Shown here: positions 1 through 32,000 of the stretch, piece by piece
Layout: each line of letters begins with the position of its first letter
How positions within the stretch are numbered: the first letter of the stretch is position 1
Source of the DNA: Candidatus Kuenenia stuttgartensis
Lineage (GTDB): Bacteria; Planctomycetota; Brocadiia; Brocadiales; Brocadiaceae
DNA length: 32,000 nt
NCBI RefSeq assembly: GCF_900232105.1
Contig: NZ_LT934425.1
Span: forward strand, 3,690,001-3,722,000
Direction: 5' to 3'
Notes under the pieces: generated by a model
What the model was told of the DNA's origin: nothing
Database searches by the model: none
The model's input: only the letters and a program-made list of their open reading frames with translations
Program-made: the position numbers and the translations under genes

Positions 1-346
1 TGTTAATCACAATGGCGGGGCCGACTAATTGTTCGAATGGTATTTGGTCTACGGAAGATTGATTCGGCTCAAAATGATTTGGTGCGTCAATATGTGTGCC
101 TAAATGTTCCGGTGTGCTGTATTTTCCCGAAAAGACCTTGTCTTTTCTTAATGAAGCGATTACTTCATATTTGAATGGTTCATATGCCCCTACAGGCCAG
201 TGCGCATTTTTTTCGTTTAGTGGATAAGTTAAATCGATAATTGATGCCTTGCCGTCCATCACCTTCTCCAGAATCCCTGCGGATATGTCTGATGTAATGC
301 AGGACAATGCAATGCAGGTAAAAAGGGGTATGAAAACCATTTTCAT
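1..346 (-). CDS. putative cyclase / kynurenine (aryl)formamidase-family protein, C-terminal part cut by window edge
   Basis: Absent from the ORF track because it runs off the window edge. My translation from the ATG at complement 346-344 reads MKMVFIPLFTCIALSCITSDISAGILEKVMDGKASIIDLTYPLNEKNAHWPVGAYEPFKY...KYSTPEHLGTHIDAPNHFEPNQSSVDQIPFEQLVGPAIVIN. It contains the HxGTHxDxPxH motif of the cyclase/formamidase family. An SD-like GGAAGGA (complement of 355-361) lies 8 nt upstream of the ATG. Confidence 0.75.
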   Translation of the reverse strand, partial: MKMVFIPLFTCIALSCITSDISAGILEKVMDGKASIIDLTYPLNEKNAHWPVGAYEPFKYEVIASLRKDKVFSGKYSTPEHLGTHIDAPNHFEPNQSSVDQIPFEQLVGPAIVIN

Positions 347-385
347 AACAAACTTCCTTCCATGGATTAATGAAAATAAAAGCAG

Positions 386-452
386 GGGGCGAAGCATTAG
401 CTATAAATTGGCATAAATGCGTTCGTGCCCAAACTGGCAAATGCTTCGCCCC
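386..452 (-). promoter_or_regulatory. long-range hairpin in the 5' leader of the cyclase-family gene
   Basis: ggggcgaagcatt (386-398) pairs perfectly with aatgcttcgcccc (440-452), giving a 13-bp stem and a 41-nt loop. On the minus strand the stem is followed by a T-rich run (ctgcttttattttc), about 35 nt before the ATG. Confidence 0.3.
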
Positions 453-690
453 TACTTTTTCAAAAAACTAAATTGTTACGAGAAAATTTGCACTATAATT
501 CAATCAAAGACAAAAGTGTAGCATATCTTATCGATTCATACCGGCGGAGTTCAATAATTATCTTTTTTTATTTATTTTAAGGTGTATATGTATTTAAATA
601 ACAAACAGTAACTGTGGTTTTTATGAAAAAGGTATAATTCCCGGCAGATAATTTGTTATTTTTGAGTACTGGTTTTAGAGGATACTAATT

Positions 691-1719
691 ATGCGTAAAA
701 TGGCAATGTATGGTTTTGTATTATTATTGGCGCTTGTTGTGGGAAATGCTATTGATGGAATTGCAGATGATAAGATACAGGGTGATGGCAGATTAAAAAA
801 TGCTGAAAGCATTGCTCCGGCTATACAATTTGATGCATATACCCATGATTTTGGGAAGATTTATAGTGGTGAAAAAGTTATCCATAAATTTAAATTCAAA
901 AATCATGGCGACGGTGAATTGATAATCGATAAGGTGAAATCTGCATGCGGTTGTACGGCGGCATTAAGTACAAAGAAAAATATCAAAAAAAATGAAGAGG
1001 GAGAAATCGAGGTAAAATTCAATTCCGGCAAGTACGTTGGTAAAATAGCAAAATCAATATTTGTGCATTCAAATGACCCCGTTAATCCAAAGGTTAAATT
1101 GGTCATTGAAATGAATATAATTGAAGAAGTAAGCGTTACTCCTAAGCGAATTAATTTTGGCGTCATCAGAATGGGTAGTCCTTGTTCAGTAAATCTCGAA
1201 ATAAAAACATTACCCGGTTCAAGGATAAAAATATTGAATGTTGAAACAAATTTTCCCTATATAAAACTAAAGGATAAAGAGAAAAGTGGAGATGTTTGGA
1301 ATTATGAGGTTGCGTTAAGAGGTGTTGAAGAGCTTGGAAAGTTTAACGGTTTTATTTTTGTTCATACAAATAGCGAAAAGAAACCAAAGATTGATATCCC
1401 TTTTAACGGCGAGGTGATAGGTGATATTACGTATTACCCGAATAAACTGTCCTTTGGAACAGTCAGGAAAAACCGGGAAGTTAAAAAAACGGTTATTGTT
1501 ACCTTAGTGGATAAAAGTGTAGAAATTGAAAAAATAGAAATAGAGCCTGCATTTATGACATATAATATTTCTCCGCTGAATGATGATAGCCGGGTAATCA
1601 GTGTGCATATGAATCAGGGAGATTTTACCGGAACGGTAAACGGCAGTTTGTTGATCTATTCGAATAGCTCTCTTCAGCCTGAGATTTGTATCCCTATTTC
1701 GGCGACAATAAATGATTGA
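691..1719 (+). CDS. secreted DUF1573 domain-containing protein (repeated Ig-like/ASH modules)
   Basis: 342-aa ORF with an N-terminal signal-like segment (MAMYGFVLLLALVVGNA). It has the characteristic DUF1573 block FDAYTHDFGKIYSGEKVIHKFKFKNHGDGELIIDKVKSACGCT. An SD-like AGAGGA lies upstream. Confidence 0.85.
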   Translation: MRKMAMYGFVLLLALVVGNAIDGIADDKIQGDGRLKNAESIAPAIQFDAYTHDFGKIYSGEKVIHKFKFKNHGDGELIIDKVKSACGCTAALSTKKNIKKNEEGEIEVKFNSGKYVGKIAKSIFVHSNDPVNPKVKLVIEMNIIEEVSVTPKRINFGVIRMGSPCSVNLEIKTLPGSRIKILNVETNFPYIKLKDKEKSGDVWNYEVALRGVEELGKFNGFIFVHTNSEKKPKIDIPFNGEVIGDITYYPNKLSFGTVRKNREVKKTVIVTLVDKSVEIEKIEIEPAFMTYNISPLNDDSRVISVHMNQGDFTGTVNGSLLIYSNSSLQPEICIPISATIND

Positions 1720-1833
1720 AGTGGTAAATAATTCTTACGGTAGTTTCTCAATAAGTTTTGGTAGGGGTTGTCAAAAAAATAAAAACTGCTCCCGTTTCCA
1801 ATTAAGCTCCGGTTTCGGATAGAAAAAAGAATG

Positions 1834-1857
1834 TGTAACACTGTTACAAATGTTACA
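1834..1857. promoter_or_regulatory. operator-like palindrome TGTAAC-ACT-GTTACA plus a third GTTACA half-site
   Basis: tgtaacactgttaca (1834-1848) is a perfect 6-3-6 inverted repeat. It is followed by aatgttaca (through 1857), 9 nt before the ATG at 1866. Confidence 0.3.
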
Positions 1858-1865
1858 ATATTTTT

Positions 1866-3227
1866 ATGAAAAAATATTATAACGCCATATTTCTCCTTGT
1901 TTTCATTTCTCTGATCGCAAAAACCGGCAGTTCTTCCGATAGATTCGTTTTAATATTTTTCGGTGAAGAGCAAGGCGCCCTTGCCCCCTGCGGTTGTTTT
2001 GAGGGTCAATTGGGCGGTATCTCGCGAAGGGATACGCTTTTAAAGGATTACGAAACACAAGGCATTTCTGCGATAGCGGTAAGTACGGGCGATCTTATTA
2101 AGAGTCCTGAACGCCAGGAAGAGATTAAAATGGAATATTTGCTTGCTGCAATGAAAGAGATGGGGTGTATATTACACAATCTTGGCGAGAAAGATTTTGA
2201 AATTGGCCTGCAGGCTCTGAGTTTTGCTTCGCAAACAAATACGATAGACTTTCTTTGCGGCAATATTGAAATAAATTCGCCGTTCCCTTTAAAGTATAAA
2301 AAATACCTGTTAAAAGAATTGCCAGGATTCAACATTCCGTTAAAAATCGCATTTTTAAGCATTATTTCAGAGTCGCTGATCAAAGGGCATTTATTGGATT
2401 TTATAAGGGTATATGATCCTGTTCAATCATTAACGCCGGTAATAAACCAGATAAAAGGGAAAGCAGATCTTATCGTGCTTATATCGCACGCACCCATGGA
2501 GGAATCTGTTGAAATTGCCGAAACATTCCCGGAAATTGGATTAGTAATTACCGGACATGGTATCGAAGACCCAATAGAATCGTTAATGTATGTAAATAAT
2601 ACCCCTCTTCTCTCACATGGAACAAGGGGGAGATACGTAGCGGTTGCTGACTATGTTGTGAAAAGCGGCTCGATACGAAATACATCCGTTGATATAGTTC
2701 CCTTAGACGACAAATATGCTGCATCTGAAAAAATGCAGGTATTGCTGAAGCAATATCAGCAAACGTTAAAGGAGGAGGATTTGTTGAGCAACCTCCCGAA
2801 ATTACCGTTGGAAGATGGAAATTTCTATATTGGGAGTTTGGCTTGCGGAACATGTCACAAGAAAATTCATGCCCATTGGAGTAATACAAGTCATCAAAAA
2901 GCATACACTACATTGTCCGATAGCGGACAACAGTATGATCCCGAATGTATACGTTGTCATACGGTTGGATTTGGATACGTCTCTGGTTTTGCAAATTATG
3001 ATACAAACCGGAATCTTGCGCATGTCGGGTGCGAAAGTTGTCACGGAGCAGGCGGCAATCACATAAAAAATATCACTGATTCATATGGCAAGGTAAACGA
3101 AAATCGTTGCCTTGAATGTCACAATTTCGACCATAGTCCAAAATTTCAATACCCAAAATACTGGGAAAAAATTAAACATCCCAAAGAGATTCCTGAGGGC
3201 ATGCCTGAAAATACACACGGCGGTTGA
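1866..3227 (+). CDS. secreted fusion protein: degenerate 5'-nucleotidase/metallophosphoesterase-like domain plus C-terminal tetrahaem cytochrome c (c554-like)
   Basis: 453 aa with a signal peptide (MKKYYNAIFLLVFISLIAKTGSS). It has four CxxCH motifs (CGTCH, CIRCH, CESCH, CLECH) in the c554-family context CGTCHKKIHAHWSNTSH...CESCHGAGGNH. The N-terminal half shows the order of phosphoesterase motifs (STGDL, LGEKDF, ISHAP, ITGHG), but key metal ligands are substituted. Confidence 0.85.
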   Translation: MKKYYNAIFLLVFISLIAKTGSSSDRFVLIFFGEEQGALAPCGCFEGQLGGISRRDTLLKDYETQGISAIAVSTGDLIKSPERQEEIKMEYLLAAMKEMGCILHNLGEKDFEIGLQALSFASQTNTIDFLCGNIEINSPFPLKYKKYLLKELPGFNIPLKIAFLSIISESLIKGHLLDFIRVYDPVQSLTPVINQIKGKADLIVLISHAPMEESVEIAETFPEIGLVITGHGIEDPIESLMYVNNTPLLSHGTRGRYVAVADYVVKSGSIRNTSVDIVPLDDKYAASEKMQVLLKQYQQTLKEEDLLSNLPKLPLEDGNFYIGSLACGTCHKKIHAHWSNTSHQKAYTTLSDSGQQYDPECIRCHTVGFGYVSGFANYDTNRNLAHVGCESCHGAGGNHIKNITDSYGKVNENRCLECHNFDHSPKFQYPKYWEKIKHPKEIPEGMPENTHGG

Positions 3228-3267
3228 CTAATGACTAACTTCATAATAATTTTGCGAATAACGGGAA

Positions 3268-4308
3268 TTGATAATTATGCCAGACCTTAGAAAAGACCCT
3301 GTATCCGGTCGTTGGGTTATTATTGCGACGGAACGGGCTATGCGGCCTAACGATTTTAAGATAGAACCGCATGCCCCATTAAGTGCAGATGTGTTTTGTC
3401 CGTTTTGTGAAGGCAATGAAGACAAGACTCCTCCTGAAATTATGGCATATAGGGAAAAAGGCAGCTATGCAAATAAAAAAGGGTGGAGGGTGAGGGTTGT
3501 GCCGAATAAATTCCCGGCATTAAAAATTGAGGGGGGATTGAACAAACAAGGTGTGGGAATATACGATACCATGAGTGGCGTAGGCGCTCACGAAGTGATT
3601 ATTGAAAGTCCCTTGCACATTACATCATTAACGGAAATGTCTATCTGGCAGGTGGAAGAAATATTGTGGACGTACAGGGACAGGATGATTGATTTAAAAA
3701 AGGACAAACGTTTCATTTACGGATTGTTGTTTAAAAATGTGGGAAGAGCCGCAGGCGCCTCTCTGGAGCACTCGCATTCCCAGTTAATTGTCACTCCGAT
3801 TGTGCCTATTACGGTTATCCATGAAATGGAAGGATCGGAGGTATTCTACAAATACAGGGGACGTTGTTTATTTTGTGATATGGTCAGACAGGAATTAGCA
3901 ACAGACGCCAGAATTGTAATGGAAGGAAAAAATTTTATAGCCTTTACGCCTTATGCCTCCCGTTTCCCCTTTGAGATTTGGATTTTGTCAAAAACGCATG
4001 CGTCTCATTTTGAAAACATACAAAAACTTGAGGTTGAGGAATTAGCAAAGATATTACAGAAAACAATATTAAAGCTGGAGGCATGTTTAACATATCCTCC
4101 TTATAATTATATTATTCACACAACGCCTTTTACCTATGGAGAAATAGAATACTATCACTGGCATATAGAGATTATTCCACGCCTGACAAACATCGCCGGA
4201 TTTGAGTGGGGCAGTGGTTTTTATATTAATACGGTTACGCCTGAGACTGCCGCTGAATTTCTCAGGAATGCTAACATCCAAAACAACAATGAGGATATGA
4301 AATTGTGA
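3268..4308 (+). CDS. galT: galactose-1-phosphate uridylyltransferase-family (HIT superfamily) nucleotidyltransferase
   Basis: It carries the zinc motif CPFCEGNE and the active-site motif HSHSQ (HxHxQ), and the overall length fits the GalT family. The track start at 3268 is TTG; the ATG at 3277 (MPDLRKDP...) is an alternative start. The stop overlaps the glgA start (GTGA). Confidence 0.85.
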
Positions 4309-5768
4309 ATGTAGTATATTTATCATCTGAGGTCCTTCCCTTTGCAAAATCAGGAGGGCTGGCTGATATCTCGAGTGTAATACCAAAGAATTTAAATAAA
4401 TTGGGCATCAACGTTATTGTAATAATGCCATTTTATAATATGGTGAAAGAATGTAATTGCACTATAGATAAGACAGATATCACCTTTACGGTAAACATCG
4501 GAGACGATGCAAAAACCTGCTGTGTATATAAAAGTTGTCTGCCCGGCACAGATATTCCGATATATTTTTTACACAACGAACACTATTTCGGGAGAAATGG
4601 CCTGTATAACTATCCTGGTACCATGCGCAATTATGAAGATAATTGCGAACGTTTTATCTTCTTTGCCCGAAGCGCCCTGGAATTAATGCTGCGTTTAAAA
4701 CCTTGTCCGGATATTATCCATTGCAACGATTGGCAGACCGGGCTTATTCCTGTTTATTTAAAGACGATATACGGGAATAACGAATGTTTTAAAAAGACAC
4801 GGACGATAATGACCATTCACAACCTTGCGTTTCAGGGATTATTTCCGGCTGATTGTATGAAATATACGGGGTTAGACTGGGGTCTTTTTCACCCGGCTTA
4901 TTTAGAGTTCTATGGAATGATAAATTTTCTCAAAGCAGGCATTATCTTTAGTGATAGTATTACCACCGTAAGCGAGACATATGCAGAGGAGATACAGACG
5001 CAGGAATTTGGAGAACGTCTGGATGGTGTATTGAGAACGAGGTCAAAGGATATCTATGGCATTCTTAATGGAATAGATTATTCATTATGGAATCCTGAAA
5101 GTGATGCGCTTATAGCGGCTAATTATTCGTACAAAGATCTTTCAGGCAAGCATGTCTGTAAAAAGGCCCTGCAAAGAAAGCTGGGACTGCCGGAAAAGGC
5201 TGTTCCCATAATTGCAATGATTACACGCCTGACGGATCAAAAGGGTCTGGATTTAGTAATGAATATTTTTAATAAATTGCTTAGATTGGATATACAATTC
5301 GTTTTATTAGGTTCCGGAGAATCTGTCTATCAGGATTTTTTTAAACAGTACGCTAAAATTGTCCCTGCAAAGGTTTCAGCAAATATCTCGTTTAATGAGC
5401 CACTGGCGCATGAAATTGAAGCCGGGGCAGATATTTTTTTAATGCCGTCGCGCTATGAACCGTGCGGGTTAAATCAATTATATAGCATAAAATATGGAAC
5501 GGTACCGATTGTAAGACATACCGGAGGTCTTGCGGACACGATTTTTGACGTTCGTCACGAAAAAGTTTATAAAGAAAAAGCAAACGGGTTTTCATTTAAA
5601 GAATATAATGCAGATTTATTGTATGCAACAATTATACGGGCGCTTGATTTCTATAAAAATCGTTCAGAGTGGACGAAACTTATGAGAAACGGAATGAAAC
5701 AGAACTGGCTATGGGAGGAAAGTGCGCGAAAGTATATCTCTCTTTATGAAAAAATTTTGAGAAATTAA
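4305..5768 (+). CDS. glgA: glycogen synthase (ADP-glucose type, GT5)
   Basis: 487 aa with the N-terminal [16 protein letters not shown] (KxGGL) motif and the C-terminal [32 protein letters not shown] block typical of GlgA. It uses a GTG start that overlaps the upstream stop by 4 nt. Confidence 0.93.
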
Positions 5769-5853
5769 TCTTATTTCCCCTGTAATTGCTATTTTGCCGG
5801 GCGGGATGAGAAAATGCAATTTCCCTGTTAAGTATACTTAGCAGTACTAACTT

Positions 5854-6016
5854 AACGTTTAGGAATTGCAATATTTATTTTTATTTAAGCAATGAACAAA
5901 CCCACCCCTAACCCCTTCCAACAGGGAACTTGTCAAATTCCCCTCTCGGGAGGGGATTGAGGGGTGGGTAAAAAATGAACGCCGTTGGGTTTTGTCTTTT
6001 GGAAACCCAACTTAAC
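5854..6016. repeat. composite intergenic repeat, copy 1 (GC-rich nested palindromes), flanked by 8-bp direct repeats AACTTAAC
   Basis: 5887-6016 matches 27745-27872 over about 130 bp at roughly 85% identity by eye, in the same orientation. 5854-5876 (aacgtttaggaattgcaatattt) matches 27584-27607. It contains the palindrome acccacccct..aggggattgaggggtgggt and the hairpin gttgggttt/aaacccaac. AACTTAAC occurs at 5849-5856 and 6009-6016. Confidence 0.8.
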
Positions 6017-6035
6017 TTAACCTTTGGCCAGATAA

Positions 6036-7745
6036 ATGTTGCCGGATACTATAAAATTAAAACTGGAAGATATTATAAATAATATTTCAGATTCGGGAGT
6101 TGCCGGATTGGCATTGCTTGATCACGATCTTAATGTTGCATGGGCGAACCGCTCACTTTCTTCTATTTTAAAATTGAATTATGATCCGGTTGGAAAATCA
6201 TGCCGTGAGATATTTGACTGTGAATGCAAAGATAAGAATAATTGCACAATACTCAAGGCTCTTTCCAGCGGCAGAAAACAGTACAGCGAGGTTCAGTTAA
6301 GCGCTGATAAAGATACAAGAAAATACCTGCAAAATGTATCGGTACCAATTAAAGATGAAAAGGGAAGCATAACACATTTATTAAAAATTACTACTGATAT
6401 TACGTTAAAAGAAGAGAAGATTCATCAATATGATTTATTGAGAAAATTAGCTGAATTAATGCAGGGAACGCTTCAAATTGACCGGCTTCTTCATTTGATT
6501 CTGACGTGTGTGACGGCGGGAACTGCGCTGGGGTTTAACCGTGCAAGGCTTTTTGTTGTGGACCATGACCGCAACATTGTTTTCGGCAAGATGGCGGTAG
6601 GTCCGTCAGATGTTGCCGAAGCGAATAAGATATGGAATGAAATAGCACATAAATACAAAATGCTGGAGGATTTAATAAAGGCGTCGGAAGATAATTATCA
6701 ATATGATTCCCCCTTGCACATGATTACCCGGCTGATGGCATATTCGCTGGATGACGAAAATGAGGTTATTGTTTCATGCATCAGAAAAAAGAAGGTTATC
6801 GTGGAAAAAAATGCATTTAACAATCCCAATATCAACAAGAATTTTGTAAATATGATTGGTTCAAACGAATTTGTCTGTGTTCCTTTGATTGTAAGAGATA
6901 AAGCGATTGGGGCTATTTGCGCAGATAATATATACAGCAAAAAACCAATAACAGATGAAATGGTAATGCTTTTATCCACATTTGCGAATCATGCAGCGCT
7001 GGCGATTGAAAACGCGGATGCGTACAAGAAATTAGAGAAAAAAATTATTCAACTGAAAGACGCACAGGAACGGCTGGTACGTTCTGAAAAGCTTGCGGTT
7101 ATCGGTAACATGGCGGGTTATATTGCCCATGAAATACGAAATCCTCTGGTGACTATCGGAGGATTTGCCAGATCAATAGCCCGGGAAACAGCGGATAATA
7201 AAACAATAAAGAATAGCGCAGAAATTATTATTGATGAGGTAAGCAGGTTAGAAAAAATTCTTGCAGTCGTAATGGATTTTAGCAAAGTCGCTAAACCTGC
7301 TAAGGTGAAAACGCAGGTAAATGAAATAGTTGACAATACAATATCACTCATGGAATCATATTTTAAAAATATCGGCATAGATGTAGTAAAAAAATACGAA
7401 TCAATGATACCGGATATTGTGGTTGATCAGGACCAGATACGGCAGGTATTTTTAAATATCTTTAAAAATGCCGCTGAATCGATGCAAAATGGAGGAAAAC
7501 TGATTGTCGGAACAACGAAAGAGGATGAATATGTGAGAATAGATATTACTGATACAGGAGTGGGTATGGACGCGGACACTATAGAAAATATTTTTACTCC
7601 ATTTTATACTAAAAAAAGGGAAGGGACCGGTATTGGTTTGGCGGTATCGCAGAAAATTGTAGATGATCATGAAGGCTTTATAAAAGTAAAAAGCGAATTA
7701 AATCAAGGCGCTACATTTTCCATTTTTCTGCCGCTAAAGAAATAA
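6036..7745 (+). CDS. sensor histidine kinase (PAS - GAF - HisKA - HATPase_c), cytoplasmic
   Basis: 569 aa with the H-box YIAHEIRNPL, N/G boxes (NIFKNAAES, DTGVGM, GTGIGL), a GAF-like centre and an N-terminal PAS-like region containing the Cys cluster CREIFDCECKDKNNC. No obvious transmembrane segment. Confidence 0.9.
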   Translation: MLPDTIKLKLEDIINNISDSGVAGLALLDHDLNVAWANRSLSSILKLNYDPVGKSCREIFDCECKDKNNCTILKALSSGRKQYSEVQLSADKDTRKYLQNVSVPIKDEKGSITHLLKITTDITLKEEKIHQYDLLRKLAELMQGTLQIDRLLHLILTCVTAGTALGFNRARLFVVDHDRNIVFGKMAVGPSDVAEANKIWNEIAHKYKMLEDLIKASEDNYQYDSPLHMITRLMAYSLDDENEVIVSCIRKKKVIVEKNAFNNPNINKNFVNMIGSNEFVCVPLIVRDKAIGAICADNIYSKKPITDEMVMLLSTFANHAALAIENADAYKKLEKKIIQLKDAQERLVRSEKLAVIGNMAGYIAHEIRNPLVTIGGFARSIARETADNKTIKNSAEIIIDEVSRLEKILAVVMDFSKVAKPAKVKTQVNEIVDNTISLMESYFKNIGIDVVKKYESMIPDIVVDQDQIRQVFLNIFKNAAESMQNGGKLIVGTTKEDEYVRIDITDTGVGMDADTIENIFTPFYTKKREGTGIGLAVSQKIVDDHEGFIKVKSELNQGATFSIFLPLKK

Positions 7746-7768
7746 TTATATATTGAAGGGAGTTTAAA

Positions 7769-8152
7769 ATGGATACTATATTATTGGTAGAAGATGATAA
7801 AAATCAGATTTTGTTATATGAACAGGAACTAGCAATAGAAGGTTATAAAGTTGTTACGGCTACAAATGGGATAGAGGCTATTGAGAACGCGCGGCATTTT
7901 AAACCGGACTTAGTGGTAATGGACATAAATATGCCCATGATGGACGGCATTGAGTCTATGTGCAGGATTTTGAGTGAACATAAAAACATTCCTATAATCA
8001 TTAATACGGCGTATAGCAACTATCAGAACAATTTCATGTCATGGTCGGCTGATGCATACATTGTTAAATCATCTGATCTAAAAGAATTAAAAGACAAGAT
8101 TAAAGAATTGCTTAATAAAAGGAAGAAAAACGACAATGATAAAACCGTTTGA
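7769..8152 (+). CDS. single-domain response regulator (CheY-like receiver)
   Basis: 127 aa: ILLVEDD...DLVVMDINMPMMDGIE...K, a receiver fold with no output domain. The SD GAAGGGAG lies 8 nt upstream. The 3' end overlaps the glgC start by 17 nt. Confidence 0.9.
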   Translation: MDTILLVEDDKNQILLYEQELAIEGYKVVTATNGIEAIENARHFKPDLVVMDINMPMMDGIESMCRILSEHKNIPIIINTAYSNYQNNFMSWSADAYIVKSSDLKELKDKIKELLNKRKKNDNDKTV

Positions 8153-9368
8153 TCATACATTGTATAGAAAAGTCCTTGTAATGCTGCTTGCAGGGGGCAA
8201 AGGGGAAAGGTTGTATCCGTTGACAAGAGACAGGGCAAAGCCCGCAGTCCCTTTCGGCGGGATTTACCGCATTATAGATTTCACCTTAAGTAATTGCATT
8301 AATTCAGGATTAAGAAAAATATGCGTTTTAACACAGTATAAGTCTTATTCATTAGACAGGCATTTACGGGTAGGTTGGAATATTTTCAATACCGAGCTGG
8401 ATGAATTTATTGAAAATATCCCTCCTCAAAAGAGAACCAACGAAATGTGGTATCTGGGAACTGCCGATGCGGTATATCAGAATATATATGTTCTGGAAAG
8501 TGAACGCCCTGAGATGGTATTGGTTTTAGCAGGCGATCATATATACAAAATGGACTATGCTGAACTGATAAATTACCATATCACAAATGAAGCGGATCTG
8601 ACGGTTCCCTGTATTGAGGTGCCGTTGGAAGATGCTACTCGGTTTGGCGTAGTAGCCATAGATAATGATTCCCGTATCATTGATTTTGATGAAAAACCTT
8701 CGAATCCCAAACCACTTCCCACAAATCAAAATGTCGCCCTTGTTTCCATGGGCATATATTTGTTCAATACCGAGGTGCTTGTAAGGCGCATAATAGAGAA
8801 TGCAAAAAATGACACTAACAGAGATTTTGGGAAAAATATTATTCCAACTATGATTCAAAAAGACCGGGTGCTTTCATTTGTTTTTAATGGCAATGAGCAT
8901 AACACGTCTAACTATTGGAGAGATATTGGCACTTTAGATGCATATTGGGAGGCGAATATTGATCTGGTTAAAAAAAACCCCGACTTTGATCTTTTTGATA
9001 ATAGGTGGCCTATCCGAACATATAATAAGCAATATCCTCCCGCAAAATATATATTCGAAAATGAGAAAAACGGAATGATAAAAGATGCATTGATATCAAA
9101 TGGATGCCTGATCAATGACGCCAGCATCGTGAAATCCATTATATCTCCCTGCGTTACAATCGGAGCTCAATCATCAGTGATAGGTTCCATTATAATGGAA
9201 GGTGTAAGAATCGGGGAAAACGTTAAGATTAAAAATGCAATCATTGATAAACATGTAACAATACCGGATGGGATGAAAATGGGATATGATTTGCAGGATG
9301 ATGGAAAACAATTTACGGTAACCGAAAAAGGCATCGTTGTTGCGCACAAGGAAATGCATCTGATATGA
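8136..9368 (+). CDS. glgC: glucose-1-phosphate adenylyltransferase (ADP-glucose pyrophosphorylase)
   Basis: 410 aa with LAGGKGERLYPLTRDRAKPAVPFGGIYRIIDFTLSNCINSG, which is the canonical GlgC N-terminus, plus C-terminal left-handed beta-helix repeats. Confidence 0.93.
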   Translation: MIKPFDHTLYRKVLVMLLAGGKGERLYPLTRDRAKPAVPFGGIYRIIDFTLSNCINSGLRKICVLTQYKSYSLDRHLRVGWNIFNTELDEFIENIPPQKRTNEMWYLGTADAVYQNIYVLESERPEMVLVLAGDHIYKMDYAELINYHITNEADLTVPCIEVPLEDATRFGVVAIDNDSRIIDFDEKPSNPKPLPTNQNVALVSMGIYLFNTEVLVRRIIENAKNDTNRDFGKNIIPTMIQKDRVLSFVFNGNEHNTSNYWRDIGTLDAYWEANIDLVKKNPDFDLFDNRWPIRTYNKQYPPAKYIFENEKNGMIKDALISNGCLINDASIVKSIISPCVTIGAQSSVIGSIIMEGVRIGENVKIKNAIIDKHVTIPDGMKMGYDLQDDGKQFTVTEKGIVVAHKEMHLI

Positions 9369-9418
9369 AACATCCATGCCGGTGTTCGACTGTAATGTTT
9401 ACGCTGAATAGTTACATT

Positions 9419-9742
9419 TTATTTTCGGTCTTGATTTTTTTTGTAATGAATGTTGGATGGTGAGTAACCGTTTGCTTGCAGAAAATGGAGAAGTTTTTTA
9501 CTTGCCTTCTGTTCTCTTGAATAGTCTGGCAGCCAGAATTTTGTGGTATCAATCCCGCTGACGGTTTTGTTCCTGGAATTTATAACGTAAGTTTTTTGTT
9601 CAGAAGTAGCACTCTGGTATTTGACAAGGATGATACCGTCATTCGGGTCAAAATCGACTTCAATACGCATACCCTCATCGTCGTATATCTTTCCAATAGC
9701 CTTCACTATATCAACTAATTCATCCAAAGAGTTTCTCTTCAT
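9419..9742 (-). CDS. hypothetical protein (107 aa)
   Basis: This is the only sizeable ORF in a 940-bp gap and it runs convergent to glgC. Its amino-acid composition is balanced and looks like a real protein. I see no SD and recognise no family. Confidence 0.45.
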   Translation of the reverse strand: MKRNSLDELVDIVKAIGKIYDDEGMRIEVDFDPNDGIILVKYQSATSEQKTYVINSRNKTVSGIDTTKFWLPDYSREQKASKKLLHFLQANGYSPSNIHYKKNQDRK

Positions 9743-9867
9743 ATTTTATAATGCAGCAAAAAGCTGCAACCAAAAAGAATTTAACCACGAATCCGCCTTA
9801 CCTACCCACAAAACATAAAAAATCTTTTAGAACCCAACCTAACTGGCATGGACGGAACCAAACAAGG

Positions 9868-9916
9868 ACGAAATACGAAACACGAAATACGAAATTCTAA
9901 GTACGAAATACGAAAC
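9868..9916. repeat. tandem heptanucleotide array (ACGAAAT/ACGAAAC x6 with one divergent unit)
   Basis: The units read acgaaat acgaaac acgaaat acgaaat tctaagt acgaaat acgaaac. Related arrays occur at 13393-13413, 13499-13522 (inverted) and 31003-31030. Confidence 0.85.
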
Positions 9917-9927
9917 AAATTCCATAA

Positions 9928-9990
9928 TCCACCCCTGCACCCCCGCCAGCGGGGGACATTCTGCCTCCTTTGTAGGGGATTAGGGGGAGG
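9928..9990. repeat. GC-rich palindromic repeat module
   Basis: tccacccctgcacccccgccagcgggggac...tgtaggggattagggggagg resembles the ccacccct/aggggattgagggg modules at 5901-5969 and 27759-27826. Confidence 0.6.
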
Positions 9991-10229
9991 ATATTTAGGA
10001 TTTCACCAGTAAATATTTTGCCAAAAAATGCAAGGAAATTACCTGCTTAATTCTCATTGCAATTGTACAGGAATCTTCATTTTATGAAAGCGTTTTTATA
10101 GTGGTGTTTCCAGAAGTCAAAGATTGAGGCAGGCATCAAAAAATTATAGCAAAAGTCATGCGGAGAAAGCGATGTTACGGTTCTTTACACGATTGGCGTG
10201 ATTTGAATGCAAAAAATAATAAATAATAA

Positions 10230-10257
10230 TTGACAATATTGTTTTTTATTATACAAT
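10230..10257 (+). promoter_or_regulatory. sigma-70-like promoter of the porin-like gene
   Basis: TTGACA (10230-10235), a 16-nt spacer, then TACAAT (10252-10257). The predicted transcription start is near 10264, just before the TGAGTCTCA palindrome. Confidence 0.45.
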
Positions 10258-10271
10258 CCTAGACGTGTGAG

Positions 10272-10284
10272 ATTGAGTCTCAAT
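10272..10284. promoter_or_regulatory. conserved palindromic box ATTGAGTCTCAAT (copy 1 of TGAGTCTCA motif)
   Basis: Perfect 6-1-6 palindrome. It lies 14 nt downstream of the -10 hexamer and 14 nt upstream of the SD GGAGG (10299-10303). Confidence 0.5.
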
Positions 10285-10309
10285 ATAGTTTTTAGGATGG
10301 AGGTGTGAT

Positions 10310-11785
10310 GTGAGGTATGTGTGTTTAATTGTTGTATTTGGAGGTATAGGGGTTTTTACTCCGCAGGCATTTGCCCAATCAGGAGATACGGAAATGTTAA
10401 ATAACCGTGTGCAGGCGCTTGAAAACCAATTACAAGAGATTAAGGAACTATTGAAAAACCAAGTATCGAGAGACATGCAGAAAGATGAAGAGATTGCTGA
10501 CTTGAAAAAACAATTAGCTGCGCAAGCGGATGTGGTAAGTAGTAAGGCAGAGAGTGTTCCTGCGGCTTATGCGGGCATGGATGATCAACAAATCACTGCA
10601 GGACAGGAAATGGAAAAGGACTTTTATCTGGCAAAAAAGAGTTCTGAAATGGTGGATAAAGACCTTGGGTCTGCATTTGGAGGGGTTTACACAAAGCCCT
10701 TTTTGAGACGATTCGGCAGGAATACGTATCTTGGAGGATATATGGATTTTGAATTCAGGGCGCCGGAAGATGAAGACGCCGCACACGGGTTTACCCAGAA
10801 AAGATTCATACCGTTTATCTATTCAGACATATCTGACCGTGTAAAACTGGCGACGGAAATTGAGTTTGAGTTCGGCGGCGTTGGCGGCGGCAGATCCGGC
10901 GAAGTGATTCTTGAATTTGGAACTATCGATTTCCTGGTAACCGAATGGATCAACTGGAGAGGCGGCTATCTTCTTACGCCTTTAGGAAAGTTTAATCTTG
11001 TCCATGATTCTCCGATACAGGACCTCACTGACCGACCACTTGTTAACCAGTTGATTATTCCAACCACGCTTACCGATCTGGGGATGGGCTTTTTTGGCTC
11101 GCTCTATCCAACGGAACTGAGCAAGCTCAATTATGAAATTTATGTTACGAATGGTGCGTTCAGGGGGCTGGATAAAGATGGCGATATAAGTATCGGAGAA
11201 ATGAACGGATTAAGAAGCGCAAAGGGGGGGTATAATAATGATAATTATAATAAAAGTCCCGCCGTTGTCGGGCGTGTTTCTTTTAGTCCGTTCATCGGGC
11301 TCGATTTGGGGGGATCTGCGTATACAAGCAGGTATGACGAAAATAACAATAACCAGTTGACCATTTCCGCCCTTGATTTTACCTATCAAAGGGGTGCATT
11401 TGAATTCCTGGGTGAGGGCGCATATGCATTTGTTGAGACGGATGATTTTGCAAAGGATTCAGGGATTACTGATGATATGTGGGGATATTACCTTGAGGCT
11501 CGTTACCACTTTATGCCGTCTTTCCTGAGAAACATGTCCCCAACACTGTTTGGCGATAATTCAACATTTACCGGAGTAGTGCGATGGGATCAGGTGCAGA
11601 CGGCAGGCAGGGATGATGATTTTGCAAAAGTCCATTGGCTGAGATCGAGGGTTACGCCGGGCATTAATTACCGGTACACAGAGGACACGGTATTTAAACT
11701 GGATTATCAAATCAACATGGAAAATAAAGATATGCCTGACGAAGCAAATAACGCATTTCTGTTTTCTGTGGCAACATATTTTTAA
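10310..11785 (+). CDS. outer-membrane beta-barrel porin-like protein with N-terminal coiled coil
   Basis: 491 aa with a GTG start 6 nt after GGAGG. It has a signal peptide (VFGGIGVFTPQAFAQ) and a heptad coiled-coil segment (LNNRVQALENQLQEIKELLKNQ). Alternating aromatic and Gly-rich strands end in a C-terminal ...FSVATYF, the terminal-Phe signature of outer membrane proteins. Confidence 0.8.
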   Translation: MRYVCLIVVFGGIGVFTPQAFAQSGDTEMLNNRVQALENQLQEIKELLKNQVSRDMQKDEEIADLKKQLAAQADVVSSKAESVPAAYAGMDDQQITAGQEMEKDFYLAKKSSEMVDKDLGSAFGGVYTKPFLRRFGRNTYLGGYMDFEFRAPEDEDAAHGFTQKRFIPFIYSDISDRVKLATEIEFEFGGVGGGRSGEVILEFGTIDFLVTEWINWRGGYLLTPLGKFNLVHDSPIQDLTDRPLVNQLIIPTTLTDLGMGFFGSLYPTELSKLNYEIYVTNGAFRGLDKDGDISIGEMNGLRSAKGGYNNDNYNKSPAVVGRVSFSPFIGLDLGGSAYTSRYDENNNNQLTISALDFTYQRGAFEFLGEGAYAFVETDDFAKDSGITDDMWGYYLEARYHFMPSFLRNMSPTLFGDNSTFTGVVRWDQVQTAGRDDDFAKVHWLRSRVTPGINYRYTEDTVFKLDYQINMENKDMPDEANNAFLFSVATYF

Positions 11786-11902
11786 TAAAACATTTAAGGA
11801 ATTTACATGAAACGCTGATGGATACCGTTTTGTTTGAGCAATGAATATTCGATTTGCAAATGTTCAGAAAAACCGGCGTTTTTGTGAGAAGGAGTAAGAT
11901 TT

Positions 11903-13330
11903 ATGAAAGGAAAAGTGCTTGTTTTAGGGGGAGGCCCATGTGGCTTGTCTGCCGCATGGGAATTATCCAAACATGGATATAACGTTACTGTGCTGGAGAA
12001 GGGCTCAAAAGTGGGCGGATTGTGCATTACCAATGAATATAACGGTTATCGGTTTGACCTTGGCGGGCATAGGTTTATTTCTAAAAACAGGGAACTGGTA
12101 GAAGATGTTCGCACAATGATGGGAAGTGAACTTTTGACATCGTCGCGGAAAAGTGTGATTTTGCTGAAGGGAAAGGTCTTTGAATATCCCCTTTCCGCAA
12201 AGGATATATTCCTGAAAATGGATATGTGGACAAATGCAAAGGCATTTATGTCTTATCTTATCGCTGCATTTTCACGTATGTTCGTTCGCAAAAGGGAGGT
12301 GTCGTTTGAGGATTGGATTGTGCGTCGTTTTGGACGTACTCTTTATAATTTGTTTTTTGGCCCTTATACCGAAAAACTGTGGGGCATATCGCCCGGGGAG
12401 ATTTCCTCCGACTGGGCATCACAAAGAATATCACTATTGAATCTAAAGGACGTCCTTTTTCATCTCCTTAAACTGAAGAGGAGGACGCCGAGAACCTATG
12501 CAAAGGGATATTATTATCCCAAAAAAGGCATCGGGCAGATGTTTGATATTATGGGTGGTGAAATAGAAAGTATGGGTGGCAGGATCGTCCTGAATGCAGA
12601 GGTCGTGGGTGTGAATATAAACAACGATGCGATAACCGGCGTGCGGTATCTGAAAGATGGCGTGGAGGAAACGATTGATTGTGATGCGGTGATTTCCACC
12701 ATATCATTGCCGGATCTGATTAATACGTTTCCGGCACATTTGACTGCTGGCATGGAGAAACATATATCTCTGCTGAAATTCAGGGCGGTTCGTTTCCTTA
12801 ATATTCTGGTGAATCTTCCGGATATAAGTGAAAACACATGGATGTATGTGTCCGAAGGAAAATACATCATGACACGCATCCAGGAACCAAAGAGAAGAAG
12901 TTCCTTCAGCGCCCCGGAGGGAAAAACGTCCATAATGCTTGAAATCCCATGCAATGAGGGTGATGAAATTTGGAGTTGCCCAAAGGTGGATTTGCTGGAG
13001 AGATGTTTGAAAGATTTAAAAGACCTTGGCCTCGATATAAGGGATAAGGTCGTCGATTATTTTACCACCGGCGTGACTCACGGATATCCTGTTTATACCC
13101 TTGATTACGTGGAGCATCGCCAAAAACTCTTTCAATTTTTAGAAAGATATGAAAATATAATCACGTGCGGCAGGCAGGGGACTTTCAGGTATATCTTTAT
13201 GGATATTGCAATGGAAATGGGAATTGCCGCTGCCCACCATCTTATGCTGGATACAATGTCGAAGAAGGATGCTATTCATCACATGCGTTCTGAGGATGAG
13301 CTTATTGAAGTAAGCTCTGTGACATCCTAG
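11903..13330 (+). CDS. FAD-dependent oxidoreductase (amine-oxidase / protoporphyrinogen-oxidase-like fold)
   Basis: 475 aa with an N-terminal Rossmann motif VLVLGGGPCGLSAAWELSKHGYNVTVLEKGSKVGG and FDLGGHRF. The SD AAGGAG lies 8 nt upstream. Confidence 0.88.
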   Translation: MKGKVLVLGGGPCGLSAAWELSKHGYNVTVLEKGSKVGGLCITNEYNGYRFDLGGHRFISKNRELVEDVRTMMGSELLTSSRKSVILLKGKVFEYPLSAKDIFLKMDMWTNAKAFMSYLIAAFSRMFVRKREVSFEDWIVRRFGRTLYNLFFGPYTEKLWGISPGEISSDWASQRISLLNLKDVLFHLLKLKRRTPRTYAKGYYYPKKGIGQMFDIMGGEIESMGGRIVLNAEVVGVNINNDAITGVRYLKDGVEETIDCDAVISTISLPDLINTFPAHLTAGMEKHISLLKFRAVRFLNILVNLPDISENTWMYVSEGKYIMTRIQEPKRRSSFSAPEGKTSIMLEIPCNEGDEIWSCPKVDLLERCLKDLKDLGLDIRDKVVDYFTTGVTHGYPVYTLDYVEHRQKLFQFLERYENIITCGRQGTFRYIFMDIAMEMGIAAAHHLMLDTMSKKDAIHHMRSEDELIEVSSVTS

Positions 13331-13344
13331 GCGTTTAGCGCCTC

Positions 13345-13372
13345 GACATCGACAAAATTTTGTCGATATGTC
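13345..13372 (+). terminator. palindromic hairpin just after the oxidoreductase stop (possible terminator)
   Basis: gacatcgacaaaattttgtcgatatgtc has a 16-bp perfect palindromic core, cgacaaaattttgtcg. There is no clear downstream T-tract. Confidence 0.3.
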
Positions 13373-13392
13373 AAAACGTTTAAATTCTAAAA

Positions 13393-13565
13393 TCGAATAT
13401 CGAAATTCGAAACAATACCGAAACTCAAAATTAAAATGTTCAAAACTAAAACCAAGATGTGTGTCCGTTTGCTGTGACCGTAAAACCAGCCTGTTTCATA
13501 TTTCGTGCTTCGAATTTCGTATTTTTATTCCTGCTTGTCTGGTTCTGGCTATACCAGCTTGGAGT
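13393..13565. repeat. mosaic intergenic repeat with inverted heptamer arrays and GCTTGGAG terminus
   Basis: tcgaata tcgaaat tcgaaac (13393-13413) and, in reverse orientation, acgaaat tcgaagc acgaaat (about 13499-13522). The aaattaaaatgtt module is shared with 31037-31050. The terminus ctggctataccagcttggag is shared with 19093-19112 and 31176-31186. Confidence 0.7.
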
Positions 13566-13605
13566 AATTTAGTTAATGTTAATAGTGCAAGGGTGTATAA
13601 CGTAA

Positions 13606-15273
13606 ATGGCAGAGCAAAATCTGACAGCTATCAAAAAAAAAGAAAATTTATTAAAGGGAAACATGTTTCCATTATGTGCAGTTGCACTATGTCTTGTGAC
13701 AAGACTGTTGTTCTTTGGTAGATATGTTGACGAGTGGGATAGTGTTAACTTTGCCTTTGGTTTGTCAAAGGGATACGATATTTTACACGACCAGCCGCAT
13801 TTCCCGGGGTACCCGGTATACATGTTTTTTAGCTGGATAGGGTATAAGATTATCGGTTCTGACATTAAGGCATTGATTTTTTCAGGTATTTTATTTAGCA
13901 GCATGGCGGTATTTCCCCTGTATGAACTGGCAAAACGGATGTTTTCCAAAAATGTGTCAATACTTGCTGTCATTTTATACATAGTAAATCCGCAAATATG
14001 GTTGCAGGCGGAAAAACCACTCTCTGACGCCTTTGGCTTATTTTTTGTGATTACTGCTGTTTTGTTTTCTTATCTTGCGTTAGAACGGGTGGCTATTTCA
14101 AAGGATATTCCGGAATATCTGGAGAGGAATGAAAATAATGCTTTGACATATCTGGCCTTCAGCGGGTTTCTGCTGGGTTTGGGGATTGGCGTAAGGGTTA
14201 CATACCTCGCGTTAGCCCCTGTTATGCTTTACGTGGCTTTTCTGTTAAGGAATATCTTTTCTGTCCGAAGGATTGTCGCATGGGGCGGCCTTGGTTTTGC
14301 TGCCGGGGTCTCGTCATGGCTGGTCTATCTGATAATACATTTTACCCCTGGCAAGTTCTTTAAAAAATTTTTACGTCATGCTGAGTACCATTTTTATGAA
14401 GACGGCAATTCTATTGTTACAACAGACAGTTTTTTTGAAAGGGTGCATGATATCGCTTACCGTTTCATTGCCCATTGTATGGGGCTGTGGTGGCAGGATG
14501 CGTTTTTACTGCGCGTAGTGCCTACAATTATTGTGGTAGTCTCTCTGGTGTATTTCTTTAAAAAGGTGAAATGGTCTGAAAAGATACGGTTTTTATCGGT
14601 AGTTTTCCTCTTTTATGGTTTATGGGTTCTTTTTATTCAGGATGCTATACGTCAGATCATGGTGCTTGTTCCTTTTCTGGCAATGGTGATAAGCGCCGGA
14701 TTGCTTTATTTTTATACGTATTATCTGAAGAATAAAAGATACGGAAGAATATCCTTTTATCTTATGACAGGGGTATTTATTTTATCACATGCGGTTGACT
14801 CCGTGAGGATTGTATCGATAAACAGGGATATAAAACCTCCCTCTGTTTCGCAAATAGACTATATAAAAGAGAATTATAAAAAAGAAGATACTAAATTCTA
14901 CTGTCTGAATGACTGGCGGCTGTTCCAGTATTACGCCCCTGAATGGTGTGACAGGAAAAACACTCACGTATATTTTGTCTCACATATGAATGGGGTGAAA
15001 AATGACTTAAAACGGCTGAAGAAGAAACCGGAAAATGTGCTTATCTCCTCAAAACTTTTTGGACGCCACAAATATGCAGACAGGTTGAAGGAACTGGCAG
15101 TATTTGAAAGAGACGTTTATGGAGTTGCAGATTATAACTTGCTTGCATTGTATCGCTTTGAAAGCAAGGCGAAGATAAAAGAGCCTGTGGAAAGGAGAGA
15201 TCATTCAAATAGACAAGGTATTGTTGAAGAACAGGAGGGCATGCCGTTGGTAAAATTTGATGAAACAAGATAA
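13606..15273 (+). CDS. GT-C fold glycosyltransferase (family 39/83-like, ArnT/PMT-type) integral membrane protein
   Basis: 555 aa with about 10 or more hydrophobic segments. The first-loop acidic motif YVDEWDSVNF is comparable to the DE motif of PMT/ArnT enzymes, and there is a soluble C-terminal domain. Confidence 0.78.
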   Translation: MAEQNLTAIKKKENLLKGNMFPLCAVALCLVTRLLFFGRYVDEWDSVNFAFGLSKGYDILHDQPHFPGYPVYMFFSWIGYKIIGSDIKALIFSGILFSSMAVFPLYELAKRMFSKNVSILAVILYIVNPQIWLQAEKPLSDAFGLFFVITAVLFSYLALERVAISKDIPEYLERNENNALTYLAFSGFLLGLGIGVRVTYLALAPVMLYVAFLLRNIFSVRRIVAWGGLGFAAGVSSWLVYLIIHFTPGKFFKKFLRHAEYHFYEDGNSIVTTDSFFERVHDIAYRFIAHCMGLWWQDAFLLRVVPTIIVVVSLVYFFKKVKWSEKIRFLSVVFLFYGLWVLFIQDAIRQIMVLVPFLAMVISAGLLYFYTYYLKNKRYGRISFYLMTGVFILSHAVDSVRIVSINRDIKPPSVSQIDYIKENYKKEDTKFYCLNDWRLFQYYAPEWCDRKNTHVYFVSHMNGVKNDLKRLKKKPENVLISSKLFGRHKYADRLKELAVFERDVYGVADYNLLALYRFESKAKIKEPVERRDHSNRQGIVEEQEGMPLVKFDETR

Positions 15274-15330
15274 GAAATAATTGCTTAGCCGCATCCGTTA
15301 AGGGACTAGGTATTTTCTATTATACCGTAG

Positions 15331-15386
15331 CAGTTTACAGTTTACAGTCGGCTGTAGGCAAATTGCAGATTGAGGGCTGAGGACAG
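15331..15386. repeat. heptamer/inverted-repeat module (cagttta x2 ... caaattgcagattgagggctgaggac)
   Basis: Close match to 19017-19066 (caatcta x2 cagtcgg caaattgcagattgaggactgaggac). Confidence 0.75.
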
Positions 15387-15414
15387 AGCTTCTCAAAAGG
15401 GGAATATAAAAAGT

Positions 15415-15444
15415 TTGACTCTTGGAACGATGCGTTCATAAAAA
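15415..15444 (+). promoter_or_regulatory. candidate promoter for 15481 gene
   Basis: TTGACT (15415-15420), an 18-nt spacer, then TAAAAA(T) (15439-15444). The SD GGAAGGAG lies 8 nt before the ATG. Confidence 0.3.
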
Positions 15445-15480
15445 ATGAGATTTTTATTTATTCAGGAAGGAGTGTGAAAG

Positions 15481-15900
15481 ATGGTAAAAACGTTTTATTT
15501 GTCGTTGTGTTTTGTATGTGTTACAGGTGTGCTTGCTTCTTTAAGCGAGGTAAAGGCACAGTCCGTGGGTGGCGCGAGCGTCTCCGGCACGGTAACCAGC
15601 GAGCAGAATGAACCGGTAAAAGACGCAAATGTAGTATTGAAAAATAAGAAGACAAAATTCAAAGACAAGGGTACTACTGGAACAAACGGTGAATACGAAT
15701 TTTCCAATCTTGATGCAGGAAAATATAAGCTAACCGTAAAAAAGTCAGGATATTCAAATGGGAAAAAGAGTTTTAAGCTTAAAGATGGACGGGAAAAAAC
15801 GGTTGACATTACGTTGAAAACAAAAGAGAACGGAGGCGGTAGTGGTTCCGGTAATGGAGGTGGAAGTGGGGGAGGTTCTGGTTCCGGAAGTGGCGGCTGA
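15481..15900 (+). CDS. small secreted carboxypeptidase-regulatory-like (Ig-like beta-sandwich) domain protein with Gly/Ser C-terminal tail
   Basis: 139 aa with a signal peptide (...LASLSEVKA|Q). The pattern VSGTVTSEQNEPVKDANVVL...TNGEYEFSNLDAGKYKLTVKKSGY is typical of the CarboxypepD_reg fold. It ends GGGSGSGNGGGSGGGSGSGSGG. Confidence 0.8.
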   Translation: MVKTFYLSLCFVCVTGVLASLSEVKAQSVGGASVSGTVTSEQNEPVKDANVVLKNKKTKFKDKGTTGTNGEYEFSNLDAGKYKLTVKKSGYSNGKKSFKLKDGREKTVDITLKTKENGGGSGSGNGGGSGGGSGSGSGG

Positions 15901-15937
15901 TAAAATGTCTCTCAACATGGCAGTATACTTAAGGGCG

Positions 15938-15970
15938 GCACAGACAAACAAAGTTTGTCTGTGCTTATCT
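15938..15970 (+). terminator. rho-independent terminator-like hairpin
   Basis: gcacagacaaac-aaa-gtttgtctgtgc (12-bp perfect stem, 15938-15964) followed by ttatctt. It is nearly the same hairpin as 31273-31297. Confidence 0.55.
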
Positions 15971-15998
15971 TAAAAAAATTTTAAATTATCTGTGAGAG

Positions 15999-16007
15999 TG
16001 AGTCTCA
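15999..16007. promoter_or_regulatory. TGAGTCTCA box, copy 2
   Basis: Context gtgagagTGAGTCTCAgtat, compared with copy 1 gtgagatTGAGTCTCAatat. It lies 10 nt upstream of the SD GGAGG (16018-16022) and the ATG at 16031. Confidence 0.5.
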
Positions 16008-16030
16008 GTATTATCAAGGAGGAGTATTTT

Positions 16031-17467
16031 ATGTTGTTTAAGAAAGTATTGTTGTCGTTTGGTTTTATGGGAATTTTGTATGGTGTGCAGTCATTGCCGC
16101 AGGATCACTCAATGGTTTTGGCGGCATCTATCAACGGTATTATAGTAGATGAAAATGGCGTTGGGATAGAGAAGGCCGAGGTGACGATTAAAGGGAAAAA
16201 AGGGCATGATAAGAAGCAAAAAATAAAAACAGATTCCGATGGGCTTTATGAGTTTACTGGACTGAAAAAAGGAAAATACACGATTAAGGTGACGTCTGTT
16301 GGATATAAAAACGGGAAGGAAAAAGTAAAGATTGGAAATAACGCAGATGATGTCGAGGGTGATTTTACATTGAATTTTGATGAATACGTGAAGACAAACG
16401 ACACTGAAACGATGGATGATGCCGTATCGGCTTTTCAGCAAATTGGCACATTGAGAAAAGAAGACCCTGTCAATATAGAAGAGATTGTATCTCTATATGA
16501 GGAATATTTACAGGATTTAACGCAGCAATTGGATAGTGAATATAGTCTGACCATGGACGAAGACCTGATTTCTGCAATGGGTGATATTGAAAATGATATT
16601 GACCCAAAGCTGGCAGGGCAGGTAATCGACAAAACGCTGCAACGGGTATTTTACCTGGCGATTTATGACAGAATTACAGAGGTCAACAATGATTTTGATG
16701 ACGAAAGTACTTCATATCTGGGAACATTATGGGATGAGGCATATGCTGCTTATCAGGCATTGTTTAGTACGGCAGACAGGGAAAATAAGGTGCTGACGGA
16801 GGACCGTTTGTCCATAGAAACAGGGAGTAATCCGAATCTTGAGGATGGGGTTACTGTTGCATTTATACGGGGAAAAGCAGCGTTAAATAAAAAAGATTTA
16901 GACGAAGACGAGATTACCGTAGGGGTCCAGAGGCAGGTTATCCGGTTATCCCTTATCAGGTCTTTCTATATTGCAGTATTGAGGGAAGTGGAGAGCATTA
17001 TCAATAATCGCGATACAGACCTTGAGAAGGCATTGGAATATCAGAAAGAAGGAGAAGTTTATTACAGAATCATCGAAGAATATGTTTCCCGTGATAATCC
17101 TTCCGGAAATGAGACGATAAAAAGCCAACTGACTGGCGATGTGTCGGAGGTAGATGCCGATACCATTGTAAGTGAAATGAGCAGGGGTTTTATTGGCCGG
17201 GTAGAAGGGGAGTTGGATGCTGCCGAATCCAACATAAGCGAAGGTGACCGTAAAGATGCCATGATTGTAGCTGAAGAGGCATTGCTTTATTCAGAAGTAT
17301 TTCTGGAAGATTTGGGATTACGGTTGGGTGATGATGCTATGGATGATATGGAAGATGCGCTCCATGATTTGAGGAATGCCAGCGATAAAATGAAAGCATC
17401 ATCTGCCGCATCCGCCATAGAAACAATCAGTTCACTTATTGAGAGTTACGAAAACGAATTGCTGTAG
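16031..17467 (+). CDS. secreted protein: CarboxypepD_reg-like domain plus about 370-aa highly acidic helical domain of unknown function
   Basis: The track ORF starts at GTG 15992, but I prefer the ATG at 16031, which has AAGGAGG 8 nt upstream and gives the signal peptide MLFKKVLLSFGFMGILYGVQS. The Ig-like domain (INGIIVDENGVGIEKAEVTIKG...DGLYEFTGLKKGKYTIKVTSVGY) is paralogous to that of the 15481 gene. Confidence 0.8.
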   Translation: MLFKKVLLSFGFMGILYGVQSLPQDHSMVLAASINGIIVDENGVGIEKAEVTIKGKKGHDKKQKIKTDSDGLYEFTGLKKGKYTIKVTSVGYKNGKEKVKIGNNADDVEGDFTLNFDEYVKTNDTETMDDAVSAFQQIGTLRKEDPVNIEEIVSLYEEYLQDLTQQLDSEYSLTMDEDLISAMGDIENDIDPKLAGQVIDKTLQRVFYLAIYDRITEVNNDFDDESTSYLGTLWDEAYAAYQALFSTADRENKVLTEDRLSIETGSNPNLEDGVTVAFIRGKAALNKKDLDEDEITVGVQRQVIRLSLIRSFYIAVLREVESIINNRDTDLEKALEYQKEGEVYYRIIEEYVSRDNPSGNETIKSQLTGDVSEVDADTIVSEMSRGFIGRVEGELDAAESNISEGDRKDAMIVAEEALLYSEVFLEDLGLRLGDDAMDDMEDALHDLRNASDKMKASSAASAIETISSLIESYENELL

Positions 17468-17629
17468 TTTAGGTTTTTAATCTGAACCCGCTTTATGTAT
17501 TGTCAATGTAGCGTTGATTATCTCAGGCGTTATTATCCAAATAAACCACGTGGAAGCCCGCCAGGAAAATGGAAGTATGTTGTGAGTTTGGATTTTATTT
17601 AACGGTCTTTCGTGTAGCAAGGAGATTCT

Positions 17630-18616
17630 ATGAACAGAAATAAAAAGATTTATTCGATACTTTTTTTTTTGATACTGGCAACAGGGATTTCTGTAACGGC
17701 TTATTACAGGTCCGGAAATGCAGAAGAGCATTCTCAATATGAACATGCAAAATCGGATGTAAAAAACAAGTTAGGTAAAAAAAGCAAAAAGATTAGCTTT
17801 ACCAATGATATATTGCCGCTCTTTACTGAGCCACAAAAAAGAGGCGGTGAGGAATCGGTTGTATGCGTCAGATGCCATTTTACGAGTCTTACCATAGAAA
17901 GCAGCGGAATTCAGGAAAACGCCTTTGCAGAATTTAGCCTGGGGTCATATGCGGATATTATGGCAGGGGCTGACGCAGGTACAGAACCTATTATTGATAT
18001 TGAAGATCCTGATATAAGCTTGTTGTTGCAAAGGCTGGAGGGAAAGGGCGATGATATGGCGGCGGGCGACGCGCGCATGCCATACGGCGGCCCGTTTTTT
18101 AAAAAAAATAAAATCAAAAAAATCCGCACCTGGATAGAACAGGGGGCAATTGATGATACTCCGGAACCTGATTTTAATCGTGATGTACTTCCACTGTTGA
18201 CTAAATCGGTAAATGGCAATATTCCTTGCAGTCTATGTCACTATAATAATAATGATGCTAGTTCCAAAGAACGTTCGCCTGCTCAGGCATGCATGGATTT
18301 GACAAGTTGGGAGGGGATAATATCAGGTGCTGACGGGATTGAACACGAGGAACTTGTGGATAGAGAAAACCCATCGAATAGTTTACTAGTACGACGGCTG
18401 CGCGGTCAGGTAACGGAAGAGGAAAAAGAAAATGATCACAGAATGCCTTACGGAGGCCCCTATTTTAGCGAATATGAAATCCAGAAGATAGAGCGCTGGA
18501 TAGCCAGCGGGGCAAAGGGGCCTAATGGTGAGGATCCCAGTGAGGCAGACATCAGCGATGCAGGGGTATGTCCCGAAGGAAGTGGCAGCGGCAGCGGAAG
18601 TGGAAACGATAAATGA
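17630..18616 (+). CDS. dihaem Planctomycete-type cytochrome c (two PSCyt1-like repeats) with Gly/Ser tail
   Basis: 328 aa with AAGGAG 5 nt upstream and an N-terminal transmembrane/signal segment. It has two internal repeats, each with CxxCH (CVRCH, CSLCH) ... SLL(L/V)(Q/R)RL.G ... RMPYGGP(F/Y)F ... I..WI..GA, the pattern I recognise as the Planctomycete cytochrome C domain. It ends PEGSGSGSGSGNDK. Confidence 0.85.
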   Translation: MNRNKKIYSILFFLILATGISVTAYYRSGNAEEHSQYEHAKSDVKNKLGKKSKKISFTNDILPLFTEPQKRGGEESVVCVRCHFTSLTIESSGIQENAFAEFSLGSYADIMAGADAGTEPIIDIEDPDISLLLQRLEGKGDDMAAGDARMPYGGPFFKKNKIKKIRTWIEQGAIDDTPEPDFNRDVLPLLTKSVNGNIPCSLCHYNNNDASSKERSPAQACMDLTSWEGIISGADGIEHEELVDRENPSNSLLVRRLRGQVTEEEKENDHRMPYGGPYFSEYEIQKIERWIASGAKGPNGEDPSEADISDAGVCPEGSGSGSGSGNDK

Positions 18617-18942
18617 ATAGTGTACTTTCCGGGAAAACCGGCGGCAAAAAAAAAGAATGGAGGTGTGTTGTGTCAGCAATGGTAATAAGTAGTGCAGAGG
18701 GCTTTGCCGGTATGGCGAAACCACTCGAAGATTACGGTATTACAAATATTCATTTTTGTAGTGTTAAGGAGAGAACGGATTTGGACGCTACCGCAATTGC
18801 ATTTGTGCCGTTTGTTGATTTTATCATAGTAGGGAGAGATGCCGGTGGTTCTCCCTACCTCAATACTATACTGAAAGAAGCAAAAGAACTTCAGATACCA
18901 GTATTGCAAGAGAGCTGCATAGCGGAGCAGGGGAAAAAATGA
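18613..18942 (+). CDS. DUF2325-like small protein (paralogue of 27267..27584)
   Basis: The ATG at 18613 overlaps the upstream stop (ATGA). An alternative start is GTG 18670, 6 nt after GGAGG (18659-18663). From residue 23 it aligns by eye with the 27267 protein: MVISSAEGFAGMAKPLEDYGITNIHF / MSVLIVGGDHLGSIPKELDKIGVNDIKH, and VDFIIVGRD...KEAKELQIPV / MDFIIVLCD...EYASLKEIPV. Confidence 0.6.
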   Translation: MNSVLSGKTGGKKKEWRCVVSAMVISSAEGFAGMAKPLEDYGITNIHFCSVKERTDLDATAIAFVPFVDFIIVGRDAGGSPYLNTILKEAKELQIPVLQESCIAEQGKK

Positions 18943-19016
18943 GCCCTGAATAAAACGGGGAGCAATTACCATTTTCCTTGCTGCTATTGAATGGTGAAAT
19001 CCGAAGTCATCAACAC

Positions 19017-19112
19017 TCAATCTACAATCTACAGTCGGCAAATTGCAGATTGAGGACTGAGGACTAATGACTGTTTTTTTGCTTGTTTACTTCTGGCTAT
19101 GCCAGCTTAGGA
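19017..19112. repeat. heptamer/inverted-repeat module plus GCTTAGGAG terminus
   Basis: caatcta caatcta cagtcgg caaattgcagattgagga ctgagga ctaatga ... ttctggctatgccagcttaggag. It matches 15331-15386 and the terminus at 13541-13565. Confidence 0.75.
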
Positions 19113-19458
19113 GGGAAAATAAAAAATGAGAAGGTTTGCATATTGGTATCTCTTTTCTTTGACGGGTTTGTTGGTTATAAGTATGTTGTACGCATTAGTT
19201 TGATTGTATAGAAATTATTACGGAGTTATTCATCATGTATTATGTTTTTAAATTGTGTAAGGTGCTCTTTGTAGTAACGATGTAGTTTTTTGAAAAATTC
19301 CAATAATAGCGCTGCTTGCCGCATAGTGTAGGGGAGAAGCATTTGTTATAATCGGTTGCTGCTCGTTCCTCACTTGATATCTACGCCCACTAAATTCATG
19401 TAGTGCGACGAACCTCGTCGCACTACAAATGACAATTTCCAGTTTCAAAAGACTAAAG

Positions 19459-21341
19459 TGTTACTCTTTGTAACGGATGTTCACCCCTGCCAAAACGCAT
19501 AAGTGCTTAATACATAGTTTGTTAAGGCTGTATTTTTAATAAATATGTAGTCACTAATATATTGTTATTATACGACAATATACTTGACGGATAATGGTTG
19601 TTATCTGTACAATGGTGGACATGCATATTGTAGAGAACAAGTCAAAATCCGGTAAAAAAATCTATCGATCTACCCTTCTGCGGGAATCGTACCGTGAGGA
19701 TGGGAAGGTCAAGAAACGCACCATTGCGAATCTGTCGAATTGCACTCCCCTGGAGATTGAAGCGATAAGACTTGCACTCGCACATAAAGACGATCTCTGT
19801 GCATTGGGCGCATTGTCAGAATCGGTGAAACTCCATGAGGGTTTGTCTATGGGAGCAGCGTGGAGCGTGTACCAAGTGGCAAAGGAATTAGGGATAGAAG
19901 AGGCATTGGGAAAGGACTTTGAAGGAAAGCTGGCGCTTTGGCAAGTAATGGCAAGGGTAATAGGCCAGGGGTCAAGACTGTCTGCAGTAAGGCTGGCGCA
20001 GATACATGCTGCGGGTGACGTCCTGGATATGAAGCGTGGGTTTGACGAGAACAATCTGTACGATAATTTGTCATGGTTGTCAGAGAATCAGGCAAAGATA
20101 GAGCGAAAGCTGTTTGAGTTAAGACGAGGAGGCAATAAGCCGAAGTTGTTTTTGTATGACGTGACGAGCAGTTATTTAGAGGGGAAGTCGAATCATTTTG
20201 GTGAGTACGGGTATAATCGTGACGGCAAAAAGAGGAAAAAACAGATAGTGATCGGTATGCTTTGTGATGAATCCGGGGAGCCGGTATCAACAGAAGTATT
20301 TAGGGGCAACACCCAGGATCCGAAGACCTTTGAATCTCAGGTAAAGAAGGTATTAGAGCGGTTTGGATGCAAAGATGTAACGATTGTAGGAGATCGTGGG
20401 ATGATCAAGACGGTGCAAATCGAAAGTTTACCGGAAGGGTTTCATTACATAACGGCGATAACTAAGCCGCAGATAGAGTCGTTGATAAATAAAGGGATAC
20501 TGCAATTAGGATTGTTCGAAGAAAAGCTCTGCGAGATAAAGGATGATGAGGTTAGATATATTCTGAGGCGCAATCCGGTAAGGGCGGAAGAGATGTCAAA
20601 GACCCGTGTATCAAAATTACAGAGTATAGAGAAATACATCGTGAAGAAGAACAGTTATCTGAAGGAACATCCTAAGTCGTCAGTATCGAAGGCACTGGAA
20701 ACAACAAGGGAAAGGCTAACGAGATTGAAACTTGATGGGTGGGTGCAGATAAAAGAAGAGGATAGGACGCTAAAGATAGAGAGAGATGAGGAAGCATTAA
20801 AGGAGGCATCATACCTTGATGGTTGTTACGCAATCAAGACTGATCTTGAGGAGAACGAGGCGGATACCAATCTGGTACATGAACGATACAAGGATTTAAC
20901 GGAAGTGGAGAAGGCGTTTCGGGACTGTAAGACGGTGAATTTGGAGGTTCGTCCGGTGTATGTAAGAAAGGAGGATAGTACACGGGGACATGTGTTTGTG
21001 GTAATGCTTGCGTACATGATAATTCGAAGGCTGCGCAGAGCGTGGAAGAATTTTGACTTGACGGTAGAGGAAGGTCTCGCACAATTGACGACCATTTGTT
21101 CGATGGAAGTAACAATCAAAGGCCAAAAAGCTAGTTGCCAGAAGATCCCGCGTCCGCGGCAACAATCACATGAATTATTAGAGGCATTACAGATAAAGTT
21201 GCCAGAAGTATTGCCAAGCCGGAACATACGGGTAGTCACTAGAAAAAAGCTTGCTGTTCGGCGTAAAAGTCAATAAATATAAGGCTTTTACGGCACTTTT
21301 GTTTTTTGACTTGGGGTGAACATCCGTTGTAAGTAATAACA
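19459..21341 (+). mobile_element. IS1634-family (IS4-related) insertion sequence, about 1.88 kb, apparently intact
   Basis: A single 560-aa DDE transposase ORF is bounded by imperfect terminal inverted repeats: gttactctttgtaacggatgttcacccc (19460-19487) versus the reverse complement of 21313-21340, gttattacttacaacggatgttcacccc. That is 23/28 identical, including a perfect 16-bp inner run. No target-site duplication is recognisable, so the ends are uncertain to a few nt. Confidence 0.85.
19594..21276 (+). CDS. IS1634-family DDE transposase
   Basis: The N-terminus VENKSKSGKKIYRSTLLRESYREDGKVKKRTIANLS is typical of the family. Catalytic blocks are present: LFLYDVTSSYLEG, IVGDRGMI and YKDLTEVEKAFRDCK (the Y..R...E......K-like region). 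Alternative ATG starts lie at 19612 and 19621. Confidence 0.9.
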   Translation: MVVICTMVDMHIVENKSKSGKKIYRSTLLRESYREDGKVKKRTIANLSNCTPLEIEAIRLALAHKDDLCALGALSESVKLHEGLSMGAAWSVYQVAKELGIEEALGKDFEGKLALWQVMARVIGQGSRLSAVRLAQIHAAGDVLDMKRGFDENNLYDNLSWLSENQAKIERKLFELRRGGNKPKLFLYDVTSSYLEGKSNHFGEYGYNRDGKKRKKQIVIGMLCDESGEPVSTEVFRGNTQDPKTFESQVKKVLERFGCKDVTIVGDRGMIKTVQIESLPEGFHYITAITKPQIESLINKGILQLGLFEEKLCEIKDDEVRYILRRNPVRAEEMSKTRVSKLQSIEKYIVKKNSYLKEHPKSSVSKALETTRERLTRLKLDGWVQIKEEDRTLKIERDEEALKEASYLDGCYAIKTDLEENEADTNLVHERYKDLTEVEKAFRDCKTVNLEVRPVYVRKEDSTRGHVFVVMLAYMIIRRLRRAWKNFDLTVEEGLAQLTTICSMEVTIKGQKASCQKIPRPRQQSHELLEALQIKLPEVLPSRNIRVVTRKKLAVRRKSQ

Positions 21342-21345
21342 AACA

Positions 21346-22320
21346 ATGACTTCCATTGAATCAGGCATTAAGGCCTCTGTGCTTGGTATAATTATTAATA
21401 CAGCGCTGGCAATAATTAAAATCATTACCGGCATCATCGGGCATTCGTATGCATTAATTGCAGACGGCATTGAATCCACTACGGATGTCATCAGTTCTGT
21501 TATCGTATGGAGCGGCCTGAGAATAGCATCAGAACCTCCGGATGAAAAACACCCTTACGGGCATGGAAAGGCAGACTCTATTGCAGGACTGTTTGTTTCC
21601 ATGTTATTATTTGGGGCAGCCTTGTTTATTGCAGTTCATAGTATTAAAGATATTCTGGTTCCCCATAAAACACCTGAATGGTTTACGCTTATCGTATTAG
21701 TGTTTGTCATTGTAACAAAAGAAATACTCTTTCGGTTTGTTATTTCCATCGGAGATTCAATAGACAGTACCGCATTGCAAGGTGACGCATGGCATCATCG
21801 GGCTGACGCACTTACTTCAGCCGCGGCATTAATTGGTATTTCAATTGCTCTTATAGGCGGCAAAGGCTATGAAAGCGCAGACAGTTGGGCGGCTTTATTT
21901 GCATGTGTGATTATAACTTTTAACGGTATGAAACTTTTCAGGACAGCGCTCAATGAGGTAATGGATGCCTCAGCTCCGCAAACAATAAAAGATGAAACCA
22001 TTAGAATGGCAAAACAGGTAGAGGGTGTTTTATCGATCGGGAAATGCAGGATTAGAAAAAGCGGAATTACGCTGCTGGTAGATATTCATGTGCAGGTTGA
22101 AGGTGAGATGAGTGTAATGGAAAGCCATGCGATTGCACACCTGGTAAAAGACGAGCTGATTAATAAAAATGTAAATATCCGCGATGTGGTAGTGCATATA
22201 GAACCGTACCATTCTGATAAAATAAATGTAAAAGAATACAATGGACTTTCATTTTTTTCATATGTAAGCTCAATTTGGTTTTTATTACTTTTATTTGACA
22301 AAAAGGAGAATACCATATGA
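21346..22320 (+). CDS. cation diffusion facilitator (CDF) family divalent-metal transporter
   Basis: 324 aa with six transmembrane segments. The TM2 block is SYALIADGIESTTD and the TM5 block is WHHRADALTS (the metal-site H/D pairs of CDFs). A C-terminal cytoplasmic domain follows, then an extra hydrophobic tail. There is an in-frame TAA at 21337-21339, and the IS end lies 4-5 nt upstream of the ATG. Confidence 0.9.
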   Translation: MTSIESGIKASVLGIIINTALAIIKIITGIIGHSYALIADGIESTTDVISSVIVWSGLRIASEPPDEKHPYGHGKADSIAGLFVSMLLFGAALFIAVHSIKDILVPHKTPEWFTLIVLVFVIVTKEILFRFVISIGDSIDSTALQGDAWHHRADALTSAAALIGISIALIGGKGYESADSWAALFACVIITFNGMKLFRTALNEVMDASAPQTIKDETIRMAKQVEGVLSIGKCRIRKSGITLLVDIHVQVEGEMSVMESHAIAHLVKDELINKNVNIRDVVVHIEPYHSDKINVKEYNGLSFFSYVSSIWFLLLLFDKKENTI

Positions 22321-22386
22321 CTAATAATGCAGTATTTTATTGGTGGATTTTTTAAATAAACATTTATAAGAGGAAATTCGGGAGGG

Positions 22387-23478
22387 ATGGTTATGGGTAT
22401 TTTAAATACATTTAAAAAAGTATATGCAGTGACGGGTTTTTTTGCCTTGTTAGCAGTATTTTCTCTATCGCAGGTGGGGTCCTCTGCTTTTGCCGCGTGT
22501 GCAAAAGTAGATGATTGCTTTTCGTGTCATACCACACAAGAATTAAATGCAGTCCATAAAAATACTCCATACCAGGGACAAAGCTGTATTGTGTGTCACA
22601 AAGCTTTTGCTGCAGATGATACATGCTCAGACGCAAAAGATGGTAGATTCGCAAAAATTTCATCTGAAATAAACATCAACAAAGAAGATTGGAACAAAAT
22701 TCAACGTGCAGTCCATGAGACAACAGAAAAGCATCTTGTAGGGAGAAAATTCTTAAACATTTACGGACCACTTGGAACAGGCGCCCAGAGTGTGCCACTT
22801 GATACGTATGGCCTGCCATCATGGGCAAGCATTGATATGCTGGGCGAGGGCAATGAGGCGATACATCCCCTTAAGAGGGAAATTGCTCAAATATACCTTA
22901 TTTACAAAGACTTTTGGCTTTTCCGGAGAGATATTGAGTTCAGCAAAAAGTGTGAGACGCCCATTGATATAAGTGCTGCAATAGGAGCTGCGGTGTCTGT
23001 TTCCAGGAAAGAGGACGACATGGTTTTTAACGGTTTGTCTGAGATGGGCATTCCGGGGCTTTTGACTGCAAGCGGCAGGAATATAATGAAACTCAGTGAT
23101 TGGTCAGTTATTGGAAACGGCTTTCAGGATGTTGTATTGGCAGTAGAGAAACTGACAAGCAGGGGTTTTAATGGCCCGTTTGCTTTGGTAGTGAGTCCAA
23201 AGTTGTATGCATATCTCCACAGGGTTTATGAGCGTACAGGACAATTAGAGATACAGGGGGTAAAAGAGTTGGTAAACGGGGGTGTTTATCAGAGCTACGT
23301 TTTTAATAAAGATGTGGCGCTCGTAATTGCAACGGGCAGTCTGAATATGGACCTTGCCGTAGGGAGCAATTATAAAGTAGAGTACTGGGGCCCTCAGGAT
23401 CTGAACCACCGGTTCAGGGTTGTGGGGAGTTCTGTGCTCAGGATTAAATGTCCGCAGGCAATTTGTACATTGGAGTAG
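22387..23478 (+). CDS. family-1 encapsulin shell protein with N-terminal Sec signal peptide and dihaem cytochrome c domain
   Basis: 363 aa. Residues 1-37 are signal-peptide-like (...SQVGSSAFA|A). Residues 38-90 carry two CxxCH motifs (CFSCH, CIVCH). Residues about 95-363 match the encapsulin/Linocin-M18 pattern along their full length (EDWNKIQRAVHETTEKHLVGRKFLNIYGPLG..., ...FNGPFALVVSPKLYAYLHRV..., ...YKVEYWGPQD...FRVVGSSVLRIK). The SD GGGAGGG (22380-22386) favours the second ATG at 22393. Confidence 0.9.
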   Translation: MVMGILNTFKKVYAVTGFFALLAVFSLSQVGSSAFAACAKVDDCFSCHTTQELNAVHKNTPYQGQSCIVCHKAFAADDTCSDAKDGRFAKISSEININKEDWNKIQRAVHETTEKHLVGRKFLNIYGPLGTGAQSVPLDTYGLPSWASIDMLGEGNEAIHPLKREIAQIYLIYKDFWLFRRDIEFSKKCETPIDISAAIGAAVSVSRKEDDMVFNGLSEMGIPGLLTASGRNIMKLSDWSVIGNGFQDVVLAVEKLTSRGFNGPFALVVSPKLYAYLHRVYERTGQLEIQGVKELVNGGVYQSYVFNKDVALVIATGSLNMDLAVGSNYKVEYWGPQDLNHRFRVVGSSVLRIKCPQAICTLE

Positions 23479-23481
23479 GTT

Positions 23482-26040
23482 ATGCTTAACAAATCAGCGG
23501 CTTTAGTGCCTGTGGTGCTGGCTTTCCTTTTCCTTTTTCTGTGTTTTCAATGTTTATACGCTGACATCCGCTGTCTTACCGGTAAGGATGGTGCTGTGCA
23601 TTTGGAGATGGAGGCCAAACCCTTAACAATAGAGCCAAGGCCCGGCGTGTTCTTTGATGCCTGGGGGTATTGCCTGAAAGGTGACGTACCCACCGTACCC
23701 GGCCCTGTCATAAAGGTAAGGGAAGGAACTAAGGTTAAGATTCTCTTCAGGAATAAACTGACAGTTCCTGCCTCTATCCACCCTCACGGAGTTAAATATA
23801 CCACCGCCAATGTCGGCGTTAATATTGCCGGGAATCCAGCAAGTATTGTAGCGCCTGGGGATTCAAGGATTTTTGAGTGGGATACTGCCGGCACGCCAGG
23901 CACGTGGTTTTACCACTCCTACGTATTTGAGAGAGGCGGCGAAGAGGGATTATCCAGAGGATTATGGGGAGCGCTTATTGTGGAACCGGTTGGCGGTGAT
24001 CCAAATCCTCCGGATAAAGAGTTTGTGGTATTTATGCATGCATTTAATGTAAACGGACAGGAATACTATGCCTTTAACAATAAATCAGGCGATATTGAGC
24101 TTATGAGGGGAGACAGTTCCGCATTTCCAGGAGAAACATGGAAGGCAAAAATGGGGGACAAGGTAAGGTTTCATCTCATAAATATTACGGAGGAAGCACA
24201 CACTTTTCATACCCACGGGCATCGCTGGCTGGATAAATCTTGTGATAAGCTTATTGATACTATCGGGTTGAATCCATTTGACTCTTATGTCCTGGATTTC
24301 GTTGCCGGTGAAGGTGTGGGGAAGGGTAACTGGGCTTTTCACTGCCAGTCACAGGAACATATGATGAACGGCATGTTCGGTATTTTTATGGTTGAGGAAG
24401 GGAAAAGGGTCAATGCTGTGATTGCATCGTGCGATGAAGGTAGGAAAACACTCAGTGCGCCTGGCCAGGATAGACAGCCTCCAACGCTTGAGGGTTTTTC
24501 AGGTGCTTACATGTATCCGGAAATTACAGAGAAAAACATGTATGAATCATTTGCAGGCTTAGAAAAGGGTGACGGCATTTGGGGTGATTATTATAGCCCT
24601 ATTCCGCTTTATACCTATTTTAATCCTTCACGGCATTATGTTCCTCCGGAAAGCGACGCTTATACAAATCTACTGGTGAAATACAGGCCGGATCAGTGCG
24701 TAGAATGCCATGAGGAAACAACACCTGGTATTGTTGCCGAATGGAAAATGTCCAACCATGCAAATCCAAAGAAAAACCCGCATGTATCCGCTGAGACGCA
24801 GGAGATAGAGGCATTAATCGGGAAAGAGCTGAACAACTGGCGGCCTGGCACAAAGGACGGTGTGTATTGTTCTTACTGCCATGGTTCCGATCATGAAAAA
24901 CTCTTTATGCCCACAGTTGACAATTCATGCGGAGCCTGTCATCCAAAACAAGCAGCGGAATTTATAAAAGGGAGAGATCATGGAAGGCCAAACCACCCTC
25001 AAAGCTGGGAAGGGAATGTATCTACTCCATGGTATGCTGAATACTATCGGCGAGGCGAGGGATATTCTATGGTGGGGTGCGATCAATGCCACCAAAACAT
25101 GTCTTCATGTGATGATTGCCATTCACGCCACCGTTTTTCCGCGGCTGAAGCCCGAAGGCCCGAAGCATGTTCAATTTGTCATATGGGACCTGACCACCCC
25201 GATTGGGAGAGTTATTCACGTTCCAAATGGGGGGTAATTTATGAGACTACAAAAGAGCGGTGGAATTGGGACAAAAACCTTGCGGAGGTTATTCCCGGGG
25301 AAGATTATCTGGCGCCGACTTGTCAATATTGTCATATGTACGTTGGAAATAATAAATGGGAAATGAATGTGGAAACAAAGGGTATATGGCGCATGGGAGT
25401 CATTCCCCCAAAGGAAGTGGAATTTAAATCAGGACTAAAAGACTTCCCCTATGGAATAAAAATACCGCCCATGGATAAAAAACTTGAAATCTATTCTGCT
25501 GAAAGCCAGGAAAAACGCCGCAAATGGGTGGAGCTTTGTTCAAAATGCCATAGCAGCCGCTTTGCCGGCATGTGGCTTGATTCGTTAGACCAATATATGT
25601 TTGAATCATGGCGGCGGATAGACGAAGCGCAGCTTATTATAGAAAAACTTTTTAGTGAGAATGCAATTGAACCTCCTCCGGAGAAAAGGCCTCCCTTTCC
25701 CCTCAGTGATTTGATTATTAAGGTGCTTGGCGCTGAAAAACTGGGGGCTGAAATGTACAGGCTATTTAAACAAACCAACGGGCATTTACCGGTGATAGGC
25801 CCCATTCTTGGCGCTTATTCTATTTTTACCCAAAATGAAGGGAATCCTGGCGGCATAGAAAGGGAATATGCGGAGATGTGGTTCTGGAGCCATTTGCAAG
25901 GTTATAAAGGCGCTGCTCACGCCCAGCCGGATATAAGCTGGTGGTGGGGTACTGCTCAGGGAGTCGGGAATCTGACTCGTATACGGGATGAGGCTGAAAA
26001 ATTAAGACGTTTAAAATCCGGTAGCAGTTCAGGCTTTTGA
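23482..26040 (+). CDS. fusion protein: NirK/multicopper-oxidase-like two-cupredoxin domain plus octahaem hydroxylamine-oxidoreductase (HAO)-like domain; presumptive encapsulin cargo
   Basis: 852 aa, starting 3 nt after the shell gene's stop, with SD GGAG at 23471-23474 inside that gene. Signal peptide: MLNKSAALVPVVLAFLFLFLCFQCLYA. Copper motifs: IHPHG, WFYHSY, HTFHTHGH and HCQSQEHMMNGM. Eight CxxCH motifs lie between nt 24697 and 25551 (CVECH, CSYCH, CGACH, CDQCH, CDDCH, CSICH, CQYCH, CSKCH). The protein ends ...EKLRRLKSGSSSGF. Confidence 0.9.
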   Translation: MLNKSAALVPVVLAFLFLFLCFQCLYADIRCLTGKDGAVHLEMEAKPLTIEPRPGVFFDAWGYCLKGDVPTVPGPVIKVREGTKVKILFRNKLTVPASIHPHGVKYTTANVGVNIAGNPASIVAPGDSRIFEWDTAGTPGTWFYHSYVFERGGEEGLSRGLWGALIVEPVGGDPNPPDKEFVVFMHAFNVNGQEYYAFNNKSGDIELMRGDSSAFPGETWKAKMGDKVRFHLINITEEAHTFHTHGHRWLDKSCDKLIDTIGLNPFDSYVLDFVAGEGVGKGNWAFHCQSQEHMMNGMFGIFMVEEGKRVNAVIASCDEGRKTLSAPGQDRQPPTLEGFSGAYMYPEITEKNMYESFAGLEKGDGIWGDYYSPIPLYTYFNPSRHYVPPESDAYTNLLVKYRPDQCVECHEETTPGIVAEWKMSNHANPKKNPHVSAETQEIEALIGKELNNWRPGTKDGVYCSYCHGSDHEKLFMPTVDNSCGACHPKQAAEFIKGRDHGRPNHPQSWEGNVSTPWYAEYYRRGEGYSMVGCDQCHQNMSSCDDCHSRHRFSAAEARRPEACSICHMGPDHPDWESYSRSKWGVIYETTKERWNWDKNLAEVIPGEDYLAPTCQYCHMYVGNNKWEMNVETKGIWRMGVIPPKEVEFKSGLKDFPYGIKIPPMDKKLEIYSAESQEKRRKWVELCSKCHSSRFAGMWLDSLDQYMFESWRRIDEAQLIIEKLFSENAIEPPPEKRPPFPLSDLIIKVLGAEKLGAEMYRLFKQTNGHLPVIGPILGAYSIFTQNEGNPGGIEREYAEMWFWSHLQGYKGAAHAQPDISWWWGTAQGVGNLTRIRDEAEKLRRLKSGSSSGF

Positions 26041-26085
26041 AAAAGCAAAGGCATTCGTTGGCAGGATTTTAAGTTTTTTATATGT

Positions 26086-27192
26086 ATGAGCGTGTTAAGA
26101 GTGTTGAACCGTCGTTACAAAAATCGATATTTTCAGATGAATAATTGTGTGAATTACAAAAAAGAGATAGTTAAAAATAGCATAAAATGGCTCTTCCCCA
26201 TAGCATTGCCGTTTGTTATTTATTGGGTTTTATTTTCGAAAATGAGGCCGGAAGATTTTCTCGTTACGATAAAAAATGCGTCTGTTCTCTGGTTAGCATT
26301 AGGGTTTATTGCCTATAGCGCAAACCAGGCATTTCGCACATTACGTTTTCAATGCCTTATCCACACAAAAAAGACATTGAGAAAACAATTGTTCCGGGTG
26401 CAGTCATTATACATTTTTTATAACTACTTGCTGCCTTTTAGGACCGGAGAGGCTACGTATATATATCTTGCGCGAAAGCATTTGAACATTCCTGTGGCGA
26501 ACGGTATCTCTTCCCTTGTGGTTGCAAGGATGTTTGATTACTCACTTCTTATTGTATGTTGCGGGATAATAGCATTATGTATGAAATTGCGCATGACACC
26601 CTGGATAAGCATGCTAATGAAAGGCGGGGCAGTATTGTTTTTTGCGATTACCGCATTGTTTATTTTGTGCATGTTAAGGAAGAATACCTATGTGGTATGG
26701 ATAGGGGAAAAAAGTAATTTTTTCGCTTTGTGGCAGGAAAATAAATTAATCCAAAAATTTTCAGGAGAGTTTCAGAAAATTGTACAGAGCTTCAGGGAAA
26801 TCAGTAATATCAGGACAGGCCTTCAAACCGTTTTTTATACACTATGTACCTGGTTGTGCATATTCCTGGCTTTTTATATGATTACCAGGGGATTAGGGTA
26901 TTCTGTAAGCTTTTTGCAGATGACAGCCGTATCGGTTATCGCCGTAATGTCAAGGGCGTTTCAGGGGGTCGCGGATTTTGGTTCACACGAGATGGGATGG
27001 TTCGGAGGACTGGTGCTTATCGGGTTTTCAGGGAAAGACGCCAGTATCGTATCTTTTTCATCACACATAATTATACTGTGTTATATGCTGGTTGTTACCA
27101 TTTATTCAAAAATTACTTTGAGAAAATACGATGCTATCGCAGCGGCGCCATGTATTTTGAAAGAAAGATATGGAAGGAGCGTCGGAGAATAA
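26086..27192 (+). CDS. UPF0104 / lysylphosphatidylglycerol-synthase-TM-region (flippase-like) family integral membrane protein
   Basis: 368 aa with about 8 transmembrane segments. It contains the family block AFRTLRFQCLI...NYLLPFRTGEATYIYLARKH. The start is uncertain (ATG 26086 or ATG 26137). It lies 45 nt downstream of the fusion gene. Confidence 0.75.
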   Translation: MSVLRVLNRRYKNRYFQMNNCVNYKKEIVKNSIKWLFPIALPFVIYWVLFSKMRPEDFLVTIKNASVLWLALGFIAYSANQAFRTLRFQCLIHTKKTLRKQLFRVQSLYIFYNYLLPFRTGEATYIYLARKHLNIPVANGISSLVVARMFDYSLLIVCCGIIALCMKLRMTPWISMLMKGGAVLFFAITALFILCMLRKNTYVVWIGEKSNFFALWQENKLIQKFSGEFQKIVQSFREISNIRTGLQTVFYTLCTWLCIFLAFYMITRGLGYSVSFLQMTAVSVIAVMSRAFQGVADFGSHEMGWFGGLVLIGFSGKDASIVSFSSHIIILCYMLVVTIYSKITLRKYDAIAAAPCILKERYGRSVGE

Positions 27193-27197
27193 TTTTA

Positions 27198-27225
27198 TTG
27201 ACAATCAGATTTTTTTTAGTATTAT
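27198..27225 (+). promoter_or_regulatory. sigma-70-like promoter of the DUF2325 gene
   Basis: TTGACA (27198-27203), a 16-nt spacer, then TATTAT (27220-27225). The TTGACAAT hexamer context and layout are the same as at 10230. Confidence 0.4.
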
Positions 27226-27233
27226 ATTGCGAA

Positions 27234-27242
27234 TGAGTCTCA
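27234..27242. promoter_or_regulatory. TGAGTCTCA box, copy 3
   Basis: Context gcgaaTGAGTCTCAataac. It lies 8 nt after the -10 hexamer and 12 nt before the SD GGAGG (27255-27259). Confidence 0.5.
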
Positions 27243-27266
27243 ATAACAATATTTGGAGGATTGAAA

Positions 27267-27584
27267 ATGTCTGTATTGATAGTGGGCGGCGATCATCTGG
27301 GGAGTATTCCAAAGGAGCTTGATAAAATAGGGGTGAATGATATAAAACATCTGGCTGGGAGAAGCAATCAAAAGATGCGAAACAGCATTCCTGAGTCAAT
27401 GGATTTTATTATTGTATTGTGTGATTACGTGAACCATAACCTTTCACACAAAATTAAAGAGTATGCAAGTTTGAAGGAAATACCTGTTGTTTATGCAAAA
27501 AGATCATGGTCGTCCATTTATCAAAAGATAAAGGATAACCAGTGTCAGCTTAAAAAGAAGGGGTTGCTGTTCCCACTTAATTAA
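27267..27584 (+). CDS. DUF2325 domain-containing protein
   Basis: MSVLIVGGDHLGSIPKELDKIGV.DIKHLAGR...MDFIIVLCDYVNH matches my recollection of the DUF2325 family. The ATG at 27267 lies 7 nt after GGAGG; the track start at TTG 27261 is less likely. Confidence 0.8.
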   Translation: MSVLIVGGDHLGSIPKELDKIGVNDIKHLAGRSNQKMRNSIPESMDFIIVLCDYVNHNLSHKIKEYASLKEIPVVYAKRSWSSIYQKIKDNQCQLKKKGLLFPLN

Positions 27585-27872
27585 ACGTATAGGAATTTTC
27601 AATATTTTTGTAGAGACGCATTACATGCGTCTCTACAAAAAATGTTATGGAATTTCAAAGTTGTAGAACGAAGCGATTGCTTCGTTACGAGCGAAGTGGT
27701 GCTTTGCTTTGCATTGATGTATTGGAGTTTCAAATTTTTAGTCAAGCAATGAACAAACTCACCCATTAATCCCCTCCCAAGAAGGGACTTGTCAAATTCC
27801 CCTCTTGGGAGGGGCCAGGGGGTGAGTAAAATTGAATGCCGTTGGTTTTTGTCTTTTAAAAACTCAACTTAA
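27584..27872. repeat. composite intergenic repeat, copy 2, with extra hairpin modules inserted
   Basis: 27584-27607 and 27745-27872 match 5854-5876 and 5887-6016. Between them lie a 16-bp-stem hairpin ttttgtagagacgcat-tac-atgcgtctctacaaaa (27606-27640) and an aacgaagc/gcttcgtt hairpin. ACTTAA flanks both sides (27575-27580 and 27867-27872). Confidence 0.8.
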
Positions 27873-27995
27873 AAGAAACAATTCTCATTTTCTCGCTAAA
27901 AAGAGGGGATAAAGAGGGGGCAGTGGGTTAAATAGTTATAAAAATTACTAATGTTTGGTGAACCATGAGGAGCAGTTATTGATTAAAGTAATATT

Positions 27996-28658
27996 ATGAC
28001 AAGACAAAAGGCAAATATCCATGAAGTAATTGATATTGTCGTAAATATTTTAAATGCAAGGGATCCATACACCTCTATTCATTCATGGCGCGTTGCTGAA
28101 TTGTCAGTGATGATTGCAAATGAAATGGCATTGCCGGAGAATGAAAAAGAAATAATACATATAGCAGCACATTTGCACGATATAGGCAAGATAGGTATAT
28201 GCGATAAGATATTAAATAAACCTGGAAAACTGACCATTGAAGAAAAAAAAGAAATACAGGCACATCCACGGATAGGTTGTAATATTCTGAAAAGATTGCC
28301 GTTGTTTGGGGATATATCATGGATAGTGCTTCACCATCATGAACGTTTTGACGGACTGGGTTATCCGGAAGGCATTAAAGGGGGAGGCATTCCTCTGGCC
28401 TCGAGAATAATTTCTGTGGCAGACGCCGTTGATGCAATAATTGCAGGCCGTTCCTATAGAAGGGCAAAAAACATAGAGGAATGTTTCGGGGAGATTGAGC
28501 TTCATACCGGGAGCCAGTTTTGTCCAACAGTAATAAGCCACATGATGAAGATACAAAATGAAATAGAAGTGGTATTAAATAAATTAAAAACAGAAGAAAT
28601 AAAACATTATGCCTTTGTGGGGCATGAAGAATTAATGCACTCAAGGAGATTGATTTAG
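27996..28658 (+). CDS. stand-alone HD-GYP domain protein (putative c-di-GMP phosphodiesterase)
   Basis: 220 aa with HSWRVAEL..., HLHDIGKIGI, LHHHERFDGLGYPEG and SVADAVDA, which are the full set of HD-GYP signature blocks. There is no sensor domain. The SD is weak. Confidence 0.9.
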   Translation: MTRQKANIHEVIDIVVNILNARDPYTSIHSWRVAELSVMIANEMALPENEKEIIHIAAHLHDIGKIGICDKILNKPGKLTIEEKKEIQAHPRIGCNILKRLPLFGDISWIVLHHHERFDGLGYPEGIKGGGIPLASRIISVADAVDAIIAGRSYRRAKNIEECFGEIELHTGSQFCPTVISHMMKIQNEIEVVLNKLKTEEIKHYAFVGHEELMHSRRLI

Positions 28659-28660
28659 TT

Positions 28661-30952
28661 ATGAAATATAATACTACTCTAAAGATAACCATTGTGTTTT
28701 TCATTGTATCTGTTTTTCTTTGCAAGGGCGCCTTTGCCGGTGTTTCATATACGTTGAGCAGAAATGCGGACTTTTCTACGGATGACAGGGCTTTTCTCGC
28801 CACGGATACCCTCTTTGTGAAGATATCACAAAATAAGTATGACTATCATGACGTTACAAAATCTGTTTTTACTTTAAAAGAAAAGGGTAAAAACTCAAAA
28901 AATGAATTTGAATTAACCTGGAATACGGCTCAAAGCGCGTTCACAGGTTCAGTTTCGTTCGGTGATTATGAGGTTGGCAAAAAAATAACAATCAAGATAC
29001 TACTGGAATGGAAAGATTATAAAATCAGAAAAAAAGCGCGTCTTGTGGTAGGTACGTATGAAACGTGGGAGATTGCCGGAACCGTTTATGATAAATATTC
29101 AGGTAATATAAAAGATGCCCGGGTAAGGATACAGGGGATGGCGGATATTAATAAAAATGATGAGAGCTATTATCCGGAAGATGAAGCACACTATGTGCTC
29201 TCTGACGAAGACGGAAGTTTTTTAATTACATACGAGGGCATTTCCGGACAGGAAGTCATAGTTGCCGCAGGCAAAGAAGGATTTAAAAATGCGGGTAAAG
29301 AAATAATTTTGGGGGAGGATGATTTTGCAGAGATTGCCCTTTCAACGTTTCCGGAGAAAGACCATTCTGATTATGAATACCGGACGAGTAAAAATTGTAA
29401 AAAGTGTCACAGTAATATTTATAATGAATGGAATGACAGCGAGATGGCAGCCTCGGCGATGAATCCGATAAATCAACTGAACTTTCTTTTATATACCGCA
29501 TGGTACGTGACGGGTGACCGCTCAAATTTTGAAGATGATTCAATCTTTAACGATCCGAATCCTGAATTTGTAGGCGATAAGGGGAAAATATTTGAAGACG
29601 ACACCGGCAGATATAAGATTCTCGGAGACGCGGGGAATCTTCACGATTGCGCTGATTGTCATTCTCCTTCGTTTGCATCCGGTTTACAGGGCGACGGTAA
29701 GACACCAAAATGGGATATGAGGGCAGGTGTTTTGACTGATGTTGATAATTTATCTTCAATAGACAAACAGGGTGTTCATTGTGATTTTTGTCATAAGATT
29801 CAAAATGTGCATGATGGGGAAGAGTATTGGACGGAACCAGGCGTGAATTATAAAGTTGACCTTTTACGTCCCGATCCTTCCCTGGAATCCTCAAAAGAGG
29901 GGAAGGTGATGTTTGGGCCTTTTGACGATGTTACATATAAAAGTATGCAGGCATCGTACGTTCCTCTGTTTAAAAAGAGTGAAATATGCACCTCCTGCCA
30001 TCAGGATGCACGGAAATTATATTTACAACCGGTAGACGAAAATGATCAACCTACGGGCGAAGAAACCATTGAGAGAATATTATGGAGTGAAGATACATAT
30101 CGCGAATGGAGATTTAGCGGTTATAGCGGATTGGAAGAAGATTATCCGGTAAACAATTATGCAGGGCGGGCGCTGCAGTGTCAGGATTGCCATATGAAAG
30201 ACCCACCCCCTGACCCCGCAACGGGCAAATCTATTGCAAATTATAAAGAGGTCACAGATTCATTTTATATGTTGTCCGAAGACAAAAAGCAGTCGGGGAC
30301 CAGCCGCGACCCCAGAACCATATATCCTCACCATTTTGAAGGAACCAATCAAAACCTTCCGGTTGGCGAAAAGAAACGATATCTTGATTGGGCGGTGGAT
30401 CTTTCAGTTTCGAATGCCAGTGTCACTGATGGTATTGTCAGTTTTGATGTGGATGTGAAAAATTCACATACGGGTCATGCTTACCCATCCGGTGTTACGC
30501 AACGAAATGTCGTTTTATATGTGGAAGTAACGCAAACAGGAAATTCTCTTAGTCAAACCAATGATCAAGTCGTTGATACCCCGGGAGGAAATTTCCCGAA
30601 TGGCTATTATAATGGTGAAGGAGACTATGCAGGGAAGTCGGGCAAAATATTCATAAAACATAACAGGATGCTTGAAGATAACAAGGATCTGGATCCTTTT
30701 TTCAATGATATATTGTATGCCTTTGCCGTTGAGGAATTGTACGATACGCGCATCAAGGCGAATGAGACAGACACCACACACTATGAGTTCCAAACACTGG
30801 ACAACAGCACAATAACCATCACTGCAAGGCTTATTTACCGCTTTTATCCGAAAGGAACGCTTGAATTTGCGGCGCAAAACGGATATGTGATTTCTTCCCT
30901 GGAGGAAAATGATTATGAATCGCATAAAGTGGAAATAACCGTAGAGCCGTAA
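28661..30952 (+). CDS. secreted pentahaem cytochrome c with CarboxypepD_reg-like Ig domain
   Basis: 763 aa starting 2 nt after the HD-GYP stop. Signal peptide: ...VSVFLCKGAFA|G. Five CxxCH motifs: CKKCH, CADCH, CDFCH, CTSCH and CQDCH. The first is in the c554-like context CKKCHSNIYNEW. An Ig-like domain is present at WEIAGTVYDKYSGNIKDARVRIQG...DGSFLI. Confidence 0.88.
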   Translation: MKYNTTLKITIVFFIVSVFLCKGAFAGVSYTLSRNADFSTDDRAFLATDTLFVKISQNKYDYHDVTKSVFTLKEKGKNSKNEFELTWNTAQSAFTGSVSFGDYEVGKKITIKILLEWKDYKIRKKARLVVGTYETWEIAGTVYDKYSGNIKDARVRIQGMADINKNDESYYPEDEAHYVLSDEDGSFLITYEGISGQEVIVAAGKEGFKNAGKEIILGEDDFAEIALSTFPEKDHSDYEYRTSKNCKKCHSNIYNEWNDSEMAASAMNPINQLNFLLYTAWYVTGDRSNFEDDSIFNDPNPEFVGDKGKIFEDDTGRYKILGDAGNLHDCADCHSPSFASGLQGDGKTPKWDMRAGVLTDVDNLSSIDKQGVHCDFCHKIQNVHDGEEYWTEPGVNYKVDLLRPDPSLESSKEGKVMFGPFDDVTYKSMQASYVPLFKKSEICTSCHQDARKLYLQPVDENDQPTGEETIERILWSEDTYREWRFSGYSGLEEDYPVNNYAGRALQCQDCHMKDPPPDPATGKSIANYKEVTDSFYMLSEDKKQSGTSRDPRTIYPHHFEGTNQNLPVGEKKRYLDWAVDLSVSNASVTDGIVSFDVDVKNSHTGHAYPSGVTQRNVVLYVEVTQTGNSLSQTNDQVVDTPGGNFPNGYYNGEGDYAGKSGKIFIKHNRMLEDNKDLDPFFNDILYAFAVEELYDTRIKANETDTTHYEFQTLDNSTITITARLIYRFYPKGTLEFAAQNGYVISSLEENDYESHKVEITVEP

Positions 30953-31228
30953 AATGGATATCCGTGAAGGTGCGTTACTGAACAAAAAAATTAAGAACAA
31001 ATTCGAATGTCGAATCACGAAATTCAAGACAAATACTAAATTAAAATGTTTGAATGCCCAAAACATTGCAATTATCGGGATTTTTCAAAAAACTCTTTGC
31101 GGGTTCAGAAGCGCCACATACATTTTATGGTTAAATTGCCTATATAAAACGTGGGGTTCAGGTCACAGACCTGAACCCGCTTGGAGATCGCATAAATTGG
31201 AAATAACTGTAGAGCCGTAAAATGGATA
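30919..31228. repeat. 226-bp mosaic repeat insertion bracketed by a 42-bp direct duplication of the cytochrome gene's 3' end
   Basis: DR1 at 30919-30960 is atcgcataaaGtggaaataacCgtagagccgtaaaatggata. DR2 at 31187-31228 is atcgcataaaTtggaaataacTgtagagccgtaaaatggata (40/42 identical). The insert carries heptamers (31003-31030), the aaattaaaatgtt module, an 11-bp-stem hairpin gggttcaggtc-aca-gacctgaaccc (31154-31178) and the GCTTGGAG terminus. Confidence 0.85.
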
Positions 31229-31272
31229 CCAAGGATTTACATATTTTAAATAAAATCCATTACAAGGGGTGG

Positions 31273-31305
31273 CACGGACAAACTCTGTTTGTCCGTGATT
31301 TTTCC
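31273..31305 (+). terminator. rho-independent terminator
   Basis: cacggacaaac-tct-gtttgtccgtg (11-bp perfect stem, 31273-31297) followed by ATTTTTCC. It probably terminates the HD-GYP/pentahaem transcription unit. Confidence 0.6.
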
Positions 31306-31525
31306 GTGGAGTAGTTTCTTGGATCTGATTCAATTGTCCAAAATTGAACCGAAACTTTTTGCACTGTTTATGGTTTTTTTCACGGCTTTTTACCATTCAC
31401 AGCCAATGGTACTGTAAAAAACATCCGGTTCAATCTGAAAACAGGAAGGATACAAAGTGTTTGTAAAAGATGGATATATCTGTTACTATTTTTACTTTTC
31501 AACGAAGACAAAGGGATTGTCGTAA

Positions 31526-31996
31526 ATGAAACGGAATGTTGCCTTATTAATGATCACTTTTTTTGCTTTCATAGCACTTGCCGGTTGCGCTACAGGACAA
31601 TGGGGACGAAGGAATTTAACCAATGTTTCACGGTATGTCAACGGCGATGCAGCATCGGTTTGGGAGGCGGTTGATCAGGCGCTTATTGGAATACGCGTGA
31701 AAGAGAAGAATGTAGAAAAAGGACTTCTGATAACTGACTGGGTTAGTGGCTATTCCACAACACAGAACATGGGAGTGCTTTTGGAGGGGCGATGGCACGA
31801 ACGTTACCGTTTATTCATTACCGTTGTGCCGGAGCAAAACAAAACCTATCTTTCGATAGGATCTCAGGTGGAACAGAAGGCTCCTGGCGGAACGCGCGCG
31901 TATCGCTGGGACCGCATTCCGTCAAATGGACTCCCCGAACAAATGATCCTTGATAGGGTTGAACAGATTCTTAGTGCAATGGAGCAGGCACCTTGA
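31526..31996 (+). CDS. lipoprotein of unknown function
   Basis: 156 aa. The signal peptide has a lipobox: MKRNVALLMITFFAFIALAG|C. The ORF is complete, with TGA at 31994-31996. Confidence 0.75.
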   Translation: MKRNVALLMITFFAFIALAGCATGQWGRRNLTNVSRYVNGDAASVWEAVDQALIGIRVKEKNVEKGLLITDWVSGYSTTQNMGVLLEGRWHERYRLFITVVPEQNKTYLSIGSQVEQKAPGGTRAYRWDRIPSNGLPEQMILDRVEQILSAMEQAP

Positions 31997-32000
31997 AACA

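Follow-up and report, generated by a model that had tools for sequence, protein, structure and literature searches.

Three copies of a short inverted repeat in a 32,000-nt stretch of the Candidatus Kuenenia stuttgartensis genome (hereafter the window) are probably Fur-family operators that repress an iron-uptake regulon, with Fur-A, one of the two Fur-family proteins of this bacterium, as the most likely regulator. That they serve some metal-responsive repressor is highly likely. The Fur reading draws on the sites themselves, on how well they are conserved and where they sit relative to promoters, on their likeness to published Fur boxes and on the linkage of the site to fur and feoB in relatives.

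An earlier note on this DNA had pointed to three identical 9-mers. Our search of the window reproduced them exactly: TGAGTCTCA occurs at 10274-10282, 15999-16007 and 27234-27242, always on the plus strand, and the gap to the GGAGG Shine–Dalgarno sequence, given there as 10-16 nt, measures 16, 10 and 12 nt for copies 1, 2 and 3, respectively. Each copy forms the core of a 15-mer, TGAGAnTGAGTCTCA, with copy 3 starting TGCGA, and it is this 15-mer, TGAGA-n-TGAGTCTCA, that constitutes the conserved unit across genomes (coordinates in Table 1). The description of the element as a 6-1-6 palindrome holds for copy 1 and fails for copies 2 and 3; the conserved unit is instead a 15-bp 7-1-7 inverted repeat, TGAGAnT-G-AGTCTCA, with six of its seven pairs complementary and its centre at the G three bases 5' of the one originally proposed. 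It is thus a repeat of the TGAnAAT-N-ATTnTCA type that characterizes Fur boxes, and a C at position 6 turns it into a perfect palindrome. Across the upstream regions of orthologues, the unit reads nTGAGAnTGAGTCTCAnT, with most positions invariant or nearly so (TG-GA-TGAG-C-CA among the orthologue sites) and position 6 free. Because G is invariant at position 10, the anammox box departs from the symmetry of an ideal 7-1-7 repeat, which counts against the Fur reading. Further, many genomes display a fourth, weaker half-site past the 15-mer (CTCA-n-TCTCA), giving an array of ~21 bp similar to a pair of overlapping 7-1-7 repeats.

The three sites stand out from the rest of the genome, a single contig of 4.406 Mb with 41% G+C. 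Counting both strands, TGAGTCTCA is found 7 times against the 9-19 expected under Markov models, and three of the seven copies lie inside 17 kb, in leaders and on the coding strand. Being this rare, the 9-mer is not a dispersed repeat, and the motif is not dense in coding DNA either; the earlier note had named both as observations that would speak against an operator. An 18-nt weight matrix, built from 35 sites that come exclusively from other genomes and scanned over the whole Kuenenia genome, ranks the three window sites first to third, in the order site 3, site 1 and site 2 (scores in Table 1). The next-best match reaches 18.2 bits, while shuffled genomes yielded 0.2 matches at a score of at least 22 bits, with a top score of 23.1 over ten shuffles, and about five matches are expected in a shuffled genome at a score of at least 16 bits. 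No fourth site was found in the window. We took the 18.2-bit match, which lies where a DnaJ-TPR gene ends, ahead of purC, as a chance occurrence rather than a regulon member. One-mismatch variants of the 9-mer were likewise set aside as a wider Kuenenia regulon, as they fall mostly within an IS element or coding DNA. The two downstream 491-codon ORFs encode unrelated proteins, and therefore the shared leader is not a relic of gene duplication.

We then turned to 29 related genomes and examined the 160 nt upstream of each orthologue of the three genes that follow the sites. The element is present in 35 of the 46 such regions from other genera and precedes orthologues of all three genes across the anammox genera; the lack of conservation that the earlier note had considered as a possible objection is therefore not what the relatives display. 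Searches with the pattern, allowing at most one mismatch and using the reversed pattern as the control, extended this distribution. In the order, 75 of 78 genomes have a match (300 matches; reversed control, 21), and in the phylum Planctomycetota 94 of 149 do so (302 matches; reversed control, 39). Outside the anammox group, two perfect palindromes, TGAGACTGAGTCTCA and TGAGAATGATTCTCA, are the common forms; one non-anammox planctomycete family has the site before feoA, PepSY_TM and DUF1559 genes.

Some individual loci deserve mention in their own right. In two non-anammox planctomycete loci (L214 and L222), perfect-palindrome sites lie ~100-200 nt upstream of DUF1559 proteins with a pilin-type N-terminal methylation motif, which suggests that part of the large, unexplained planctomycete DUF1559 family is iron-regulated. 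A 156-aa protein encoded in the window (31526-31996) has a homologue in one related genus with a strong site and promoter (L089; the same promoter and site recur in L087); no site was found upstream of the Kuenenia gene itself. In a large-genome member of the order (G024:C68:13344-17137, L016), the porin gene is transcribed divergently from a Fur-family gene of a third type and from a DtxR-like paralogue, and the intergenic region shared by the two directions contains two motif sites.

Table 1. Features of the predicted regulon and of its candidate regulators, with one unrelated palindrome (bacterioferritin leader). Coordinates refer to the window unless marked as genome; L numbers are our handles for loci.
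Feature	Coordinates	Strand	Basis or remark
Predicted sigma-70-type promoter of the porin operon, TTGACA-16-TACAAT	10230..10257	+	11/12 positions, best match in 9700-19700; -10 ends 10 nt before site 1
Putative operator site 1, TGAGATTGAGTCTCA	10268..10282 (18-mer 10267-10284)	+	27.2 bits; kept upstream of porin orthologues L002-L012, L015, L020
Porin gene, first after site 1	10310..11785	+	Predicted structure and Foldseek
FAD amine-oxidase-fold oxidoreductase	11903..13330	+	Pfam domain assignment
Putative operator site 2, TGAGAGTGAGTCTCA	15993..16007 (18-mer 15992-16009)	+	23.7 bits; kept upstream of orthologues L022-L026
Secreted protein with CarboxypepD_reg Ig-like domain and acidic helical domain, first after site 2	16031..17467	+	Pfam
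Cytochrome-like protein	17630-18616	+	ORF list; one sub-threshold CTI match
DUF2325-like small protein	18613-18942	+	ORF list
Predicted promoter of the DUF2325 gene, TTGACA-16-TATTAT	27198..27225	+	11/12 positions, best match in region; -10 ends 2 nt before site 3
Putative operator site 3, TGCGAATGAGTCTCA	27228..27242 (18-mer 27227-27244)	+	28.6 bits; upstream of most DUF2325 orthologues among L042-L060
DUF2325 gene, 105 aa	27267..27584	+	PF10087, E 1.6e-16
Bacterioferritin leader palindrome, TGGCGATA-G-TATCGCCA	genome 217679-217695		Perfect 8-1-8 palindrome
feoB operon (L093)	genome 359489-363030		Ends with DtxR-family gene
DtxR/IdeR-family protein with FeoA domain	genome 359489-360157	-	Fe_dep_repr_C and FeoA detected
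Hybrid site upstream of feoB, TTGATAATGAGTCTCAGC	genome 363013		17.4 bits
Fur-A (P0001), Fur-like protein	genome 1065433-1065882	-	Closest to C. jejuni Fur and Fur equivalog families
Fur-B, PerR-like	genome about 2849024-2849455	+	Closest to B. subtilis PerR

The genes that follow the sites in the window code for a porin, a secreted acidic protein and a DUF2325 protein. The first had been described from the letters alone as a porin-like outer membrane protein, and its AlphaFold2 model (mean pLDDT 71; 75-92 over most of the barrel) bears this out: a helix of ~57 residues (26-82) is followed by a disordered linker and a 16-strand-type porin barrel, for which the best Foldseek matches are the porins OmpC, OmpU and OprO (E 1e-11 to 1e-10). 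The flavoprotein oxidoreductase gene downstream is probably co-transcribed with it, and the orthologue of this gene in G024 has a site of its own ~100 nt upstream (L099). Residues 233-367 of the acidic protein produce a weak match, below the cut-off, to the NCBIfam family of FEA1-related lipoproteins (E 7.6e-6). There is also a weak resemblance between its Ig-like domain and the anammox S-layer protein family. The cytochrome-like protein and the DUF2325-like small protein encoded next had no match above the cut-off in Pfam or NCBIfam, and the small protein had none below it either; going by their spacing and overlap, we infer that these two genes share an operon with the acidic-protein gene. 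A sequence search of the PDB with the porin, the acidic protein and the DUF2325 protein retrieved nothing. The porin and DUF2325 genes are only a few kb apart in many anammox genomes (G011, G012, G018, G019, G025, G026 and G029), and in G025 the porin, DUF2325, feoB and DtxR-like genes form a single cluster. In Kuenenia, the porin and DUF2325 genes are separated by 15 kb, with a cytochrome-encapsulin locus and other genes in between.

The predicted regulon reaches past the window to feoB. Upstream of the Kuenenia feoB gene lies a hybrid site with one classical half, TGATAAT-G-AGTCTCA. By its score alone it is within chance, given the number of matches of at least 16 bits in a shuffled genome, and it becomes credible only through its conserved position, because the site recurs at the feoB promoter in many genera. 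At the feoB promoters of Kuenenia and other anammox genera, it is oriented opposite to transcription. The site thus precedes iron-uptake genes in several taxa, namely feoB or feoA in anammox and non-anammox genomes, as well as PepSY_TM genes. In Kuenenia, the distance from the Fur-box-like site to the probable feoB start (MNIKSAG...) is ~150 nt longer than in its congener G003, and the longest Kuenenia feoB ORF (781 aa) probably starts too early. A different palindrome is found in the bacterioferritin leader, where it is unique in the genome at zero mismatches; its sequence is unrelated to the Fur-type box, so we do not count it as the same element, and it may be the site of another regulator.

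The earlier note had proposed that the three window genes form a shared repressor regulon, a proposal that gains support from the top-three matrix rank and from the conservation at the orthologues. As predicted here, the regulon comprises the porin and flavoprotein operon, the acidic-protein and cytochrome operon, the DUF2325 gene and the distant feoB operon. Because feoB joins the three gene groups of the window, this set is probably an iron-starvation regulon.

As for the regulator, the domain search found no obvious transcription factor encoded in the window. The Kuenenia fur gene is unlinked to the sites and sits behind an rRNA operon. We found no site of at least 11 bits in the 92 kb around the Fur-family genes of the anammox genomes; there is thus no sign of fur autoregulation in them, and we discarded this idea. 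A physical link between Fur and the site is provided by the non-anammox loci. In six loci from five non-anammox genomes, orthologues of Fur-A (39-45% identity) adjoin both the site and feoB: the order is fur, site, feoB in G173, G124, G149 and G213, and fur comes after the site in two loci of G147. In three further loci (G079, G205 and G110; L240-L248 for the whole set) Fur-A orthologues are found within a few kb of sites. Further, the motif is present in 81 of the 116 genomes with a Fur-A homologue versus 13 of the 33 without one (Fisher p = 0.002, a value that is overstated since related genomes are not independent). We infer the identity of the binding protein, the metal that it senses and its repressive effect; the sensed metal could also be manganese or zinc rather than iron.

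The DtxR-like gene at the end of the site-bearing feoB operon first suggested a DtxR/IdeR-family protein as the regulator, controlling its own operon and the three of the window. This protein is present in all 30 anammox relatives, its operon carries the site in at least 11 genomes, and paralogues of it adjoin a DUF2325 gene and site in G006 and a porin gene and sites in G024. It keeps the primary metal ligands of IdeR, Cys102, Glu105 and His106, together with His79 and Glu83 of the ancillary site, and the inner TGAG-N-CTCA of the element recalls the inner TTAG-S-CTAA of the DtxR box. However, the motif does not track the gene across the phylum: it occurs in 25 of the 39 genomes with a DtxR-like protein and in 69 of the 110 without one (p = 1), and several of the lineages that show the linkage of fur, site and feoB have no DtxR orthologue. 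The N-terminal helix-turn-helix is also divergent. Domain searches detected Fe_dep_repr_C and FeoA but not PF01325, although the alignment with IdeR runs through the N-terminal region; there, the stretch aligned with the DNA-contact region of IdeR reads SFAEAYLKTL. Moreover, a gene riding in a Fur-controlled feoB operon would co-localize with the sites anyway. The phylum-wide data and the divergent DNA-binding region led us to demote the DtxR-like protein from its place as leading regulator, and we regard control by it as unlikely.

Control by the other Fur-family protein, in which case the regulon would be a peroxide or redox response, appears improbable. Fur-B is closest to a PerR, and PerR boxes are also 7-1-7 repeats. 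Further, C. jejuni has a DUF2325 gene, cj1384c, that is reported to be under PerR control and that showed the strongest induction of all genes in oxidative light stress (PMC9426514). Against this, the Fur-family genes beside sites in other planctomycetes are nearer to Fur-A (39-45% identical) than to Fur-B (20-26%), feoAB is a typical Fur target, and the box sequence matches the boxes listed for targets of the Fur of E. faecalis.

The position of the sites with respect to promoters is consistent with repression by Fur-A. The note had claimed a good promoter just upstream in two cases, and the best promoter matches of the respective regions do lie directly before copies 1 and 3; copy 2 has no good -35 box. 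At site 3, the -10 element is so close that the predicted transcription start falls inside the site. In the promoters of orthologues, the site begins 2-3 nt past the -10 for the DUF2325 genes and 7-22 nt past it for the porin genes. We extended this to 135 sites scoring at least 20 bits by searching for TTGACA-N16-18-TATAAT with at least 9 of 12 positions within 70 nt upstream: 62 sites have such a promoter match, and in 59 of the 135 the distance from the end of the -10 box to the site is -1 to 16 nt, a placement displayed by 1.8% of random positions in the same loci. Nearly all of the extra sites that we inspected were intergenic. With the element thus overlapping or adjoining the predicted promoters and transcription starts, its position is the classical location of a repressor operator; together with the matrix rank and the conservation, this favors the dimeric DNA-binding protein site that the earlier note had put forward. 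By eye, both an ECF-sigma promoter and a CRP-like site were rejected, given the inconsistent spacing and the lack of a conserved AAC motif at -35.

It is very improbable that the element acts in the mRNA leader instead, as a 5' hairpin or a target of a protein or sRNA that controls translation or stability. Such a role might explain why the asymmetric element is never inverted at the three window genes or their orthologues and lies 10-40 nt before the Shine–Dalgarno sequence, why some variants keep the TTGAGA/TCTCAA pairing through G-U (the gagtcttaa forms), and why the variant of L045 changes both arms together. Yet the leaders fold no more stably than shuffled sequences (z +0.3, +1.2 and +1.2) and differently among the copies, with copy 3 having no hairpin; no Rfam family matches anywhere in the window; the left arm would stay untranscribed at the DUF2325 promoters, where the element starts 2-3 nt past the -10; and the feoB promoters carry it in the opposite orientation. 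Six sites have an uncompensated C opposite T, and elsewhere in the phylum perfect palindromes make up many of the sites. Rather than a conserved, stable, fully transcribed and strand-specific structure, we thus find unremarkable folds in an element that contains the predicted transcription start at DUF2325 promoters and is reversed at feoB, which makes an RNA mechanism unlikely, as the note had already argued for a hairpin.

Under repression by Fur-A, metal-loaded Fur dimers would, when iron is sufficient, bind the 15-bp repeat TGAGAnT-G-AGTCTCA; the extra, weaker half-site of many genomes would lengthen the target to ~21 bp, the layout of classical Fur boxes, which accommodate two dimers. As the repeat overlaps or directly follows the predicted transcription start, the bound Fur would block RNA polymerase. 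When iron becomes scarce, the repressor would leave and the whole regulon would be turned on together.

Anammox bacteria need very large amounts of iron and, to our knowledge, are largely devoid of classical siderophore uptake. The predicted regulon might, as a tentative proposal, outline a hitherto undescribed route of iron acquisition in these organisms, and DUF2325 would then be a conserved iron- or redox-handling protein that is controlled, as in Campylobacter, by a Fur-family regulator. The route would feature a porin that is trimeric, iron-repressed and equipped with a coiled-coil neck, a FEA1-related secreted acidic protein with a dihaem cytochrome partner, FeoB and the small cytoplasmic DUF2325 protein. 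The operator itself points to a testable role in iron starvation for conserved but unannotated genes, which encode the porin, DUF2325 and the FEA1-like acidic protein; two of these groups flank the cytochrome-encapsulin locus. As far as we know, anammox bacteria are not genetically manipulable, are still kept as enrichment cultures and have had their gene control almost unstudied; a conserved operator renders a regulon computable and thereby offers a handle on it. Among open-access papers and preprints, we found none that describes this box or its regulon for anammox bacteria or for Planctomycetota.

The classical Fur box, as known from E. coli and B. subtilis, is the 19-bp GATAATGATAATCATTATC, made up of overlapping 7-1-7 repeats TGATAAT-N-ATTATCA. 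The planctomycete element shares with it the overlapping heptamers and the placement over the promoter and differs from it by the change of GAT to GAG in each repeat unit. In Kuenenia, the classical repeat has no exact occurrence, five matches against one in shuffled sequence at one mismatch, and 64 against 51 at up to two mismatches. This bare enrichment fits a Fur that uses the GAG variant there; more generally, the classical 7-1-7 boxes of Fur, PerR and Zur, all tried as candidates, were barely or not enriched in this genome.

The iron box of DtxR/IdeR is TTAGGTTAGSCTAACCTAA. The two have in common a 19-bp palindrome with an inner 4-1-4 core, the association with iron-uptake control and a DtxR-family gene nearby. 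The element departs from the DtxR box in sequence, in the distance between direct half-sites, which is 6 nt here versus 5 nt, and in not following the DtxR gene across the phylum. A parallel in gene content is offered by the fur-feoB-dtxR iron operons, since fur, feoB and a DtxR-FeoA fusion follow one another in this order, with the promoter palindrome, in L240 and L248. DUF1559 pilin-like genes are also found downstream of sites; in contrast, the Kuenenia fur is unlinked and its regulon is centred on anammox-specific envelope genes.

The nearest relatives of the element are the Fur boxes of E. faecalis. The earlier note did not recognize the motif as a known box, but it is a Fur-box variant nearly identical to these (PMC6056675). 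In that bacterium, deletion of fur derepressed yclQPN, feoAB, fhuD and fhuCBG by 5- to 18-fold, and the operons derepressed at least 5-fold are listed with the sites TGAGAATGATTCTCA, TGAGAACGATTCTCA and TGATAACGATTCTCA (PMC6056675, Table 1); the derepression was measured, whereas the boxes were predicted in silico. Like the planctomycete element, these boxes are 15-bp 7-1-7 repeats with G at position 4 and C at position 12, and they are found in front of feoAB and further operons for iron uptake. With A at position 6, the Kuenenia unit agrees at 14 of 15 positions with a box assigned, in silico, to Fur-repressed operons. The exact TGAGAATGATTCTCA is found in non-anammox planctomycetes, whereas the Kuenenia and anammox form has the invariant G instead of T at position 10 (AGTCTCA versus ATTCTCA) and leaves position 6 free. 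The GAG variant earlier listed for enterococci is thus the common form across Planctomycetota, and its recognition may improve regulon annotation. The predicted targets also differ: where the E. faecalis regulon controls ABC siderophore transporters, that of the anammox bacteria appears to control a porin, a secreted acidic protein and DUF2325. The mechanism is a switch of an ordinary type, and what is new is the gene set that it defines for the anammox bacteria.

Follow-up and report, generated by a model that had tools for sequence, protein, structure and literature searches.

What does a shell protein that carries its own cytochrome do beside a protein that fuses a copper domain to an octahaem hydroxylamine oxidoreductase (HAO)? 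This is the question raised by one locus of Candidatus Kuenenia stuttgartiensis, which we analysed within a 32,000-nt stretch of the genome, referred to here as the window. Part of the answer is already in print. In a collection search both proteins match kuste2478 and kuste2479 of this organism exactly, the shell also being identical to UniRef100_Q1Q6L7 ('Diheme-cytochrome-encapsulin shell fusion protein') and its neighbour to QII12968.1 ('Probable nitrite reductase-hydroxylamine oxidoreductase fusion protein'), and the pair was published as "cEnc" and "NIR-HAO" (Giessen & Silver 2016, bioRxiv 10.1101/085266, published 2017). The encapsulin system is therefore already known and is no new system. 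A sequence-only reading of the same DNA had noted that genome mining had flagged the gene pair in anammox planctomycetes, and its core proposal, a cytochrome-fused family 1 shell with an adjacent trimeric copper/octahaem HAO cargo, is essentially the published hypothesis, which our analysis supports, all the sequence elements tested having held. It also knew of no structure, cargo proof or function, a remark that the literature has overtaken: TEM of 33-nm shells, spectra of c-type haem and copper-domain co-purification have been published, as have AlphaFold models, a negative NO-protection test and activities of the Ca. Brocadia pituitae orthologue. The best explanation, and one that we consider fairly probable, is an exported shell lined with haem, inside which a trimer converts hydroxylamine or nitrite reductively; we infer the encapsulation of the full-length cargo, the relay role of the haems and the confinement of nitrogen intermediates.

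Features of the locus and its neighbours, numbered from the first nucleotide of the window
Feature	Position	Strand	Basis or remark
CDF cation-efflux transporter, 66 nt upstream of cEnc	21346..22320	+	closest to FieF/MamB/MamM, under their cut-offs
cEnc (kuste2478): signal peptide, dihaem cytochrome c module and family 1 encapsulin	22387..23478	+	ORF, 363 aa
cEnc Sec-type signal peptide, aa 1-36, MVMGILNTFKKVYAVTGFFALLAVFSLSQVGSSAFA	22387..22494	+	KK n-region, hydrophobic core, cleavage site AFA/A
Dihaem cytochrome c module, aa 37-78, short linker to aa 95	22495..22620	+	two CxxCH motifs
HK97-fold family 1 encapsulin domain, aa 96-363, EncA-like large-shell (T=3) type	22672..23475	+	profiles, 4PT2
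Shell/cargo junction: GGAG in last shell codons, TAG, 3-nt gap, cargo ATG	23472..23484	+	sequence
MCO-HAO fusion (kuste2479, 'NIR-HAO'), putative cargo, 852 aa	23482..26040	+	ORF, exact match, domains
Cargo signal peptide, aa 1-27, MLNKSAALVPVVLAFLFLFLCFQCLYA	23482..23562	+	identical 27 residues removed as signal peptide by Giessen & Silver
Two-cupredoxin, type-B two-domain multicopper-oxidase-like domain, aa ~38-307	23593..24402	+	PDB matches, residue alignment
Octahaem HAO-like domain, aa 352-845, without Tyr cross-link (reductive HAOr type)	24535..26016	+	6H5L_A match, CxxCH
Flippase-like/LPG_synthase_TM membrane protein, 45 nt downstream of cargo gene	26086..27192	+	conserved downstream in L014
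DUF2325 protein	27261..27584	+	Pfam DUF2325, E 2e-16; also downstream of cargo in L016

The shell and its haem module

That the C-terminal ~270 residues of cEnc are a family 1 encapsulin from end to end, as had been proposed, is borne out by the profile searches. Pfam Linocin_M18 (PF04454) matches aa 96-346 (E 2e-59). The NCBIfam equivalog NF041155 ('family 1 encapsulin shell protein') scores 237.3 bits, where 100 bits is the cut-off, and aligns aa 96-362 with positions 7-261 of its 261-position model, a full-length family 1 match. A PDB search with cEnc matched 36 solved encapsulins, headed by M. xanthus EncA (4PT2; E 1.5e-70, aa 96-363), to which the shell domain is 43.9% identical. We read this protein as an encapsulin rather than a phage capsid because phage morphogenesis genes (terminase, portal, protease) are absent from the window ORFs and the gene of the putative cargo adjoins it. 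A single-sequence AF2 model of the shell protein was unusable (pLDDT 34.7). By TEM, cEnc particles measure 33 nm, or 29 nm without the cytochrome domain, and the 33-nm form is treated as 180-mers (Giessen & Silver).

The open reading frame described for the shell is real, but its start is probably ATG 22393 and not ATG 22387, because the Shine-Dalgarno sequence GGGAGGG directly adjoins the earlier ATG with no spacer, and the 361-aa NCBI form ('MULTISPECIES: family 1 encapsulin nanocompartment shell protein [Kuenenia]') begins at the Met of 22393 and is otherwise identical. Both shell and cargo have N-terminal signal peptides, an observation absent from the sequence-only reading. Giessen & Silver removed the identical 36 residues of cEnc as a SignalP-predicted signal peptide, the strings that they quote for both proteins equal the N-termini in the window, and the literature calls the signal Sec-type; an anammoxosome proteome cited there contains the encapsulin at a low level.

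Between the signal peptide and the short linker sits the cytochrome, whose two motifs are present as described (CFSCH, aa 44-48, nt 22516-22530; CIVCH, aa 67-71, nt 22585-22599), although the module is ~42 aa long and not ~55 aa. Its pattern of C2, D7, CxxCH, H21 and CxxCH is conserved in six orthologues, a search for a solved homologue found none, and c-type haem on cEnc expressed in E. coli has been shown by spectra (Giessen & Silver). The shell genes of five related loci lack this module and the cargo gene is kept there, so a haem relay would not be indispensable.

The fused copper and octahaem protein

The cargo architecture proposed earlier stands, with the Pfam domains Cu-oxidase_3 and Cu-oxidase_2 followed by an octahaem HAO with eight CxxCH motifs. 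Judged by its sequence, the copper part belongs to the type-B two-domain multicopper oxidases (MCOs) of the small-laccase type, and two-domain laccases head its PDB matches (E 2e-34). The T1 copper site is intact in domain 2, with H240, C288, H293 and M298 at the positions of the laccase ligands. The trinuclear cluster retains six of its eight histidines (H100/H102, H145 then Y147, H243/H245, H287 then Q289), with WFYHSY in place of WHYHDH and HCQ in place of HCH, short of the full eight-histidine pattern that was tested (HxH, HxH, HxxHxH, HCH); the literature notes the same Kuenenia substitutions (Tyr147, Gln289). All eight are kept in the Brocadia and Jettenia orthologues, and K. hertensis lacks three. 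Since two of the eight are lost in K. stuttgartiensis, O2-reducing oxidase chemistry is unlikely, and the domain is probably MCO-like without being a competent O2-reducing oxidase.

Is it, then, a nitrite reductase? The two cupredoxins described for this domain are present, but they form a small-laccase two-domain MCO and not a NirK. The NirK equivalog TIGR02376 gives 60.3 bits (E 2e-16), far below its cut-off of 296.3 bits, the T1 ligands lie in domain 2 and not in domain 1, and, also against this identity, neither the copper domain nor the HAO domain of the B. pituitae orthologue BpMHAO has nitrite-reductase activity (bioRxiv 10.64898/2026.07.28.741245).

Or could it be a ferroxidase? An iron-handling compartment, in which the shell stores or mineralises anammoxosome iron, the MCO oxidises it and the CDF transporter supplies Fe(II), would fit the nearest solved shells (M. 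xanthus EncA and its relatives, which store iron), the iron-rich ~25-nm anammoxosome particles that the literature reports and suggests may be linked to cEnc, the oxidation of Fe2+ with O2 by the B. pituitae MCO domain (0.24 U/mg; bioRxiv 10.64898/2026.07.28.741245), and the FieF/MamB-like CDF gene just 5' of cEnc both in the window and in Ca. K. hertensis (L014, 84% identity). We think this quite improbable, however, since the ferroxidase activity is O2-dependent and is judged by that study's authors to be non-physiological for an anaerobe, cluster histidines are missing in both Kuenenia species, haems alone could give the iron signal, and the conserved octahaem HAO domain is left unexplained. 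Moreover, the CDF gene, which may be co-transcribed with cEnc, does not adjoin the shell gene at the loci of Brocadia, Jettenia and Loosdrechtia; its link with cEnc is specific to Kuenenia.

The HAO domain matches Multi-haem_cyto (PF13447, E 4e-49) and belongs by its eight CxxCH motifs (aa 406, 463, 483, 533, 543, 563, 614 and 686) to the octahaem HAO family. Among its PDB matches (6H5L, 4FAS, 4N4J, 6HIF) it is 50.6% identical to 6H5L_A, which is Kustc0458 (E 4e-164). Trp822 occupies the position of N. europaea Tyr467; the local alignment is weak there, yet the SWWWG stretch is common to the cross-link-free Kustc0458, and the absence of the cross-link Tyr is also stated in the literature, including by Giessen & Silver. 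HDH was considered and rejected, as the protein reaches 139 with NF052343, whose cut-off is 900, and the Tyr of the oxidative subgroup (HAO, HOX, HDH) is lacking. These two results place the domain in the reductive HAOr subgroup. Kustc0458 itself reduces nitrite to NO, is unable to oxidise NH2OH or N2H4, and can reduce NO as a non-physiological substrate. The HAO domain of BpMHAO has hydroxylamine-reductase activity (bioRxiv 10.64898/2026.07.28.741245), measured in cell extracts with an artificial donor, a circumstance that we count against our explanation.

Inside the shell or beside it

The gene junction bears directly on whether the fusion protein is cargo at all. The 3-nt gap and the Shine-Dalgarno sequence inside the shell gene are both as had been described: the shell stop TAG occupies 23476-23478, the cargo ATG begins at 23482, and GGAG lies at 23472-23475 in the final cEnc codons, 6 nt ahead of that ATG. 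The same gap is found at L002, L004, L009, L012, L014 and L015, making seven translationally coupled loci in total. What had been called the usual shell/cargo arrangement is also conserved: of 16 related loci, 15 have the shell gene ahead of MCO-HAO and the other is truncated by the end of its contig. This order spans at least five genera-level lineages and persists even where the dihaem module has been lost.

Biochemically, the isolated NIR (copper) domain co-purifies with the shell in E. coli, at ~30 copies per 180-mer with the dihaem module and ~15 without it; full-length NIR-HAO is insoluble in this host, and the co-purification evidence is that of the copper domain alone (Giessen & Silver). 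We found no canonical GSL-type targeting motif at either end of the cargo or of the neighbouring proteins, nor a targeting-peptide-like terminus on the DUF2325 protein, which a published operon figure draws as a possible secondary cargo. The cargo ends in the HAO C-terminal helix, which aligns with Kustc0458 to aa 845 of 852, and the literature too calls it devoid of a targeting peptide (Giessen & Silver), so that loading must use some other contact.

It might be argued from this that the MCO-HAO trimer is free in the anammoxosome and that the shell is an independent haem particle, an electron sink or a carrier of other cargo such as nearby cytochromes, the two genes encoding a co-regulated redox couple. 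Besides the missing targeting peptide, such a reading can call on shells never having been seen to hold full-length cargo, on copper-domain loading that is low and depends little on the dihaem module, on shell/cargo gaps of about 150-300 nt in several Brocadia loci, and on the B. pituitae enzyme study, which nowhere mentions the shell. It nevertheless seems unlikely to us, given the strict gene order, the translational coupling, the copper domain that does co-purify with shells, and the lack of any alternative neighbour with a targeting peptide.

How, then, might an enclosed enzyme work? We propose that both proteins are Sec-exported unfolded, as their signal peptides suggest, most likely into the anammoxosome, as the cited proteomics suggests, where the cytochrome c maturation machinery would attach haem at two plus eight CxxCH sites. 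Mature cEnc would form the ~33-nm, 180-subunit (T=3) HK97 shell whose assembly and size are published. By analogy with family 1 structures its N-termini should face the lumen, in which case up to 180 dihaem modules (360 haems) would line it. The fusion protein should trimerise, because both of its domain families are obligate trimers. Its capture would do without a canonical C-terminal targeting peptide; in E. coli the copper domain is enough by itself for co-purification, and the dihaem module roughly doubles the loading. Small N-oxides may enter by the shell pores, and the HAO domain would act on them reductively, as expected from the missing haem-Tyr cross-link; the likeliest reaction would be hydroxylamine reduction, as in the B. 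pituitae orthologue, with nitrite to NO, as in Kustc0458, the closest solved paralogue, as the alternative. The dihaem modules, and possibly the T1 copper too, may deliver the electrons, the copper domain probably being a scaffold, a loading domain or an electron entry point. The net effect would be to hold reactive hydroxylamine/NO chemistry close to its source of electrons and apart from the rest of the anammoxosome.

Against this explanation we count the insolubility of the full-length protein, the low copper-domain loading, about half of which persists without the dihaem module, the missing targeting peptide, the five loci without the module and the lack of any in vivo particle assigned to such a compartment. 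A further point against it is that cEnc alone gave no protection from NO, a result that bears still more on the original suggestion of Giessen & Silver, that the shell confines or detoxifies NO. A haem-lined shell that scavenges NO, with or without cargo, to protect anammoxosome proteins would be in keeping with the NO reduction seen in Kustc0458-type HAOr. E. coli with cEnc was nonetheless unprotected from the NO donor NOC-18, anaerobically or aerobically, in a test of the shell only and in a host with NO reductases of its own; this reading is already weakened, and we regard it as very improbable.

Relation to known systems

The enclosed reductive trimer that we favour is best judged against its relatives. 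With the cEnc/NIR-HAO system of Giessen & Silver everything agrees, the locus, proteins, gene order and domain architecture being identical, although the published name 'NIR' overstates the likeness to NirK, which extends to a trimeric two-cupredoxin copper protein and a weak profile match only. Small laccases (SLAC type; PDB 8AIP, 3CG8, 3TAS) are closer, sharing two cupredoxins, a domain-2 T1 site and an inter-subunit cluster site that implies a trimer, whereas MCO-HAO has two of eight cluster histidines replaced, is fused to an octahaem protein and comes from a strict anaerobe in which O2 reduction is implausible.

For the shell, M. xanthus EncA (4PT2, T=3, iron storage) offers an HK97 shell that aligns end to end and a particle of 32-33 nm. 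EncA has neither signal peptide nor cytochrome fusion and loads ferritin-like cargo by C-terminal LTVGSL-type targeting peptides, whereas cEnc is exported and haem-fused and MCO-HAO has no such peptide.

For the HAO domain, the Kustc0458/Kustc0457 HAOr complex (6H5L) likewise has eight haems, Trp for the cross-link Tyr and an HAOr paired with a dihaem cytochrome, and the kustc0456-0458 cluster includes a cupredoxin partner too. Kustc0458 and Kustc0457 are separate soluble partners (α6β6), whereas at this locus one polypeptide joins the copper domains to the HAO and another joins the dihaem unit to the shell; sequence similarity between the cEnc module and Kustc0457 was not detectable. The cargo orthologue BpMHAO (~70% identical, L007) has the same MCO plus HAO architecture, also lacks the Tyr, and is encoded directly 3' of a cEnc gene, at a gap of ~300 nt as against 3 nt in Kuenenia, and with all eight trinuclear-cluster histidines where the Kuenenia protein has Tyr147 and Gln289.

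Identity of the gene pair

The two genes considered here have a published history. Exact-sequence searches matched the shell protein to UniRef100_Q1Q6L7, 'Diheme-cytochrome-encapsulin shell fusion protein', and its neighbour to 'Probable nitrite reductase-hydroxylamine oxidoreductase fusion protein', both of Candidatus Kuenenia stuttgartiensis, and the signal peptides removed by Giessen & Silver, MVMGILNTFKKVYAVTGFFALLAVFSLSQVGSSAFA and MLNKSAALVPVVLAFLFLFLCFQCLYA, from CAJ73224.1 (Methods, bioRxiv 10.1101/085266), are the N-termini of our two ORFs. The window therefore holds kuste2478 and kuste2479, published as 'cEnc' and 'NIR-HAO', which the sequence-only reading described as a pair flagged by genome mining in anammox planctomycetes. 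The locus, its architecture and the shell/cargo hypothesis were first published in 2016/17, and partial tests have followed. That reading was thus correct in annotation and inference, which coincide with the literature; the system was already known and in part characterised, so that we have rediscovered it and the scan adds no new object. What is new is limited to side observations: copper sites that are degenerate beyond K. stuttgartiensis, shells lacking the dihaem module, and a probable tandem pair of shell genes.

Four anammox genomes had the pair in the work of Giessen & Silver, who proposed a role in sequestration or detoxification and demonstrated both shell assembly, since K. stuttgartiensis cEnc formed 33-nm particles in E. 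coli (29-nm without the cytochrome domain), and the presence of haem on cEnc, from dithionite-reducible c-type spectra (bioRxiv 10.1101/085266). Variants from Scalindua came with Tracey et al. (2019), who also reviewed the anammoxosome-proteome and iron-rich-particle arguments. Andreas & Giessen (2021) listed nine cytochrome-fusion systems, all in anammox bacteria and all adjoining NIR-HAO, and a 2024 review, which shows the cEnc protomer as modelled by AlphaFold, suggested electron transfer across the shell.

Coordinates of the features in the window and in related loci
Feature	Source	Position	Details
Metallophosphoesterase-cytochrome fusion gene	window	1866-3227	UshA-like (NF041198, 244 bits, cut-off 275); C-terminal tetrahaem cytochrome c554-like domain
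Upstream gene	window	15992..17467	
Secreted-protein gene	window	17630..18616	328 aa; two CxxCH; GSGSGSGSG tail
IS1634-family element	window	19459-21341	29-nt terminal inverted repeats, 83% match; ends 4 nt before CDF gene
Transposase ORF	window	19594..21276	NF033559, 308 bits
CDF transporter gene	window	21346-22320	66 nt upstream of shell gene
Shell gene cEnc	window	22387..23478 (+)	363 aa; CxxCH at aa 44-48 and 67-71
Cargo SD, GGAG	window	23472-23475	within final shell codons
Shell stop, TAG	window	23476-23478	
Cargo gene MCO-HAO	window	23482..26040 (+)	852 aa; begins with ATG
HD_5 gene and pentahaem cytochrome gene	window	27996-30952	2 nt apart; cytochrome 763 aa, secreted
cEnc orthologue	L009	2864-4222	second haem motif CLSFH, not CLSCH
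Shell gene without CxxCH	L010, Brocadia sp.	3480-4481	in-frame TAG at Trp of SWASVDML
Shell gene without CxxCH (enc1)	L011, lake MAG	6004-7005	
Tandem shell genes	L011, lake MAG	6004-7722	second gene 279 nt downstream, off contig end
Shell gene without CxxCH	L012, Ca. Loosdrechtia aerotolerans	453-1481	
Cargo gene	L012, Ca. Loosdrechtia aerotolerans	1485-4103	HCN; Arg at T1 His position
Shell gene without CxxCH	L013, Brocadiaceae MAG	1998-3005	
Shell gene without CxxCH	L014, Ca. Kuenenia hertensis	6004-7005	
Cargo gene	L014, Ca. Kuenenia hertensis	7009-9525	HTL and YCQ; cluster His 5/8
Shell C-terminus, MCO-HAO, DUF2325	L016, same MAG as L011	1-2938	

The shell and its neighbouring redox enzyme

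Both ORFs lie on one strand, where the sequence-only reading had placed them, and their domain identities are firm. The curated family-1 encapsulin model NF041155 matches shell aa 96-362 over model positions 7-261 of 261 (237 bits, cut-off 100) and Pfam Linocin_M18 matches at E 2e-59, so far beyond chance that the encapsulin domain first noticed in the sequence is confirmed. A PDB search matched 36 encapsulin sequences, with M. xanthus EncA (4PT2) at the top (E 1.5e-70, aa 96-363, 43.9% identity), and 44% identity to this solved protein already fixes the fold; an AlphaFold2 single-sequence model of mature cEnc, built without an alignment, gave a mean pLDDT of 34.7, too low to be of use. A phage-capsid reading was rejected on the family-1 equivalog score far over its cut-off, the absence of phage genes and the conserved redox cargo alongside. 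NCBI holds the same sequence as a 361-aa form, 'MULTISPECIES: family 1 encapsulin nanocompartment shell protein [Kuenenia]', and the true start is likely ATG 22393, given that the SD GGGAGGG directly adjoins ATG 22387 and that the NCBI form begins at the later Met.

Between a 36-aa signal peptide and the encapsulin domain sits the dihaem module, with the two haem motifs that had been claimed for it and a length of ~42 aa (aa 37-78) in place of the ~55 originally estimated. Were it homologous to Kustc0457, the separate dihaem partner of the nitrite-reducing HAO-type enzyme Kustc0458, cargo loading would be explained, because Kustc0457 docks on the closest HAO paralogue of the cargo (6H5L). When all PDB chains were searched by phmmer and with a 6-sequence profile, neither Kustc0457 nor any dihaem cytochrome was matched, the best match being 6LOD (E 0.015), a generic match of CxxCH spacing; the proposed homology is unsupported by these searches, in which so small a haem domain could mask a true relationship.

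The 3-nt spacing of the two genes, the Shine-Dalgarno sequence embedded in the shell gene and the fusion of two cupredoxin domains to an eight-CxxCH HAO-type domain all stood up: the cargo contains Cu-oxidase_3, Cu-oxidase_2 and Multi-haem_cyto domains with eight CxxCH, and its N-terminus also carries a signal peptide. Its copper half is closest to two-domain laccases (E 2e-34), and residue alignment with these puts the T1 site (H240, C288, H293, M298) in domain 2 and finds the trinuclear-cluster motifs HPH and HTFHTH intact, HSY replacing HxH and HCQ replacing HCH, so that six of the eight His remain. We rejected a NirK reading, as the NirK equivalog model gives only 60, with its cut-off at 296; together with the laccase-type match this makes 'NIR' a misnomer, and the label, to judge by these profiles and motifs, should read small-laccase-type multicopper oxidase (MCO) with a degenerate cluster. 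The orthologue BpMHAO of B. pituitae also contradicts NirK: a July 2026 preprint, which nowhere mentions encapsulins, found no nitrite-reductase activity, assigns the copper domain to the type-B two-domain MCOs, with weak laccase and O2-dependent ferroxidase activity only, and notes His-to-Tyr and His-to-Gln replacements in Kuenenia (bioRxiv 10.64898/2026.07.28.741245).

The HAO half gives a 493-residue alignment with Kustc0458 (6H5L; E 4e-164, 50.6% identity), a cross-link-free enzyme that converts nitrite to NO and oxidises neither hydroxylamine nor hydrazine. Tyr467 of N. europaea HAO falls, in a weak local alignment, on cargo Trp822 within an SWWWG stretch common to Kustc0458. Giessen & Silver expected reductive catalysis from an HAO domain that lacks the cross-link tyrosine (bioRxiv 10.1101/085266), and that of BpMHAO has robust hydroxylamine-reductase activity in cell extracts (bioRxiv 10.64898/2026.07.28.741245).

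A 12-sequence alignment revealed no canonical targeting peptide in the cargo termini or interdomain linker, in keeping with Giessen & Silver (bioRxiv 10.1101/085266), and proteins of neighbouring genes bear no targeting-peptide-like termini. RIxDEAxKLxRLK, conserved at the C-terminus, belongs to the HAO helix, found in Kustc0458 too, and as only seven residues follow this helix no targeting peptide is appended. These features, and the insolubility of full-length NIR-HAO in E. coli, might be taken to mean that the cargo is adjacent but not encapsulated; the isolated copper domain co-purified with shells at ~30 copies per 180-mer, and at ~15 without the dihaem domain (bioRxiv 10.1101/085266), and we consider that reading unlikely.

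Related loci and neighbouring genes

Taking one genome per species, we found 16 related loci in Brocadia, Jettenia, Loosdrechtia, K. hertensis and further Brocadiaceae. The MCO-HAO gene follows the shell gene in 15 of them (the other ends with its contig), 3 nt away in seven and up to ~300 nt away in some Brocadia loci. Most also have a thioredoxin-like gene 5' of the shell gene, which a tblastn search did not find in the window. The order in K. hertensis is CDF-Trx-Enc-MCOHAO-flippase-like, so K. stuttgartiensis has lost the Trx gene and kept the CDF and flippase-like neighbours.

Five related shell genes have no CxxCH module, though a signal peptide and low-complexity linker are retained; in the literature consulted, cytochrome-less shells are described for Scalindua only. 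Four of the five have an eight-haem MCO-HAO gene directly 3', and the fifth, in a lake MAG, precedes a second, dihaem-bearing shell gene. Another contig of that MAG (M_DeepCast_100m_m2_243; VGXX01000143/VGXX01000269) opens with a shell C-terminus that matches the first copy in all but 1 aa. Both contigs probably break at the shell-gene repeat, in which case the genes would run Trx-Enc-cEnc-MCOHAO-DUF2325 and shells might be mixed; this MAG thus appears to have a tandem of two shell genes, one without and one with haem motifs, ahead of a single cargo gene. The in-frame stop in the Brocadia sp. copy marks a pseudogene or an assembly error, and the altered haem motif of L009 is either an error in the MAG or genuine, in which case that haem would have a single thioether link.

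By alignment, Brocadia and Jettenia orthologues keep all copper ligands, and the K. hertensis and Loosdrechtia cargoes have lost some, the latter including a T1 His (HCNPGERVINGM). As the copper cluster is decaying in the Kuenenia and Loosdrechtia lineages, five shell genes lack the dihaem module and one MAG has apparent tandem shell genes, it could be argued that both accessory redox modules are evolutionarily optional, a generalisation we regard as rather doubtful. If it held, the conserved job of the copper domain would be structural, as trimer scaffold and cargo-loading domain, and shells could mix haem-bearing and haem-free protomers to give a compartment with tunable electron supply, neither of which ideas we have met in the literature on the system.

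In the window, the IS1634-family element splits the shell cluster from two genes whose counterparts in L004 and L015, both from Brocadia, lie next to the shell region on its upstream side. One of these, for the 328-aa protein, is conserved near the shell gene in both loci, has two similar halves from an internal duplication and matches no family beyond a weak CTI match; it is probably 'c1', drawn as putative secondary cargo in a published figure. The metallophosphoesterase-cytochrome fusion is probably the literature's 'c554' putative secondary cargo, though the shell gene is 19 kb further downstream. Downstream, the HD-domain gene ends 2 nt before the gene for a pentahaem cytochrome that fits no defined family, a spacing that points to translational coupling of the two. 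Over 18600-28700, promoter and terminator counts were not above shuffled controls (19 vs 25±5; 11 vs 7.9±2.9), so operon boundaries cannot be read from that scan.

A possible working of the compartment

We think it probable, as a whole, that an exported, haem-lined shell surrounds a reductive MCO-HAO trimer. Both proteins would leave by Sec-type signal peptides for the compartment of cytochrome c maturation, where cEnc would assemble into a T=3 shell with a lumen lined by dihaem modules and capture the full-length trimer via its copper domain, the dihaem module helping. The cross-link-free HAO domain would then reduce small N-oxides, most likely hydroxylamine, to go by the activity of the orthologue, or alternatively nitrite, to go by that of the closest paralogue, with electrons relayed by the shell haems and possibly the T1 copper.

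The physiological role can of course be inferred differently. The CDF transporter, closest to MamB, MamM and FieF (Fe2+-type) though under equivalog cut-offs, has a counterpart of 84% identity in K. hertensis, but loci of other genera have none close to the shell gene; the transporter may be relevant to the hypothesis of iron-rich particles. An iron-storage compartment nevertheless seems to us quite improbable beside a conserved HAO-type cargo. NO detoxification by the shell, a form of the detoxification proposed from the outset, is very improbable, since cEnc did not protect E. coli against NO in a June 2026 preprint. As cited by others, Xing et al. (2020) is a source for hydroxylamine-stress resistance.

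The encapsulin and BpMHAO literatures make no reference to one another; taken together, they point to a hydroxylamine reductase inside an encapsulin. What cEnc does matters for the handling of hydroxylamine and NO by anammox cells, and anammox is responsible for a large share of fixed-nitrogen removal in the oceans and in wastewater. We know of no other exported encapsulin with haems of its own and a gene beside that of an HAO-family enzyme.

What the first reader, a model, noticed from the sequence alone, without database searches (positions are those of the whole stretch)
22387..22668. The encapsulin carries a Sec-type signal peptide and c-type haem motifs, so assembly should occur outside the cytoplasm with haems facing the lumen
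Seen in the sequence: residues 1-37 (MVMGILNTFKKVYAVTGFFALLAVFSLSQVGSSAFA|A) have the n-h-c layout of a Sec signal with an AxA cleavage site. CFSCH and CIVCH follow immediately. The fusion partner gene also begins with a signal peptide.

Established knowledge: covalent haem attachment to CxxCH occurs only after export, via the Ccm or Ccs system. Characterised encapsulins are cytoplasmic, and their N-termini point into the shell lumen, where the cargo-peptide pocket lies.

Inference: this shell must be exported unfolded, matured and assembled in the periplasm or anammoxosome lumen. If the usual topology holds, a T=1 60-mer would line its interior with 120 haems. That raises the question of how electrons cross the shell wall, unless the extension threads outward or sits at pores.
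Basis: partly seen in the sequence, partly recalled or inferred. Interest (0 to 1): 0.85.

Follow-up and report, generated by a model that had tools for sequence, protein, structure and literature searches.

The report
Known exported dihaem encapsulin of Kuenenia

Summary
ORF 22387..23478 (+) encodes a family 1 encapsulin. It starts with an n-h-c signal peptide (AFA|A after residue 36), followed by CFSCH (44-48) and CIVCH (67-71). The downstream Cu-oxidase/octahaem fusion gene also starts with a signal peptide.

The protein is identical to UniProt Q1Q6L7 (kuste2478), named "Diheme-cytochrome-encapsulin shell fusion protein" of Ca. Kuenenia stuttgartiensis. The same 36-residue signal peptide, the dihaem domain and the export-then-assemble hypothesis are already published:
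- Medema 2010
- Giessen & Silver 2016/17
- Andreas & Giessen 2021
- a 2024 review
- a 2026 preprint

So the finding is a rediscovery.

One detail is wrong. The shell belongs to the T=3/T=4 clade and forms 33 nm particles described as 180-mers. That gives about 360 haem sites per shell, not 120 in a T=1 60-mer.

My comparisons add three points:
- Every full-length Brocadiales encapsulin has the signal peptide, including the many without haem motifs.
- A lipoprotein signal is excluded.
- Two related loci carry tandem haem-less and dihaem shell genes.

Destination, signal-peptide cleavage, covalent haem in the native protein and domain orientation remain experimentally open.

The parts
22380..22386 (+). 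Shine-Dalgarno-like GGGAGGG. It abuts ATG 22387 and lies 6 nt before ATG 22393.
   Evidence: Sequence read. The 361-aa annotation dominates.
22387..22494 (+). Sec-type signal peptide, residues 1-36. n-region 1-11 (K10, K11), h-region 12-27, c-region 28-36 ending A-F-A. Predicted SPase I cut between nt 22494 and 22495. The true start is probably M3 at nt 22393.
   Evidence: The same design occurs in about 50 Brocadiales homologues. The identical 36-aa peptide was predicted by SignalP 4.1 in 10.1101/085266. Medema 2010 supplement lists SP = Y and class 'A'.
22495..22611 (+). Dihaem cytochrome c module, residues 37-75. Includes the conserved C38, K40, D43, E52, H57, K58 and Y62.
   Evidence: Alignment A1 invariant columns. 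No significant Pfam family. No free-standing close relative among 1.84e9 representatives.
22516..22530 (+). Haem-binding motif 1, C44-F-S-C47-H48.
   Evidence: Invariant in 21 sequences.
22585..22599 (+). Haem-binding motif 2, C67-I-V-C70-H71.
   Evidence: Invariant in 21 sequences. Chance of two motifs 2.5e-5.
22612..22671 (+). Short linker, residues 76-95, ending in the conserved (K/R)FA(E/K)I(S/T)SE motif. About 20 columns shorter than the aligned Brocadia/Jettenia linkers.
   Evidence: Alignment A1.
22672..23478 (+). Family 1 encapsulin shell (HK97-fold) domain, residues 96-363, plus the stop codon.
   Evidence: Pfam PF04454 E 2e-59. PDB EncA 4pt2 E 1.5e-70. AF2 pLDDT above 90 and Foldseek TM 0.95 to EncA T=3 protomers.
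23482..26040 (+). Partner/cargo gene kuste2479: signal peptide (residues 1-27), then a two-domain multicopper oxidase ('NIR'), then an octahaem HAO-like domain. It starts 3 nt after the shell gene's stop codon.
   Evidence: Adjacent to the shell gene in nearly every related locus that is long enough; L020 ends too soon to show it.
21346..22320 (+). Cation diffusion facilitator (Cation_efflux + ZT_dimer) immediately upstream. It recurs upstream of the shell gene in related loci.
   Evidence: L002 and L007 synteny.
26086..27192 (+). LPG_synthase_TM-family membrane protein downstream. It is in the same position in Ca. Kuenenia hertensis.

Best explanation
The gene is cEnc (kuste2478) of Ca. Kuenenia stuttgartiensis, a family 1 encapsulin shell protein made as a pre-protein.

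1. A cleavable Sec signal peptide (residues 1-36, or 3-36 if M3 is the start) takes the unfolded chain across a membrane, most probably the anammoxosome membrane.
2. Signal peptidase I cuts after A-F-A36.
3. The System II (CcsA/CcsB) machinery on the far side attaches haem to C44/C47 (axial H48) and C67/C70 (axial H71).
4. The HK97-fold domain then folds and self-assembles there into a T=3-type shell of about 180 subunits and 33 nm.
5. As in other family 1 shells, the N-terminus points inwards, so up to about 360 haems line the lumen.
6. The co-translated and separately exported Cu-oxidase/HAO fusion (kuste2479) is taken up without a classical targeting peptide, helped by contact with the dihaem domain.
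7. The haems then act as the electron relay between the enclosed enzyme and the outside.

Shown here: the sequence features, their conservation, the fold and the T=3-clade affinity, and the gene linkage. From the literature: haem binding, particle size, and NIR domain co-purification. Inferred: the destination, the cleavage, native covalent haem, the orientation, and the electron relay.
For: **Signal peptide.**
- Anatomy.
- A signal peptide with a conserved x-[FYW]-A| or x-F-G| site occurs in all full-length Brocadiales homologues and is absent from non-anammox encapsulins.
- No RR motif in this n-region, and none that resembles a Tat motif in the others; three homologues have an incidental RR.
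- The residue before the conserved Cys is A, K or N, or the Cys is missing, so there is no lipobox.

**Haem motifs.** CxxCH x2 invariant; chance of two motifs 2.5e-5.

**Shell.**
- Encapsulin domain E 2e-59.
- Nearest solved shells are the EncA (T=3 structures) and 6nj8 group.
- AF2 mean pLDDT 86.7, and Foldseek rmsd 1.4-1.8 A to EncA T=3 protomers.

**Partner.** It has its own signal peptide, lies 3 nt downstream, and is linked to the shell gene in about 20 loci.

**Literature.**
- SignalP prediction of the same 36 residues; 33 nm particles; 418 to 422/527/554 nm spectrum; about 30 versus 15 NIR copies per 180-mer with and without the cytochrome domain (10.1101/085266).
- Classified as anammoxosomal by a random forest, 93.3% (PMC2881027 supplement).
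- System II proposed at the anammoxosome membrane (PMC4222556).
- Encapsulin reported in an anammoxosome-enriched proteome (cited in PMC6934571 and the 2026 preprint).
- Signal-peptide-bearing constructs halve E. coli growth rate.
Against: - No direct evidence for cleavage, for covalent haem in the native protein, or for localisation of assembled shells.
- The signal peptide cannot distinguish periplasm from anammoxosome. Sec is predicted on both membranes and no sorting signal is known.
- The only haem spectrum comes from a signal-peptide-less construct in E. coli. Haem can therefore associate without export, and covalent linkage was not demonstrated in the text read.
- The anammoxosome proteomic signal was described as low.
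- AF2 does not place the dihaem domain (pLDDT 38-72).
- Many close relatives lack the haem domain yet keep the signal peptide and the partner gene. The haems therefore cannot be essential for cargo capture or for the system's basic function.
- Full-length NIR-HAO loading has never been shown, because the protein was insoluble.
Confidence: 0.7

Rival explanations
1. The same exported dihaem shell goes to the periplasm (across the cytoplasmic membrane), not to the anammoxosome lumen.
For: Sec is predicted on both membranes and no organelle-specific signal is known (PMC2881027). The July 2026 preprint on the Brocadia homologue of the partner enzyme says signal peptides cannot be linked to either compartment.
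Against: - The random-forest classifier puts kuste2478 and kuste2479 in the organellar class at 93.3%.
- Cytochrome c maturation is proposed at the anammoxosome membrane.
- Encapsulin was reported in an anammoxosome-enriched proteome, and electron-dense particles of about 25 nm are seen in the organelle.
Confidence: 0.12
2. The protein is exported and assembled as described, but the dihaem domains sit outside the shell or at its pores. They would then be an external electron-entry module, not a lumenal lining.
For: - The linker and conserved FAEISSE segment could in principle thread outwards.
- A 2024 review proposes that the Cytc domains pass electrons across the shell (PMC11664910).
- About 180 extra 6-kDa haem domains plus a trimeric cargo of about 90 kDa per subunit would crowd the lumen.
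- cEnc particles are larger than domain-less Enc particles, 33 nm versus 29 nm.
Against: - By general knowledge of solved family 1 shells, the N-terminus is lumenal.
- The shell domain aligns from residue 96 onto EncA residue 11 with no rearrangement.
- The NIR domain co-purifies better when the domain is present.
Confidence: 0.12
3. The hydrophobic N-terminus is an uncleaved signal anchor, so protomers or shells stay tethered to the membrane.
For: Cleavage has never been measured for this protein; no MS-validated site was found in the Medema 2010 supplement search.
Against: - A small-x-small site (AFA, VFA, VYA, AFG) sits at a fixed distance after the h-region in about 50 homologues.
- The h-region is about 16 residues, which is short for a transmembrane anchor.
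- Signal-peptide-less protein assembles into free particles.
- 180 membrane anchors are hard to reconcile with a closed shell whose N-termini point inwards.
Confidence: 0.04
4. The signal is a lipoprotein (SPase II) signal: ...S-A-F-A-A-C38 read as a lipobox, giving an N-terminally lipidated shell protein.
For: In K. stuttgartiensis the string F-A-A-C fits a permissive lipobox pattern, and C38 is conserved in at least 90% of dihaem homologues.
Against: - In homologues the residue before that Cys is K (VYAKC, IFAKC) or N (VFANC).
- P0012 has no Cys there (AFAEF).
- Haem-less forms have AFA|DG or VFA|NG with no Cys.
- The conserved element is x-F/Y-A|, not the Cys.
Confidence: 0.01
5. The start codon is mis-called: translation begins downstream (GTG codon 30 or later) and the protein is a cytoplasmic encapsulin.
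For: An in-frame GTG at nt 22474 exists, and one fragmentary gene call starts there (P0128).
Against: - No Shine-Dalgarno sequence lies before the GTG, whereas a strong one lies before ATG 22387/22393.
- The n-h-c features upstream are conserved across homologues of 50-70% identity.
- CxxCH motifs imply export.
- There is no start codon near the point (about residue 96) where ordinary encapsulins begin.
Confidence: 0.01

Closest known systems
cEnc / kuste2478 (UniProt Q1Q6L7), 'Diheme-cytochrome-encapsulin shell fusion protein' of Ca. Kuenenia stuttgartiensis, with its partner NIR-HAO kuste2479 (Q1Q6L6)
   Same: Identical sequence over all 363 residues (exact look-up). The published 36-residue signal peptide string is the same, as are the operon partner and the hypothesis of Sec export, haem maturation and assembly in the anammoxosome.
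   Different: Nothing: this is that gene.
Myxococcus xanthus EncA (PDB 4pt2, 7s20), a family 1 encapsulin with T=3 shell structures
   Same: Shell domain about 44% identical, E 1.5e-70, aligned end to end from residue 96. Predicted fold TM 0.95, rmsd 1.4-1.8 A to T=3 protomers.
   Different: By my knowledge, EncA is cytoplasmic and loads cargo through C-terminal targeting peptides. As shown here, EncA has no signal peptide and no N-terminal fusion (287 aa, aligned from its residue 11). cEnc has a signal peptide and a dihaem domain, and its partner lacks a targeting peptide.
N-terminal fusion encapsulins of family 1 (the Pyrococcus furiosus Flp-fusion type, PDB 2e0z)
   Same: A functional domain fused to the N-terminus of the shell protein, and so expected inside the shell (review PMC11664910). 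2e0z matches the shell at E 1e-17.
   Different: The fused domain is a ferritin-like protein rather than a c-type cytochrome. There is no signal peptide, and by my knowledge assembly is cytoplasmic.
Haem-less signal-peptide encapsulins of other Brocadiales (Ca. Kuenenia hertensis, Ca. Loosdrechtia aerotolerans, Scalindua-type)
   Same: Same clade of shell domains, same kind of signal peptide, same Cu-oxidase/multihaem partner. In K. hertensis the flanking genes are also the same.
   Different: An Ala/Gly/Glu/Pro-rich or His-rich spacer of 30-60 residues replaces the dihaem module, so there are no CxxCH motifs.
Sec-exported multihaem proteins of the anammoxosome (the HAO/HDH family)
   Same: N-terminal Sec signal peptide plus CxxCH motifs, with System II maturation proposed at the anammoxosome membrane.
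   Different: Those are soluble enzymes. Here the exported haem protein is itself a capsid-like shell subunit.

Membership tests
Family 1 (classical) encapsulin shell protein | Sequence match to the Linocin_M18/encapsulin family (PF04454) above the curated threshold | tested here: met
   201.3 bits against a cut-off of 24.3, E 2.1e-59, residues 96-346.
Family 1 (classical) encapsulin shell protein | HK97 phage-like fold | tested here: met
   AF2 model has pLDDT above 90 over the shell domain. Foldseek E 8e-39, TM 0.91-0.95 to M. xanthus EncA.
Family 1 (classical) encapsulin shell protein | Self-assembly into an icosahedral shell | not testable with these tools
   Literature only: 33 nm particles from E. 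coli, 29 nm without the cytochrome domain (10.1101/085266).
Family 1 (classical) encapsulin shell protein | Dedicated cargo encoded next to the shell gene and loaded through a targeting peptide | tested here: inconclusive
   An adjacent conserved partner gene is present in about 20 loci. The literature reports no targeting peptide in NIR-HAO and shows only partial co-purification of the NIR domain.
   Thermotoga maritima encapsulin (T=1 by my knowledge) scores E 4e-11, against 1.5e-70 for EncA, which has T=3 structures. Rmsd is about 7 A to the T. maritima and mycobacterial shells, against 1.4-1.8 A to T=3 protomers. Published as 33 nm 180-mers.
c-type cytochrome | CxxCH haem-attachment motif(s), conserved | tested here: met
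   Two motifs at residues 44-48 and 67-71, invariant in 21 homologues. Chance of two motifs 2.5e-5.
c-type cytochrome | Haem covalently bound through thioether bonds | not testable with these tools
   Literature: a dithionite-reducible spectrum with peaks at 422/527/554 nm, from a signal-peptide-less construct. No haem stain or mass was seen in the text read.
c-type cytochrome | Sixth (distal) axial ligand available for each haem | tested here: inconclusive
   Only one further near-invariant His (H57) and no conserved Met. Conserved candidates are C38, K40, K58 and Y62.
Sec (SPase I) signal peptide | Positively charged n-region, hydrophobic h-region of 7-15 or more residues, and a c-region with small residues at -3 and -1 | tested here: met
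   K10 and K11; V12-L27 (KD12 2.39); A34-F-A36|A37. The design is conserved in about 50 homologues. SignalP runs reported. No SignalP tool was available here.
Sec (SPase I) signal peptide | Actual cleavage and translocation | not testable with these tools
   No MS-validated site for kuste2478 was found in the Medema 2010 supplements.
Tat signal peptide | Twin-arginine motif (S/T-R-R-x-F-L-K) in the n-region | tested here: not met
   No RR in this n-region; it is Lys-based in nearly all homologues, three of which have an incidental RR that does not fit the Tat motif. The 2016 preprint's phrase 'reminiscent of twin-arginine' was later replaced by 'Sec-like'.
Bacterial lipoprotein (SPase II) signal | Lipobox [LVI][ASTVI][GAS]-C with an invariant Cys at +1 | tested here: not met
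   The residue before the Cys is A, K or N; the Cys is missing in P0012 and in all haem-less forms.

The most novel reading that the evidence does not exclude
Export is an ancestral trait of all Brocadiales encapsulins and does not depend on haem. The dihaem module would be a later, repeatedly lost accessory. In some Brocadia-type genomes a haem-less and a dihaem shell paralogue sit in tandem; in L004 they are 88.6% identical in the shell domain. These two may co-assemble into mixed two-component exported shells in which only some subunits carry haems. That would ease the crowding problem and tune how many electron-relay sites line the shell. None of the papers read here mentions either the haem-less signal-peptide forms as a class or the tandem arrangement.
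Probability: 0.3. Interest if true: 0.55.

Novelty: already known. Interest (0 to 1): 0.22.

Why it matters
By my knowledge, an encapsulin made outside the cytoplasm is unusual. It implies that a virus-capsid-like shell can fold and assemble after Sec translocation, inside a bacterial organelle, around a separately exported metalloenzyme. That point is already recognised in the encapsulin literature, so the finding opens no new question.

What is still open is experimental:
- where the shells sit
- whether the native protein carries covalent haem
- where the haem domains face
- what the Cu-oxidase/HAO cargo does

The comparative results here show a universal signal peptide, an optional haem domain and occasional tandem shell genes. 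They narrow the hypotheses: export is the core trait, and the haems are an add-on.

Tried and rejected
**Lipoprotein reading (F-A-A-C38).** Rejected by comparison with homologues.

**Alternative downstream start (GTG at codon 30).** It exists but is unsupported.

**Tat signal.** No twin arginine.

**Searches for a free-standing relative of the dihaem module.**
- A 43-residue query in the word-indexed database returned nothing. That query was too short and cost one search.
- Exhaustive phmmer with 59 residues found only cEnc itself plus generic repeated CxxCH matches in large multihaem proteins.
- BLASTP against the other ORFs of the window gave only motif-level hits.
- Pfam gives only a sub-threshold MtrC/MtrF hit, E 0.004.

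**AF2 model of the mature protein, meant to place the dihaem domain.** The shell is confident, but the domain has pLDDT 38-72, as expected without haem. Orientation could not be judged.

**Promoter/terminator scan of 21200-27400.** Fewer promoter-like sites than in shuffles, so it was uninformative.

**Full-text search for kuste2478.** No hits in the main texts; the gene appears only in supplements.
Full report
**What is there.** The finding's coordinates (22387-22668) are the first 94 codons of a 363-codon ORF, 22387..23478 on the + strand.
- Residues 96-346 match the encapsulin family PF04454 at E 2e-59.
- The N-terminus reads MVMGILNTFKK / VYAVTGFFALLAVFSL / SQVGSSAFA | A. That is a Lys-containing n-region, a 16-residue hydrophobic core (best 12-residue Kyte-Doolittle mean 2.39) and a c-region ending A-F-A.
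- CFSCH (residues 44-48, nt 22516-22530) and CIVCH (residues 67-71, nt 22585-22599) follow.
- Two such motifs occur in only 2.5e-5 of composition-preserving shuffles of the 94 residues.
- The next gene starts 3 nt after the stop codon (23482..26040). It encodes a signal peptide (…CLYA|D, hydrophobicity 3.26), two multicopper-oxidase domains and an octahaem HAO-like domain.

**Identity.** An exact-sequence look-up shows the protein is UniRef100_Q1Q6L7, named "Diheme-cytochrome-encapsulin shell fusion protein" of Candidatus Kuenenia stuttgartiensis. The neighbour is the [quoted passage not shown]. These are kuste2478 and kuste2479.

**What is already published.**
- Medema et al. 2010 (PMC2881027) list kuste2478 in their supplement as a "conserved hypothetical (diheme) protein". 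It has a predicted signal peptide, a Linocin_M18 domain, and a 93.3% random-forest vote for the anammoxosome class.
- Giessen & Silver (bioRxiv 10.1101/085266) printed the same 36-residue signal peptide, predicted with SignalP 4.1. They also:
  - described the N-terminal dihaem c-type domain with its conserved motifs;
  - stated that the N-termini point inwards, so the inner surface is lined with dihaem domains;
  - showed 33 nm particles (29 nm without the domain);
  - recorded a dithionite-reducible spectrum (422/527/554 nm);
  - measured co-purification of the NIR domain at about 30 versus 15 copies per 180-mer.
[quoted passage not shown] It suggests the domains carry electrons across the shell.
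- A June 2026 preprint reports that constructs carrying the Sec peptide halve the growth rate of E. coli.

**Independent tests of the signal peptide.** A database search found 199 relatives.
- All of the roughly 50 full-length sequences from Brocadiales have a positively charged n-region. They also have a hydrophobic core with KD12 of about 2.0 or more starting at residues 4-20, and a small-x-small site (VFA|, VYA|, AFA|, AFG|) some 30-40 residues in.
- The roughly 65 non-anammox encapsulins are about 280 residues long. They start directly at the shell's N-helix and have no such segment.
- The same holds in 20 further genomic loci.
- The n-regions are Lys-based and lack a Tat-like twin arginine, so the signal is Sec-type, not Tat.

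I considered a lipoprotein signal because F-A-A-C38 fits a loose lipobox and C38 is conserved. In homologues, however, the residue before that Cys is K or N, one sequence lacks the Cys, and the haem-less forms have none. The conserved element is the x-F/Y-A cleavage site, so that reading is rejected.

**Start codon.** GGGAGGG (22380-22386) abuts the first ATG and lies 6 nt before the second ATG (22393). Most genome annotations call the 361-residue product, and M3 aligns with the start of at least 90% of homologues. The signal peptide is probably 34 residues, which does not change the argument.

**Shell geometry.**
- The nearest solved shells are M. xanthus EncA, with T=3 structures (E 1.5e-70), and Quasibacillus thermotolerans 6nj8 (E 2.8e-65). 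Thermotoga maritima encapsulin, the classic T=1 shell by my knowledge, scores only E 4e-11.
- The AF2 model (mean pLDDT 86.7, shell above 90) superposes on EncA T=3 protomers at 1.4-1.8 A. It superposes on the T. maritima and mycobacterial shells only at about 7 A.
- No solved structure of cEnc itself is in the PDB copy; the best identity is 44%.

**What the comparison adds.**
- Many Brocadiales encapsulins keep the signal peptide and the Cu-oxidase/multihaem neighbour but have no CxxCH motif. Examples are:
  - Ca. Loosdrechtia aerotolerans (L001);
  - Ca. Kuenenia hertensis (L002/L026), with the same flanking genes as the window: CDF transporter, shell, partner, LPG_synthase_TM;
  - a Brocadiia MAG (L005);
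  - Scalindua-type loci (L003).
- In a neighbour-joining tree of shell domains (no bootstrap), the basal lineages are haem-less, and dihaem and haem-less forms are interleaved in the crown. Export therefore looks older than, and independent of, the haem domain. The haem domain is not needed for linkage to the partner enzyme.
- Two loci (L004, L012) carry a haem-less and a dihaem shell gene in tandem upstream of the partner, and a third MAG probably does too. Both copies have signal peptides. In L004 the two shell domains are 88.6% identical. None of the papers read mentions this. It raises the possibility of mixed shells.

**Mechanism and its weak points.** The best-supported model is:
1. Sec translocation of the unfolded pre-protein.
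2. SPase I cleavage at AFA|A.
3. Haem attachment by System II, which anammox genomes encode and which is proposed to sit in the anammoxosome membrane (PMC4222556).
4. Folding and T=3-type assembly in that lumen with the dihaem domains inside.
5. Capture of the separately exported partner enzyme.

Several steps are inferred rather than shown:
- **Destination.** Sec is predicted on both membranes and no sorting signal is known. The July 2026 preprint on the Brocadia partner enzyme says the compartment cannot be assigned from the signal peptide.
- **Cleavage.** It has never been measured for this protein.
- **Native covalent haem.** The published spectrum came from a construct without the signal peptide. 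The premise that haem attaches only after export is therefore not absolute. By my knowledge, spontaneous cytoplasmic maturation has been reported for some c-type cytochromes in E. coli.
- **Domain orientation.** My model cannot place the domain (pLDDT 38-72).

Only one additional near-invariant His (H57) is available for two haems, and there is no conserved Met. C38, K40, K58 and Y62 are conserved, so at least one haem may have unusual axial ligation.

**Verdict.** The feature is real and correctly read, apart from the T number. It is an already described protein with an already published interpretation. Novelty: already known. Interest as a new finding is low. The side observations (universal signal peptide, optional haem domain, tandem shell genes) are modest extensions worth a note.

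Noticed in passing
L004:6001-7011 and 7290-8423 (partner 8572-11079); L012: about 3231-4205 and 5004-6143 (partner from about 6144): Two related Brocadia-type loci carry two tandem signal-peptide encapsulin genes, one haem-less followed by one dihaem, upstream of the Cu-oxidase/HAO gene. The shell domains are 88.6% (L004) and 75% (L012) identical within the pair. MAG VGXX01 (L020 + L028) may have the same arrangement. The papers read do not mention this. It suggests mixed two-component shells.
   Followed up: partly
P0013, P0019, P0020, P0025-P0045, P0047-P0055; loci L001, L002/L026, L003, L005: Many Brocadiales encapsulins lack CxxCH motifs but keep the signal peptide and the partner gene. 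Ca. Kuenenia hertensis has the haem-less form in the same synteny as this window. Basal lineages are haem-less in an NJ tree, so export appears to predate the haem domain.
   Followed up: partly
window 21346-22320; L002, L003, L007: A cation-diffusion-facilitator gene lies directly upstream of the shell gene here and in relatives. FeoA/FeoB, an Fe-dependent repressor, a VIT1/rubrerythrin-like gene, ApbE and a thioredoxin/AhpC-like gene recur nearby. This metal/iron theme fits the published iron-storage speculation. The thioredoxin-like gene that sits between the CDF and shell genes in relatives is absent from this window.
   Followed up: no
window 22387-22395: There are two in-frame ATGs (M1, M3). 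The Shine-Dalgarno spacing, most annotations (361 aa) and homologue alignment favour M3 at 22393.
   Followed up: yes
window 22495-22611 (residues 37-75): Only one extra near-invariant His (H57) is available for two haems, and there is no conserved Met. C38, K40, K58 and Y62 are conserved, so at least one haem may have non-His/His axial ligation. The Kuenenia linker is about 20 columns shorter than the aligned Brocadia/Jettenia linkers (published description: about 35 residues).
   Followed up: no
P0039, P0015 (N-terminal extensions): Some haem-less forms have His-rich stretches (HHGHHGGAH, EEQHHHRE) where the dihaem module would be. This hints at metal binding on the lumenal N-terminus.
   Followed up: no
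window 19594-21276: A 560-aa ORF with no significant Pfam match. It looks like a transposase (my impression from the sequence, untested) and sits between a dihaem protein gene (17630-18616) and the CDF gene. It may be an insertion into the conserved neighbourhood.
   Followed up: no
window 17630-18616, 28661-30952, 1866-3227: Three further signal-peptide-bearing c-type cytochrome genes lie in the window: a dihaem (CVRCH, CSLCH), a pentahaem of 763 aa, and a tetrahaem c554-like. A roughly 765-aa Cytochrome_C7-like gene recurs near the shell gene in L004, L007 and L008. These may correspond to the 'c1/c554' secondary-cargo candidates in the literature.
   Followed up: no
literature (10.1101/085266, Methods): The only haem spectrum for cEnc came from a construct lacking the signal peptide, expressed in E. 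coli. It does not test the native export-dependent maturation route, and it does not by itself prove covalent attachment.
   Followed up: partly

Follow-up and report, generated by a model that had tools for sequence, protein, structure and literature searches.

The gene at 23482..26040 of the window, a 32,000-nucleotide stretch of the Ca. Kuenenia stuttgartiensis genome, joins a copper domain to an octahaem domain, and it raises the question of what each half does. The open reading frame is kuste2479, the known MCO-HAO ("NIR-HAO", MHAO) fusion: NCBI holds an exact match to the protein (QII12968.1, 'putative copper oxidase and hydroxylamine oxidoreductase (Fusion protein)', Ca. Kuenenia stuttgartiensis), its N-terminus agrees exactly with CAJ73224.1 as given by Giessen & Silver, and PMC4913261 lists kuste2479 at 852 aa. 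The fusion, the operon, and both copper-ligand substitutions discussed below are published knowledge already, the His-to-Tyr and His-to-Gln changes in Kuenenia having been noted in a July 2026 preprint (bioRxiv 10.64898/2026.07.28.741245). The start codon of kuste2479 lies 3 nt past the stop codon of an encapsulin gene, and the operon is laid out as follows.

22387..23478, forward strand: cEnc (kuste2478), gene for a dihaem-cytochrome-fused family 1 encapsulin shell
cEnc aa 1-36, forward strand: signal peptide, identical to the published K. stuttgartiensis cEnc signal peptide
22516-22530 and 22585-22599, forward strand: cEnc haem motifs CFSCH and CIVCH
22672-23475, forward strand: cEnc shell domain (aa 96-363)
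23482..26040, forward strand: MCO-HAO fusion gene kuste2479, 852 aa, from the open reading frame list
23482..23562, forward strand: kuste2479 signal peptide, aa 1-27 (MLNKSAALVPVVLAFLFLFLCFQCLYA), identical to the published one

The shell protein matched Pfam Linocin_M18 at 2e-59 and NCBIfam encap_f1 at 237 bits (cut-off 100), its best PDB match was M. xanthus EncA (4pt2, 1.5e-70), and UniRef100_Q1Q6L7 is its exact sequence. Comparison of its dihaem domain with Kustc0457 and solved cytochromes gave no significant match (best 6lod, E 0.023). An encapsulin gene sits directly upstream of the MCO-HAO gene in 19 of 19 anammox loci, the dihaem fusion having been checked in the window. Giessen & Silver (bioRxiv 10.1101/085266) reported the kuste2479 signal peptide in their Methods, found in E. 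coli that the NIR domain co-purifies with the shell, and described the NIR-HAO cargo as free of a targeting peptide. The kuste2479 product is a secreted protein and the proposed cargo of the cEnc encapsulin. Elsewhere in the window, two 491-aa open reading frames at 10310 and 15992 bear no relation to each other.

To which copper family does the N-terminal half belong? The initial annotation had described four multicopper oxidase motifs in order, two of them degenerate, and had read the site as intermediate between a laccase-type cluster and NirK. The motifs are indeed present in that order and at those positions, and they divide between two cupredoxin domains:

23599..24036, forward strand: MCO cupredoxin domain 1, with motifs L1 (H100, H102) and L2 (H145, Y147); Pfam Cu-oxidase_3 at aa 72-169
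23779, forward strand: L1, HPHG, at aa 100
23905-23922, forward strand: L2, WFYHSY, at aa 142
23920..23922, forward strand: Tyr147, in place of the second His of the L2 HxH (SLAC His158, a type-3 Cu ligand)
24037..24411, forward strand: MCO cupredoxin domain 2, with motifs L3 and L4; Pfam Cu-oxidase_2 at aa 217-307
24199-24222, forward strand: L3, HTFHTHGH, at aa 240; H240 type-1 Cu, H243 type-2, H245 type-3
24340-24375, forward strand: L4, HCQSQEHMMNGM, containing HCQSQEH, at aa 287; H287 type-3, and C288, H293 and M298 type-1
24346..24348, forward strand: Gln289, in place of the His after the type-1 Cys (SLAC His289, on the other type-3 Cu)
24412..24534, forward strand: inter-domain linker, aa 311-351, between the Pfam and PDB matches of the copper and haem domains

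Pfam scored kuste2479 at 6e-19 for Cu-oxidase_3, 6e-15 for Cu-oxidase_2 and 4e-49 for Multi-haem_cyto. In a PDB phmmer search the copper domain matched two-domain laccases at about 1e-32 (8aip, 3tas, 3cg8). Scores of this size indicate that the motif set did not arise by chance. An AlphaFold2 monomer model of the copper domain had a pLDDT of 85, with low confidence at its end, where the linker starts; a Foldseek search with this model returned two-domain small laccases for all of the top 50 (TM 0.71-0.78). As in the small laccases (SLAC 3CG8, Ssl1 4M3H, S. griseoflavus 5LHL), there are two cupredoxin domains with the same motif order and spacing, at about 30% identity and TM 0.72-0.78, and the type-1 ligands sit in the C-terminal domain. 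Unlike them, the Kuenenia domain has six rather than eight cluster histidines, is fused to an octahaem domain, belongs to a strict anaerobe, and carries an anammox-specific insertion (roughly aa 190-215, of low model confidence). Sequence and predicted structure place the copper domain among the type-B two-domain multicopper oxidases of the small-laccase family and not with NirK.

Within this framework the ligand count given earlier was right. The type-1 set is intact in the C-terminal cupredoxin domain (H240, C288, H293, and M298), six of the eight trinuclear-cluster histidines are present, including the type-2 pair H100 and H243, and the two that are lost are replaced by Tyr147 and Gln289. 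These positions align with the B. pituitae ligands H145 and H287, and the pseudo-twofold symmetry of the cluster relates one to the other. In the Co-SLAC structure paper, where the pairing is given indirectly, H104 and H156 lie on one metal and H158, H236, and H287 on the other, so that with Y147 and Q289 both type-3 coppers are short of one His. The motifs WFYH[ST]Y and HCQSQ[EA]H occur in every motif-covering member of the 90% identity cluster (>100 contigs together), so the substitutions are not sequencing errors, and both are fixed in all sampled K. stuttgartiensis strains.

Could such a site nevertheless reduce nitrite, as had been suggested? Under that reading, a hybrid of laccase and NirK with a type-1 Cu and a reduced interfacial centre would convert nitrite to NO and feed the octahaem centre directly. 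The gene is widely annotated 'NIR', the main nitrite reductase of Kuenenia is under debate, and NirK itself offers a parallel as a trimer whose subunits each have two cupredoxin domains, with a type-1 Cu and copper bound at the interface; the homology is distant, with NirK-like proteins detectable as relatives at 1e-9 to 1e-6. A NirK, however, has its type-1 Cu in domain 1, a three-His type-2 site (His100, His135, His306), and a catalytic pair, Asp98/His255, and neither the placement of the type-1 Cu nor the three-His site nor the catalytic Asp is reproduced in kuste2479. We aligned domain-wise profiles with NirK-like proteins by hhalign in both collinear and swapped mappings. The NirK-like proteins compared carry their type-1 Cu in the N-terminal domain, opposite to kuste2479, and the collinear alignment (probability 98.9) places the NirK type-1 His and Cys on A97 and S146. 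The swapped mapping makes HCQ resemble the NirK His-Cys-non-His motif, but the third type-2 ligand, His306, falls on a substituted residue in either case (Q289 collinear, Y147 swapped), and the Asp98 position is occupied by His (H100 or H243). With these residues in place, a NirK type-2 centre cannot form at either half-site. The NirK equivalog TIGR02376 scored 60 bits against a cut-off of 296, and, as noted above, small laccases alone fill the Foldseek top 50. A word-index homologue search with the MCO domain yielded only anammox-family fragments, and a scan of genome contigs was used in its place.

Biochemistry on the closest studied orthologue points the same way. Ca. Brocadia pituitae BpMHAO (BBO17176) belongs to the same family and operon as kuste2479, has 70% (MCO domain) and 76% (HAO domain) identity to it, and likewise has an encapsulin gene upstream and Trp at the cross-link position; it differs in keeping eight of eight cluster histidines where kuste2479 has Tyr147 and Gln289. 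Even with this full ligand set, BpMHAO showed no nitrite reductase activity with methyl viologen, and its copper domain bound about 3 Cu, was redox-active, and had weak O2-dependent ferroxidase activity (bioRxiv 10.64898/2026.07.28.741245). These properties indicate that copper chemistry is not dead in the family. In an AlphaFold3 trimer from the same preprint, the nearest copper and haem are about 33 Å apart, a distance that also counts against nitrite reduction coupled to the haems; direct wiring of the copper domain to the octahaem centre, proposed at the outset, is unproven. Finally, with Leu147 and Tyr287 in K. hertensis, the genus does not share a single new set of ligands. Taken together, we regard nitrite reduction by the copper domain as highly improbable and the NirK half of the intermediate-site proposal as mistaken, while oxidation of some other one-electron substrate is possible.

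If the domain is a laccase relative, the next question is whether the altered cluster is a new site or a decaying one. We read the ligand columns from an alignment of 19 anammox orthologues. His stands at position 147 in 17/19 and at position 289 in 17/19, which bears out the claim that both substitutions fall on ligand sites. Other changes are L147, Y287, and Q289 in K. hertensis, N289 and R293 in Loosdrechtia, and S288 in a Brocadiaceae MAG; the type-1 site is lost in the Loosdrechtia and SRP093185 lineages. Outside the four eroded lineages, all 12 of 12 copper ligands are kept. The ratio of MCO to HAO distances was 1.17-1.63 in the four eroded lineages compared to 0.64-0.92 in ten canonical ones, a set that includes two lineages more divergent than Kuenenia; these are simple distances, and the four eroded lineages amount to no more than about two independent clades. 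What is new in this analysis is that the copper ligands are eroded differently in four anammox lineages and that the copper domain evolves faster there relative to the HAO domain. The differing losses suggest that O2 reduction is not what has been conserved in the copper domain, and copper catalysis of any kind perhaps not either, and loss of the type-1 site in two lineages argues against type-1 electron transfer as a universal role.

Two alternatives bear on this question. In one, the interfacial cluster is remodelled but functional, with Tyr147 and Gln289 serving as new ligands or second-sphere residues and the bi- or trinuclear site retuned from O2 to an anaerobic substrate such as NO, hydroxylamine, or Fe(II). 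Fixation of both substitutions in the sampled strains and their arrangement as a symmetric pair, one per type-3 Cu, would fit this proposal, as would the 69% identity that the MCO domain still has between the two Kuenenia species. Copper can be ligated by either side chain, Tyr or Gln, with stellacyanin cited for Gln (bioRxiv 10.64898/2026.07.28.741245), and the cluster might therefore hold three coppers even so. Against it, K. hertensis combines a non-ligating Leu147 with the loss of His287, the copper domain outpaces the HAO domain in exactly the eroded lineages, and the titles of PDB entries for the Ssl1 His99-to-Tyr, -Gln, and -Asn mutants call them type-2-copper-depleted. We consider a remodelled cluster unlikely. 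In the other alternative, the copper domain survives as a relic with structural functions only, namely trimerisation and encapsulin docking, and has no copper redox role. The raised relative rate in the eroded lineages would follow, as would the destruction of different copper sites in each lineage, including the type-1 changes Cys288Ser and His293Arg; co-purification of the NIR domain alone with the shell and the missing targeting peptide would also be accommodated. Both Kuenenia species, however, keep the four type-1 ligands and six of the eight cluster histidines, or nearly so, the Brocadia domain is redox-active with its copper complement, and every orthologue examined outside the four eroded lineages has the complete ligand set. 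A relic without any redox role is thus very unlikely.

The second half of the question concerns the direction in which the haem domain works. Eight CxxCH motifs and an HAO-type octahaem domain had been recognised before, and a Tyr in LQGYKGAAH had been offered as a candidate for the haem cross-link. The relevant features are:

24535..26016, forward strand: HAO-type octahaem domain, aa 352-845, from matches to 6H5L and N. europaea HAO
24697-25551, forward strand: eight CxxCH motifs, at aa 406, 463, 483, 533, 543, 563, 614, and 686
25192-25197, forward strand: distal Asp571-His572 pair (GPDH), after the haem-6 motif
25903..25905, forward strand: Tyr808 in LQGYKGAAH (aa 805), the earlier cross-link candidate
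25939..25947, forward strand: Trp820-Trp821-Trp822, at the position of the haem-cross-linking Tyr (N. europaea HAO Tyr467)

Among solved structures, 6H5L (Kustc0458) matched the domain at 2.6e-163 (50.5% identical over 483 aa) and N. europaea HAO matched it at 2.5e-51; Pfam PF13447 gave 4e-49, and the NCBIfam HDH equivalog reached 139 bits, below its cut-off of 900. The eight CxxCH motifs are all collinear with those of both solved HAO structures, as the octahaem assignment had it. The GPDH of kuste2479 aligned with GVDH in N. europaea HAO and with GPDH in 6H5L, and we take the Asp571-His572 pair to be catalytic by analogy with HAO structures. A count aimed at distal haem ligands found six non-motif His common to the HAO domain and 6H5L.

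The cross-link candidate did not hold: N. europaea HAO has His454 at the place of Tyr808, and the Tyr is kept (LQGYKGTAH) in the cross-link-free 6H5L. The true position is occupied by the Trp triad, on which three approaches converge at adjacent residues. HMMER aligned Tyr467 with W822; W821 lies eight residues past a conserved Ala-His motif, matching 6T5E; and the structural equivalent named in the preprint, Trp782 (bioRxiv 10.64898/2026.07.28.741245), maps onto W820. We had also considered the C-terminal Phe852, by 6T5E numbering, and dropped it because the 6T5E Tyr is the residue eight past the Ala-His motif. The sequence SWWWG is invariant in 6H5L and in every orthologue reaching that region. 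Kustc0458 has no Tyr-haem cross-link and acts only as a reductase, and a Trp triad at the Tyr position therefore points to a reductive HAO. By sequence and by analogy, the HAO domain is a reductive, Kustc0458-like octahaem HAO with no Tyr-haem cross-link, and its most likely reaction is the reduction of hydroxylamine, possibly also of NO or nitrite, and not an oxidation. In crude extracts the Brocadia HAO domain reduced hydroxylamine and neither oxidised hydroxylamine nor reduced nitrite (bioRxiv 10.64898/2026.07.28.741245). A close known system is HAOr (Kustc0458/Kustc0457, PDB 6H5L), which has the eight CxxCH motifs, GPDH, and SWWWG in common with kuste2479. HAOr differs in that it is not part of a fusion, has its dihaem partner encoded by another gene and a cupredoxin gene nearby, and is not associated with an encapsulin; it also reduces nitrite, which the Brocadia HAO domain did not.

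As a whole, these results are probably best explained, and we hold this with fair confidence, by an encapsulin-cargo fusion that combines a laccase-type domain with a degenerate cluster and a reductive HAO domain. In the strict anaerobe Kuenenia, the O2-reducing trinuclear cluster would have become degenerate or remodelled. The copper domain would most likely be kept as a trimeric scaffold and encapsulin docking module and, in Kuenenia, most likely also as a cupredoxin-like type-1 Cu electron-transfer site, while the octahaem domain would reduce hydroxylamine and possibly NO or nitrite. The scaffold and electron-transfer roles are suggested by the co-purification with the shell and by the paralogous kustc0458 cluster, in which a dihaem cytochrome and a type-1 cupredoxin are encoded by separate genes.

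A more specific version, which we think decidedly unlikely, would make the Kuenenia type-1 Cu an anaerobic entry point for electrons: it would oxidise a one-electron donor (Fe(II) or a small cytochrome) with no reduction of O2, and the electrons would pass through the interfacial site or the dihaem domains of the shell to the octahaem centre, reducing hydroxylamine or NO inside the encapsulin. Of other anammox lineages, only K. hertensis keeps the cation-efflux and LPG-synthase-like genes beside the operon, and these neighbours so lend no family-wide support to an iron link. If the donor were Fe(II), the protein would be an O2-independent ferroxidase, which could explain the iron-rich anammoxosome particles of ~25 nm.

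The 'NIR' label is still spreading in annotations of anammox MCO-HAO proteins. A copper domain unable to form a NirK-type site would leave one candidate fewer for the missing anammox nitrite reductase and shift attention to reduction of hydroxylamine or NO by the haem domain. The lineage-specific loss of ligands also helps in choosing an orthologue for study.

The fusion gene (kuste2479, window 23482–26040, + strand) encodes 852 aa in the ORF list of the window, and Pfam assigns Cu-oxidase_3, Cu-oxidase_2 and a multihaem HAO-type domain to its product. A script check located all the motifs that the initial annotation had claimed at their coordinates, each on the + strand:

HPHG (L1): aa 100, nt 23779
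WFYHSY (L2): aa 142
HTFHTHGH (L3): aa 240
HCQSQEHMMNGM (L4): aa 287, nt 24340–24375
Eight CxxCH: aa 406, 463, 483, 533, 543, 563, 614, 686; nt 24697–25551
LQGYKGAAH: aa 805

Because the Pfam domains and the motifs are confirmed at these coordinates, the observation is real rather than due to chance. Directly 5′ lies the shell gene (22387–23478), a family 1 encapsulin with an N-terminal dihaem extension, whose stop codon is separated from the fusion start by 3 nt. Exact-sequence look-up identified the shell protein as UniRef100_Q1Q6L7 and found the fusion under Kuenenia accessions on >100 contigs, for example QII12968.1, named ‘putative copper oxidase and hydroxylamine oxidoreductase (Fusion protein)’. 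Since kuste2479 is also given as 852 aa (PMC4913261) and the shell gene adjoins it, the window is Kuenenia stuttgartiensis DNA and the fusion gene is NIR-HAO/MHAO, already known as a candidate cargo of the cytochrome-fused encapsulin. Giessen & Silver described the fusion, which has no targeting peptide, remarked on the missing Tyr and found that the NIR domain and the shell co-purify. For the Brocadia pituitae orthologue, a preprint of July 2026 assigns the copper domain to the type-B two-domain small laccases and states explicitly that Kuenenia has Tyr and Gln in place of His145 and His287 (Brocadia numbering; 10.64898/2026.07.28.741245). Given these reports, the fusion with its two ligand changes is an already known feature. 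Our additions to the published work are modest: the assignment of one lost ligand to each type-3 copper, the residue mapping onto NirK, and a lineage-specific erosion with faster copper-domain evolution.

The initial annotation had interpreted the copper domain as an MCO/NirK hybrid. The nearest solved relatives by sequence are two-domain laccases (~1e-32), and the Foldseek top 50 for an AlphaFold2 model of aa 28–321 (pLDDT 85) were exclusively small laccases (TM 0.71–0.78). The NCBIfam NirK equivalog scored 60 bits on the fusion against a cut-off of 296. For the hybrid reading, NirK-like proteins picked from the homologue search, which carry the motifs HSIDFH, HCGTPPxxMHIxQGM, FHxVG and THAF, were aligned with the anammox profile domain by domain in hhalign, either collinearly (probabilities 98.9 and 92) or swapped, with type-1 domain on type-1 domain (97 and 48).

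Fusion residues aligned with NirK residues in the two hhalign mappings
NirK residue: collinear; swapped
His100: H102; H245
His135: H145; H287
His306: Q289; Y147
Asp98 (catalytic): H100; H243

Under either mapping, a substituted residue of the fusion stands exactly where NirK requires its third type-2 ligand, and a His takes the place of the catalytic Asp. The NirK half of the interpretation is thus not supported; the likeness is confined to the ‘HC-non-His’ feature in L4. Overall, the analysis confirms the observation and supports part of the interpretation: motif script and alignments bear out the ligand losses, and hhalign, Foldseek and NCBIfam speak against the NirK half. Relative to actinobacterial small laccases, the fusion carries an anammox-specific insertion at aa 190–215 (~nt 24050–24125; FNVNGQEYYAFNNKSGDIELMRGDSSAFPG), partly modelled at pLDDT ~50 by AlphaFold2.

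By alignment offsets, Y147 (L2) corresponds to His158 of the small laccase SLAC and Q289 (L4) to SLAC His289; pseudo-symmetry relates one position to the other. The ligand sets of ascorbate oxidase agree with the metal pairing of SLAC. In the Co-substituted SLAC structure, H104 and H156 are ligands of one metal; those of the other are H158 and, from the next chain, H236 and H287 (PMC9629707). Because the SLAC equivalents of Y147 and Q289 lie on different metals, each type-3 copper of the Kuenenia fusion is predicted to be short of one His. Two type-2 His and 4/4 type-1 ligands are kept.

A genome-contig scan for relatives of the fusion yielded 19 anammox loci, all 19 with an encapsulin gene directly 5′.

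Copper ligands in alignment columns across anammox loci
Brocadia and other remaining orthologues (15 loci): 12/12 canonical ligands
K. stuttgartiensis (window): Y147, Q289
K. hertensis (L015): L147, Y287, Q289
Ca. Loosdrechtia (L018): N289 and type-1 H293R
Brocadiaceae MAG SRP093185 (L016): type-1 C288S

The Kuenenia Y147/Q289 changes are fixed in all cluster members with sequence across the L2/L4 motifs. We compared rates using Kimura distances from each taxon to ten canonical full-length sequences for the MCO and HAO domains. These simple distances, which are not codon models and rest in part on MAG sequences, gave MCO/HAO ratios of 0.64–0.92 in canonical lineages and 1.17, 1.33, 1.63 and 1.37 in the four eroded lineages, which amount to only about two independent clades. 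The canonical set includes JP1 and nzgw511, with HAO domains more divergent than that of Kuenenia. Between K. stuttgartiensis and K. hertensis, the distance is 0.395 for MCO and 0.250 for HAO. We read these ratios as suggesting that constraint on the copper domain was relaxed or shifted in every lineage with eroded ligands. An exhaustive representative search sets the anammox MCO clade apart: it has one representative at 50% identity, and the next match is at 2.5e-48. The best 150 matches as a rule carry canonical ligands, with similar erosion in a few unrelated small MCOs. Among these are the MCO-like proteins P0216 (365 aa), P0246 (336 aa) and P0156 (354 aa), in which simple pairwise alignments point to comparable changes at the L2/L4 positions concerned, such as an L2 with QY combined with an L4 with HCE. 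Two tandem encapsulin genes (2920–3888 and 4687–5826) precede the MCO-HAO gene in L016. In Scalindua rubra (L019, 1736–2710) the gene after the encapsulin encodes a 324-aa MCO on its own, with 12/12 ligands and no HAO domain, so copper domain and shell stay paired also where the haem domain is absent.

The haem domain is 50.5% identical to Kustc0458 (6H5L) over 483 aa, and its GPDH motif and all eight CxxCH align, in keeping with the HAO-like set proposed initially. The cross-link Tyr of N. europaea HAO (Tyr467, GWTYTEG) and of 6T5E (NQTYGNG) lies eight residues past a conserved Ala-His; in the fusion this position falls within SWWWG (W822 by HMMER, W821 by the spacing rule, W820 from the preprint's structural equivalent), a motif shared with 6H5L. 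6H5L has no cross-link and acts as a reductase only (PMC8042395). Tyr808 of LQGYKGAAH, put forward earlier as the cross-link candidate, is rejected: it aligns with His454 of N. europaea HAO and is also kept in cross-link-free 6H5L. The likeness to Kustc0458 and SWWWG at the cross-link position argue that the haem domain is a reductive HAO.

For the B. pituitae orthologue, ~2.9 Cu was measured per protein, and type-1, type-2 and type-3 signals were all seen; its copper domain was a weak laccase, showed ferroxidase activity that depended on O2, and lacked nitrite reductase activity (10.64898/2026.07.28.741245). Its haem domain carries Trp at the cross-link position and, in cell extracts, showed hydroxylamine reductase activity and neither nitrite reduction nor hydroxylamine oxidation; in the model the nearest copper is ~33 Å from a haem (10.64898/2026.07.28.741245).

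We propose that the fusion would be secreted, presumably to the anammoxosome, would trimerise via both domains, and would join the encapsulin interior through its copper domain and the shell dihaem extensions, an association shown as co-purification only. Reduction of hydroxylamine, possibly also of NO, is the most likely activity of the haem domain. The Kuenenia trinuclear site for O2 reduction would be degenerate, and the type-1 copper that is still present may relay electrons in the manner of a cupredoxin. A parallel set of modules occurs in the paralogous kustc0458 cluster, where a dihaem cytochrome and a type-1 cupredoxin have genes of their own. Because other lineages have lost the type-1 site instead, a structural role may be all that the lineages share.

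Several neighbouring genes (all +) were also observed:

1866–3227 and 28661–30952: two further cytochrome genes
3268–9368: glycogen/sugar-nucleotide set
19594–21276: IS1634-family transposase (NCBIfam 308 bits, cut-off 100)
21346–22320: cation-diffusion-facilitator efflux transporter
26086–27192: LPG-synthase-TM-like membrane protein
27261–27584: DUF2325 protein

The DUF2325 family also lies 3′ of the operon in L005 and L018, and both DUF2325 and a ‘c554’ protein are named as possible secondary cargo in the encapsulin literature. One cytochrome gene encodes a fusion of a UshA-like nucleotidase/phosphoesterase domain with a C-terminus that resembles cytochrome c554, and the second encodes a 763-aa multihaem protein. 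The transporter (directly 5′ of the shell gene) and the membrane protein (directly 3′ of the fusion gene) are kept in K. hertensis at 84% and 73% identity, respectively, and are not conserved in Brocadia loci. The transposase sits just 5′ of the transporter-encapsulin block. The glycogen/sugar-nucleotide set comprises GalT-like, starch-synthase-like GT5 and glucose-1-phosphate adenylyltransferase-like genes, and is broken up by a PAS-GAF histidine kinase gene.
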